Assembly (NCBI GenBank): GCA_038496445.1 | Contig: JALMLS010000370.1 | Span: 186,001-250,000, forward strand | Length of the DNA stretch: 64,000 nucleotides | Direction: 5' to 3' | Source: Trichosphaerium sp. ATCC 40318 | Taxonomy: Eukaryota; Protista; Tubulinea | Part shown: positions 1-64,000 of the stretch, piece by piece | Position numbering within the stretch: position 1 is the first letter of the stretch | Layout of the letters: every line of letters begins with the position of its first letter | The notes under the pieces: generated by a model | What the model saw: only the letters and a program-made list of their open reading frames with translations | What the model was told of the DNA's origin: nothing | The model's database searches: none | Program-made: the position numbers and the translations under genes

Positions 1-1448
1 TTTAGACTTAAATCGTTCGCCTTTGTTTACTATGTAGATGAGGAGAATACGCCTCAACCCACCCTCCAGCTTGAGCCGGTGTGACTCATTCACTTGTTTT
101 TCAATCTCGGCGCTGTTTGCTTTTAATACTTTGGCTCTTGCGAAACAGATTAACGCTGCTTCGTAGTTTCCTTATGAGATATTTAGTTTCTATTCAAAAA
201 AAACTTGAGATTCTCGTACCTATCTGTCGTTGTACTATGCCAAGGTTGGTGTATCCATTCGCATACTTGTCGTCTATTGTCAGAGCCTTTTCAAGGCATT
301 CAAAGGATTCATCAATTTTTCCAATAGAAGCCAACGCTCGTCCCTTGTGGCTCCTACGCCACGTCAGAAATAAGTAAAGAAAGTCAATATTCTACTCTAA
401 AAAAAAATCCAGCCAAATTGAATGCCAAACTCACCAAGGATTTGCGAAATTCTGTTTTAGCATCAAGGCTTTGTCAAGGCATTTTAACGCCATTCTGGGT
501 TTATTCAGAACATTTAGAGCAGCTCCCTTGTTTTTAACCGTTAAACAAGTACATGTATAGACACAACCCGTTTTCGGGCGCGTTGGCGTACCTTGTTGTT
601 CCAAGCGTTGAAATCTCCGGGATCCAAAGCAATCGCTCTATCGTAACATGTTATAGCCTCTAAAATTACAAATGTCAGCAAGTATTCGGTTCTGTTACTA
701 GTGCACAGCGGTAATTTTTACACGTGTTTTTTTTCATTTTTTGATGAAAGCACTTTTTTACTACTTCAGTTTTTACGAAAATAGATAGGGTGTTTGTGTA
801 CCTCCACATCTACCAAGGTGCCGTAGAACATATCCCTACGCGTTTGTAAGCAACTTCTATTTTTGACTTTTTTATGCATTCGTTTTTGACGAACTTTGTT
901 GTTCCAAGCGCTCTTTGTGGCCTCTCCGTCGTCGATAGCTATTGCCTACGCGTTATTTAATACCATGCACAATATTTACGCGCTTATGGCTACATACTTT
1001 ATCATAGCAAGTAATAGCCTCTTCTAGCCTTCCAAGCTCATCTAATATCCACCCTACGTACTTTAACGCGTTTTCAATCGACTTTAGCGAACCTTGATTA
1101 TACCACACCAAACTGTCCATCGGACGCAATTTTAATGACTTGGCGTAGAATTCAAACGCGTTTTGGTAGTCTTGCAAGTTTCTATGGGCATTTCCCAGCC
1201 ATTGTAAAATGACGGGCTTGTTTGGAGCTCCCCGCTTCACAGCCGCACTCAATAAGCGTATGGCTTCTTTGTTACGTCCTTTTGATCGTTTGTATTTTAT
1301 GTAATTCACAATCCGCACCTTTGTTTACGCGGTCGATCCCTATTTGACATAATACGTCCGGCGGAAGTGCCTCTATTTGTTCTTCATCGTATACATATTC
1401 ATTATGGACTCTTGGTTGCATTGGCTGTGATTGTGGTGTGGGTGGCTA
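1..1448 (-). CDS. TPR-repeat protein, multi-exon; 3' end runs off the window, start uncertain
   Basis: Exons give TPR motifs: ILQWLGNAHRNLQDYQNAFEFYAKSLKLRP, GWILDELGRLEEAITCYDK, EAITCYDRAIALDPGDFNAWNN, GNYEAALICFARA. Confidence 0.85.
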
Positions 1449-1785
1449 AAAACAGAAATTACAGAAACTTAAACGCGACTGAAGGACAATTTTTTGTCTG
1501 TGCAATATGTGTACAGCCCGCGGAATATAAAAACTGCACGAGAAAAACGAGTGTTAGGTGACATGTACTTATTCTCTTTAACGCGAGATTTTTATATCTT
1601 ATTCAGGTGTTATAACCTCTTCGGAGCAACGTTGTGATACATTATTAGGAACGCCGAAACACCAAATGTTACTCATCGGCTTGAATTTAAGGGAAATTTC
1701 GCTCTGATGAAAATAATTAAGTTCAATTTTAGTCTGTGGTTGTTATCTTGCTGACTTGCGCAATGCTTTTACCACCACGCCTGGT

Positions 1786-4700
1786 ATGTTGATGGAATCT
1801 ATTTTTGAGGGGTTACCGGATATAACAAGCCAATCCACGCTGTTGGAACCGGCTACATTTCCAATTGGCGACGTTACGCCTGAAAATGGATGCAATGGTG
1901 TATCCAGTGGCAATGAAGAGCTTTTGGAAAAAATAAATACACTTGTTGCTGAAAAAGCCGCAATCAAGGCTAAATACGATAAATTAAGGTCCAAGCGTAG
2001 CAACACGCGCCAAATCATCGCTTTGTACACAAAAGCGGAAGAAGGTACATAAATTTTTCTTTACATGTTCTTACAATCAAATCAGAGATCAAGAGTCTTA
2101 AATCACGCGAAGTTGAGTACAAAAAACGGATAAACTCGTTGACAGCGGATGGATCGTCTGCTCAATCCCTGGCTATCGCCAAAACACAAATAAGCGCCCT
2201 GCAAGAACAATTACAAGGATTGTTGGCGAATTCGGTGACAAACAATGCTGAACAAGAAAATAAACGGCTAAAAACAGAGTTGAACGACGCGAACACGCGT
2301 GTCAAGTCTAAACAGGTATGTTTGTTTTTCACATTCACGTGTCAACCATATCCATAACTTTGAGTAGATGCTACTATCGCAAGTTCAAGCTCAAGTGGAA
2401 CAACTGAAGAAGGATCAAATGGGCAAAGTTCGTACCAAGGTAAAAGAAAAGAACCGAGAGGCATCGAAACTCGCTCAACAAGTAGAAAAGCTCACCAAGA
2501 GATTAGCGGCAAAGTACATTTTTTCGAATTTTCGTTGAATATTACTTTAACCTAACCAACTGTTTATGAAGGGATGCACGTGTTAAATCGTTAACAGAGA
2601 AGCACAAAAAAGCAAACGAACGATTGCGCGCTTGTAGGCAACAACTAAAGGAGGCCAAGTCAGGTGACAAAACTACTGTTAGTGGCTCACAAGATACGAC
2701 TAGCGACGGTAATGAACTGTTTTCAGAACTTGAAGAAATGTGCGCCAATGTCGCAGATGATCTTGGTGACGATAAAATTTGTGCTCTGGAGGAATCCAAC
2801 TCGAAATTAAATGCGGAATTGGATGATACTAAACTACAGTTGTTATCGATTACCTCCAAGTACACCAAACTTGAACAACAACTAAAAGCACAACAAAATA
2901 CTGCAGTATCAGCGTCACCCATGGAGCGATCTACAACTGTTGATAAAACTGATATTGAAAAGAAATTGGCGGATGCTATGAAACAAGTTGCTGAAGCAAC
3001 CAGCAGGTGTCGCAATCTGGAAAAACGAAATGACGAACTTTTGACAAGGCGAGTTCAACCGCCTGCTTCACCTACTGGTAAAGAGCTTCAAAGCCTTCGG
3101 TTACAAGTTAAAGAGCTTAAAAGCTTGATGCGCATGACTGAAGCTGATAGTACAGTATTATCACGTGATCTCAAAATCAAAAAAACCGAATTAAGAGACA
3201 CTAAAAAACAAGTCATTTCATTGAAAGAACAAGTACAAACAATGAGACAACAACTTAAATCTGCAAGAGCGTCTTCGACGCCAAAATTGGCCGTTACAGA
3301 TTCTGATGGTAACCGTAAACAATTGCTAGAGAAGGAGGAGTTTAGAGCTAGTGTTAAACGACTAGAAGTTGAAAAATCTGCTCTAGAAAAACGGTGTGAC
3401 CACTTGGAAAGAAAAAACGAACGGTTGACTCAAAAGTTGAAGAAAGAAAGCGCAAAAATATTTAAAAAACCAGCTGATGTGTCGTTGTCTGTTCCACCGA
3501 TAAAAGGACCTTCTAAAAAGAGGAAACTTGGGGCAGTTTCAAGCAAGTCAGACGGTGATAGACCTACAAAAACTAGAAAGATAAAAAATGGATCAACAAT
3601 TGTACATGTTACAATACCTCACGAGGCACCACCAGAATTAGTCAAGTCTACTTTTAAGATGCGTCATCCTGATAAAGGTAACCCTCACTCAATTTTTAAG
3701 TGATCATGTCGTGTATTGTACTAACAAAAGAGGGGTAGTTGTCACTGATGCTTTGACCGAGTTTTCTAAGAAACCAGGACTTATGGCGTATACCATTCAA
3801 CTCTTATCACAGACAATGTTATCAGAGAAATCTGTTTCATCTCTTTTGGTATCATACATGTATACAACTACAGTGCATTCTATTAACGATACAAAAGAAA
3901 ACAAGCTCGCAACCATCATTTCAGGTAAAATCCCACCTGAGAAACGTTGCTTGTTGTTGCTGTGGAACATTCACTTGCATCGCAAGGTAAACGTATTTAA
4001 GCATTAACACATGTATTTTTTAACGCGTTGATAGGGATTCATGTCCTATATTTGTGAGCGATTGTATAAAACAGTAATGACCTCGTCAAAGGGTATCATT
4101 AGCTTATTGCATAGAACTTCTATGGCAAGAACATTAACGTTGTTGTGCCGTTGTGACAATAACATTGACATCCCACGTGTCCTCTGTTACGACATTATAC
4201 ACTTCCAGGGGTTGAATGAATCAACGCGTAAACTACTTTTGGCTATAGGGATTGCGTGGCCAAGGGTGCTTGAAGTATCTTCCGATGTGTTTTCTCCTTT
4301 GCTTTCTACTATTGAGAGCATTGTAACAACACATTTCAACGAAACTGTGGACAATCATTGCGACGAAATGCGCTGGTTCAATAGACTTAAACGTGAATGT
4401 GGTTGGGGGAAGAGTGCATTCAAGTCGATTGACATGGTTCTTGATAGAATAATGGAATACTTGGATAAAAACAGTGGTGAGTGGTTAACACTTTTTTGGG
4501 TTTTTTTTTGACGAAGTTTGTTTCTAACTCCTTCCTAGATGGCTCTTTTAGTACGCTAAAGGCATTTGAATTGATGGCAGAAAAACGTGGATGGATGTGG
4601 GCGTATAATGATCTGATTGTTGGTACAAACATGCTTCCCCTTTAGTTCGTGGCAGAAAACACAACCTAATTTTTTGTTAATAGGCAAACTGTGGAGTATT

Positions 4701-5084
4701 CTCTCGGATCCTGGAAAGCCTTCAGTCCCTTTTGTGTTACGCATTGTAGGGAGGGTTGTTCAAACTGTCATTCCGAACGTAGACAAAGAGGAGTTCGCTA
4801 AGGCAGGGATAACACATTTAGCAGAGAGCCTACGCCTCATTTTGAGCCAAGATGCGGAAAATTGTGCGTTGTACCTTTTTGCCTGGACGAGATTTTAACA
4901 AACTTTTCTAGGGAGTTTTGAGTGTAAACGAGCTGCTGCTGAAGCTCTAGCACCAATGTCACGTGTCACTGATGGCGACACCGAGGATCAGGCAATAACA
5001 CACTGGCTACGGTCTCTCTCCACGCCCCAGAAGGAGCTTCTAGCTTCACAAGGTAAATTCAAGAGCTACAAGCCAGGCAAATAA
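1786..5084 (+). CDS. Long coiled-coil protein with ICE1 (little elongation complex subunit 1)-like C-terminal helical domain
   Basis: Heptad-rich exons 1786-3450. C-terminal exons read SMARTLTLLCRCDNNIDIPRVLCYDII..LLLAIGIAWPRVL, AFELMAEKRGWMWAYNDLIVGKLW, FVLRIVGRV, CKRAAAEAL, resembling the ICE1 C-terminus as I recall it. Stop TAA at 5082-5084. Confidence 0.6.
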
Positions 5085-5174
5085 AAAATTCCTAAAACAG
5101 CTGAGACACATTGTTTTTTGAGTTTCCAGTTTTATGCGACCAAATCCCACAGTAAGTCAGTAAACTGTTAAAGA

Positions 5175-5648
5175 ATGGAAGCATCTTGTTCAGAGCGTAT
5201 TAATACGCCTATTCATGATGTTTGGCGCGTGTTAACTACATTTTCTGAATACAGCTCATGGAACCCGTTTATTGTCGATGTAACTTCTAATCCCGTAACC
5301 GAAGAAGCATCAGTTGGTGTAACGCTCACTCTACACGTTGTATTTCCTGACAAGTCTAAAACATCTACAAACGTCATCGTTGTGACATATCAACCGCCAA
5401 AACAACGGGAAGATGGCGTATGGGAAGCTTTGTGGTGTTACGACTACGCTGGCTTCTATAACTATCTAGGGCTCAAAACGCACCGCGAGCATCGCCTCAC
5501 ACAACGAGAAGGCGAGCCCACGGAATATCACTCAGTGGAGACTTTTACAGGCTTAGTAACGATGTTTATACCCATCGACAACGTTCAAGCTGGCTTTTTA
5601 GCACAAGGAAAGGCAATGAAACAAGCTTGTGAAAGTAAACAAACATAA
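5175..5648 (+). CDS. SRPBCC/START-like (polyketide cyclase-like) protein, intronless
   Basis: INTPIHDVWRVLTTFSEYSSWNPFI N-terminal motif; HSVETFTGL..GFLAQGKAMKQACE C-terminal helix. Confidence 0.85.
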   Translation: MEASCSERINTPIHDVWRVLTTFSEYSSWNPFIVDVTSNPVTEEASVGVTLTLHVVFPDKSKTSTNVIVVTYQPPKQREDGVWEALWCYDYAGFYNYLGLKTHREHRLTQREGEPTEYHSVETFTGLVTMFIPIDNVQAGFLAQGKAMKQACESKQT

Positions 5649-5744
5649 AGAAATAAAAGTGTTGAAAATTTTGTTTGTTTTTTTACATTCTTTTTTTTTT
5701 TTATGTTACATTCATGACTTATCTATGACCTCACCACTCCTTAT

Positions 5745-8366
5745 TTACTTACATTTTTGTTTTTGATTTCGCTTCCGCCGTTTTTCTATTTCTACACGCT
5801 GTTCTTCCTCAACGTATTTCTCAAGGGAACACGCTAAAATACCTGTCAGTATTTTTGGAAAGTTGAAAAAAAAATAGGAAAAGTGACAGTTTGTTTTGTG
5901 ATTGGTTACCTTTGCAATACAATGACGATCCGTCAATGCGAGGTTTTTCTGCAGGACCAAAATCATGACCACAAGAAGAACAATGAAAGCACTTGACATG
6001 ATACTTTTTTGATTTAAATAATTCGTAATCTACGCAACACGTGTTAGTTCATAACTCGTGTCCATCTTGTTATTTTTTTTACCTCTTTTGTGTATAGGAA
6101 GACTACAGCTGGAGCACGTGTATATTTGACTTCTCCTAGGTGACAACGAAAACTGTAGTTTAAATGCACTCACGTCAACAGGACCATTCGACATTGAAGA
6201 CTCTGCATCATCGAGGTGTGAGGCTTTTTTCCTATGACTTTCAACGGGTGCTTTTCGTTTGGGTTTCAATGGAAGGATTGGTGCAACTGGCTTAGAAAAT
6301 ACTGATGGTGCAGTTTCGTATCCATCCGCAAGTATTGTGGTTCTCCTCCTGTAGCTTTTTATAAGCGCTTGACAAAAAGATTTGATGATTAAATTACCTT
6401 CTCTTCGTTCTAGACTTGGATCGTCTTCGCACTGGAGATTGTGATATTGAAGCAACCGTTGCGCTAGTTAAGCTGGATGGTTCTGCGGTTTTCTTTCTTT
6501 CCATTCCTGCTGATGCACTGCGATGTTTTACAAGAGGTAAAGGCTTTGCCGGGGGTTGTGTATAAGTGCTGCTCACACGTCTAACTATTTGTTGTTGGTT
6601 AATCAACAGCTTTTTTTTCAAATCGATGCTATTTTTCATGTGATAGACACGTGTTTCATGCAATCGTACCTTTTTTGGGGAAGATCTTCTCTTCTTGGGA
6701 GACTTTGTGAATAGTTTTGTGATTGTGCGCTTTGATTTTTTTTTAGTACGTTCTTGTTTTCGGTTCTTTGAGCTGTTTGGTTCCCATGATCTCCATAGCC
6801 TTAGTTGTTTTCGTTTTGATATTTTAACAGTAACAATAAAGGATGAGTCATTGCCATTGTAACTAGTAGATTTCCTTTTTGTCTTATTGGTGGACGCTGG
6901 CTTTGTTTTTTTTTCTGATTTTGTGTTGCTCGAACTCGATTGTTTTGACGGAGATGATTCGTTTGCTGGGTTGTTCCATGATTTAGAGGGTGTAGATATA
7001 ACGCTTTCTTTTGGTTCTATATAAACCACTTCTCCATCTGAATGAAACCCTGGAACAGGCTGAGGTATCTCTTCCTCTTCCTTCCGTTTTTTTTCTTTTT
7101 TTTTCTGGATTACTTTTTGTTTCTTTTTTTCTCGTTGTACTGCACCATGAACGTACATCTCTACTTCAGAATCAGACTGTATTCCATCCCAAATATGTTG
7201 TTTATTCTTTGTGCGAGTTAAACGTTTAGTCAAGTCGATAGATTGACGTTTTTTATATCTAGGAGAGCAGTAATCGCTGAATCCAGTCGACTAAGTTTGT
7301 GTAAGAATTTTCAAAAAAAAAGAAATACTTCTACTTCGTAATAGTACTTACCCTTCTCCTATGAGTTCGTATGCGAGTGGATTCAATAAATTCAGAATCC
7401 GATAACGAACCTTTAATATGTCGCCGTGCGTTCTAGAAAAGCGGATAAATACACAATCAATTCAACGCAAAATCAATCCAATTTTTTTTTTTTTTTTTTT
7501 CCAAATCTAATTAGATAGTCTGACGTACTGAAAATGTAGGCTGATTATCCTTATGGCCCAAGTTATTAAATGTGACGCGTTTTTTCATAAATGTTAATGA
7601 GTTTGGTGGGTCTTGAAGGAATCTTTGATCATAATCAAAGTCTTGTATTTCACAACTTTCAAATTGTTCGCCCATGTGATACTGTTCCTTACACAGTTTA
7701 CACAGTTTCAACTGACACGTTAAGCATTGTGATATTGCTGTACCCTATTTTTATCAAAACCAATGAGTAAGTGCTATGTAAAGCGCATCAAAAAGAAAAA
7801 TGAAAAAAAAAATTGATCAATCCAATTGTTTTTACGGATTTCATTGAACTTATGGCTGTGATATGCAATAATTTGCCTCATCAATCGGATTTTTTTTTTG
7901 GAGTTGACGAAAATAACTTTTCAAAAAAGAAGTAGAGATGCCTTTTGAACCAATAGACATACCGTAGAACATATTGAGCATGCGTCTGGATTGATCTCTT
8001 GCAATTGGGTGGGTATACACGCAGAAAGAGCTGAGTTTGATTGTAATTCTGATTATAGGGTCAGTAAATAGATTAACAAGGTATGTTAAACTACAGAAGG
8101 TTATCCAAAACAGGTTTTTACCGAAACAGTGAAAATGTCGAGTTTTTTATGTACCTTTTGGGTGATTGCACGCAATAGATTCAGAACAGCCTGGGCACAG
8201 TATTTCTCCTATTGCATTTAGCACACATTCAATTTGAACTAAACGTACGCTTTTTGGCTGAAAATACCGTGTACGCACACGCTCGGCATGTTGTATGGTA
8301 GTAGGCGCATGGAATAGTGACAGGATCGCGTAGTATACCCTTACACACAGTACAGGAAAACGCCAT
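5745..8366 (-). CDS. RING finger + IBR-like zinc finger + basic disordered region + C-terminal LIM domain protein
   Basis: ATG at 8366 gives MAFSCTVCKGILRDPVTIPCAYYHTTCRAC..ILCPGC (RING). CLTCQLKLCKLCKEQYH..C is IBR-like. CSSCSLPIH..KKYHVKCFHCSSCGHDF..LYCKAC is a LIM domain split over three exons. Confidence 0.7.
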
Positions 8367-8810
8367 TCAAATAAGCTTCTACAACGATTAAGCTCATGAA
8401 AAAATTACAACGAACATGTAGAAAGAAGGTTGATTTGTGCGATTTTTTTTCAAACAATCGTACCACAAACGCCCCTTGTGTGAACAATAAACCAACTAAA
8501 ACTGGTGTTCGTAAGCAGTGTCGGTTCGTCAATAGACAATGTGTATAATAATGGTTTTTTCAAAGGTTTTAAACCCACAGCAATCTAAGAAAAAAAAAAG
8601 TCGACATGGGTAAACGAATTTGCATATAATTTTAATTCTCTAATATAACATACCTCTGAAGTAACTGATAAAGTGGTTTTTGATAATAAATATGTTTTGT
8701 GCAGGTTTTCGAACAGTAAGAATACTAGAGAAACCTTATTCCTGAAATGGTATAGAAGAACACTGTGATAGCGCAATACCTCTATTGCTTACTACAAAAA
8801 AACATTAACG

Positions 8811-10636
8811 TTACCAAAAATACCACTTCGTACGTGATACGCCTAATCTCCCACTTGAGGCTCTAGTGCTTTCTATAATTTCTTTTAAACCTCCTAAGTC
8901 TCCTTTCCACCAATACGGTACAATAACAAGGGTAGTATCTGTATGTTTTAATTTGGAAAAAAAAAAGTAGATAAAAACTGACACATACCATTGTCAAAGC
9001 AAATTTGCGCCTTTTCAGTATCTCTGCTCGCTGTAAGGGCAGAGTGGCAAGTGTGTGACATGTCGTGATAATGTTGCTCTCCTAGAAATGTTGTTTTAAT
9101 AGATAGTCAACGTGCAAAGTAAATCTGTTTGCACCTTGGTATTCAAAGGCTGTCTTCAATTCGTGAACATAGATGTCAACGTGAACATTTGTATTTGATG
9201 AAAACTTAGATGTCAACGCATGCTCTTCTGTTACTCGCATGTTCGGATATAGCAATGAAACGCAACGCAGTAGCCATCTATGGCGTATTACTTGAGATTG
9301 CTATTCAGGAAGATTGATTGATACCTTTGCTTTGCTCGCTTTGTTACTGTAGAAAACTTTGACCAATCCCAGTTGTAGCGAGGGAACACTTGATTCAGCG
9401 CAAACGGAAAATATCTAAGGACACCCTCTCCCCCACACTGTGTGAGTTGTTCTTGGGATATGCGATACCTACCACACGTTATTACAACGCATAATTAACA
9501 GTGAAAAGTACCATGAACTTGGCGTATCAATGCTGTGCTGTCTTGTAACGGACTCCAAAAACGACACTTGATTTTTTGGGTTGTACCAGAAGCTTTTGTT
9601 ACTTCTACACTCAATTTATTATTCGTTAGGTAGATAAGATGGCGTACTTGAATAGCCATGGCAGCCACAATGATGATGGGTAAACAGACATGACTGTACG
9701 GGATACTGAGTTACCGTACCTGTGCTTGCAATCAGTCTTATGTGCATAGCTCATAAAAATAGCGTACTTGACCATTGTACTTGCAGCGTAGTCGTACAAA
9801 TCACTATGAGAAGTAGTGTACCAATCACTTAAAATTTTAACATTGTGACGTTGAGCAAATTTATCAAGGTGAGTTGCTTGCTTATTGCCGCTTTCCCAAA
9901 ACCCATCAGGACATCTCCTAACACATTGTCACAGATGTAAATAAAGGAAGAGTTGTACCGAAACATACTGGCATCGAAGTAATATTCAGGGAAGGTAGCA
10001 GACAGCATTTGGAATACGGAACATTTATATCTGTTAATGTGTCAGATTTGATAAGTGGCAGGGAGTGACGGACTTGTTCAGTATGCCCCACCCTCCTTGC
10101 TCAGCAATATCTTGCTTTGAGACATTGTACCAATCTTGCATAGTAGCTAGGCGCAGCAAAAGGCCGATTTTGTTTAGCTTTTGGCGCCTGTTACCAACAT
10201 CGTTCCAATGACCATCAGAAACTTTTCTAAGTTTTGGCACTCGTTAGAAACACGTGTCAAACGGCCATACCTCTTCCGTCCCTTGAACTTCTGTCTTATC
10301 CACCGGTACCTTGGATACAACGTAGCCAGAGCGTTTTCTACAGATGCATACCTGAAATGAGTGTCAAGGTGTTAAAATACGTGTGCACGTTACTTGAATA
10401 TCACTTGAGACCCTCTTTTACCGCCCAGAGTAGAACTGGGTACACTGTACCAATTTTCTAGTTCTTTTATGCCTAGCCGTTCTGCAACCGCGTTTAATTC
10501 GTCTCTTTGGTGCTCTAGTACATAAAACGGGCGGTTTTCGGTGTTTTCAATACCTACGTAATTTTCAACGCTAATACAACTACTTCTAAATGGTTACAAG
10601 TGTATCGAGCGCTTTTCAAAGCACTATTGGCAATCA
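8811..10636 (-). CDS. Trp-rich helical repeat protein with C-terminal Vsr/RAP-like PD-(D/E)XK-fold nuclease domain (copy A)
   Basis: About 4 repeats of the type GHWND..RRQKLNKIG..DWYNV..GGWGILNK..L...FPEY.F, then VDIYVHELKTAFEYQG-EQHY..RDTEKAQIC..LVIVPYWW. Start uncertain. Confidence 0.75.
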
Positions 10637-10829
10637 TTGTATGCGAGTACAAGTTCGTTTGTTCTTATTTATGATACTCTGCTATCGTTTCTAAGGTATC
10701 CTTACATGACAATTAACTGACAGTTTGAAGATTCCTGACTGCGACTTTTACGAGTGTACACAAGGAAAAAAAAGCGTGTATTATTTTACAAGTACTATTC
10801 ACAAATGTTACACTTTCTACATTCTCATC

Positions 10830-12475
10830 TGTCATCAAATGCTGGATCTACCCTGAGAGTATCTATGACCATGGGCTTCTGCAGGACTCATGAATTTGGG
10901 CATGTTAACTGAGGCAGTAAGTATTTTAAATATTCAATTCTTTCGTACTTGTTTCTTTGTCTGGTACAACTCGCAATGCTAGTAACGGTTTCGCACCAGG
11001 AGGTACATCTAAGTTTAGTGATGGCATATAATACATCAAGGTTGCTGCCATGCTTTCCTTGTCTCCGCGCCACCAATACGGTACAGATATAAGGCAAATC
11101 CCTGGAAATCAATCAAACGCTGTTTAGTCTTTCTCAGAAAGATGAACTTACCTTGTTTGTGACATAAATCAAGCTTCTCAACATCTCTACTGGAGTGTAC
11201 TAGCGCCTCTGACCGTAATTTGGCCCTGTCGTAGAAGTGCATTTCGCCTAGTACAAATTATGTTAGAATACATATAATTCGCCACGTGATTTTTTTATAC
11301 CTTGATATTCAATGGCAAGATTGAGCCTACTAACAAACATATCTACCACAAATGTTCTTTCTTTGGTACCTTCTTTACAAGCGATATAATGCTCTTCCTC
11401 AATCTTATCATAAGGAAGGAGTGATTGTATGCAATAACGCAAGTATCTATTGTTAAAAGGTTTTAGATGAGATAACAAGAACAAAATGAGTTTTACCGTT
11501 GCTTTGCTTTCTTTGCAAATATACGAAAACGGCTCATGTCAAACTCAAATTTTGGATATATCACGTTCAATGCTCCAGGAAAGTAACGCAGTAAGGATAC
11601 TCCGCCTTCGAATTGCTCAACTGATATTCTGTACCTTCGATTATAAATACACGCTTGTAATCACGTTATTTTTGTACCAAGACTCTGGGGAATTAATATT
11701 GTATTTTACCATCATTTTTGATAAGAATTTGATTTGATTCGTTGGACTCGTCCAAAAGTTCAGTGGCTTTGTTTTTCTACACGTTGTATTAGACAATCAC
11801 TCCACCGAATTACTGTTTGTCGCCTTACTTAAAATGCCAGCTATGGTTAGGGTATATTGTAGGAAGAGCGCGAGACAAGGAATCTCCATACCTTTGATAG
11901 TGTTAGAAGTGAGGACGAGTTGACACAACAATCATCGTCTTGTGACGTACTTTTTGAGCCATCCTCTCATCTTCATTCGCTTGATGTCTCTAAATTTGAC
12001 ATTGTGCCAATCGTCCAGAGTCTTGAAGCCCTGTTCTTCTGAGGTTATTTCCATCATATCTCTTTGGTTAGTTACACTCTTCCAATGATGAGAGGGAGCT
12101 AGTCTAAGAGATTAAGTGCTAGTGTCACGATTGGCATGCAGCGTACGTAAATTTCCATGGAATCCATGCGTATTCGTTATAGGCGCTTCTTATTGCGTTA
12201 TACACACTTTTTTGTCTAATATGTCACTAAATACATTGAACTGAGCTGATGCATACCGACGGAGTAGCCCATTGAATCCTGCATTCTCTAGGTGGGCGTA
12301 GGTTACGTTGTACCAATCATCAGCCACTTTAATGTTATTTTTTATCGCATAATCATCGAGCGCTTTACGTCTATTGAGCTCTTTTTTCCAATGAGATGAA
12401 GCTGTCCAGTGTCTTGTTTGATAAACGGCCTATACATAGTAAGGTTAATCAAAAAGACAACCACTATACCTGCAT
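10830..12475 (-). CDS. Trp-rich helical repeat protein with C-terminal Vsr/RAP-like nuclease domain (copy B, tandem paralogue)
   Basis: SHWKKELNRRKALDDYA..DDWYNV..GFNGLL-type repeats, then VDMFVSRLNLAIEYQG-EMHFY..RDVEKLDLC..LISVPYWW. 3' end approximate. Confidence 0.75.
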
Positions 12476-12588
12476 GAAGTGGCATTCAGTGTACCATTTT
12501 ACACAAAATTCGTCTGGCACAAGTTCTATATTGGTCAATACTGTCTTGGCAATAAAACTGAAAGCTTACTACAAAGCGGGAAGAGCCA
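12476..12588. promoter_or_regulatory. Putative compact bidirectional promoter
   Basis: About 113 nt between divergent predicted ATGs (12475 on -, 12589 on +). Confidence 0.4.
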
Positions 12589-15500
12589 ATGCGTAGAAGC
12601 AGAGGAGCGAGTTCCAATAAATACTACAGTGATAAAGGCAAAAGATACTTACTTCGTGAAATAAAACAATTTACAAAAACTGTGTCAAGATTTCAACGGC
12701 GCTAAATTCTGTGTATAGAACTACGAAAGAAGCTTGAGAGTGTAGCAGAGAAACTCTCTGCTTTAAGAGCTGCTGCAACAAAAGTCGTTAATGATGCAGA
12801 TACGCTGTGTGATGTCGTAAATACGCTTATAGAGGTACTTTTAAAATAATTTGAGCAAGGTTAGAAAAAACGTTAATACAAACTACAAAAGGCAACTTCT
12901 CTTACTCACCATGTACCGTTGGTGTCTCCTGACAAGAGGAAAAAGTCAAGGAGCAACAGGGAGAAAAAAAATAAAAAAGAAGTGACAGATTCTTCAGAAC
13001 TCAAACGCAAACAAAAGTACAACGTCCATTAACGCTGACAATTCTAATATTAAATGAGGCCAAAATTAACTCGCGTAAAACATTTCAAGATGAACGATAT
13101 ACCTGTAAAACAAGATCACTGGGCGGTTTTAGTAGCCGGTGGCAGTGCGTTACAGCTATAGATGTCCGTTATTCATGAAATCTTTAGTGCCTGGAGTAAT
13201 GGAAGATCCTACGCGTGCAGCATCAAAAATGACGTTTCTACAGACTTATGATTACTTACTGAATACGGCTGGCTTTCCAGTGAATAGAATTTATTGTTTG
13301 ACGCCCATCAAATGGATCTCACATATAAGAGGTCCTTGAATCCTTACTTGAGATAACTTTTCTAATCCAAATATATCTAGATTCCAAAGAAAAAATAGAG
13401 CGACTCAAAGAGTTTGTCCCTGGGTATAGCCCGCTTGTTTGCTTCCAAATTTAGACTTACCCTCTTGTATAGACATCCACTTTTATTCTATATAAAGTCA
13501 TTAGAAATGTGTGGACATAGTTTGGAGATGGCCGCAGCTTGGTACCTTTTTTGACACTTTTTTCAAAATAATTTTAATGTTTTTCTCAACGTAATAACAC
13601 GTGTTGTAGGCTTGTAGAAAATCAAGGCGTTCTTGCCTCTAAAATGAGAAATGATAGGTATTATTTTATACGGAGAACCATTTTGGCCGTGTTGCCTGTA
13701 GTACAAGTCGTAGCTGACATTTATTTCCCTTAGAAATGATACTGGTACTGGGGACGATCCACTCAATATATGTTATAGCGCTAATATGTGGCGGCCTGCT
13801 GATCCAAATTCATTCACAAAGCTATTACAAAATGAGATTGATGGTGTAAACAATTATGTATTCACGTACTACATTGGTCATGGTCGTACAGATGTTGTAA
13901 AAAAGAAAAAAAAGAAAAACAAACGAGGTGTAGATGTATCATTGCACGAGCATGTGCACAGGCAAAAACGTGCGCGCTGGTGGTACGATACACATGTTAG
14001 GGCGGAAAACAGATATTAACGATGCTATGAACAGGTTACTGTTTCCTGAGAAGGGCAATGATGAAAATGCCAGAGGCATCTCACATTTAGAAACAGCTGA
14101 AGTGCGTCATTTACTGTTTGAATGTTGTGTCTTAACTGCTATTTAGCATCTTGGTTTGATGAGCTCTGATCAATCTGCTATTGATACCACGGAATACTCG
14201 CTTCATTGGCAGTCACTATTGCGTACTGTTTATAGAATTTCTACTGGTACCTTTACACTTATTGTTTTGATGATGCTTACCCTCTCTCTTCCAACTCAGT
14301 CCGTGGAGGTACATTAACAGCACCTAAAGTGTCTTGTTTTACCCTATTTGCTGCTGCTTCATGCAGTGGCGGTATGCTCAAGTGGACCAATGAATATTCT
14401 CTTGACAAACGAATGAATCCTGTTTGTTTTGAAAAAGGTGATGTGCTTTGCTTGTTACCATAACAGCTGTTATCCTGATTATATGGCTTAGGTGGGTCAC
14501 TGTCCAATAGAGAAGTATCAGAAATATTCCCAGAAATATCAACAGCAGAGTATTCTTTATTACGTCAGCAACTTAAGGACATCCCAGTATTTGCCATTAC
14601 GAGCGCTGACCATGAGTATTATCCAGGGTCCTTCTTTTCAGCAAACTGGTACCTACATATCACTTGTCTTGTGACTTTGTTTGTATCATTGACAAACAAA
14701 TAATTAGGTTGCGACGTGCTGTACAGTGTATGTCTAGTACCAATGTGAGTTGTAATGACTTTTACAAGTCACTTCATACATCAGATCAAAGCGATATTGT
14801 AGACTCGTTGATGGTATCACAGTACTCCACAAACTCAAATCTCTTGGTACCAATATATATCCAACCTGTTTTGTTCGTTTATTGCCTAACTTATTTCTAA
14901 AAAGGATATGCCATTGGAACGACTGCTCAATTTCGCTAAAGGACAAGCTCAAATAGGTATGCAACCAACCTTCATTACTCTGCTTACTAACAGGATCAAC
15001 GTAGTATACGGAACACCTATGTTCTTATCAGCTCGTGCCAATCTAACGCGACATGACACTCCTGAGGACCTAACTTTAAGTCCTAATGGGAAATCTAGCT
15101 CTACAGATGCCAAATACGAGTGGCAAGCAGCTAGAGATGCGACTAGAATTGAACAGTGGTGTACAGCTGTAGCTACAACCAAAGCAAATTTCTTGCCATT
15201 GACGGTATGTCTTTATATTGCCATAGGTTTTTAGAGGTGTCCTCTACTTACAACAAAAAGGTTGAGAGCGCACAAACATTGGTTGTTGCCAATACAATAA
15301 TACAACCAAACGCTATACTATCTCAACATGATGGAACAGTACTTCGACAATTAAAATCAAAACTACGAAGTATGATTGAAAACGACTTTGGCGGCAAAGC
15401 CTGTGTTAGAGTATCCAATAGGAATTGTAGCGATGCTGTAGTAGGTAGTATAAAAACACAGGAATACTATAGAACCAACGTAGCAAAGTTCATTAGCAAT

Positions 15501-17870
15501 ACAACGGCACGTGTCACACTCGTTTTATAATGTTTTTCTGAAATAGTGTTGCTAAAATGTTGACCAAACAGGCTGATGGCAGCGTTTTGAATTCCCAATT
15601 ACAATGCCTTGTTTCGAGTTCATTAGCTGCATCACGTGTTACATCAGGCGCGGAAGCGATTAACCTGCTTACACACAGGTAACATCTGGTTTTGAATTCT
15701 TTTGTTGAGGTTTCTTACACACTTATTTTGCTTACTTACTCTGTTAGTTTACGTGTCGGAAGTGACATGCAGTGGCGGCTTTTACGTATGGGAACCAGTA
15801 ACAAGTACGACAAAGTGACAGTAGAGGCAGTCATTTATTCTTCTACAGGACCGAGTTGCTTGACTTTCAGATTGTATTGACACCTTGGACTCCAATGGAT
15901 GGCTCAATGATGTTCCGTGGATTTGTTTATGATGGTGAACTGACTGCTATTTCGCAATACTAGTACGTATTCTAAATAGTGAAGGAATTTGGCTAAGGGT
16001 TTGTTTCTCAGCACTTTGTGCTATTATCCCAATATTCAAGCCAAGAGGAAGCTTCAGGTTATTTTGGAATCAGCATTTGCGTCTTTTAGTGACGCTCTAA
16101 ATGGTGCTTTAACATCTGATAACTACTGCATCGACTTTTATGTTGGTCGCGATGAGAAGGTGTTGGTTATGGATATTTGTCCATGGGAAGTTGCCAACTT
16201 TAAACTGTTTGACAGATATGCTGATGGACACTCTCTCATGAATGCACCAGTTGAATTCAGAATCGTTGGAGCTATTAACCCTAATATTTTAATGAGCGGG
16301 GCTGTTCCGCAAGCGTGGCAAGCTTTTATGGAACCGGAAGCAGAAGGTACCAGTCAATCACTAATTATATCATTGTAATTGTATTAACTTTTTTGGCATA
16401 GAGGATTCGTTGGAAGGTCCACCTGAAGATATGCCTTCAGATGTTGTTAAAGCGGAGCGTGCATTTATTTCAACTCATATGGGGATAAATGAAGAAGGCG
16501 TTGAGTCTGAAGTACCTTATTGTGACGTGCTAGACGTAATTAATGGTTTCAATGTATCTTCTAGAAGCTTGCCTTGCCTTCGATACACTGACATGATGCT
16601 CAGTACGCCATTAACCACGTGCTCGCATAAATAATTATTCGGCAATAGGTCCTCAAAGAGCAGAAACAAAACAAGCAGTCAAGCTATTTTGTGACACGAT
16701 GCAGCAACGAGGGTAGGTAACCTTTCTTTTATTTTTCTGATTTATTTTAGGTTTTGTGTACTCAACTTGGAGAAGGCTATGGTGACAAAGATGCAAAGAA
16801 TCACTGAGTACGTCAGAATTACAAACTGGCATATTATAACGCAATGATATTTAGCGCTGCTTCAACGTTCTTTGCAATGTCTCAATCGCAGAGGAACAAG
16901 TTTAAGAAGGTGGGGTATTCCAGTCATTACCCTATTTTTGAATCCTTTAAACTTCCATTTTCACAACATACTACGAGTTATCCTTCCAACGATTTCCAGG
17001 CATGTTTTCATCATTGTTACATGACATTACTTTCATGTTGCTAATAAGAGTAGGCAGCTGTAAAGGACTATTATCTACTAATTAATGAGCTTTCATTATC
17101 GCTTATGGGTGTTCTCAGCAGGGGTTTTAACTTCCCCCAAGAGGAAGTATTAAAGTTAATTGAGAACGCTAAACCTGATGCAGGCAACAGTAGCTCCTTG
17201 ACGTACGTTCATTATTGATTTACACCGTAAGCACGTGATTGCTAAGTGTTACACAGGATGATAAACTTTTTTAAAGAAAAGTATTATGATAAGACACAAG
17301 CCAAAGGCATACACGTCGACCTTGGTACACTAACGTTTGTTCCATTAGCCAAGACAACAGGAATTCAAGTACGCTAGCTTTTGAATGTTGTTTTGTTTAA
17401 ACTTGTGTCAAGGTATATGACAGAGCATTACAATGTTGGATTAATGTTGATGCTACTTACCCACGTGTACCAGATGGAATGCTCGTATTTTGTGGAGATG
17501 TTCTAAGGTACTATTTTTGTGATGTTGGTGAAATGAAAGCTAACACAAGCCACAGGGTACTTACAGGAGGATACATTCAACCTGTCCCTCATAGAATAAA
17601 AGTATGTTATTAAATCAGTTAGTATACGTCAACTTATTTCTTCTCTAGCCTACTACTGTTGATAAAGACTCAGCATCTATAATGTACATGTGTCAACCAC
17701 CAAAATCAGAACCTATAGCGACACTGCCTAATAGCTGCCTAAAGGAGTGCGCACACAATGCTTACAGCGCATCATACACAGACTTCAAAGATTACAGTCG
17801 TAAGAACACAAGAAGGGCACTCACCAATTACAACGAGCAGTTGTTTACAAGTAAAAAAGCCACTTCTTGA
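12589..17870 (+). CDS. Multidomain fusion: legumain/C13-like peptidase + Cdc123/R2K-type ATP-grasp + 2OG-Fe(II) oxygenase (IPNS/DIOX-like)
   Basis: Peptidase: DHWAVLVAGG, VFTYYIGHG, FAAASCSGGM, PVFAITSA..FFSANWL. ATP-grasp: RIEQW, CVRVSNRNCSD, TSGAEAINLL, FRGFVYDGELTAISQY, NYCIDF..MDICPW..LFD. Oxygenase: QRGFCVL..FFAMS, HVDLGTLTF..GIQV..W..MLVFCGDVL..TGGYIQPVPHRI. Exons join in frame. Confidence 0.75.
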
Positions 17871-18231
17871 CGTGTGGTAGCTATGCGCTTTTTTGAATAT
17901 TTGTACAAATAATACTACTTTACAACACGCTATTTTATCATTTCTCAATTGCTTTGTGAACACCAATGGTTTTGATCAAGTTTTATTTAGTTGTTTCTGT
18001 CAAAAAAGACAGAAAATTAGTCAACCATTTTCTTTCGTTACGTTTGAATAAAAAGCGTAACTAGTCTTTACGTATCTCTTTCCCTTTTCAATTTTTTTGT
18101 TTGCAATTGCATTTTGCTTTGCCCTGGATAATAAGGAAACCACTTAGCGCGTGTTTCCCTTTCGGCTTCTCATTTTGGTGTGTTAAAATTACTGTTGTAC
18201 AAGTTATCGGCAGAAAATAGCGCCTAGCTTT

Positions 18232-18838
18232 CTAGCATCGTGTGCTACCTGCTAATGAAGTTGTGAGATAAAAAAAATAAAATCGAATACTAAGACCAGT
18301 ATTGCAATTTGGGATCAATTAGTAAGGGCTATACCTGTGTTATAATACGGTTTGATGGACTTGCTAGCTAAACCGTTTGTATACGTTTGTTTCCAAATCT
18401 TTTCAGTGCTTATGACGTTGTTTGTATTGCCCAGCTCATCTACCTTTGTATCGCTTGTAAAGTCGTACAACCACTCTCCGTCTTGTATAAATTTATACTG
18501 ATACGTCCCTGGCACGTTGAGCTTTAGCTCTAGTTCAAAGCCATCTGCTGTCTAGTTTTACGAGAAGCGTTAGCAGTTTTGTCGTTATGGTTCGCAAATA
18601 AATATCATTTTGCGTTTGTATTGAGCTTTACGCCATTGTCATGAACGTAGCGCCCTTTGCAACGCTAGTAACGTACTTTTTTCATAGTCCTTTTGCCTTT
18701 CCAACCGTCCCACGACCCGGCAAGAAATACTTGCTGTGCGTACATATTTGTCCATTTAAACGTAACAAAGACGCGGTGTGGAAGGTCTTCTTGTTCGTAA
18801 GGCGCGTAGTCGTTACTCAATAGATGAGGAAAAGACAT
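18232..18838 (-). CDS. Small CBM48 (AMPK beta-type glycogen-binding) domain protein
   Basis: VTFKW..QVFLAGSWDGW..PGTYQYKFIQDGEW..DELGNTNNVI. Confidence 0.85.
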
Positions 18839-19055
18839 TGTATCGAGGTCACAACGCACCGACTGCTTTACTGGGCGTTCCGTAGCGAAATTGCGCCACT
18901 TTGTAAGTCAAAAATGACTTAACGTTTCGAAACTCATCAATCAAATCTCTCAAGTAATAAAGCGCAGCGACGTACAACCCTACGTCGATTTTCCTGAGAT
19001 GCCGGAAAAAAAACGTCAAGCCGGAAAAACGCTTTATTTTTTTTCACAAGCAAGT

Positions 19056-22000
19056 TTACAACTCATTCAAAATGAATTCCATCTCTTCCCTGATAATCTG
19101 TGCTGATTTGAAGGCTTTCTCAACCTTGATTACAGTTAGCATAAGTAACAGGTACACAGCTCCGTACCTTTTCTCCGCCAATCTTCTTTAGAGCCACCTC
19201 AGCGGCTTGACGGATATTACTGGTGGAAAACATTAGTATTGAAAGTTAATTACAAGAGTTTGTGTTTAGTTTTTGTTAAGTTTGTATTTGTTGTGTACCT
19301 GATAGGGCAATTCTTCCATTGGTTTACAAGAGGAGCTATACTATCATCATGCTTGTAACGTGCAAGTGCGATACAAATAGCTTCCTTTACGAATCTATCT
19401 GGCTCTATTTCGAGTCTCTTCAACAAAGGATGAACTGAAAAAAAGTAAGTTAACCCATTTGTATTGCGGATAAAAACCAATTCCGGAAAAAGAAAAAAAA
19501 GAAGAATGTACCAGCTTTAGGGTTTCCAATCTTTCCTATATTGATAACTGCCCACACACGCACATCATCATTCTACAAAATAGCATGTGTTACTAATAAT
19601 AGACTTGTTTTGGAGAGATGGAGACATTGCACGTACCTTTTCTTGAAGCATCTTTAACATAATATCTAAATGTTCTAGTTTCATTTGGTCGCTCTTCAAA
19701 GAGTACGCCATCAACCTGTTACGCTGTTCATCGACGTCTTCGCTCTAACATCATTAAGTTAACAAACAGATTCGTCGTATAAGCGACAAAGGCCTTGACG
19801 TACTTCAATACCACCAATGAGTTCATCTGCTGAGAGCATCATGGTCTTTGGTTTAATCCAATCTTTCCATTTGATAGCTTTTGCACCACCAAGACCAAAG
19901 ATTTGCACTTTTTGTAGGATGCTTTGAATTTGATCTTTCATAATCGCTGTATCTCCTGATACCGCGTTTGATTTTATATTCTCTTCTATCAATACAGTAC
20001 ATTTAGGGAACTGTGACTTGACTTGTTCTTTCAGAGCTACAACAGAAAATTAAACGACAATCATGACGTAAACAATAAAAAAGGTATGGTACCATCAATA
20101 TCAGCGCCTTCAATATCTGGTATTACAAGTCGTTGCAGTTGACTCTTACAGGCCTTAACAAATGACATGATAGCACTCTCTCCCATGATACAGTAGCTAA
20201 AGAAATCACGTGAATACAAATATTTGGATGAAAGAGAGCCTTACCTGAGATCAAGCTTGCGCAAATTAGGACAGTATTTTGCAATGGACAACAATCCTTC
20301 CGCAGTAATCTATTTGCATTTGTTAAGAAGTGTAAACTATCAATATATTATATGTACTTGGTATGCGAACGGTAATAGTATACTATCTATTTTCTTGTTT
20401 ACATCTGTGCGAAGGAAGGAATCTGTAAAAAGTAGAGTTATTTCTTTGGGTTGGCTAATAATGATGAGGCAAAGCAATTACCCAAAGAATTATCATCGAT
20501 AATATTCATGGCTTCAGATAAATCAAGTGGCTTCTCTGAGCTATAGTATTTTCTAGCGGCCCTAAAAAAGAACTTGTGAGCTCTTGATTTGTGCTCAATT
20601 AATCCTCTAGTTTTATCGTACTTCAAGAAAGGCTGGGTAATGCGTTTATCATTCTTGGCTACAGCAGCAATCCTCAGCGTTATGGCAAGATCCAATTTCT
20701 GATTTTTGAATGATTGCTCCATGAACAAATCCATACAGTGTCCATCGCCACTGACCTCAACAGCTACAGCCGTGGTGAGATTCAACAAAAATGATGAAAG
20801 TAGATTACCTTTTTTGAATTGTTCAGCAGCATCAGTGAACAGCTGTCTTTGCCTTGACACGTTATCGTTTGCACTTGCACCCCAGTACGCCAGTACAATA
20901 CCCCAAGCACGGATCGACTCCCAATCAGAAGGATCCATGTCAACAGCATCAGAAAACTTATCTGTTGCGCCAGCATATAGCTTATCAGCAGCTTCACCCT
21001 TTAAAGTAATTGTGAGCTTCAAAAAAGCTTAAGATTTCTGTACCTGCTTATGTCTAGCGCGGGCGAGAAGCATGTCACCCCATTTAACCAAGGTACCGTG
21101 ACTGTCTAAAGTTCAAGGATTATTGGAAGTCAATGAATATAAGTATGTATGCATACCTGTAGTTGTCTTTACAGCGTTTTCAAAAGCGTCATTAGCTAGA
21201 TCCCATAACCTGTCTGCTTCTTCCTTTGATGTAGAGTCTGCTGTTGCACGAATCGTCAATGCATTACCAAGGGATGAATAAACGATATTCATCTGTTTAA
21301 TAGTAGCTTCTAATCCAGTGATATCTGCGTCAACCTAGGCACAACAAGCAATAAGTAAAACAAAAGGAAAATAGTAAATCCAAAAAAAATTTGATGAGAT
21401 GTGTACCAAAACAAACGAGTCGGCAGCTGCCGATAATTGAGTTACTGCCTTTGGTGTTAGCAGAATACCGACTTGCTGGGACATATCAAGCATAATATCA
21501 GCAATATCCGCATGTAAGTACTCGCGAAGATCAAAGCTACATAAGGCTATTAAAGGTTTTGTTGATGTGATAAAGGAAAGTTTTGGTTTTTATGTTTACC
21601 TATCTTTCATCTCATCTTTGGTCAATGCTTGATCAAACCTCATCATTATTTCCTTTTTAAGTCTTTTTGAGTAAAAGTTCTTTGAAGGAACCTTTAGCTG
21701 TTCAGTGTTACCCAACACTAAGTTGAAAAAGTTCTTAACAATGGCCAAGTAAGGTTCTTGCGCAGCAATCCTCACTTGACGAACCTAAAAATAGAGTTAG
21801 CACAACATCAACAAGGCACTCTGGCCAGTAATGTAACAATCAAACATAAAAACACTTACTCGTTGGCGCAGTTGGTCTCTCAGCATATTCTTGAGTGTAC
21901 GAGCTGCCAATACAGCCAAGCAAACTCTTTTTGGTTTTGGGAACTTCAAGAGAGCTCTTACTCTACCAAGGTGTCTAATGTTGACACCAACACGATGGAT

Positions 22001-24852
22001 TTTGTAAGGTTGAAGCTGTGCTTTAAAAGCTTCAAGATCAGCATCTGGTCCATTGAACTTGTGCTCTTCTAAAGTGCGAACAAATCTTGGAATAGTTTCG
22101 TTGTACAATCGAAGTGTTACAGTTTGTACTTGTTTATTATCAGCACGTGCCATTTCCTATAAAACCATTAGATTGTAAAACACAGAAAATAAATTGTTGT
22201 TTTGCGTACTCTGTACTCTTTAGAGAAGAACATGGAAAATGCATCAGGGTTAAGAGGTTGAGGGTTACGTTGCACGAATTCAGGACGTAGGAATCGCCAT
22301 AAGTGAACACCTCTTCGTGTAGTACGCTTCGCAGGTGGAAGATACGGCGCCTCTAGAAAATTGTTTTTTTAAGCGAACACTTTAGAGTAAACAATCGTAC
22401 CTGGTGGGAACATTCTAGCCGTATCGACAACGTAAAGTTGTCCATCAGTACCAACATGTCCTTCTACATCACCTGGACCACATACTTGCTTATCAGAGAC
22501 CCAATGCTCTTTGAGATTCTTGTTTCAAAATCATCAGCTTAATAATGTAAAAAAGTTTGTCGTACAAGTTTTTCTGCTACTGCTTCCATCTTAGCAGACA
22601 TATCCTCATTTTCTTTCATGACAGTGGTACCACCGTCGTCACTTAAAAATGTAAATTGGGTTTCAACTCTAAATATAAGTGCATTACCTTCCGTAGACGA
22701 GTGTTGTCTTTGTAATAGGCAACAATGATACAGCAATAAGTCTGAATCCTATGCGAGTAGTAAGCAACCGACAACACTGTTAATAGCTATAATACCTCTG
22801 TAATCAATCAAACACATGAGAGGCACTTTCAAACCGGGTACTTGAGCATCGTAAATAGCACCCAAGCCCCTTTGAAGAAAACGTTAGATCATGGAACTTT
22901 TTCTTGTGAAATAAAACATACTTCAATTCAGCACTTGCTGCTTTTGCGCTGTACTCATCACCACCGTATATTCCATGTAAATCCGTCTGGTAAACGTAAG
23001 TATTATTTATATGTGATACTATTAGTACGTACAGTGAACTTGAATAAGATGCCTTGAGCAATATATTTCTAAATAAATCTCACGTGAGAAACAAAAATCG
23101 ATGAGTTTTCGAAAATGAAACATACTTCACCGCCTGCTACACCACCAACGTTGACTGGTTTAATGGTTTTGAGGGAAGGAGGTATCATAACCTCTGAAAT
23201 GATAATACGACCGTATGTTTGTGCGCAATAAGCAAAGTCATTGGCGAGACCTGCCAAAGCTGTAAACTTGTGTTCACTGTTGTGCCTTTTAAGCAACGTC
23301 TAAGATTTTGTGTCAACCTAAAGTTTAAACAGTATGAAACGCACTTGGAACTCTAGATTCCAATTCTTGATTGGTGCTGCTTTGTTTGAGTCGTCATCAG
23401 TTGATGCCACACTAGAGTTTTCAGAAGCGCTTGAGTAATCCTATTCAGATGTTTTGTCAATAAAAGATAAGCAACAACCAAGCGTACTTCATCTGCGCCA
23501 TATCGTTCGTCTGCAAAGTCAAGATACGAGTCACCTACATCGCCATCATCGGCGCCATAGGCGTCAGGTGTATCAAGTGCATAAGGATCTTGGTATGCAT
23601 CAATAACATCATCTTCATCTTCCTCCACTTCAACATCCATGGCATAGACGTCACCGTAAGCGTCTTCCTTCATATTACTCTCGAGATTTTTTGCATCAAT
23701 CTCTGGTACACTGAAATCAGTGTTAGAATCGTTGAATAGGCTTTCACTATCACTTACTCTTCTTCTTCATAATCAACGTATCCAGTAGGTTGACTTGGCG
23801 GTGGTGTCTTTGATTTCTTCTTTTTCCTCGCGGTGCTAGGTTTTGATTTGGATTCCTCTTCAGGATCAATATATCCAGATACTGGGTTCTCTGTAACTCA
23901 AGGATTAGCTTTGGAAAAACAAACCAAAGAAAAAACATAGTAAGGAATCCAAAACACTTACTTTTTTTTTCACGTGGTGATGGTTCTTGGCTTTCTTCTT
24001 CGTCAACGAGGTAACCTGCAACTTTATTCTTTGGTTTCTTCTTAGGACGCTTAGAAGCAGAGCGTTTAGGTGGGTTTTTCTATGGATAAGTTAGACTGAC
24101 GGACATAAATCTCTGTCAGTATTACCACAGGTTCATCCTCGTTTAGTACAACATATGCTGTCTCCTTGAGTTGTTCACCATCTTTCTTCCAGTACGCATC
24201 AACCTTTTTTTGACAAAATATTAATTTTATTCGCTAAAGTTCACGTGATAAACAAACCTTGCAATTAATACTTGCCTTGGATTGTTTTCTTTGATCTTCT
24301 GCCACAATTTTTATCTGAATAGCCGCCTAATTGACAATGTAAAAACACAATTCATAGTATTAATCGCAGAGAGGGTATAGAACCTTATTTGCGTATTTTT
24401 TAGAAGTGTTTCTTAGGTAACTGATTTGTTCTGTTGATTCTATTTCAGATATCTTTAATTCTCCAATCAGACGCGGTTTTAGGCGACGTTCATGCATACA
24501 CTTGATTCGTATGCCCTCTACTTTTAATCCTGTAGAACTAGAGACTTCGTTAGGGTTTGTTTTAGGAAATAAATAAACGGGCCGTACAATTGTAACGTGG
24601 TATCCCAGTCAATCTGCGGTTTACTAGAGCGCCCCACCACAGTTGGAGTTTTTTTTGAGTCAATAACGCCTAATAAATCGGTTATTCTCTAGCCAGTAGT
24701 GAACACTGTACCATCAGCGCCTAGTAGCGCTACCTCACAGTATAACCCCTTGTCTTTTGGCAAGTCTTTACCAACGCCAACTAAAATTGTTTGTTACAGG
24801 CTTCAAAGTACAACAGCGTACTTGTGACCTTGTATTGTTTTTCTTTGCTCAT
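19056..24852 (-). CDS. C2 + Clu (clustered-mitochondria-like) domain + TPR-like + LRR + HEAT repeat protein
   Basis: N-terminal C2-like strands; acidic linker; Clu core DFAYCAQTYGRIIISE..GGVAGGEKY..GILFKF..AELKGL..PLMCLIDYRG..GDVEGH..YVVDTARMFPP; VTLHKYCPNLRKLDL (LRR); DRFVKEAICIAL (HEAT). Confidence 0.8.
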
Positions 24853-25000
24853 GATCGGGTTTGGCAAAGTTTTTTATACTATTGTGTTTAATGTCCTCGC
24901 AAAGGTGCTCCCTTATGACACTGTCTTGTCGGGTTTTAATTTGGGTTAGCGTAACTTAACGCTGTTTGTTGAAACGTTTCTCATAACTGCACAGTGAATA
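24853..25000. promoter_or_regulatory. Putative compact bidirectional promoter
   Basis: 148 nt between divergent ATGs of the Clu-domain gene and the DUF924-TilS gene. Confidence 0.5.
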
Positions 25001-27632
25001 ATGGCAGAGCCAACTGAAGTGACTTGGGATGCGGTGATCAACTTTTGGTTCGCTGGTGACTTACAGGAGCGCTACAAACGCAAATGGTTTCCCACCGGAC
25101 CTCTACAGGTAATAAATAGTGGTTTCCAAGCTAAATGATATAAGGAAGCAATGGACGCAGAAATTACAAGCCGATTTGGGCCTTTACTTACAAAAGCCGA
25201 GTCTGGGCAGTTAAATCACTGGAAGGAGCACCCTCATAGCTTTGTTGGTATGTGAGCAGCTTGTTGTATTATTTCTTACGTAATAGCACTCATATTGGTA
25301 CTGGACCAATTCTCGAGGCATATATACCGCAGTAAACGCGAAAACATCGACAAAAACGATGAAAAAGCACTGGATCTCGCTAAAGAGCTTATAAAACGCG
25401 GATGGCACCAGCTCTTGCCTGTACAATACCATATTTTCGTATTGATGCCTTTCAGGTATGACAGTTGACACAAATACGTAAACTAACTCGCTAGGCACTC
25501 AGAGGTCAAAGAAAACTTACAATTGGTGCTTGAGCACATTTCTGAGCGCTCAGAGCTAGACCAAGCCGTAAGTTTGCAGATTTTTAAATGCTTTCCATTT
25601 AATTTTATTAAAACAAGTTAGGATTCTGATCTTTTGGAGAAATTTCGCAAAACCACAATCCTGTACGCAATCAATGTCTTTTCTTGAATATGCTCATTTT
25701 TTCTTTAAAGGCGAATACAACACTTGAAGAAGGAGGACACTGGCCATGATTTGTTGGCATTTTATGAGTTTGAAGGGGATGAGAAAGCAATGGTATAATG
25801 TACCTTTCTTTGAGTTTTTATGTGGTTGTGTTGGCTTACATTGTTCTTTTAGCCTAAGCATAAGTTGCACAAGTGCATTAATACGTTCATGCGTAATCAT
25901 TATGATAATAAGAAACACACCCACATAATAGTTTCATTATCTGGAGGTGTTGATTCAATGGTCATTACACGTGTTCTTATTCACATGAAGAAACATTCTC
26001 GGTTTAATTTTACAGTGGGTTCGTTTGCATTCACACTCAAAGGGATCTAAATATATTTTTTATAGTTGCATGTCATATTGATTATGGTAACCGGCCAGAG
26101 AGCGGCCGCGAAGCCGATTTTGTTGAGCAATGGTGCAAAAAGTTTGATGTGATCTTTTGCAAAAAGACAATTACGGAATTGAAGCGAGGTAGCGTTATAA
26201 AAGCCATCTAGACGTTATTATTAACCTCTTGCATAGGAGTTACAAAAAGAGATGCGTATGAAAAGGAAACACGACGAATGAGATTTGAGTTGTACCAAGA
26301 AACTCTAAGTGTACGGTTGCCAAAAGCTTCAATTTAGTTGCTAATCTTTGTTCCAAGAAATATGCTAGTCCAGGCGTCATTTTTGGACATCATCTCGGAG
26401 ATGAACAAGAAAACGTTATATGTAATGTAATGAAAGGAGTTAGTATATTCAATTTATCAGGCATGGCAGATGTAAGGTACTATCAACAATTGCTGTCAAA
26501 ATGAATCTTAATTTTTTTATTAGCGTAATTTCTAACGTGCCTATCCTTCGACCTTTGCTACCTTATCCAAAACGCGTTGTTTTTGATTATGCTCATAAGT
26601 TTGGAGTGCCATATTTCTTGGATACCACTCCTAAATGGAGTAATAGAGGAAAACTTCGAAATCAATTGTTTCCTTTAGTAGAGGAAATATTTGGTGAGCA
26701 TGCTACATCACAACAAACTGATCCTTACAACTACATTAGGTGTTGGCGTACGTGGAAACTTGACATCATTGGCACGTGATTCAGATGCGGCTAGACAAAT
26801 GATAAACGATTTCCTTCTGCAACCTGTTTGGTACCTTTTCGTTCTGCAAAAAAAACAAGAGGAAGCTTTTTTCTAACATGTTTTGTTTAGGGATAGCGTT
26901 GTTTACTCCGATATGGGATTTTGGTTTGACTTTAAAGACCACTTGAACAAACCTGTGCTCTTCTGGAAAGCCGTGTTGAAGCGAGTGATGCACTCTGTTG
27001 GAGAGTCAGTTATATCAGATAAGAGTAAGTTATAGAATAGAAAATGAAATCGCTTAGTATTTGATGATAGGCTTGGAGCATTTCATTACACGTGTTGCTT
27101 TAGCAAAGAACATGTGGGTTCCTCTAAAGAGTCACTTGCACTCCCTCATATGCGACAATTGCTTGTTTGTATTCTACCCTGAAGTGTTTCCACCTAAACC
27201 ATGCTTTACATCTGTACGATAATCATACTTTTGTACCTCGTATAATTTGAGATTTAGGGAATGGAAATGAAGACTGAAAGTGAGGCGTCTTTTGAACGAT
27301 GGCACGTGAAAGTGGAGCCTGTTGATGCTGATGAGGTTGTTATTATTGATGTAACACTCAAGATTATATCTACTGGTTGCATTAAGTACTATTTGCCAAT
27401 ATACAAGGACAGTAGGCTTATTATTGATCCAAACAAAAAATTTAAAAAGAATTTCAAAGGGTTAGATAGAAAGGTTAAGATTGGTCTTCCAATTGTAAGA
27501 GATGCCACAGAGGGAAAACCCACAGGACCGCCATTATCTTATGTGAAAGTGACACTTCAATATCTTAAACCAGAGTCACGTAGAGCTGAACCACGTGTTC
27601 CAGGAACTATTCAACCAGAAAGTAAAAATTAA
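25001..27632 (+). CDS. tilS: DUF924 domain fused to tRNA(Ile)-lysidine synthase (PP-loop ATPase)
   Basis: DUF924: VINFWF..KWF..ALILVLDQFSRHIYR..FVLMPFRHSE. TilS: VSLSGGVDSM, HIDYGNRPES, R.MRF, GHHLGDEQEN, ILRPLL, YFLDTTPKWSNRGKLRNQLFP. Confidence 0.85.
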
Positions 27633-27872
27633 AATAAACTATTACTTTTTCTTTGTAGACAATTCACGTTTGAGAGTAAGATAACTAACCACAGACTCAA
27701 TTTCGACAAAGAAAGAATGAAACCTGACGTAAGGAAGACTGTGACGTAGTCCTTCCGTTTTTGACTTTGTTAATTAATGAATTTGCCGTCAAATGGCAGT
27801 ACAATTCTGTAACAGTCAAACACAATAATATTACATTACCAGGTCGAAGAACCGTAGTGCACCAGTACTACC

Positions 27873-30671
27873 ATGGCGGAGCCTGATGGTGTACGTTTTT
27901 GTTGCGTTCAACGCCTTGTACTAATACGCACAGAGTGCCGAACCAGGACCTGTGTTTATGTCAGATGATTGGCGTCCTGTAAGAGTAGAAAGTTCTCTCA
28001 CACTAGAGCAATTATCGACTGGCAAAATAGATGAAGAGGACGTAGAAGTAGCACAAGAGCCCCAGGAACCAATAAAAAAAGACAAGAGCGCTATTCTAAG
28101 GTCAAATAGACAGAAGTTAATAAACGAAATTATTGACACTGAAACAGTACTACGCGTTATCAAATATGGCATATTTAACACTTATAGGCGTATTCAGCAG
28201 ATTTAACGACGCTTGAAAAGTGTTACAAAAAACCACTGTTAACTAAAGGCGTCCTTTCCAAAAAAGACGCCGCTAAAATATTTTCTGGTACGTACTAGCT
28301 CAAGATAAAAAGCTAAAAATGCTTTATAGATATTTCGGTTCTGACGCTTCTACATCGCGATTTACTGAGTTGTATTGTACTACAAACATCTCAAAAACAA
28401 GCGAACGCTATATCCCTTGAGCTAGGTCGCATTTTTAAAGACAGGGTATGTCACAAAACGTACATTTTTATTATCGGGTAACATGTTGATGATTTTTTTA
28501 GGCTCAAAGGTTGACAGCGGTGTACAAAGGTACGATTTTACTTGCCACTACGCGCGTAGATGCAAAAAAAATTGACATTCTTTGTTTTTAGAATACTGCT
28601 CTAAGTACCCTCAAAGGGAGAAAGCACTTCTAAAGGTTATGAAAGGATCTGATAGGTTTAAAAAAGAGCACGATGTGAGTAAATGTCATTTGGTTTTTGA
28701 AAAAACAAGAAAAAATAAGCTTAAGTCTGATTATTTATTTTGTAGGTAATACGGGATACTAGTACTGGTGGTTTGTCTCTTAATGATTTTCTTATAAAAC
28801 CAGTACAGGTATGTGGTCATTTATGCTGTTAAACACTCAATTCAATTAGCGTATAACACGGTATCCAATGTTACTTAAAGAACTTATTTCTATTGAAATA
28901 AAACTTGGTAATTTTAAAGAAGGAGACACAACTATAATACATGAAGCCTGTCAAACTCTACAAGATATCTTAAAGGAGATCAATACACATAAGGCTAATA
29001 TGGATAAAGTTCAAGCTATTGAACACACTTTTGTTAATTATTTCTGGCAAAATGTGCGAAAGTCTTGTTGCAACGCCACTTTTTTTTGACATTTTTTTTT
29101 TCGGGTAGGATTTGAAAGTGTCAAAAAGAGGACCAACGAGAAAATTTGTACAGGAGGGTGCATGTGCCATTGGTAGACGTGAGCATTACTATTACATGTT
29201 TAATGACATGATGGTATTCGGTTCACAACAAGTTGGGCGAGGCACATATCGACCAAAGCGTGTAATTCAACTAGCAAGCGTATGCGATATGGAAGGTAAC
29301 TGTCTTTTTTTTTTTTTTTGTTTGAGGTTGCTTTCTATTATATCATTTTGGCTGAAAGTTTACGGATTTTTGGGGTAGGTATATCTGATGGGGACAGTAT
29401 CAATACAATTACTCTTACACTTGAAAATGCGAAACCAGTTAAGCTCGGATTTAAAGACTACAGTACTATGCAGCAAGTATCCAACACGTTATTACTGGTT
29501 CTTAATGAAATAAGACCTATAAGTATGAAGACTTCGCCTCATAGTAGTAATAGCGAACCGCAACGACGTGCAAGACCTGTTGCGTCTCCAAGAAAAGCTA
29601 AAAATCTTTTTAATGAGTTGAATTCAACTCTTCGCACACGTTCTCAAAAACCGCCTGAATATAAACCTAGACCTGTGACAGTTCATCTGGACAAAGCACA
29701 GAGCTTAGATACTGCTAAAAATAGGCGTCCATTATCTACTAGTGCTGCTAGTCGAAAACTTATTTCTTCTCCACGTGGGCACACCTTATTTGGATTAAAT
29801 AGAACGACACAAAATGCTGGATCCGATGGTCGCTCATTAACTGTTTCAAACACTTTTCGTACTTTACCAATTGCAACAAGCGCTTCTACAACAAGTGATG
29901 ATGATGATGATAATGATAGAGACATCTCCTTAAGAGATCTTGTAGAAGCTGAAGATCAAGGTCTTCAAGTTTCTAACTCTATAAATGGCGATGATATTCC
30001 ACAACGTGCTGATAGTATAACCAACAGAAACTCTAAAGCGAATCGGTTGTCACTGAACAAATTTATGTTTAGTGCTATTCTACAAGAAGCAAAGAGGATG
30101 AGCAGCCGGAAACTAAAGTGAACATACAAGTTTCACCAGTTGTGTCTCCAAAACCAGGAAGGATTTCGGAACCACCTCTTAGGAAGCTTCCTGCGCTACC
30201 GCCACGACCTGCAAAGCAAGAACCGGTCAAAGCATCTAATGGTGGTCCTTCCCCACGGTCCATGCTACCACTCAGTGCTAGACGATCAAAGCAGCTTATT
30301 AGGCGAAAGCAAGCGAGTAGGGCACCATTGATTCGTAAAACGACGGATGCAAAGTTTTTATTCCAAGTGCCTCAACATAAGCTTCAAGGTACTAAAATTG
30401 TATTATACTACTACCATCAAAACTCTTATCAATGCTTGTAGGAATGCCAAAAGCACTTCTTATTCATTTACCTGGAGGCCTTATAAGCTCACAAGTTTGG
30501 ACACCAAACAAGAGATTAGATAAAATTTTAGAAAGACTTTGCAGAAACCGTCAGGATATAACACTTGATTGTCAAGCCCTTAGTATGCGTGGACAAGAGC
30601 TCGATATGACTAAGACAATTGGTGAATTGAGTTTATACGAATTGCAGTTCGCGAAGCCTTTAAAACAATAA
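27873..30671 (+). CDS. RhoGEF (DH-PH) with C-terminal Ras-binding (RBD)-like domain
   Basis: RQKLINEIIDTE, LNDFLIKPVQ-RITRYPMLLKEL (DH); FVQEG..HYYYMFNDMMV (PH); IHLPGG..LDKILERLCRNR..LDMTKTIGEL (ubiquitin-like RBD). Confidence 0.85.
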
Positions 30672-30794
30672 ATTTTCGAAAAGAACTTTTTTTGGTTTTT
30701 TTTTTGTGCACTGAATTAAGTTTAAGCGGCACACTTTGCATGGGATGCGTTAAGGCATTTAAAAAGGCTTTGTATTGAGAATTGCAAACATATT

Positions 30795-33700
30795 ATGCAG
30801 AATCTCGAGGCTGTGGCGGCTGACCACTCTGTCATAACTGATAAGAAAGTAATAATTGCGAAACTAGGTTCAAACAACAACGCCTATGTCTTGGATAGTG
30901 AATTAGATCTTTTTGAGTACAATTACGCAACTCAACAGGCACGAATTTATTTTTTCTTTAAAACTAATTTATTTAGTCTTCCGTCGTAGCCAGCGTTCAA
31001 GGAGATGAATTGCTATCGGTTGAGGTACGAATATTTAAGAAATGCGTAAATTAACGCTTTAAAAGGACGTCGTTGTTGCTATGGCGTATGTGGCTGATCT
31101 AGAGGCAGTTTGTATCGTGTCTTTAACAGGTGATATTGTGCTTGTAAACCTTGAATCCAAAGAGGTGCCAAACGCCGTCACTACGTACAAAAACGCTCTC
31201 TAATGATTTATAGGTCGAATGCGTTGGTTCTATTTCTGATGGTATTGTGGGCATGGAATGGAGCCCAGACCTAGAAATGGTTGCCTTTACAACAGGCGCA
31301 CACAAGCTACTACTAATGACACAGGTAAGATAATCTCTAAGGCGTCTACAGAGTCTGTTATCGCTGATTTTCAAAAAAGGATTGGGAGCCTATCACTGAA
31401 GCTTACATTTCGGCTCTTGATGACATTGATGGTCCTCACGCAATAACGTGGAGGCAAGATGGCAAATATTTGGCTGCGTCATTCACGCATCAAGGTACAG
31501 TAACGCTTTGTCTGTGATTACCAGAAAATTCTCAAAAAAAGGCTGATGATTGCGTTAGGTGTATCTAAATTTGCTGTTTGGGAACGATCTGGTATTATAC
31601 ATGCAGAGATGGAGGATTTAAGAGATATACATGCGTCTCCAATGTGTTATAAACCATCTGGTGAATTAATAACAATGTGTCAAAAACAACCAAATCAACA
31701 ACTTGTTGCTTTTTTTGAACGTAATGGCCTTAAACATGGAGAATTTAAGATACCAAAACAATGGGTTGTTTTGAATATTGCGTGGAGCCCACGTGCTGAT
31801 ATATTAGCTCTTCAAGTGAAACCTACTGCTGTAAGTTAACTCATCAACAATTTTTTTTTGACATTTGACATTTCATCAAAAGGATTCAAAAACAGAGGCT
31901 ATTGCTTTATACACTACAAAGAATTACGCTTGGTACTTAAAGCGATATGTATCAATGCCGTACGTATTAACTATATGACTGTTTGTTGTTTTAATTGGTG
32001 GTTTCTTTAGAGAAGATCAACATGTTGTTCAGTTAGAGTGGGACGAAGTAAAAGCTGCTCAACTTCATGTTATAACTGATATGGGTCTTTCATGGAAATG
32101 GGAATTCGCATGGGTTGTTGATGTTAGTTGTGGTATGGACAAAGATGATCCTTCTACTGTAGCTGTCATACAAGGCAATCAATTACTCCTTACACCAATG
32201 AAACGTGCAGTTGTACCTCCACCAATGAGCGCCTCAAAGATAACGGTACAAATAAGGAGTGGTGAAATCGCAATTTCTAATGGAGTTTGTAGGTTGGAGA
32301 AAACAAATTCATTTCTTGTGTCACATTTTCGCGTCATGGAGACATCTGCGTATTGCTGTCTGACGCCACTATAAGTTTCTACAAAAAGGTGTTGTAATTG
32401 TTGAACTACTTTATCGCTTACTGTAATTAGGCTGATGAGTCAGCGCCGCTCTCTACACCTCCGTCATTATTGGGTAATATGAGGTACACATTTATTTTTC
32501 TTTTGCAATGCTAATGAATCAAAGTGGGCTTGATAGCTTTGGTATATCAACACAAAATATTAAACAAATTCGATGGAGTGATGAAGAAACTTTATTGCTT
32601 GTTGAGAGCGTTGAAGCCGGAGATGTAATAGCCTTGGTGGAGTTTGAAATGAAGGTATTCTGCAACCTTGCTAGCATGGAACGTCCAGTTGTACTTAACT
32701 GCTTGTTTTAGGATGGTAATTGTTCAGTCCTTGATGTTCGCACCATTGCCTCAGCACAGCATATATTAAGTGTGGCTGTAAATCCATCAAATGGCGCTAT
32801 ATTCGTACAAGATGAAAAAGGAAACGTGTACAATATTATACAAGGTAAATACATACAAAAACCCCGAAACATTTTGTACTCACCGCCTTGAATAGAAGAG
32901 GCTATGCTCGAACCTGTTCCTTGGGGTGGATTTCCAATGCCTTGCGTCAGTATTGCTTCAACATTCATGGGTGATGAGGTAAACTACCTTTCTTGTTTTT
33001 TTCCTTTCAACGTTCAAGTGTTTTAACAATTATATCTGCTTTTAGGAAATTGTTGTTGGCGTTACAAATACTTTCAGATTGTTTGTCAATAGTACCATGG
33101 TTTCTGAGCAATGCACCTCTTTTTCTATTCATACCGGTTTTCTGGCGTTCACCACTCTTGCACATAAACTATTGTTCATGAGCCTAGAACTACAACTCGA
33201 AGGTAAGATAGATTTACATTGTTCTTGTTATTAACCCTGTTTTACAGCCAACATACAAATTTTGAAAAACACAGCGAAATGGAACTTGACTGAACGCAGC
33301 GTTGAAAACGGTGCAATTCTTGTTACAGTGCCTTCTCATGATGATAAAGTAGTCCTTCAAGTACGTTAATATCATCTCAAGTTCCAATAACTTCCTAACA
33401 TTTATTGAACACAAGATGCCAAGAGGTAATCTCGAAACCATACACCCACGTGCTTTAGTTCTTGTAGAAGTCAGAAAACACATTGAAGCGTAAGGCTGTA
33501 CCTATTTTGGCTTTAATACTTACGTTATTGTAGTCACAACTTTTTAAAGGCATTCACTACCATGAGACGCAACAAAATTGATCTAAACTTCTTGTATGAT
33601 GTTAACCCTGAAGACTTTATGTCACATATTCCTGAGTTTTTAAAGCAAATGTCTCGCCCAAGTTTCATCAACCAGTTTTTAAATGCTATACATGATGAGG

Positions 33701-35741
33701 ACTCAACAACAACTACCCTACTAGGTATGAAACTGAGAAAGAACGTGCACGATTAACATATATTTTTCTAGATCCTTGGAAGGCAACCAGCGCTGCAGCT
33801 GCACAAACTGCAGATTTACTGGCTAGTATTCCTTCAATACAAATAAAGAAGACTATAAATAAGCGTAATAAAATTGCAGGCGCTGTCTTGAATGCCTTGA
33901 AACCAAATGCAAGCGAACATACTACTTCTATACTTACAGCGTATGCGCGCCATGACCCACCTATGATAGAAGAAGCGCTCAAACACATATCCACAATACG
34001 AGGTACAATCAAAACTGTGTGTGACTTATTTGCTAATTCAATTGTTTAGAAAAAGACCAAAAAGGCGCTGACAAGGCTGTAGAATATCTCATATTCTTGG
34101 TCAAAGATGTCAATAAATTATACGATGTTGCCCTTGGCATGTACAACCTGGAGTTCGCTTTGATGGTTGCTCAAAAATCTCAAATGGTAACGTTACCTGT
34201 TATATTTCAGTGTTTTGACTCTTTACTAGGATCCAAAAGAATACTTGCCTTTCCTCTCTGATCTTCATGAATCAGATGATCTCATTAGAAAATACAAGAT
34301 TGATTGTCACCTATCTCGATGGAAGTGTGCTGTTACAAACTTGGCAACTACAGGCCTCAAAGATTTCGAATTAGCTATCACTCTGATTAAAAAACACAAC
34401 CTCTTTGTACATGCATTGCATGTCTACAAAGGCACTGACGCGTATAATCCTTTATTATTGAAATACGGAGAGTTTCTTATCCAAGATTCTCAATACGAAG
34501 CAGCGGCAGCAGGTAACTAACGCATATTTGATATTTCATTCTTTGAAGTTAACATTGTCCAGTACTGGAGACTGGCGGCCACTTGGAAAAGGCAATGGCT
34601 GCCTGGAGGGAAGCTATGAACTTACAACAATGTGTTGCTACAGCACATCGATTGAAGTATACCCCAGATCAGCTAGAGGAACTATACACAGACTTGGCTG
34701 AAGCCTTCTTGAGCACCTACAGGTACGGTTTTTTTTTTGTAGTAAATGGAACTTTATTGGGCGGCTTTGTAAACTTATACGTGGTTTATTTTAGATTGCA
34801 AGAGGCTGCTACCCTTTACGAGCATTATCTAAAAGACATGGAAACTGCTGTTGATACTTACTCCAGGGGTGGGTACTGGGACGATGCATTGCGTCTGGTA
34901 TGTTACAAAACTATGTTTGAGTTTTTTTAAGTATTGCCACTAGTGCCACGTTCATGATCCCTCATGGATAGAAGAGACAGTTGAGCCTGCAGTCTTAGAT
35001 TGGTATTACTATATACTACTTGTTACTTTAATTAATGCGGTCTTAGGTATAATATGACGCTCACAAAACTGCAAGAAAACCACTTGTCTTTGAACAAGAG
35101 TTATACTCGATTGTGTAAAGTGCGTACAGGATGGGTACAGCGTGTTACAATAGGTAAGATTTAAAAAAACGTTAGAAAGTTACTTGTTAACAAGAGGGCA
35201 TAGGTCAAGACTCTGAAACTGCTTCAGTGTATTCGTCAGTCTCTGGTCTTTCATTTGCTAGTGGCAGCACATATTCTTCTTATTCTTCTTATTCTTCTGG
35301 CTCCTCAAAGTCGTCTCGCTCTTCAAGACGTCGTAGAAGGAAGAAAAAACTCTCCGGCCGTGAAGGTACTGCACGTGAAGATGAGTTCATTGTTTTGGCG
35401 ATGAAGGAAATACTCCCTGACGAGAAAAAAAAGGGTGCGAGAAAACAATCTATCATAAATCCTGATTTTTTTCCGTTTTTGTAGACGAAATACGTCGGTT
35501 GTCACGTGTTTTATGTATGCTTGGGCACATGAAAGAAGCTCGTCAGCTTCAAGAGACATTTGCAAAGTACTTAAGCGCTTTTGAACTTGCACTTCCTCTC
35601 TTGAACACGCCGGAGCCTCCACGACCTAATGAAGACGATGAGATGCCGCAACCTATTGATGTGTCAAACTACAAGTTTATAAATCCTGTCACTACAAAGA
35701 TTATGGAGATACCTTCAGTAAAGTGGGAGCTTCCACTTTGA
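30795..35741 (+). CDS. ELP1: Elongator complex protein 1 (IKI3/IKAP)
   Basis: WSPDLEMV, FFERNGLKHGEF, VVPPPMS, MPRGNLETIHPRALVL, MRRNKIDLN, YDVALGMYNL..VAQKSQMDPKEYLPFL, basic C-terminal region RRRRKKKLSGREG. Confidence 0.95.
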
Positions 35742-36099
35742 AACAAAGTGAAACACCATTAAACACATGCCAGCTTTATGATTTAAAATTTTTAACAAGA
35801 CAGCACCATGGTGAAGAAACCGAAAATAGGTTACATTAATATGTAAATATACACTAGTAACCGAAAAAACCCAATACAGTTGTACGCCAAAAATTAAAGT
35901 ATTTTTGTCTCTTTTTGTTTAAAGCACGTGTAAAAAACGTGCCACACTATTTAATTTTACATCTTGGCTTTTTACAACAAGAGATTTAATGATGATATTA
36001 AAGCTCCCCACGTGAAAAATGGAGACGCTTGTGACAACTTGCAATTTTGAGAACAAAAGTTGTCTTCAATACAATTTTACATGTAACTAGTCAGTTACC

Positions 36100-36597
36100 T
36101 TAAATTAGACTACAAGAAATACAGGGGCACCCATTGAGACAACGGCCAGTTACAGAAACATCATAGACCACGTGTGCATAAGCAACAAATACAGTTTCGG
36201 CAGTTAGTTTAACTTCATATTGTTCTTCAGTTACAAGTTCTCCATCCATCTCAAAGAAGTATTTCTCATAATGTGTATTTGGTCGATAACTTGAAAACGG
36301 TAAAGCTGTTTGAGCTGGCGTCCTCGTTGTAAAAAAGGTAGACCAAACTTCTACAGCGTTCTTGCATTGACACTGCTCCATTGGCAAGTTCATTTGATAT
36401 TTTTTTACTATCGTCTTTGGCGCGTTCTGACGCACTCTGTGACGCACTCTTCACTTCATCATCAATCCAAGGCCCGTCCTGACATTCGTCCGTAACAATA
36501 TTAATATCCATTGTAAATCGCTCCAAGCACTGTCCCTTACCATTTTCGTTTATTTCATAAACACCAATCTTCTTAACAGGTGCTCCAGGTATCATCA
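36100..36597 (-). CDS. Hypothetical protein, probably two exons
   Basis: Two overlapping ORFs in different frames (36266-36613, 36100-36447) can be joined by a putative intron. No recognisable family. Confidence 0.4.
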
Positions 36598-36789
36598 GTT
36601 TTAAAACCAACAATCACGTGTTTTCGCTTTTAATTCTCGTCTTCTCAGTTGCTACTAAGTTTTAATTAATACTGACGTTGCAATACAGTGAATTACCTTA
36701 AACTGACCGATAACAGGCCTTTTGTGGGTTTTTTTTTGGCGTACACAAAAAAACACGATCAACTCACGTGTGAATTAGTTAAAAGTGAA

Positions 36790-37479
36790 ATGGCAAAGCG
36801 AGGACGCCAAGAGCGCATATGGTACTTTGGTTATGGATCAAACATGAACACATCTCGTATGGAGGATCGTGGGGTAACATACAACAGACGAACGCTTGCA
36901 AAGTACGACTAGCACATAGAACGCATTTTTACAGTTTTCTAGGTTAAACGGATACAAATTAGGTAAAAGCGCCCAAAAAGTACTCTGAGCGTCTCACACA
37001 GCATAGATTTTAATAAATACGCTGGATCTGAGGGTAAAGGCTACGCTAATATTCTAAAAACGAACAAGAGCAGTGATGCCGTTTTTGGTGCCTTGTATGA
37101 CGTTAATCAGGCTGGCTTAACACAATTGGATTACTTTGAAGGACATCCACATCACTACAAGCGGTATTTACAGTTTATCTGAATATTCGTTTTGAAATTT
37201 TAACTTTTTTCGATGCCTTCCGACTCATCTTCATAAAAGGAGAACTGTCACTGTTCAAGTTAATGGTCGTGCATGTCTTGCGATAGCTTATATTGCAACA
37301 GCTAAGATGTGTAGAAAACAAGGGACTTTGAGACCAACAAAGGAGTATTTAAACCATCTCTTGCAAGGAAAAGGTGACTTAACCAAAAAATAGTTTTGCA
37401 AAGTCAACTTACTAGATTTTTAGATATTCTTCCCGAAGCGTACTTTAAAATACTTAAAGCATGGCCTACTTGTGATTAG
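36790..37479 (+). CDS. Gamma-glutamylcyclotransferase (GGCT/AIG2-like)
   Basis: WYFGYGSNM, GYANI, VFGALY..LDYFEG..Y, RPTKEYL motifs across five introns. Confidence 0.9.
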
Positions 37480-38447
37480 GCCAACAAGATTTTAAAATAA
37501 AATTATAAATGTTCATTGACATGCGTTCTTACAATATTCTAGTTAACAATGACCTCTTTCAATTTTGGTTACAACTTTTTTTTATGTTTTTTGAAAAGGT
37601 CAACATGCGGTACACTCCAAGTGTTACGCTTGATAAAGAGGTTTGACTCGCATTATTTAACCCTCCCTGGTTTTACTTTGATGGCGCAAGTATCATGCGT
37701 GAGTAGTAGTCCACGTGGCAGAGAACGACTCGTTTGAAAAAATGCGAATTTTCGGCTAGCGCTAGTTAGTATCCAGGTCGTACGAAAACCTTCGGAGAGA
37801 TTGTTGTTATTACGGTGCAGTACATCGTTTTATATCCACGTGTTTTCTTTTACTTTAATCGTTTTCGGCTATAATGTTGGAGCAACATTCACCCGAAAAC
37901 TCTTTTAGTTGCTATGGCTATCACGTTTTTTCGCACGTAAATACGCCAATTCTACCCTACAAAGTGTGGAAGAAAAACCCAGCTAAATTCAGACTTTCCC
38001 GCAATGTTCGGCCATGTTTGTGATTTATCCGAAGAAACGCCAGTTTGCCATTTCCGCCTTTGAAAGCGGGAGCGATTACAACATACGTTGTTAGAACCGC
38101 TATATTTGGTAAAAAAATAAAACTGCGAGGCTACCCACGCATCCCACTACATTGTCTTTACTTCAAACTCAGCGAGAAAATCTCTTTGGACAACACTGCG
38201 GAAGTACTAGCCTTGCACTTTACACACCTGGTGTGTGATATGACGACATTGGTTACCAACAAACGTTAGGTGTACCCTTGTGTTAGTGGCATAGCACTGT
38301 AGAGCTGGAGTCGTTCGTTCACAATCGATCTTTGTAGATACACTGAATACTTGGCCGCAACCTTCGGCCGATAAGCAAGCTTGTGCACTGCTTGCCTTGT
38401 CGCTCAAACCATAACCCACAATCAAACACAAAGAACAACTTCTTAAC

Positions 38448-38774
38448 ATGCAATATTTGACACTCCTCGCACTCGCTCTACTAGCTCTCATTGCCATTAG
38501 CTTGGTACGTTTTTTTATACTTTTTTACTTAATGTGGTTATCACACTCGATATCTGACTTCTTGACGCAGGCACAAGATGATCCTGATCCAACACGTGAT
38601 CCAACTCGCGATCCTATGCCTAGACCATGTGTACGCCGCTGCATCCGCAGAGGTCGTAAGTGTGTCGCAGATGGCGAAGTCGAACCTGAAGTTTGCAGGA
38701 GACGTACTCGCGCATGTATTGAAAGATGTAGAAACGGTCCTACCGATGACCCAACCGATGACCCATCAGTTTAA
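38448..38774 (+). CDS. Small secreted cysteine/arginine-rich peptide precursor (86 aa after removing intron 38505-38570)
   Basis: Hydrophobic signal MQYLTLLALALLALIAISLA; in-frame GTACGT..GCAG intron; core CVRRCIRRGRKCVADGEVEPEVCRRRTRACIERC flanked by DPT repeats. Confidence 0.8.
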   Translation: MQYLTLLALALLALIAISLVRFFILFYLMWLSHSISDFLTQAQDDPDPTRDPTRDPMPRPCVRRCIRRGRKCVADGEVEPEVCRRRTRACIERCRNGPTDDPTDDPSV

Positions 38775-39669
38775 ACGTCAGTTTAACGCTTTGTTCCAAT
38801 AAACTCACCACTGCTTACGTACTCTATGTGTTAGAATTACGATCTTTTCAAAACACAAAGCAGTGAAGCGCCATTTGTTTTATCTGTTTATGCCTTTTCT
38901 ATTTTTTGATTGTCTTTTCGGATTATCACCACATCCCATTATAACATACACAGCAACAAAACTTGAAATCAAGCGGAGCTAGTCACGTGATGCATGGTTA
39001 CCTCGAAGGGTTATTTGTTTGTTGGCTATAATCGGCGTTGCACTTACAACGTTTCTGAGAATTTGTTTTGTGAGGTGCTACAGCTACTGAAAAACGTTAT
39101 GTTAGCCCAATTTAAAAGTAGCAGAGTTGTGGAGATACACAGGTTTAGGGAACGTCATAGACTTCCTGACAGTGCAGAACTTCTGCCTATTTTTCATAGT
39201 AGAAAATTCAGATAGTAGTCAGCTAGTTTTTGTGAACTGTCTCGCCAACAGCACAGATAGGGCCTACTTTGTTTTGTAACAGCAGTGCATAGTTCACGTG
39301 CTTGTGTTACTAATTAAGAAATAACAGACTTAGCGAAAGTTTGTTGCACTTCAAAGCCGTACTTGTTTTTTGTTTATAATGCGTCACAATAGGTGTCTTT
39401 AAAAAAATGGTTTTCACTCACCGAAATGTCAGTCACGGAAATTCCGTTGTTGCTGAGTTGGCTACATTATGTTGTAATTACGTACCGTGTGATGCCTTTT
39501 TGTCAGGTTTAGATTCATGCACAGTGGGGTTTATGCTACAGCAAGGGTAACGTATGATGTACACCATTTATCGCGTCGAGGCACGGTTTTATCCACTATT
39601 TGAGCAATATAAGTCAGAAATGTGTGTAAATCCGCTAAAACCGTGCAGCACAGTCAAGAATATACGCAG

Positions 39670-41721
39670 CCGGTAAATTAAAGAAGCCTCATGACGTTAG
39701 AACAGACTACGAAAAATGTCGCGTTAAATTCGATACAGCGGGCAAATCGGTATTCCCTAACTTCCCTTGCATACTCCTTTGACTAGTTACGTAGCTAAAC
39801 ATCGGATCCTTCACAGACTGGTACGACGTCACATGGAAACAAGCAGCTGAGCATGGATTGGCTTCTGTGCTCGAATGGTACGCATATACAATTGATGTCC
39901 TTCTCTTGACAAGGTGCCAAACAGGTTTAATAACTCACTGAGCCTTGCACTCTCTTGTACATACCCAGAGTTCACTTGGAGAGGTGATAAGTTTAGGTAA
40001 GGGCTTTGACACGTGACACATTGTTTTTGTTTGTTAACTTTCAATTAAAATGATAGAATGTCACCTATCGGTTATTGGCTTGATGTAAGTAAGCAACGTG
40101 TAAAAATGGATGAGATAGCTCAACAAATATCTATAAAGACTTATGGGGATTGGTATAGTGCCAGGTGGCAATCATTGGTTGATAACGGCGGTGGTACTAT
40201 TTTGAGCATGTACGATTTTGCAGTTTTAAGGCTTTTTGTTGATAAGCTCCTTTAAAGTCACCACTGGCTGCTATACTACGCTCTTGATACAATCTAAAAT
40301 ATTTTAATAGGCACAACGATTCTATACCTATATTACTGAGCTCTGTATACCCAGAATACAACTGGCTAGCTTGGAAATTTGGGTAATTTTAATTGCAACT
40401 GATTGTTTTTAAACCACTTGATACTTATACTTTTTAGTCGTGCACCTAAAAAATACTGGGCCTCTTTAGAAAATAGACGTGCATGCTTTGAAGATATGGC
40501 TTTTAATTTGAATATAAAGACAACTTGCGATTGGCATAAATTTTCATGGAAGGAGCTTTGTGACAGGTATCCTCTTGGCACTCTTACACTAAGGTAAAAT
40601 AACTTGCTAATTAAAAAAATAACTATGCCACTAATTATGTGTGTCATTTGACTTGTTGTTATAGCTATACGAATATTTATTATGCATTGAAGGCTGTATA
40701 CCCAGAAAGGGAATGGGATATGATGATGTTTAGGTAATGTTTCTTGGATTCTTTTGTTTGACCTTTTGAAAACTAGGCGTGATTTTAATGTTTATAAGCT
40801 TGCCAAAAGCTTGCATACACACAGAAGTAGACAAATGAGACTTTTTAATAAACCTACATTGTACGCAACCATGATAATGATCTGGCCTTGTGCTAACTCT
40901 AATCTGTTTATTAGAAAGAAGAAAAGAGCACATACTCTTAAACAGAACTTAACAGAAACTGTTATTAAAAACCAACGTCTTGTTTTTAACGATGTTGCAG
41001 CAAATCTATCAATCAAAACAATGGATTTATGGCCATCTGTAACTAAACTAGATTTACATGGAGCGCTGTATGTTGTCAACGAGTACGTTAAAAAAAAATT
41101 AGCTTAAAAATAGTTAAAAAGCTTTGCAACATAATACCTGGCCATCACCAACTGATATTCTCTTTTTTAGATTTTATGCTGGTTCTACTTTCACTGCTCT
41201 ATCTAATATATATCCTAATTATCGATGGGACCCAGATTTATTTCCGTACGGCGGTTTTTTTGAAAACAAGAAAATTACGAGATTTTTTTTTTGTATTCTG
41301 ATTTGTTTTGGTTCTTCAGGAGTGATTCAAAGAATCCAATCGGTTATTGGCAACAAGAAAGTACTGTTCAACAATTTTTAAAAAGTGTAGCTACAGTACT
41401 TGATATTACACAGCCTCATATGTGGTAAGTGTTTTCTACAGTTTCTATGATTTTGACAGTCGGCAATTAGGACCAGAGTGTCTACAACAGAATTGTCCAA
41501 CCTTGGCGGATCAGGCCTTGTAAGATACTGGCCTACACTTTTACGTGATCTAGTACCACGTAACTACATAATGAATACAAAATCGTCGCATATACGAGCG
41601 AAACAAAGGTGCTGTGGTGATTTTTACTGAAATGAAAGAAAAAAAAATCTTATTTTTTTGTAGGGTACTAGTACGTTGTGCAAAGGATATGTTTCCCAAG
41701 GCGAATTTTTTGAGTTGTTAG
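39670..41721 (+). CDS. Trp-rich helical repeat protein (copy C) lacking the nuclease domain
   Basis: Repeats GYWLDVSKQRVKMDEIA..GDWYS..GGGTIL..LSSVYPEYNW and KKYWASLENRRACFEDMA..DWH. Ends AKQR-VLVRCAKDMFPKANFLSC*. Start approximate. Confidence 0.7.
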
Positions 41722-41829
41722 AGTAAAACAACATGTAAAATAAAAAATAAACATTACTAGAAACACGTGATTTAGAACTTTGTCATTGTATTAATGGTTA
41801 TAAGTTTACATTTGTGGTGCATCTGGTAC

Positions 41830-44592
41830 TTAATGCCAAATATTTCTTCCCGCCGTATCCCCCTCGCTTGACAACTCATCATCACTTGATAATTCAGTAT
41901 CATTACCTTCTGTAGTGCTTGAGGTATTAGTACGAGGTAACGAAGAGTCTCTCTCCGAAGCTGCTTTAGCGAGTGTTTCAGTCTGTTGGTTTTTCCGGGT
42001 TTTACTTGGCGTTTTCCGTGGAGCCTTTGGAGTGGTCGTAGTCTCGTTTTTGCGAGTTTTACTTGGGGTTTTTCGTGGAGCCTGTGCAGACATTGGTTTC
42101 TTTTTGAGATAGAGTACATAACGAGGAAGTACTTGAGAATCTAAAAAAAATCATCAAAAGTTTGCTCATAGTATTGCAACAACAAATACCTTGAGCTACT
42201 ACAATCTCATCAACAACAGGCTTCGAAGGGTCATAATTTCTAAGAGGCAATCCTTTGTGGTTAACTAGGTATAACAAGAGTTAAGATCGAACATTCTCGA
42301 TTTATTCTTAGTTTTTCGTACCTAAGACATAGTTTGATTGATAACCTGCCTTTATTGGTTGACCGTGAAGTGAAGGGAGGTTAGATTGGTTGCCCGAAGT
42401 CTTGCTACTTCGCCTAGCGGGTAATTCTTCTTTGAGTTTTTTAACACTCTGTTCAATGTTGTCAATATGCTCCTTTGCAGATTCTGTAAGTCTCTTCTCA
42501 CGAAGGTCCTCAGTGCATTTCTGTATCTTATCAAGAGGCCCTTCTCGTGCACCGAAAGGATTTTCAATAACTGGGTATACATTACCAAGAGCGACGTAGC
42601 ATAGCAACACTATTTTAGGGTCTTCTTTGGAATACATAGCGGAGTACTGAACATTCGAAGTAAAACTAGGACACAAACATTAACAAATTATTTTGCTAAA
42701 TAATATCACGCACTATATGCCATGCCCATACCAACCAGCATCTACATGTTATGAGTACGTTAACCCTTTTGATCATTAGGTCGTACCTCTGTTCACAACT
42801 GTTCCAAAGCCTCCAGAGCATATGGGAGCTATTCCTGCTTCACATGTTCCATGTAATGCTGGGACAACCCAAACAGGGGAATCGTAAAAAGGCTGTCTAG
42901 CACTGAAGGTATCCACATATTTGTTCATACAATCATAAACAACACTGCGCTCTTTTGATGCCATTGATTCCCTCCAATCTGTCTTTTTAAAGAATTGAGG
43001 CGCTGACCTTTAAAAACAAACACGTGAGCTTAACTTGGAATCTGTGGCTTCCACTAAAGCGCTACTAGTGAGTTGTTTTAACGTACTCATGACGGCCTTC
43101 AAGTGTCTTTATATAGTTTGTAAAATTAGCAGCCAATACTGGATTATCAATAACAGATATTTTCTCAATGCTGTACTTTTCATTTGCTCCAAACTTGTAA
43201 AAAAGTCGGTTCACTCTAAAAGAAGTATTTCAACTGACGCCTTGTGTATTAATGTAAACAAACCTAGTAACCTCCATAGCACTTATTGGTGTATCTCTAA
43301 TTATAAAGTTAACAAGCTGAATACTATAAAACTCAGCTCCTCTACCTGTTGTGATAGCTCCATGTAATACTTCGCAGTCTATAATCTGTTGACCTTGGTA
43401 AAATACCAGAGTAAAATCGTTCCCTTTTTGGATGACGTCAGCTATGTAAATAGAAAGAATTACTCCTCTAAACTTACCAGCCTGCTTGATACATGAGTGT
43501 TTCGTCCATTGCCCAGAACTCGTTGCGTATGGCTACAATCAAGGCTCAGAAGTTGCCGACCAAATTCAGTAAAAAGAATCAAACCTGGCTCTTGTTCTAT
43601 ACGAGCTGCAAGCTTCTCATTTAGTTTCCATCTCTCTTGTGCCCATTTAGTTTGTAGAAGCCATTTGAATACATGCATGTGACCCTTATATAAAAGCTTA
43701 GTGAAAAAATGATAATAAGACTTTCACGTTAATTCTCCATTTCATAATTCAGTTTGGGTATGTCGAACTTTCGACTTTGTGTACTTTCCTCAGTACAAAA
43801 TGAAAACTTTAACGTACTTGATCTAGAGCTAGTAACAGAGTCGATGAATAAGCAGGTGCATTAGCACGTTGTAATTCTTTTATGATACTAAGGTGACCTC
43901 AAAAATAAAATTAGCTAATGTCTAAATTTAGCTGTCTATTATTATTAAGTACCATGCTTCACAGCAATCTTTAAAGGATACATCTGCTGTTTATTTTCTA
44001 CCCTCAAACTTGCCCTGGTGCGTACCAAAATTTGTACTGAATCAAGCATTCCCAACCGACAAGCAATTCCAATAATGGTGTCTCCTAAAAACAGATTTTA
44101 ACCAATCTGTTCACACTATTATTTACTTCGCTAGCATACCTGTTTTCTTGGTTTGGATATTCAAATCTATTGATGGTATCTCAACAAACATGCACAGAAT
44201 ACGAGGCATTAACAGATAACGCATAAGGTCTTTTGTGCACAAAAAGTCCAGAAAGTCGCTTCTAAAATACAAGCCAAGTCACTCTCACGATCATTACGGT
44301 AATGGACGTACGACCAGTATATCTTGAATAACATCTACAATCAATTTCCCCAGCGTACGATCCTTAACTGTGATGGGTGTCTTAGTTCCTAAATTTAAAC
44401 CGAATATTAACTGCTTCAGAAGCTCTGTGTCTTGTCGGTTTATACATTTAAGTACGAGCTCATCCTAAACAGAGTAGGTTAAGAAGAAAGCGTAATTAGG
44501 CGTGTTGGTAACGACTTTACCCAATTCGCTATAATCTTTACTCGCTCTCCACTTGACACCCACTCCGCCACTATTTGTCGCACTAGCGGCAT
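41830..44592 (-). CDS. Ankyrin-repeat protein with PARP-like (H-Y-E) ADP-ribosyltransferase domain
   Basis: Ankyrin: GDTIIGIACRLGMLDSVQILV, YPLKIAVKHG, GTILLWY. ART: LHGT..ICSGGF..DAGWYGHGIYFTS..Y..LCYVALGNVYPV..GYQSNY..DEIVV..SQVLPRYVL. Confidence 0.8.
41990..42085 (-). repeat. Imperfect duplicated coding unit (APRKTPSKTRKN x2) in the ART C-terminal tail
   Basis: GTTTTACTTGGCGTTTTCCGTGGAGCCT and GTTTTACTTGGGGTTTTTCGTGGAGCCT, 57 nt apart. Confidence 0.8.
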
Positions 44593-44778
44593 GTTACTGT
44601 TAGGAAGGCCCACTTTATAGCTATCACGTTTCTAGATGAATTAATAGGTTACCACAGCAATAAAAACGCAACTGATCGCCTCATTGATAATAGATGCAAC
44701 GTTTGGTACACGTGACAAAATTTAAGTACATACTACTTAAATACTTTTATTTACTTATCAAGTTGTTTACAAATTACC

Positions 44779-45854
44779 TTATAGGAAAGGCGTATTCTTC
44801 AGTACAGAATACAGCGAAGATTCCTGAGCGTAGCATCTTTGAGAAAACCTTAGAAGCTCTTTTTTGTCATCTTCTGTTAGTCCAGATTCTTTCTTTACAG
44901 CTATATTGCGGACCATCCACCCAACTGCAACAATATCTTGTCGTATGCCATGACTCTTTCTAGCCAAATCATATCGATCATGCAGTGTTGCTTTATCGAA
45001 ATTAGACAGTTTAATATCACCTTCAAACGTGACCAAGAAACTAGATTGTTTTACATCTCCATGAGTAACGTTAGAATTATGTAGTGCCCTAAGAGCCTTA
45101 AGAGCGCTCAGAACAATGAGAGCTACAATCTCAAGCGAAAAGTAGTTCATCTGTGCAACGCTAATATTGGCTCTTGGATAAACAACACAAACGCCAAGAG
45201 ATGTACGAGGTAAGATAGCCAGAACATTCATAATATATTTGCAATTCATTGCACGTTGTATTTCAGCACCTTGATGGAATGACACTTGGAATTTACGCTT
45301 GTCTCCGAGTGATACACCCTGTTTTGTAGACTTTGCACACTTCACGGCAATTTTTGTTCTTGTTGGCCAATGCATCCCTTTAAATACCTTTCCGTTGGTT
45401 CCATAGCCCATACGAGCACTAGAAATACACGAGTACTCTTTTGAATATAATACCAAGCACCCATTGACATGCAGTAGTATCTTAGTACAACGTAAAGCAA
45501 AAGCTGTGGCCATTGTAGTGAGTACGACTGGTTTGTAATGGAACTTGTTAAGCTCTGTAAGTATTTTTAGTAGCACTGTCGGGTAATCCTGCCGTAAGTC
45601 TGTACGTTGTTGTGCTATTGAAGCACTGGAGATTGCTAGCGCTTTGTTTAGTCCTTCCAGTCAACACTAGCGTAGTTCACTAGCAAAAGAAGTAAAAAAT
45701 TGTTGGATTTTGCAAGCCTAAAACTGATGATAAACGGCAAAGTGATTTTCAGTGCACCAACATTACACTTCGTTGCAATCGAATTGGGGTTTTTTGAGTA
45801 ATACTTACATACTAGGAGTGCTTCTAATAGAGCTTTAGCTGTTGAGCAGCTCAT
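44779..45854 (-). CDS. Protein kinase-like protein, probable pseudokinase
   Basis: GYGTNGKV, IAVK, HGDVKQSS and KLSNFD in place of DFG; C-lobe shortened. 5' exon uncertain. Confidence 0.7.
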
Positions 45855-46015
45855 TTAGTGAATTAGACAGATACTTAACAAGTGTAATTTCCTTCCTCCT
45901 ACGATTTCATTCCGTCTTTGGGATGAGGTAATCAGCCATGAAAAAAGATCAAAAGCACAGAGTATATTTAAATCTAACTGGGACATTTATTGATTTGGTT
46001 CACACGTGCTTGCGT

Positions 46016-47555
46016 TTACATCATTAATACAGCGATTAGCGCAATTAATAGCAAACTCACGACTTCCCTAACGCCACCGTTTGTCGATCCAGTGATACTG
46101 GAAACTTTATTTTGTTCACCAGAACTTACTGTACCAACCTTAACAGCCTCATATCTATTCAAGCAAATCAATATTGATTGGAAAAAGAACAGAAATAGAA
46201 AAAACTCAAACACGCACTTTGTTACAGTAGCCATATCCTCATCATAAGTTACAGAGAACTCATCATTTTGTCTGTCAAGAACAAGTGTAGTTTTTTCAAC
46301 GGTTTGACGTTTTCTAGGACCTTGACCAGGATCCACAGTAAAGACTCCCAAGTCAAGGATAATCTCAAGGATACATTCCAAAGTGACATCAATACATACT
46401 TCGAAATCCTCACAAAGACAAACCTTTGACTATATCACGTGTTTAGTGATGGGTTTGTTTCAAAAAAAGATTCTCTCAACTTACTGTAGAACAAACATCT
46501 GTACAGTCACAAACTTGATTAGCGCAGTCACACGCATGCTCAGCGCCTAAGTCTCCAACACCACATCCACAAAGACCAGGTTCTGTCTTGTCTGGGTCCT
46601 CAGGACACAAATCTTCACAGTCTGGTGAGCCGTCTCCGTCAGTATCCATCTCAGAGGAACCACAACCGCAAACGCCAGGTGTGAGTTTGTTACAGTCATT
46701 TGGACACTCGTCGCAAATGAATGAGAATCCACTAATGGCGAAAGAACTGCTTGCAGTAACAAGAGCACGCTAAGAAGACGGGTGAGAAAAACCAACCGAA
46801 AAAAACAAAACCGTACTGTGACGTTATCTTGGTTAATGTCTACTCTTTGGAACGAGTTGTCTCCTGGATCCTGAGCGAAATTAATGATAAAAGGGGAGCG
46901 AGTTTGTTACTAGCGTACAATAGCATTGGTTGAGGATAACTTTACATCATCTGCATTAAACGTTTGTATTTTCCAATTCTCCATATCAATATCGAGGACA
47001 TCCATACTCAATAAACTAATAGGCTGTGCGAAAACAAACTCTATGGTACCACCAGCCTAAGTAAAACAATTTAACGATTCGTCCCTGTAAATAATCACGT
47101 GATGCGTACTGCTGAGTCGTCTGGAACTGCACTGCTTCCGTCTTCAGAGAGAATCAATACATTACCCAAAGCAGCCCTTTACAAAAAAACCCAGTTAGCA
47201 CATTTTATTTTGAATTGACAAAAAGCTATCGGCTAGTAACGTACATATTCGTGTCAGCACCACCATCACCAACACCAGGACCTCCAGATGCTTCATTAGG
47301 GGTACCCAAATCTTCATCGCCTGGGCTAGGATTGCTGCTATCAAAAAGCATCGCTGGTTGGCTAGGAGAGTCGCCAGATACCCCTGTAATAGTCACGCCA
47401 ATAGGAAGGTTCTCAAATTGGTTTGTAATGATAGTTCCAGGCGCTAGTGCGTTTCCATCTGCGTCTTGTTCAAAGTCTACAGTAATTTCGTCTGTTGTAG
47501 GGCATTGAGCGATAGCTAGCGCGAGCAAAAGTGAGAATAGCACTGCATAAAACAT
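46016..47555 (-). CDS. Secreted/surface-anchored protein with Ca-binding TSP type-3-like Cys/Asp repeats and hydrophobic C-terminus
   Basis: Signal peptide MFYAVLFSLLLALAIA; repeats CDECPNDCNKLTPGVCGCG..DTDGDGSPDCEDLCPEDPDKTEPGLCGCG; terminal VVSLLLIALIAVLMM (GPI-signal-like). Confidence 0.75.
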
Positions 47556-48302
47556 CTTCTATATTTAAATTTAGTCTGTTGTATACAATAGATGTATAGT
47601 ACGGCAAAGAACTAATTATTATGTCGTGCTTCGTCGTTAGTTGTTGTGGTTTGTCAATGGGTTTTTAACTGGGTTCTGAAAATGTGAAACAACAAGTTTG
47701 GGTTAATAGATTCGAAGGGCGCTTTGATTGGCTATCATACAACCAAACGTTTTGGAAATAAAAAAAATCACGTGGTACGCAAGCAATACTCCGCACGCTA
47801 GAAGCCAAGTTTAATTTGTTATCACTGCTTATAGACAAGAATGTTACTTACAATCTCAATTTGACACGCGCACAAATTAATTGCTATGAAACATTCACCA
47901 TTGCAAAATAAGTTGCCGCTGTATTATGGCATTTTACGGACTTGTCGTCTTATCAGTCACTAGTAGCTTTCCAGTTGCCCCCTGCTCGCCTGCTTGTGGA
48001 TCCTTTTTAAGTTGGTACGCCTACATTGACAGAATACCTCTGTAGCCTTGTATTTTCGGCTTATCATAAATGTTTACGCCCTGCAAAGCGACTTTAATAG
48101 CTTCTTTTGGACAAACGAAAGAGGTAAACAAAAAAAGGATAAAAAGTTGCACTCTTGTCTTACGCATTAGGCCTGGTTGTATGGTATTAAAATGCCTAAA
48201 GTAGCATTGTATTAAGTTGATTAGAATACCTTTGCTTTTTATCGATTTAAGCCAGGACTCATTAAACACTGTCACTAGCACCACGCGATATTGTTATGTA
48301 CA

Positions 48303-51300
48303 ATGAGCACTAAACTGACGCGTACGCTTTTTCTTTTGTAGTAAAAATACATAATTGTGTATTTACGGCACCCATAGGAGCGCAATTGGACTTCTCTCAT
48401 TATGGATACGAAAAAGAGGGTTCGTTGAGTTATTTTACGATAAGGTTTGAGCTAACGTTGCATAAACAGACTTACATTTGAACGCTGCAGTTATACAAGC
48501 AACATGGAGGTATTCGATGAGATTAATGGATAATGCTTACTTATTTTCGTAGAGGGTATACACAAAGGAGAAGATACCGCGCTATGCTTGCGGGACACTA
48601 TTGTACAGCTAATTTTAAACAAACATTCTCTAAAAGAGCCCCTAGCGATAAAACCTGGATTACCAGCGCCACCTCTATTTGTACAGCAAGCTAATGCCAA
48701 CGCTAAAGCAAAAACAGCAGAACCAAAACAGGAAAAAAAAAGTACGTTTAAACTCCTAAAAAGAACTGTAAATCTAAGCCGTTACGTCTAGAAAAGCGCT
48801 CTAAAGAGTCACTACCTGGTACAGCAATGTCTCCGCGAGCAGGACTAGCAATGTCCATGAGGCCTCCTAAAAAGCTTAAAGCGCCCAAGAAAACCAAGGC
48901 AACAGAGTCTCGAACCGTTAGGGTACATTTAAGTCTTTTTACCCCAAAACGCAAGAAACATTGTAAAAACGATTCTACTCGTGCTACAGCGCTCAAAACA
49001 TAGTTATCCTATATCCGTTTTAAACGTTTTTAAATCCAGAAAACCTAACTTTCTTTTTCCCACTTAGCTTCGCGCCAAGAGCTCCCTTACGGACGAAGAT
49101 AGCTCAAGAAGTTCTAGAGACAGTATGAGCTCGAAAAAAAGAACAAAGAGTAAAAGACACAAAGCCAGGCGTACTCAGAGTAGACGTTCTACTCTTACAA
49201 TTGAGGATCATCCTAAAGGTATAATGCCGGCTGCAGGAGAAGATGAGTCATTCGATAGTACAAAAAAAAAAGGACGAAAAAAGGCGCGCAGAGAAATGTC
49301 TAAAAGTACACGTGCTGGAAGTTTTAAGAAGTCTGCTTCTATGCCTAGTGTAGCCAATAAGACTGTTAAGCCAATGAGGAAGGCAAGAGCATCTATTGCA
49401 AATGACAATTTATTTGAAGAAGGTACCTTTAGTTTGTAAACAACCTTCTTTGATTTTGTTTATTTTTTATGTCAGTGGTACTGACAGCTCTTTTGTAGCG
49501 ATGGCAAGCCCGAAGCGTCCTCGTAGAGAACGTGCCAAGCAACGTAAACGTCGTGGTAATCGTACTAGCTCTTTAGCAGACCCACGTATATCTCCTCAAT
49601 TGAGAGCAGAACCTGTACCTAGCTCGTTACGTGTTGCAAAAGGGAAAAAAACCAAACTCAATTTTGAACCTCTTACTATGGAGGACCTTGAAGATTTTGG
49701 TGTATCAAAGTCTATGAGTATTGGAAGTAGTACAGATATAACCGGTTCTAAAAGCGCTAGAAGACCACAAACAATGGAGATTACAACAAATACAGCAGCT
49801 AGTGCTGGCTTAATGTCAGCAAGAGTAGGTTCGTCAGGAAAAATTGAAGGTGGTTCAAAGTCAAAGAAGAACAAGAAGCACAAAAAGAAGAAAGGCAGTA
49901 ATGATGTTAATACTGGCTTTGACGCATCAATAAGTGAGACTGAGAGTCTAAAAAAGGTGAAAGGAAAGAAGGAAAAGAAGAATAAGAAGGGAGATAAAGC
50001 AGCAAAGCATTCTATGAATGCTGAAATGAAACGTGATTTTAAACTCAAAGCGGAGAGTAAAGAAAAAATAAAGTCTAAAGACAAGAACGAGAAGTCAAAA
50101 CAAGAAAAGAAGGATAAGAAAGAAAAGCAGAAATCAATAAGACTCAAAAAAGTGAGCATACAAACTGAAGAGCACGATAAAGAAAAAGCAGAGGTACGGG
50201 AAAAATGTCTTTTCTAAACCAGAAAATATCAAATCTAGCTCGCTTAAACTCACTTGACTTAGGCGCAAGCTGCAGTGCTTAAAGGGTTTCATATTGACCC
50301 GAAGGAGCTAGAGGAAGCTCAACGCATTATAAGCCCTCCTATATCGCCTCGTCTTCCTCCACCTATGGCTGCAACACCAGAAGGTTCTGTTAAGTCAGTA
50401 CACTCAAATGTTTCAGCAGCACTACCAATGCCTGCACTAGAGGTCTTACCTCATCCTTTACCTGCTGGATCTACGCCTGTAAAGACAGCACCTCCTCCTA
50501 TACATTTGGGTGTATCCAAATCGACAAGCTCAACTATTATAAGCCCACGTGCTCAAGTACCTAAGCCTCTACCAACAGTACGTTGTGTACACTTATGTTT
50601 TTTTTTTCCGTGTCATCAACTAAATTTTGACAGGCTGTGGCTCATGTGCCTACGAAGGTCATCCAAGCGCCTTCTGTTATAAAAAAGCCACCTGTTATCC
50701 AACCAGTAGCCACTTTCAAACCACCTGTTGTCCAGCCGGTATCTGCAATCCAAAAAGCACCGCCTGTTGTAAATACCACTCAGCAAGGAAAACTTAACAC
50801 AGAGATTTCTCGGTTGTTAACAGAACTTAATATGGCTGTCTATATTGATAGTTTTTATGACCTTGGTGTTGAGGAGCTAGAAGATATAGAGTTGGTTGAG
50901 GACGATCATTGGGAAGATATAAAGATAAAGCCAATCCACAAGAAAAAGCTACTCATGAAGATTAGTCAGCGAACACAAAGTGAGTTCTTTCTTTCTTTTT
51001 TCTAATTTTATTAACCACCCTTGTAGGTGGCCAACCGCCTTCCTTTCATCTACCACCTACAAAGGCTGATATGGCTAATTTTATGCCACCACCATCTCCT
51101 TTACACCTAGCTAAAAAGAGACAAATGGATTCATTCATAGATGATTCACCTTCTCACCCATTACCTTCAGAAATTGCAAAGAAAGAACGTATGGCATCAA
51201 AAAGTGCACCTCCAAAGATGTATAAGCCATTCACTTCTGCTTCAAAGGCTGGTTTGAAAAAACGAGGTCCTTTAAAGATGGGTAAACGTGGCAAATATGC

Positions 51301-51406
51301 AAAACGTGGTGGAAAAAAATGGGGTGCTAATCTTAAAGGTGGACAGAGGAGAATGCTAGGTGGCAAAAACTTAAAGTTTCCTTTGCCAAAAGTGAACAAA
51401 TCATGA
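48303..51406 (+). CDS. IQ-motif + Lys-rich/Pro-rich disordered + SAM domain protein
   Basis: Spliced IQATWRGYTQRRRY (IQ motif); ISRLLTELNMAVYIDSFYDLGVEELEDIELVEDDHWEDIKIKPIHKKKLL (SAM). Confidence 0.75.
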
Positions 51407-51702
51407 TGCAAAAAAATTCAATGTCAAAATTTTCTAACCAGCGAACCGAAAAAAAAACCAAAATAATCAAACAAAAAATGTACATATATATGGTCTCCCA
51501 TTGTAGAGCTGTACAATAGCAAAATAACAACGTTCTTGGGTGCTTCATAAGTCTGTTTTTTCAATTTTTTTAACTTTTTGAGAAATCGGTTATTTAGCCA
51601 CAGAACTATGCCATCGGTTTGTTTCAGGACAATTCAAGTGATGATAGTGACTTAATGTTGTACGTAGTTCAGTTGACGCAAAATATTTCAAAAAAAATTA
51701 AA

Positions 51703-53704
51703 ATGAAGAGAAAGGCGTCACAACCGAGTTCTACGAAACGTGGAACTTCTGCGAAGCGTCTTAAAAAGTCTGACAAGCCCTCAAAGTCTAAACAAAGTAA
51801 AAGGTTCGTTAAATCGTTATAAATACGCGTAAACGACATAAAAATGGCCCAGATTTTGCAACGGCTAGTTAATTTGCTTAATATCGCCTAAAGTTCCGTA
51901 GCGAGCCGGAAGACGCCACACCAGACTTATTTAGCTTATATGAGCGCTATTTAATAGCCAGTGAAGAATTTGACGTGCCACAGTTAGTAACACATTACCC
52001 GCACCGTATTCGTTGTAAAAATAAGAAGGTACGTGGCCTTAGTATTGCTCTCACAGCGCCAACACCGTTTATGATAAAAATAAAAAACTTGTGATTGTTT
52101 AATACTTCCGCACGTTCTGACGTCTTTAGGTTATTTACGATCTAGCTTGTGGAGGTGGTGATCTAGAAGGAAAGTTAAATTTCACGCGGTGGTACGAGCA
52201 AAGTTAACAACAAGTTTTTTCAACTTAACTTAACTTTTCTTGGAACTTGCTGTGTCTTTACTGTTTACTAACTTTTATGAAAAAAGGAAAATATTCCCTA
52301 GTGAAGAGCTGAACTTCCCTCCATCATGGGATTGTCCAACTTACAAACAACAAGCTGGTATTTACAAGTATGTTATTATAAATTGAAACTTCTCGTCTTG
52401 CTTTTTTTTTATGTTCAAGTACTTTTGTACTTACTCTCGTTCACTAGGTATGCTAAAGGCACTGCAAAACAAGTAAGCTCATTGCCAAGGGTTTAAAAAC
52501 GCGGTTTCATTTCTAATGCTTCTGACAAGGTACACTGGCACGTGAATTTTGCAGATGAGGATTTATTTTATGGTACTGAAATTTTAAGTTCTTTAGCAAA
52601 AAATGTTAACAACCCTAGCGTATGGGAGTCCTTTGTTTGCTCAAGATGAAATTCAAAGCGCAGAGCATCCAGTTTTGGGTCATCTACGCGAAGCATTAGG
52701 CAACCGTATGTCACATTAGCTCAGATGAGGTGGTTAACCAAATGCTAGTTTGTAAGAGAAACAAAGGCCTCAGCCCACTGGCACGACACAAAGGAGAACC
52801 AACACCTATACTCGTTAGAGGGGTAGAGCGAAGATGCGCTATCAACGCAGGTACTTACTTTACACGAAAGAAGCCACTATTTGCTAACTTTAACCAAAAG
52901 GGAAACGTATTTATGGAAGTGCTTTTCAATTTGCTTCGAAGAAAGTATGCATCGACTTTTTTTCACACGTGACGTGCCTTTCTTTCATTAAATTTATGTT
53001 TAGCTGATAGTAAAAAGTGTTAAAGTACTTGACACTCCTGTTGTGAGCAACTTGATTGCAATTGCAGCAATTGGTTATCGTGCAGGAAAATACACAAGGT
53101 TACAACTCAGAGATCACTTCACGAATGCCTATTCTGGTATGTGAACAAACACTTTTACTATACGGTTAATATTAATGCATTATATAGGGTTTTATGCTGC
53201 TCGTCTTGAATCAATGAGACAGTTCAAAGAAGAAGGACGTGATACACAACCTGAAGTAATTGTTCATACTGTACGCATGTTTTTCTTGTTATTTTCCGGT
53301 TTTGTTCATTGGTCAATTAGGGTAATTGGGGATCTGGAGCGTTTGGTAATAATAGGACAGTAATGGCACTTGTGCAAATCGGTGCAGCATGGTACAGTCT
53401 ACGACAAATTTTAAACGTTCGGATTTCAAGTTTGAAATATTTATGTTTTTATTTCAAAGGTTGGCCGGTATTGATGTACTGTTTTATCATACATTTGACA
53501 AAGCTGGCACACAAGATTATCAAGAAGCTAAAGAGACTTTTGATGAAGTCATTTTACCTCAACTGATGGAGGGTATGCTATCATGTTAACACTTATTATT
53601 GAAAATATCTGATTTTATTAAATACAGGTGTGTCAACTGTATCTGATTTCTTAGATATGGTAAAAGACCTCAAATATAGATGGGGTCTCAGTGATGGAAA
53701 CTAA
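51703..53704 (+). CDS. Poly(ADP-ribose) glycohydrolase (PARG)-like macrodomain enzyme
   Basis: WHVNFAD..FAQDEIQ..EHP, PTPILVRGVER, HTGNWGSGAFGNN..VQ, C-terminal WGLSDGN*. Confidence 0.8.
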
Positions 53705-53782
53705 ACTGTTGCATTACACGGTGTTTGTACAAAACTTAGTGTCAAAAAAATAAATAATTTATGTGCACTAGTCACTACGCTT

Positions 53783-53895
53783 GTGGGAAGTTCAACACTA
53801 GCTAATGGCTATGAAGGTCTTACTTGCCCACTAACAATACTATTGTCCTCTCAGAACTAGCACAGCCACTTGGTAGTCAATGTTTAATAACAACT
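53783..53895 (+). ncRNA. Candidate two-hairpin H/ACA-like RNA
   Basis: GTGGGAAGT..ACTTGCCCAC hairpin, ANANNA box (ACAATA, 53834-53839), second hairpin, ACA at 53890. No target identified. Confidence 0.25.
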
Positions 53896-53981
53896 TGACT
53901 GCTTTTTTTTTACAAGAATAGTTTATTACAGTTTTTATATTTTGTACACTTCTTTGTTGTGTTTGAAAGAAGGTTTTTTTT

Positions 53982-56900
53982 TTACACAAAGGCATTCCAT
54001 GTTGGATCCATAGATGCTAAATTATCAGGACTTGTTGCAGCTTCGATTAGGTCTGATATCTTTTGATTTATAGGACGTTCAGAAGCCAAGGTATCACGCT
54101 TAATTGTGATGATTTGGTGTGGAACCATGTTCTCAATGCCATCAACAATTGTTCGCATATTTTTCTCAACAAGGTTGTCCAAGTTAGCTTCAATATCAGT
54201 TCTATCAGATACACGTGACCATTGGATCAAGTCATCTCTGAAATGGAGACGAAGCAAGTCTCTGAGTAGGTGCTAGAGTGAAAATGTGAGTACGACGAGT
54301 TTTTTTGGTAGAAATTTGAATGAGTGTGATTACGTACCTTTATTTTAGGCTCGACGAGAGTACGCGCCATAGTTGTCATAACAGCGTTAAAGCGCCCTTT
54401 CATGCATATTGGGTTAATGAATCGTGTTAAACTCTGAGACAAGCGGAATGGTACAGCTTCCTTGTTGCTTAAGAGACCCTCGTCATTATAATCTAAACGT
54501 GTAGAGTTAGCAACGTAAGATACACTCTAACTGCAGCGTACTTGAACGGAAGAGGTTGTAGAATACTTGACCAGATGTGCAAGAGAAGAACAACTTATGT
54601 GCTGAGATATCAGGAACGCTCAGAAGGTGAGTCTAGAAAGAAACAGACATTAGTGAAAAAGACAATTATTTTTGTTGTAATAGAAAAACGTACCATGAGA
54701 GAACCAATACCTATCTGATTGACAAAGTGCTGCTTAAAGATCCAGCGGGACTCATAGTTCTTATTCAACTTATTAGAGATGTATTGCTCCAATATCTTGC
54801 TGTCAAGGTGGTTTTCAGAGATATCCTTGTACAAAGACAAACGTGTTTCAGGTGTAAGTGCTGCAACAAAAAAAACATTAGTAAAGGTTGTAGTGTCAAA
54901 AAAAATTAACCAAACGTACGTTTACTACCAGTGTTATCCATGTAATGTTGTAATAAGAAGTCAAAGTCTTTGCCGTTACGATTACAATGCTTACGGAAGA
55001 CATCATCCAAAGAGAGGAAGTCTCGTTGTGTCTACAAAGGACGAGGTGTTAATGAGTGACCAAAGCGCAGAGATTGTGTTTGAACAACGTACGGATATAA
55101 GGCGAACATGATCATTGAGCATAACAAACCTTGGAACACGAATATACATAGCACGACGTCGTGCATGGACGCCCTTTTTAAGAATACGATTTACAACAGA
55201 AGATAACTGAGCAACACGACCTTCAGCGCCCCAATCTGCATTTATACCATAAAGTGAATCAGGGTCAACATGTTCTTTTGTTCGTCTTGTTTTTGCACCA
55301 ACTATTCATTTAAATATTAGTTAACTGGAAGGTCCTTCAGGTGAAACACAAAGAGTTTTATCGTACCACCTTGACCTGGCTTGAACATCTTTGCAGTAGG
55401 GAAACGACGAGAGTTGTGTACCAAGAACCAGTACATACGAGCATCAGAACCCCTGTAAGAGTGGTATAAGAATATAGAATAGTTGAGATCCTTTGGAGGG
55501 TCAGGAAGGCTTAGAATACGTACCTGATCTTTATCATGCGTTGTGGTAACGTTTGAGATCGTCTGACCTTCATAGGTGACTCGAATTTCTCAATTCTAAC
55601 GCGTCTATCTGGGTTTGGCATGTGATCATTGCCCTCAAAATACTGACCAAAGATATCAACACCATTATGGTTCTGGAACTGTGCCAGAGGATCAGAATGC
55701 TTCTCAAGAGTTAGGTAAGGACCAATGTCATCAACACGCTTCTAAAAAGGAGAGGTGAGTCACCGCAGAGCAAACTTGTGATTAGGTTTAAAGAGGACAT
55801 ACAGTAAGACGTTCAATCCAGACTTTAATTGTATCTATGCAAGTGCGAAGATCAAGGTCATCTCTTTGAAAATCACGCTCAAAGTCGTCCTTGTAGGTTT
55901 GTATAAAGGTATCATTCTTATCAACATTATGAGCAAAATTGAGATCAAATACTTGTTGTAAGCAAGCAGTGAGGTCAACTTGCTTAACATTTGGAAGCTG
56001 TGCAAGATTCAAAGACTACAAAACAAATGTTAAAGGATGACTGACTATAAAGAGCAAATGTACCTTGTGACAGTCAAGGAGTAAGTTCTGAAGGATGACA
56101 GACAGATCCTCCTCAGGAGTTGCAATGATTCCGTTCGCTAGTTCTCTAGCAATGAGTTCCATATCTCTTATCAAGCAAACATGTTGTTTTGTATTGTTCA
56201 TTTCGTTCTGGATCTCATGTGCTGCATCAAGAGCTGCAATTGGGTCACAACGAAGAGGTGAGTCTGGGCTGTGTGGAGATTGGGATAAACGCTTATGAAG
56301 CTTTTGTCTCTCACAAATAAAAGTCTTCAATGGGTAAAACAAGGACTACAAATAGTTTGTTAGGGAAATCAGCAAAAAATACTTTTTTTGTTAAGTCATT
56401 TACCTGAGGCGCATATTTCGCGACCGAACAGAGGATAGATTGGATCTGTTTTGCTTCGGATCTCTCCAAGCTTGATAACAAGTTAGGAATCCATGGGAAC
56501 CACACATAAGCTGGGAAATGAGCTGTTTGTTGTTCCATAAAATGAGCAAGTTTGTGTGTTTCAGGAGAATCAATATCCATATCATCATTGTTGTTGTTTT
56601 CAGCCTCATCCTTACCCTTTGCTTTGGCGCCTTGTAATAATGTTAGCTTTGTTATGGACTACTATATATTATACTCACCACGTGCTGTACGTTGGCGTTT
56701 GGCAGGAGGTTTCTTGGGTGCAGAGCCAGCCTAGAAAAAGCAAGGTTAGGAAATCTTCTAAGAAACAAAGCAAGCTGCGTACTCTCTTTTTCTCTCCTTT
56801 GATTGGAGAGTTTGATCGTTTATCAAGAGGCAACGCATCATAGTGATCATCGTATCCAACAAGCCAAAGCACACGTGGAATTAACGACGTAGAGCTCAGT

Positions 56901-59900
56901 TTTGAAGGAGCACATTTGATGCCTTGCAAGTAGCAGTTCAATGCAAACTGTGCCCATGTCATCTTTACTGAAGGATCAGTCTGATTAGTAAACTGCCTAT
57001 CACAGTATCGGCCCCATGACGTCCATCCCTTAGCGTTGGTCTGCTGCAAGGATATAGCAGTGGCGTATGAGGTGTTAGCCTCTTCATAGTAACCCATATG
57101 TTCAAGGACTTGACCACGTAAATGAAAGAAATTGGACTGGCTCTTCTTATCAAACGGCTTGATGTTTGTCGAGTTGATGATGTCAAGACCTGTGCGGTAA
57201 TGCATAGGCATACGCAAGTAGCACTTGATTTGCTGCTTTTGTTTACCATAGGCATCAGATACATGGATAGCAGGCAGTTTGAAGCTATGAGGTAGGGAGT
57301 TAAGACAGACCTCTATTAGACCTTGACGTCTGGCAACTTGAGCGAACTTGTTATTCGCCCAAGCAGATTCGTGGTATCCAATAGCAGGGTTTATAGCAGC
57401 ACTTGCAGACGTTGGTTGATGTGCTGGCTTGTTTTTATAGGCTCTGTTGATGAGTTTAAAAACATGTTGTCTCCAATAAACTAAACGAAAAAGAGGCTGG
57501 TAAGCAAGACATAAAAATGAATTAATACAAAAAAAAGACGCACTCAAATCAGTCCAAACGTTGATGTCATCCCAAGGATTAGGAAGACGTTCTCTCCACG
57601 TACTAAAAGAAAAGAAATAATCAGGTAAAGTTAGGTGAAAGAAAATACAAGAAAAAAGGAAGAAACAGTAGGAAGGAAAACTCAAAAGCCGAATGAAGGT
57701 CCTAAGTACTTACGCAATTATTGTTGTTACGTCAGGAACCTTAGCCATTGTCTGACCAGTTGTGATTTCTTTTACAATCTTTGCAGATTCGTACAACTCA
57801 ATGATTTGTTGGTAAGCCTAAGTATTAAAGTAAGGGTCTAAGTTCAATTCCAATATCTTTTTTTCCTCCGCTCAAAAATAGGTTTTAAAAAGAACTAACC
57901 TGCAAGAGTGGGCCATGCGCTACAGAAGGAATCCTTGGTTTGATGTTCCAATTTGCAACCAGAATATTCATAGCTTGTTTACAGTACGAATCGACTTCAC
58001 TAATCTTCATGTTTTGAAGTGCAAGGAACGATTGGTAGATCTTAATCTTAGGCACGTCCATAGGCATAGCGTAATTAGCAAATGTATCTTGTAAGCCCTC
58101 CTAAAACAACATTCGTTAGAAAGAGTACATTACTCTCAAATCATTGCATATGGCACGTACCCAATCGCCTAGTTTCCAAGCACATTCAGCGTAGAGTTGT
58201 GGAAGTTTGTTTACTTTGGAGTAATCAGCAAGAAGCTCCCACTGGTTCAACCTCTTGGCAGCTTCTACCCAGTGTACCTCCCACATTTCTTTTTCTCTTG
58301 CAGGGACATTAGGCAAAGCACCTAAAAAGAACATATCAGTAAATGAACTACGTATTCTTCCAAAAAATATTACCTTCTTCCTCGTTTGTAATAGCTTCGC
58401 TGAAGACCTCTTGAGCGCGCTGCCAAAGACCTTGTTGTTCAAGAACTAAGCCGCACTGGGACTCTTTGATCCTACAACGTTCGAGAAGAACACCGTAATA
58501 CAAATCTGAGGCACACAAAGTCTTGTAAAGGTGTAGTAACGCTTGAGAAATCATGATATTCTCTGGTTCCTTAACAAACCTGTCTTCAAGTGCTTTAATG
58601 CATACATGCCAACAATTGTAATGATGAGCAATGTAACGCAATACAGGAGGATCAATAGAAGGCACAGGATCTTTACATTGCATAAATCCACCGACAAGAG
58701 CCTTTTGGAGAAGGTATTAGAGCAATCAAAGGGAACAAGGTGAAACGACAAAAAAAAGTTGTTTCGAATTGACGTCCAAGCGATGCTCGGTTACGTCCGT
58801 GTCAACAGCGTTCAAAAAGTTAGGGAAAGTAAAAACGTACTTGTATGACGTTAGGGTAGAGTCTACTTTGTTTTTTGTGATATTGCTTAGATAACAATGC
58901 AACAGCACTTTTGTTAATGCTCTCTTTTGTTTCAGCATCAAATAAACGCCAAGATCTTGCAAATATTTTACCCCATAGATCAGTAGCCAACATAGGGACA
59001 TAGGTAAGAAGCTCACAAAGCGGTTTGAGAAGGTCATTCGCTGTTGTGTTCGCAACCATGTCCAAGAAGTACTTATGTTCGTCCATCAGCTTCTTTGCTT
59101 CGGCAGGCAACTTTGAATTCTTTCCAGTGCCTTGACCCTCACTGAGAGCTACGACTTTGGAAGAAACCTAGTAAAAAAGTGTGAGCTCAAGCCTAGAACA
59201 AAGTGATTGTACAGAAGACATCTTCAAAGGTTGCTTTGAGTCAACAAGGCCCAAAACAAGCTCAATTGCTTGTTGTATCCAGAATATATGAGACAGTGGC
59301 TCCCAAGTGTTAGGGTTAATAATTTTATGCATCCTAGCAGTTAAGGTTCGAGGTATCCTAAAAAGGTAACCAATAAGTAAACATTGTTTACACTCTTTTA
59401 AAAGGCGCGTGCGTACATTTCATTTAGAATACCAAAGAACCTCTTACGCATAGCAGTATCCTTATTAGCACTACAGCAACCCATAAGGAATGCTGATTTA
59501 AGCTCTTTCATCACAGGTGCTTCCCAGTTTTTGTTTTTGCTCACAAAGTGATAAGCAAGCTCCAAGAATTGACTTTGAAGCGGTGCACTACGAACCTATA
59601 AAAAAAAAATTTGTTAACATGGTTGAAAATGTTATAAGTTCTTTAGCGTACTTGTTCGAAACGTCTCATCCTTGTTATGACAAGAAGTTTAAGTTTAGGT
59701 TCAACTACCTCATCACTGCTTGCTGTCACCCACTTCTTCAGTATAGCAGATAATTTGATTAACAACTGCTCGTCATTGGAGCTCTTGATGAGGTCCGTCA
59801 AGACAGTGAATAGAACAAGTTTATCTGGTATACTTATATCACTGAGCTGACCATTCAATAGTCTTACAGTAGCCATCAAGCAAGTTGTATCACGTTGAGG

Positions 59901-62900
59901 TTTAGCTGTTCCATTTCTCATTGAACGTAGAACCATTTCTTTCTCTTCAGGTTTAACAGGAGCCAAGTTGATAATAACCAATCGCTATAAGTATAAATAT
60001 CAAACAAACAATGTCAAATTATCCTTTGAGGTACGTACCTTTACAAGCTTGACAAGAGAAGGCAAGAATGATTTCAAGTAACCTGGAGAGTTATCTGACA
60101 TTGCCTTTAATGTATTTATCGTTGAGACAAGAACATTCCCATTGAGACCTTCATTCATCATTCTTGTGATCATATCATACAATGGTGTGCAAATACTTGG
60201 GCCCATAACAGGGTACACACTAATAATGCTCTTGAGCAATCCACACAACGCTTCATTATCCTAAAGAAAGACACTGATAAGCAAAAAAGAGAACAAGAAA
60301 ATCAAGTATTCCGTACAGCAGGCTTATCACTCTTAATAGTAGAAACAAGATCATTACACAACAACTTAATATTTGATTTAAGAAAATGTTGTTTTTGATG
60401 TTTAACAACAACAGACAGCATGTTCAGTGCAGTTGTGTTAGGTATAGCCGGATCACGAAGTATTTTTTCAAAATGCTTTGTATTGATGGTCACTTGATTC
60501 CATATTTGCAATGCATCCTCTGAAAGCTTCAAGGCGTATTGAGCTATTTTCTAAAAAAAAAAGGCAAAAGTCAGTAAAAACTGAAAAAGGGTAAGGAAGT
60601 GGTATTGTACAAAACGTCGTACGACAGCTGACGATTCTTTGGCGGGTTCAGCACTATTCAGTGCCATTCGCACAAGGAAATCGACCGCTAGAGTTGCTAC
60701 ATTGGGTGGCGTCTCATAGTCTTGTATTTGGCCGAGACCTGGTTGTGCAGGAACGTTATCCTTATTTAAAGCACGACGGCGTTTCTCCCAGCCAATTACT
60801 ACTTCTACGATAGTCACAGATAGCCTTCTATTCTCGGATGGAGATGTCGTAGGTAACAGACCGATACGTGGTAATGAATTGACTACAGAAAAAAAGTTAA
60901 CAAGTTGTGCTGCGCAACTGAAAAAAAAACCAAAAAAAACAAAGTCAAAAAACATCTCACCCATTTGATTTATGAACTGGCTTCGCCATGGAAAGAATAG
61001 ATTAGGATGGCGTGTAAGTAGCTGTAATATATGAATCAACTGAGGCATGGAATGACCTTCTTCAACCAACACTTTTCTGGTCCATTTAATCCAGTGAGGT
61101 TGTTGATTGATAGGTGTTTGTGGGGTAGGTGCAGTTCCAGGTTGTTGTTGAGGCTGTAACTAAAGAGAAAATATGAGATTGTAACAATTAACCTTTCAAA
61201 TACACGTACACGACGTTCAAGAGAGGGTGTAAGTATATCTAGAGCTTCTCTAACCAAAGCTGTTGCTTCTGGTTGGTAAGCACGAAGTAAAGCAACGTAT
61301 ACTTGTAAGATAATCTTTGGAGGCGTGTCATAAGCCTCAATGAATCGAGCAACGAGTACGTATGCACTAAAGAAAATGAAAGAGTTACAAAAAGAATACT
61401 ATAATTAGTTTGATGTTACCTATGCTTGGTTGTAATATCTTCATTCTTTAGATGATTCCAAGCGAATTTAATCAACTCCTTACGATGTTCTATCAAGTCT
61501 GTAGGTTTGTACAATACAAGCAGTGTTGCCAATTGAAGTAATTCAATATTAAGTGCAGCTTCGTCGTAAATTGGTATAAAAACGTCCTAAAGAAACGTTA
61601 GATTAGCCAACATACCCTCGTAATGCCACAACTTTCGAATAAAAAAACGAAATAATACTTACCCCTTCGGCTTGACGAGAAAGTATCGTAACAACAATTT
61701 GTCTGATCATCTAATCAAACAAAGTCAGCAAAAAAAAAACCCAAACACAAAAGAAAATTAAGTACATGAGGATCCACAACTTTAGTGTTCTTATTCTGAA
61801 AGGTTTTTCTCATCAGAGGAATTATCAACACCTTAAGAGCTTGAACACGATGCGAATCAGATGATGTCTCTCTGAAAAACTCCAAAAACTTTAAAATAAC
61901 ATGTCGTTTCTGTTCATCTGAGTATGTCTAAGATTCCAGTCGTATTAGTGGTTTGTAAGGCATTATACGTGATGCGTACCTCATATATCTCATTACGATA
62001 GAAATTACGGACGTTGGAGTAATCTGTTGTAGTACGCATAGTGAATACCATCAAGAGTTGGAACAGTACAAGAGTATCATCCTTGTGTTGACGGCAGTAC
62101 TTCAAGAAAATGTTTACCAAAAGCTTTGACTCTCGTAAATGATGTAAAGGAAGCTCTTCCTCTCTGTCCAAGCGCTTCTGGCGCTATAATACAAAGTTAG
62201 AAGAAAAACAGAGACCCAGTATTATTTTTAACATACAAATTCGCTCTTCCATGTTTCAAGCAGGCAATTACGGACAGCAATGCATCTCGACAAGAAAGTT
62301 GGGTCAAACTTGTATAAAACATCAACAATTACTATTCCTTGGAACTGAGCTTCAAGCTGGTACTACAATTAAAATAAGAATAACACGATGGATGTAAAAT
62401 GTTTTTGCCAAAAAAGTTCATGAACCGGTTTTTTACCTCTTTGACCTGCGATTTGAATGTACATTGAATGAACTGTTCTGCATTATCCATGAGCTCATTA
62501 CGTAGGTTATCTGCCATGTCAAGATTGAGTATAAACCAGAAAGACTTGCTGAGACGCTGTTCATGGATATGTTGAAAGAAATGTTGAATAGCTTGTTTTG
62601 GATAAGTATTCAGAAACTTTGCAAGAGGTTTTCGGTATGGACTGCTAATATTACGACAATTGATTTGCTCAAGTTGTGATGTGATCGTAATTAAAGGTTC
62701 CAAGAACTTTGAAGCTGCAGGAGGCAGCAAGTGAAAAGTTTCGATAATAGCAGCCGGAATATCAATAATTTCATCCGTCTCCTAAAAACGCAACTAAGTC
62801 AAAAAAAAAAAAAAGGATCACGTGATAAATTGTTTTCCCTTCTAAACACGTACAGTAACACGAATTGAAGACATCATATTCGGTGCTGTACGAACTTGAG

Positions 62901-64000
62901 GATCCATCCATTTCTTGAGATGATCCAAGAACTTATCACCAAGCATAACATTGAAGCATTTCGTCAACAACTCCAAGAGTCTGCATAACCCTTGCAAGAG
63001 CGGAACAGTCAACTTGTTAGGCTCAGCGAGCTTGTATAGTATTGGTCGTAAGCTCTTTTGTAACAAATCCTTAGGCAGTTGATTTTGGTGTATAACTTGA
63101 TCCAATCCATTCTTTGCAACCATAACAATTTGTGAAGGTTGCAAAGTCAACGCTTTGAAGAAAATGCCAATAATACGGTGACGCAAGTTTCCAGGCTTTT
63201 TACCGTTTTCAGGTGAGCTTTGGGCAGGTGGAGGGTTCTCTGTAATGTGTTTAAACTCTTCTGTAGCCATAGCTGCAGCTAAAAGCTTTACAGCAGCACA
63301 ATGAAGGCTAACAGACTGCGCAGAACCTTCAAATAAAACCATAAGCACTAAAACAACAGAAGTATAGTATACGTACCCTCAGCAATACCAAGCGTAGCTT
63401 CTACTAACTCTAGCAGTTTTGGGGTGAATGATAGGATTGGTGGCCTGAGCCCAAGACAAAATGTGACTGCGTCAAGATGTCCGGTTTGAACTTCAGGTTT
63501 GAGGTATTGTAAAGGTTGTGAAAGGATTGATTGCATAAGAGACTCCTTGTACGGCTCGATAAGCTCTGGTATTTCCATCTTTGTCATATCTGCAAGGCTC
63601 TCAAGAGACTTGGTACAAGTACTTCTGACAACTTCACGTGGTGTTGATAAGTGCTGTGTTAAAATTTCAACAACAGCTCCGAGATTACGTTTGTTCTCAG
63701 CTTCTGTGCCGTCAGTTGTGGCATGACCTCCGTTGCAAATCTTAAGAATCTCAGCCAAGGTCTCTTGGGCTTCTTCTATTGTCGTTACAGACAATGAAGG
63801 AGATAAATCCTTTAATACATAAAGCAATGCTTTAACAGAAGCCAATTGATTACGCCTTAAAAAGAAAAGGTTAATCAAACTTACATAGGAAACAAACAAT
63901 AACCATACCTGACCCAAGCTGGACTCAGTGACTTGGATAGGTGCTTAATACCTAAGACACCACCAGCTTTAGAGTACCACTCACATTTATAGCAGCAGTA
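53982..64000 (-). CDS. TRRAP: TRRAP/Tra1 PIKK-family pseudokinase, partial (5' part outside window)
   Basis: HEAT region (LPKDLLQKSLRPIL, SSPYRKPLAKFLN, LIKFAWNHLKNED), FAT (WRERLPNPWDDINVW, IGYHESAW), PI3K-like (VPFRLS), FATC end NLASMDPTWNAFV*. Confidence 0.95.

Follow-up and report, generated by a model that had tools for sequence, protein, structure and literature searches.

Several clan CD proteases, among them MALT1, separase and the bacterial CHAT fusions, are gated by attached non-catalytic modules, an active caspase-fold protease sharing one chain with binding or pseudo-enzyme domains, and bacterial polyprotein toxins contain clan CD autoprocessing domains. To our knowledge, none of MALT1, separase and the CHAT fusions carries an ATP-grasp or DSBH fold. 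For legumain (MEROPS C13, PF01650), the composition of the S1 pocket responsible for Asn specificity has been described (PMC5995516), and a D147G mutant still cleaves but does not ligate (PMC4506564). Peptide ligation by R2K-type ATP-grasp proteins is a prediction only (PMC4431377); human CDC123 is an ATPase chaperone (PMC12860950). In 2OG-Fe(II) oxygenases, the Arg of the RxS motif binds the C5 carboxylate of 2OG (PMC4396695).

Here we describe a locus of Trichosphaerium sp. ATCC 40318 in which all three folds are predicted to lie on one chain. The window, i.e. the whole stretch analysed, comprises 64,000 nt of contig JALMLS010000370.1 (positions 186,001-250,000, forward strand). We propose, with a probability of about 0.45, that the gene encodes one soluble protein of 1251 aa, located in the cytosol or nucleus, in which a clan CD protease cleaving at non-Asn sites is joined to two degenerate enzyme domains that serve for binding or sensing. 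The resemblance to MALT1, separase and the CHAT fusions would be one of layout; we do not claim a link in sequence.

Gene model and domain junctions

12589..17870, + strand: whole gene, 30 exons and 29 introns of 38-76 nt, 1251-aa model
14957..15004, + strand: junction-1 intron, 48 nt, in frame and without a stop; donor GTATGC, branch CTAAC with 14 nt to the AG
15005..15114, + strand: linker 1, aa 534-570
16347..16401, + strand: junction-2 intron, 55 nt, frame-shifting
16402..16559, + strand: linker 2, rich in acidic residues (15 Asp/Glu between aa 885 and 945)

The spliced model has no internal stop; 28 of its introns are GT-AG and one is GC-AG (17000-17053). Under a coding model with 3-periodicity, for which unrelated ORFs from the window served as training set, all 30 exons score positive in the modelled frame, which ranks best of three in 29 of them. 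The distance from branch to AG is 9-20 nt within the gene and is enriched at 11-18 nt across the window. A candidate intron at 13886-13933 was omitted because it lacks a branch signal and an RNA contig extends into it. Alternative placements are possible for exon 1/intron 1, intron 17 and intron 19, which appear unspliced in RNA contigs. An altered genetic code was rejected, as the stops sit within AT-rich GT-AG introns, several of them confirmed by RNA. Rfam gave no match.

RNA support comes from one shallow run (depth 2-4). In its contigs four introns are visible as joints and a further two as loose ends, six spliced introns in total, and spliced RNA is present in all three parts of the gene. 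The coding differences are synonymous (3/3), and the single indel, a 3-nt insertion in the RNA at 12639, is in frame. On these three observations the gene is under constraint, and a plain pseudogene was rejected in view of the intact frame, the splicing and the synonymous differences.

A preliminary description of the locus had proposed that the exons join in frame into one protein, citing an ORF at 14908-15234 that runs from the end of the peptidase (DMPLERLLNF) into the start of the ATP-grasp (RIEQW), and a GT-AG intron at 16347-16401. Both are borne out. The ORF is stop-free between the two motifs, though it spans more than one exon: it holds the probable in-frame intron 14957-15004, and its last codons fall in the next intron. 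The second intron, with 27% GC, begins with the donor GTACCA and has its TTAAC branch 14 nt before the AG. Both junction introns score as intron and both linkers as coding, linker 1 with +12.2 in the fusion frame versus -9.3 and -10.2 in the other two, linker 2 with +14.1 versus -26.3 and -10.6. Under separate genes, just 14 and 52 nt would be left for intergenic DNA. Because of these coding linkers and the small remaining space, the three domains very probably form one gene, and the stop-free model supports the proposed in-frame joining.

Production of two or three separate proteins, from tightly packed genes or through dominant splice forms that truncate after the peptidase or the R2K module, appears quite unlikely to us. 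It would agree with the zero RNA coverage over 14270-15254 and 16043-17618, hence over either domain junction, and with in-frame ATGs at 15019 and 16431. Intron retention does occur, since three modelled introns were found unspliced in RNA contigs; retention of intron 16347, or use of a second AG 2 nt downstream (acceptor 16403), would run into a stop after the R2K module. At junction 1, an alternative acceptor at 15031 keeps the frame, and one at 14993 would shift it and lead to a stop after the peptidase (15002-15004). The latter, however, would require a branch-to-AG distance of 3 nt, well outside the range seen in the gene, and the stop-start gaps are to be compared with the gene's own 3' UTR of at least 52 nt (RNA contig). 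The intron-like and coding scores at the junctions likewise speak against separate products.

Three folds and their functional residues

The three folds named in the preliminary description were recovered on the spliced model, the ATP-grasp with E 1e-56, the oxygenase with E 6e-8 and C13 weakly (about 6 SD above shuffles). A Pfam check on 20 single exons found only the first of them (D123, E 7e-6 on exon 20 and 3.6e-5 on exon 21) and left C13 and oxygenase blank, because single exons are too short for those folds.

12589..13095, + strand: N-terminal region (exons 1-4, aa 1-115), rich in basic residues; contains a helical stretch and Lys/Arg clusters resembling an NLS; intron 1 and the start are tentative
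13096..14956, + strand: C13 (legumain-like, clan CD) peptidase domain, aa 116-533, four large inserts
13876..13884, + strand: Gly281-His282-Gly283, catalytic His kept, Gly replacing legumain Asp147
14356..14364, + strand: Ala391-Ser-Cys393, catalytic Cys kept, Ala replacing the S1-pocket Glu187 (hhalign alignment)

The first 115 residues include 31 Lys/Arg. As had been noted earlier, this basic N-terminus contains no signal peptide; the highest 19-residue hydropathy is 0.63, near the start, and a membrane helix is absent too.

The peptidase domain is the weakest of the three fold matches. In hmmsearch it reached 8.2 and 9.7 bits, exceeding all 1000 shuffles, and in hhalign 32.4 versus 15.4+-2.7 for 40 shuffles (collinear alignment, probability 16%); a prokaryotic-only C13 profile did not separate it from shuffles. 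It lies nearer to C13 than to the C14 metacaspases, the hhalign score of 23.5 for the latter being below that for C13 and next to a shuffle maximum of 23.4. With legumain it shares the core strand-helix order from WAVLVAG to the last strand, and the His-Gly plus Cys dyad. The dyad (His282/Cys393) is kept according to hhalign, whereas MAFFT puts the Cys strand 20 residues earlier, on a Cys-free stretch; its retention contrasts with a whole-profile score under 10 bits. The legumain S1 residues R44, H45, E/D187, S216 and D/N231, which do not vary across 170 C13 rows from eukaryotes and prokaryotes, are not kept. Also unlike legumain, the amoeba protein lacks the signal peptide and NYRHQAD, has Gly at Asp147 (as do 46/51 prokaryotic C13 rows), spaces His and Cys by 111 rather than 41 residues, and carries its four inserts, one of them very basic. 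The legumain HMM matches nothing beyond aa 530, so the C-terminal LSAM prodomain is absent; a further module stands in its place, which is again a likeness to legumain. The domain is best read as a C13-derived clan CD protease with re-wired specificity, predicted to be active.

Among single exons submitted to the Atlas, exon 9 pointed to a metacaspase (0.84) and exon 13 to helix-turn-helix clusters (0.89), both as leads only; exon 12 gave no match there.

15067..16346, + strand: R2K/Cdc123-family ATP-grasp module, degenerate, aa 555-888
15408..15437, + strand: RAGNYA two-basic motif, Arg650 and Arg654 kept, SPK changed to NCS (Lys to Ser657)
16172..16180, + strand: metal-binding ExN/DxN motif, Asp-Ile-Cys, Asn changed to Cys833

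The R2K family HMM matched over its full length (aa 555-891), covering the RAGNYA and kinase-like subdomains. The first residue of the RAGNYA basic pair is Arg650 (K or R in the family); the second, K in 43/43, is Ser657, and the phosphate-binding Lys lost here corresponds to human R111, a contact of the ATP beta/gamma phosphates. Lost as well are the adenine-strand Arg, the Glu of the ExR motif (Met760-Phe-Arg762) and the Asn of DxN. Five residues are kept, namely Arg650, Arg654, Arg762, Asp818 (strand 4) and Asp831, including both acidic metal ligands, which match D233 and D246 of human CDC123. Of the residues predicted to be catalytic, the module lacks about half; the five that remain make a residual activity possible.

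The nearest relatives are fast-evolving R2K.1 (CDC123-family, PF07065) ATP-grasps of amoebae and other protists (Pellita, Protostelium, Physarum, Balamuthia, Willaertia), which are multi-copy in amoeboid genomes and some of which are joined to additional domains (Ras/Roc in P0030). Unlike these, the module studied here has enzyme folds fused on both sides and 9 of 22 near-invariant columns changed, versus at most 1 in 44 relatives, counts that are inflated because the relatives were collected via shared words. It also forms the longest branch of the R2K tree (end branch 2.84, median 0.82). Human/yeast CDC123 shares the fold and provides a precedent for an R2K domain acting as a protein-binding chaperone (PMC12860950), but the amoeba module is not the conserved orthologue, and in it the equivalents of R111 and N248 are Ser and Cys.

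16560..17870, + strand: IPNS-type (DIOX_N + 2OG-FeII_Oxy) oxygenase domain, aa 942-1251
17312..17320, + strand: His1113-x-Asp1115, two of the iron ligands, both retained; the third is His1175 at 17590
17670..17678, + strand: RxS motif, reading Ser1186-Ala-Ser1188; 2OG-binding Arg lost, Arg in 120/120 family rows

The oxygenase HMM gave 22.0 bits (E 5.7e-8) versus a shuffle maximum of 3.4. The domain aligns over its whole length with IPNS-like and plant DOXC 2OG-Fe(II) oxygenases (PF14226 + PF03171) and shares their HxD...H triad and the following Arg. It differs from them in the Ser at the RxS Arg, in the absence of the HYP-strand Tyr and in being the C-terminal part of a larger protein. Lys1184 sits two residues before the lost Arg, which makes residual oxygenase activity possible. 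An assembly error behind Ser657 and Ser1186 was rejected, as RNA matches at both: the contigs 15399-15582 and 17649-17922 agree with the DNA in the respective regions.

The iron ligands bear on a further proposal, namely a self-processing polyprotein whose protease cuts the two linkers and frees the domains, the oxygenase being an active, 2OG-independent oxidase with another substrate or reductant, comparable to ACC oxidase and IPNS. We give it a slim chance. HxD...H is intact, the linkers are flexible and the second is rich in Asp/Glu, and the autoprocessing domains of bacterial toxins offer a parallel within clan CD; IPNS, however, uses the same RxS Arg for substrate binding. ACC oxidase does without 2OG but retains the binding motif (PMC4191161). 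In addition, the S1 pocket does not allow prediction of a cleavage site.

Possible mechanisms

The preliminary description had also suggested that three active enzymes on one chain cut, ATP-ligate and oxidise a peptide or protein. Its single three-domain gene and the novelty of its layout stood, but this chemistry did not, the losses comprising about half of the R2K catalytic residues, the 2OG Arg, the Asn pocket and Asp147. The three folds in one frame, the dyad, the iron triad and the five R2K residues with both metal ligands are what it has in its favour. Besides the four R2K losses and that of the RxS Arg, a Gly in place of Asp147 prevents legumain from ligating (PMC4506564), and a demonstrated ligase activity was not found for any R2K protein in the accessible parts of the family literature. 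The neighbouring genes appear unrelated, and neither a precursor peptide nor a pathway gene adjoins the locus. We thus regard three active enzymes as very improbable.

At the other extreme, all three domains may be chemically dead, the protein being a scaffold or a lineage-specific shuffling product drifting under relaxed selection. Substitutions at functional sites in every domain, the long R2K branch and the low RNA depth would fit. Yet the protease dyad and three iron ligands survive heavy divergence, the frame is intact across 30 exons and the coding differences are synonymous, which makes a triple pseudo-enzyme rather unlikely.

We return to the protease joined to two degenerate modules. 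The C13-derived cysteine protease would alone have a complete catalytic core, cleaving via His282/Cys393. As it no longer has the Asn pocket, cleavage would fall at non-Asn sites, and the basic clusters together with the missing signal peptide suggest that it works in the cytosol or nucleus and not in the lysosome. The R2K module, in place of legumain's inhibitory C-terminal prodomain, may serve as a scaffold for protein binding, much as Cdc123 holds eIF2-gamma, and not as a ligase. The oxygenase fold presumably still binds iron, probably without canonical 2OG chemistry, and could be a ligand- or metal-binding module. Together the two modules might restrain the protease or bring it to its substrate, self-cleavage in the two flexible linkers being a likely activation step. 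Against this reading stand the weak C13 match, the disagreement on the Cys strand, the inflated R2K counts, the residues compatible with residual activity and the lack of RNA bridging the junctions.

A more specific version, which we consider a long shot, is a decoy-gated caspase-fold defence or stress protease, i.e. a legumain-derived, non-lysosomal enzyme switched on by two enzyme-derived sensors. Here the pseudo-ligase would bind targets (or mimics) of the R2K effectors of Legionella and of giant viruses of amoebae, and the iron-binding oxygenase fold would report iron, oxygen or a metabolite.

The value of the case is limited by a single fast-evolving copy, by junctions without RNA and by the lack of a substrate clue; exon-level searches found no orthologue showing which residues face selection. 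The reuse of an amoebal R2K module without its catalytic residues nonetheless bears on the question of whether ligation is what the expanded Cdc123-like domains do at all. If true, a C13 protease that lacks a signal peptide and has an emptied S1 pocket would be a natural experiment in specificity change of the legumain fold; it could also represent a cytosolic protease under regulation in a lineage about whose cell-death and defence proteases little is known.

Occurrence of the three-domain layout

As far as could be searched, the layout is unreported: no homologue with the same layout was found in exon-level searches, and no literature on a combination of peptidase, R2K and oxygenase, so that its claimed novelty holds, weakly tested as it is by single-exon queries in place of the full-length 1251-aa product. 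The R2K.1 survey with its supplement (Burroughs 2015, PMC4431377) contains, in the accessible parts, no peptidase or dioxygenase fusion. Searches that detect close relatives only gave no match in metagenomes (exons 21 and 30), viruses (exon 9), phages and plasmids (tblastn) and the PDB (exons 12 and 27). Exon 21 compared with 1.84 billion representatives yielded no copy and no long fusion; its matches were two repeat artefacts and two real R2K relatives (P0002 and P0003).

Gene model and domain junctions

Reading of the three frames gave a + strand gene model in which 29 introns separate 30 exons, running from an ATG at 12589 to a TGA at 17870, whose spliced form has 1251 codons and no internal stops. 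Introns are 38-76 nt long (28 of 29 GT-AG, one GC-AG), GC content is 41% in exons vs 34% in introns, and all except two of the introns (27/29) are obligatory, as they remove a stop or restore the frame. Under a 3-periodic Markov model, for which twelve unrelated ORFs in the window served as training set, the modelled frame scores positive in 30/30 exons and is the best frame in 29. Two introns deserve separate mention:

15805-15848 or 15815-15870, + strand: intron 19, two possible placements
17000-17053, + strand: GC-AG intron (CAG/GCATGT), in frame, contains stops

The latter is probably genuine, its removal being required for an unbroken oxygenase helix. The sole public sequencing run containing the stretch (X1; RNA by our guess, contig depth 2-4) joins introns 13145-13187, 13332-13380, 13983-14034 and 15679-15747, has loose contig ends matching the next exon at introns 14102-14146 and 17602-17648, and reaches parts of all three domains plus at least 52 nt of 3' UTR. 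All three coding differences between X1 and the DNA are synonymous and the single indel is an in-frame triplet, a small sign that the gene is under constraint. Introns 1, 17 and 19 appear unspliced in X1 contigs, each having a frame-keeping alternative placement; in the contig retaining intron 19, the second-placement donor has its G, at 15815, replaced by A, and 15815-15870 fits the family length better than 15805-15848. The stop- or frame-bearing introns 12656-12718 and 15488-15546 are unspliced in X1 contigs that are spliced elsewhere, reflecting either DNA in the run or intron retention.

X1 coverage gaps at 14270-15254 and 16043-17618 span both domain junctions, which leaves room for separate products in place of a single three-domain protein. 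At the peptidase/R2K junction, the stop-free ORF 14908-15234 reported in the preliminary description is indeed present and harbours a donor at 14957, with candidate acceptors at 14993 (frameshift leading to a stop at 15002-15004), 15004 and 15031 (both in frame). Branch-to-AG distances are 9-20 nt within the gene, and acceptor 15004 is favoured over 14993 because across the window they are enriched at 11-18 nt, not 3 nt. The R2K/oxygenase intron (16347-16401; 55 nt, 27% GC) has a typical donor and branch; a second AG 2 bases past its acceptor would lead to a stop if used. Against separate products, a split would leave just 14 nt and 52 nt from stop to next ATG, and by Markov score both linkers are coding only in the fusion frame (+12.2 for linker 1, +14.1 for linker 2) and both junction introns are intron-like. 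A split is thus quite unlikely, and we put one protein with all three domains at about 85%.

The C13-like peptidase domain

Scores with profiles built from 120 legumains and from 102 prokaryotic C13 proteins are weak (8.2 and 9.7 bits) but exceed 1000/1000 shuffles, with three motifs in correct order; hhalign scored 32.4 vs 15.4±2.7 in shuffles, and the alignment to the C13 core is collinear with four inserts. A metacaspase profile fits less well, its hhalign score of 23.5 equalling its own shuffle maximum and lying below the C13 score. The catalytic His is clearly His282. Cys393 takes the catalytic Cys position both in hhalign and on visual inspection (a helix followed by a strand, legumain-like), whereas MAFFT puts this strand 20 residues earlier, on a Cys-less stretch. 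The S1 residues that set Asn/Asp specificity in legumain (PMC5995516), invariant in both reference sets, are not kept. The domain appears clan CD protease-like and falls outside the asparaginyl endopeptidases. As in most prokaryotic C13 proteins, Gly precedes the catalytic His; human legumain D147G retains cleavage and loses ligation (PMC4506564).

The modelled protein has no signal peptide and a strongly basic N-terminus, as previously described; one peptidase insert is also strongly basic, and a poly-Lys insert follows His282. The exon 13 insert (14494-14580, aa 418-447), which comes after the catalytic Cys and before the following strand, is helix-turn-helix-like, with Atlas matches of 0.89 to DIP2311-like_C and DeoR clusters and no match in a Pfam search. 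Along with the poly-Lys insert and the basic residues of the N-terminus, it hints at possible nucleic acid binding.

A eukaryote-type legumain was also seen at 2865-4175 of L080, a contig of 167 kb assigned by binning to a Nitrosopumilaceae archaeon. The closest matches to this legumain are environmental proteins of ~400 aa, some from long contigs, and it possibly represents a misbinned giant-virus or other legumain clade.

The R2K and oxygenase domains

Pfam D123 matches exons 20 and 21. P0002, the single full-length standalone relative returned by a search of 1.84 billion representatives, matches aa 571-883 at 28%, and its family (n=44) includes Pellita, Protostelium, Physarum, Balamuthia and Willaertia sequences; the family HMM matches aa 555-891 of the spliced model (E 1e-56). 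This family is the fast-evolving amoebal R2K.1 set presented in PMC4431377, where R2K protein ligase activity is itself a prediction. Nine of 22 near-invariant columns are altered vs at most one in any relative, counts inflated by retrieval of the relatives through shared words, and the end branch is the longest (2.84 vs median 0.82). The second RAGNYA basic residue is lost to Ser657; its equivalent R111 in human CDC123, an ATPase chaperone (PMC12860950), contacts the ATP beta/gamma phosphates. Also lost are Arg750, Glu in ExR and Asn in ExN/DxN; Arg650, Arg654, Arg762, Asp818 and Asp831 are retained. Judged by these residues, weak nucleotide binding is possible and ligase chemistry unlikely. 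Another database protein, P0030 (ENA, 536 aa), carries its R2K domain in fusion with a Ras/Roc GTPase.

An HMM built from 120 IPNS-like proteins recovered the oxygenase (E 5.7e-8; 22.0 bits vs a shuffle maximum of 3.4), the alignment spanning DIOX_N and the DSBH core. The iron ligands His1113, Asp1115 and His1175 are all retained. The RxS Arg, which binds the 2OG C5 carboxylate (PMC4396695) and occurs in 120/120 family rows, is Ser1186 here, within gap-free alignment and in agreement with X1 RNA; the HYP-strand Tyr is missing too. Because the triad is intact and both RxS Arg and HYP Tyr are gone, iron binding is likely and canonical 2OG turnover doubtful, with Lys1184 as a residue that might partially substitute for the Arg. 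A polyprotein carrying a 2OG-independent oxidase is a rather improbable alternative.

Proposed mechanism and genomic surroundings

The observed basis for a mechanism is a probable single frame, three folds and the pattern of kept and lost catalytic residues. Of the earlier cut-ligate-oxidise proposal, the architecture stands in that three folds are recovered and one frame is probable; its ligase and 2OG chemistry is not supported by the R2K and RxS residues. Ligation is opposed both by the lost R2K ligase residues and by the Gly at the position where the human mutant cannot ligate, and a line of three active enzymes is very improbable. A scaffold with all domains dead, or a drifting fusion, is unlikely. 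Our tentative preference, at slightly less than even odds, is a joint reading in which the protease would be the working part, located in cytosol or nucleus and with a new specificity; the R2K module, at the position of legumain's inhibitory prodomain, may bind a partner or the protease itself; iron, perhaps also a ligand, would be held by the oxygenase fold; and linker cleavage may activate the protein.

The same three-domain layout was absent from the proteins, contigs and papers searched, a weak negative as the sequence queries were single exons. The gene seems to be one outcome of lineage-specific shuffling that drew on an expanded module already known. Its surroundings are as follows:

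8811-12475, - strand: upstream neighbour, head-to-head, containing repeated units; one end restriction-endonuclease-like
18315-22600, - strand: downstream neighbour, tail to tail with the gene
56675-63917, - strand: several long ORFs, presumably a TRRAP/Tra1 gene

Since the head-to-head neighbour lies ~110 nt from the ATG at 12589, a promoter common to both genes is possible. In the downstream neighbour, the exon at 18315-18515 may encode a CBM48 domain that is glycogen-binding and AMPK-beta-like.
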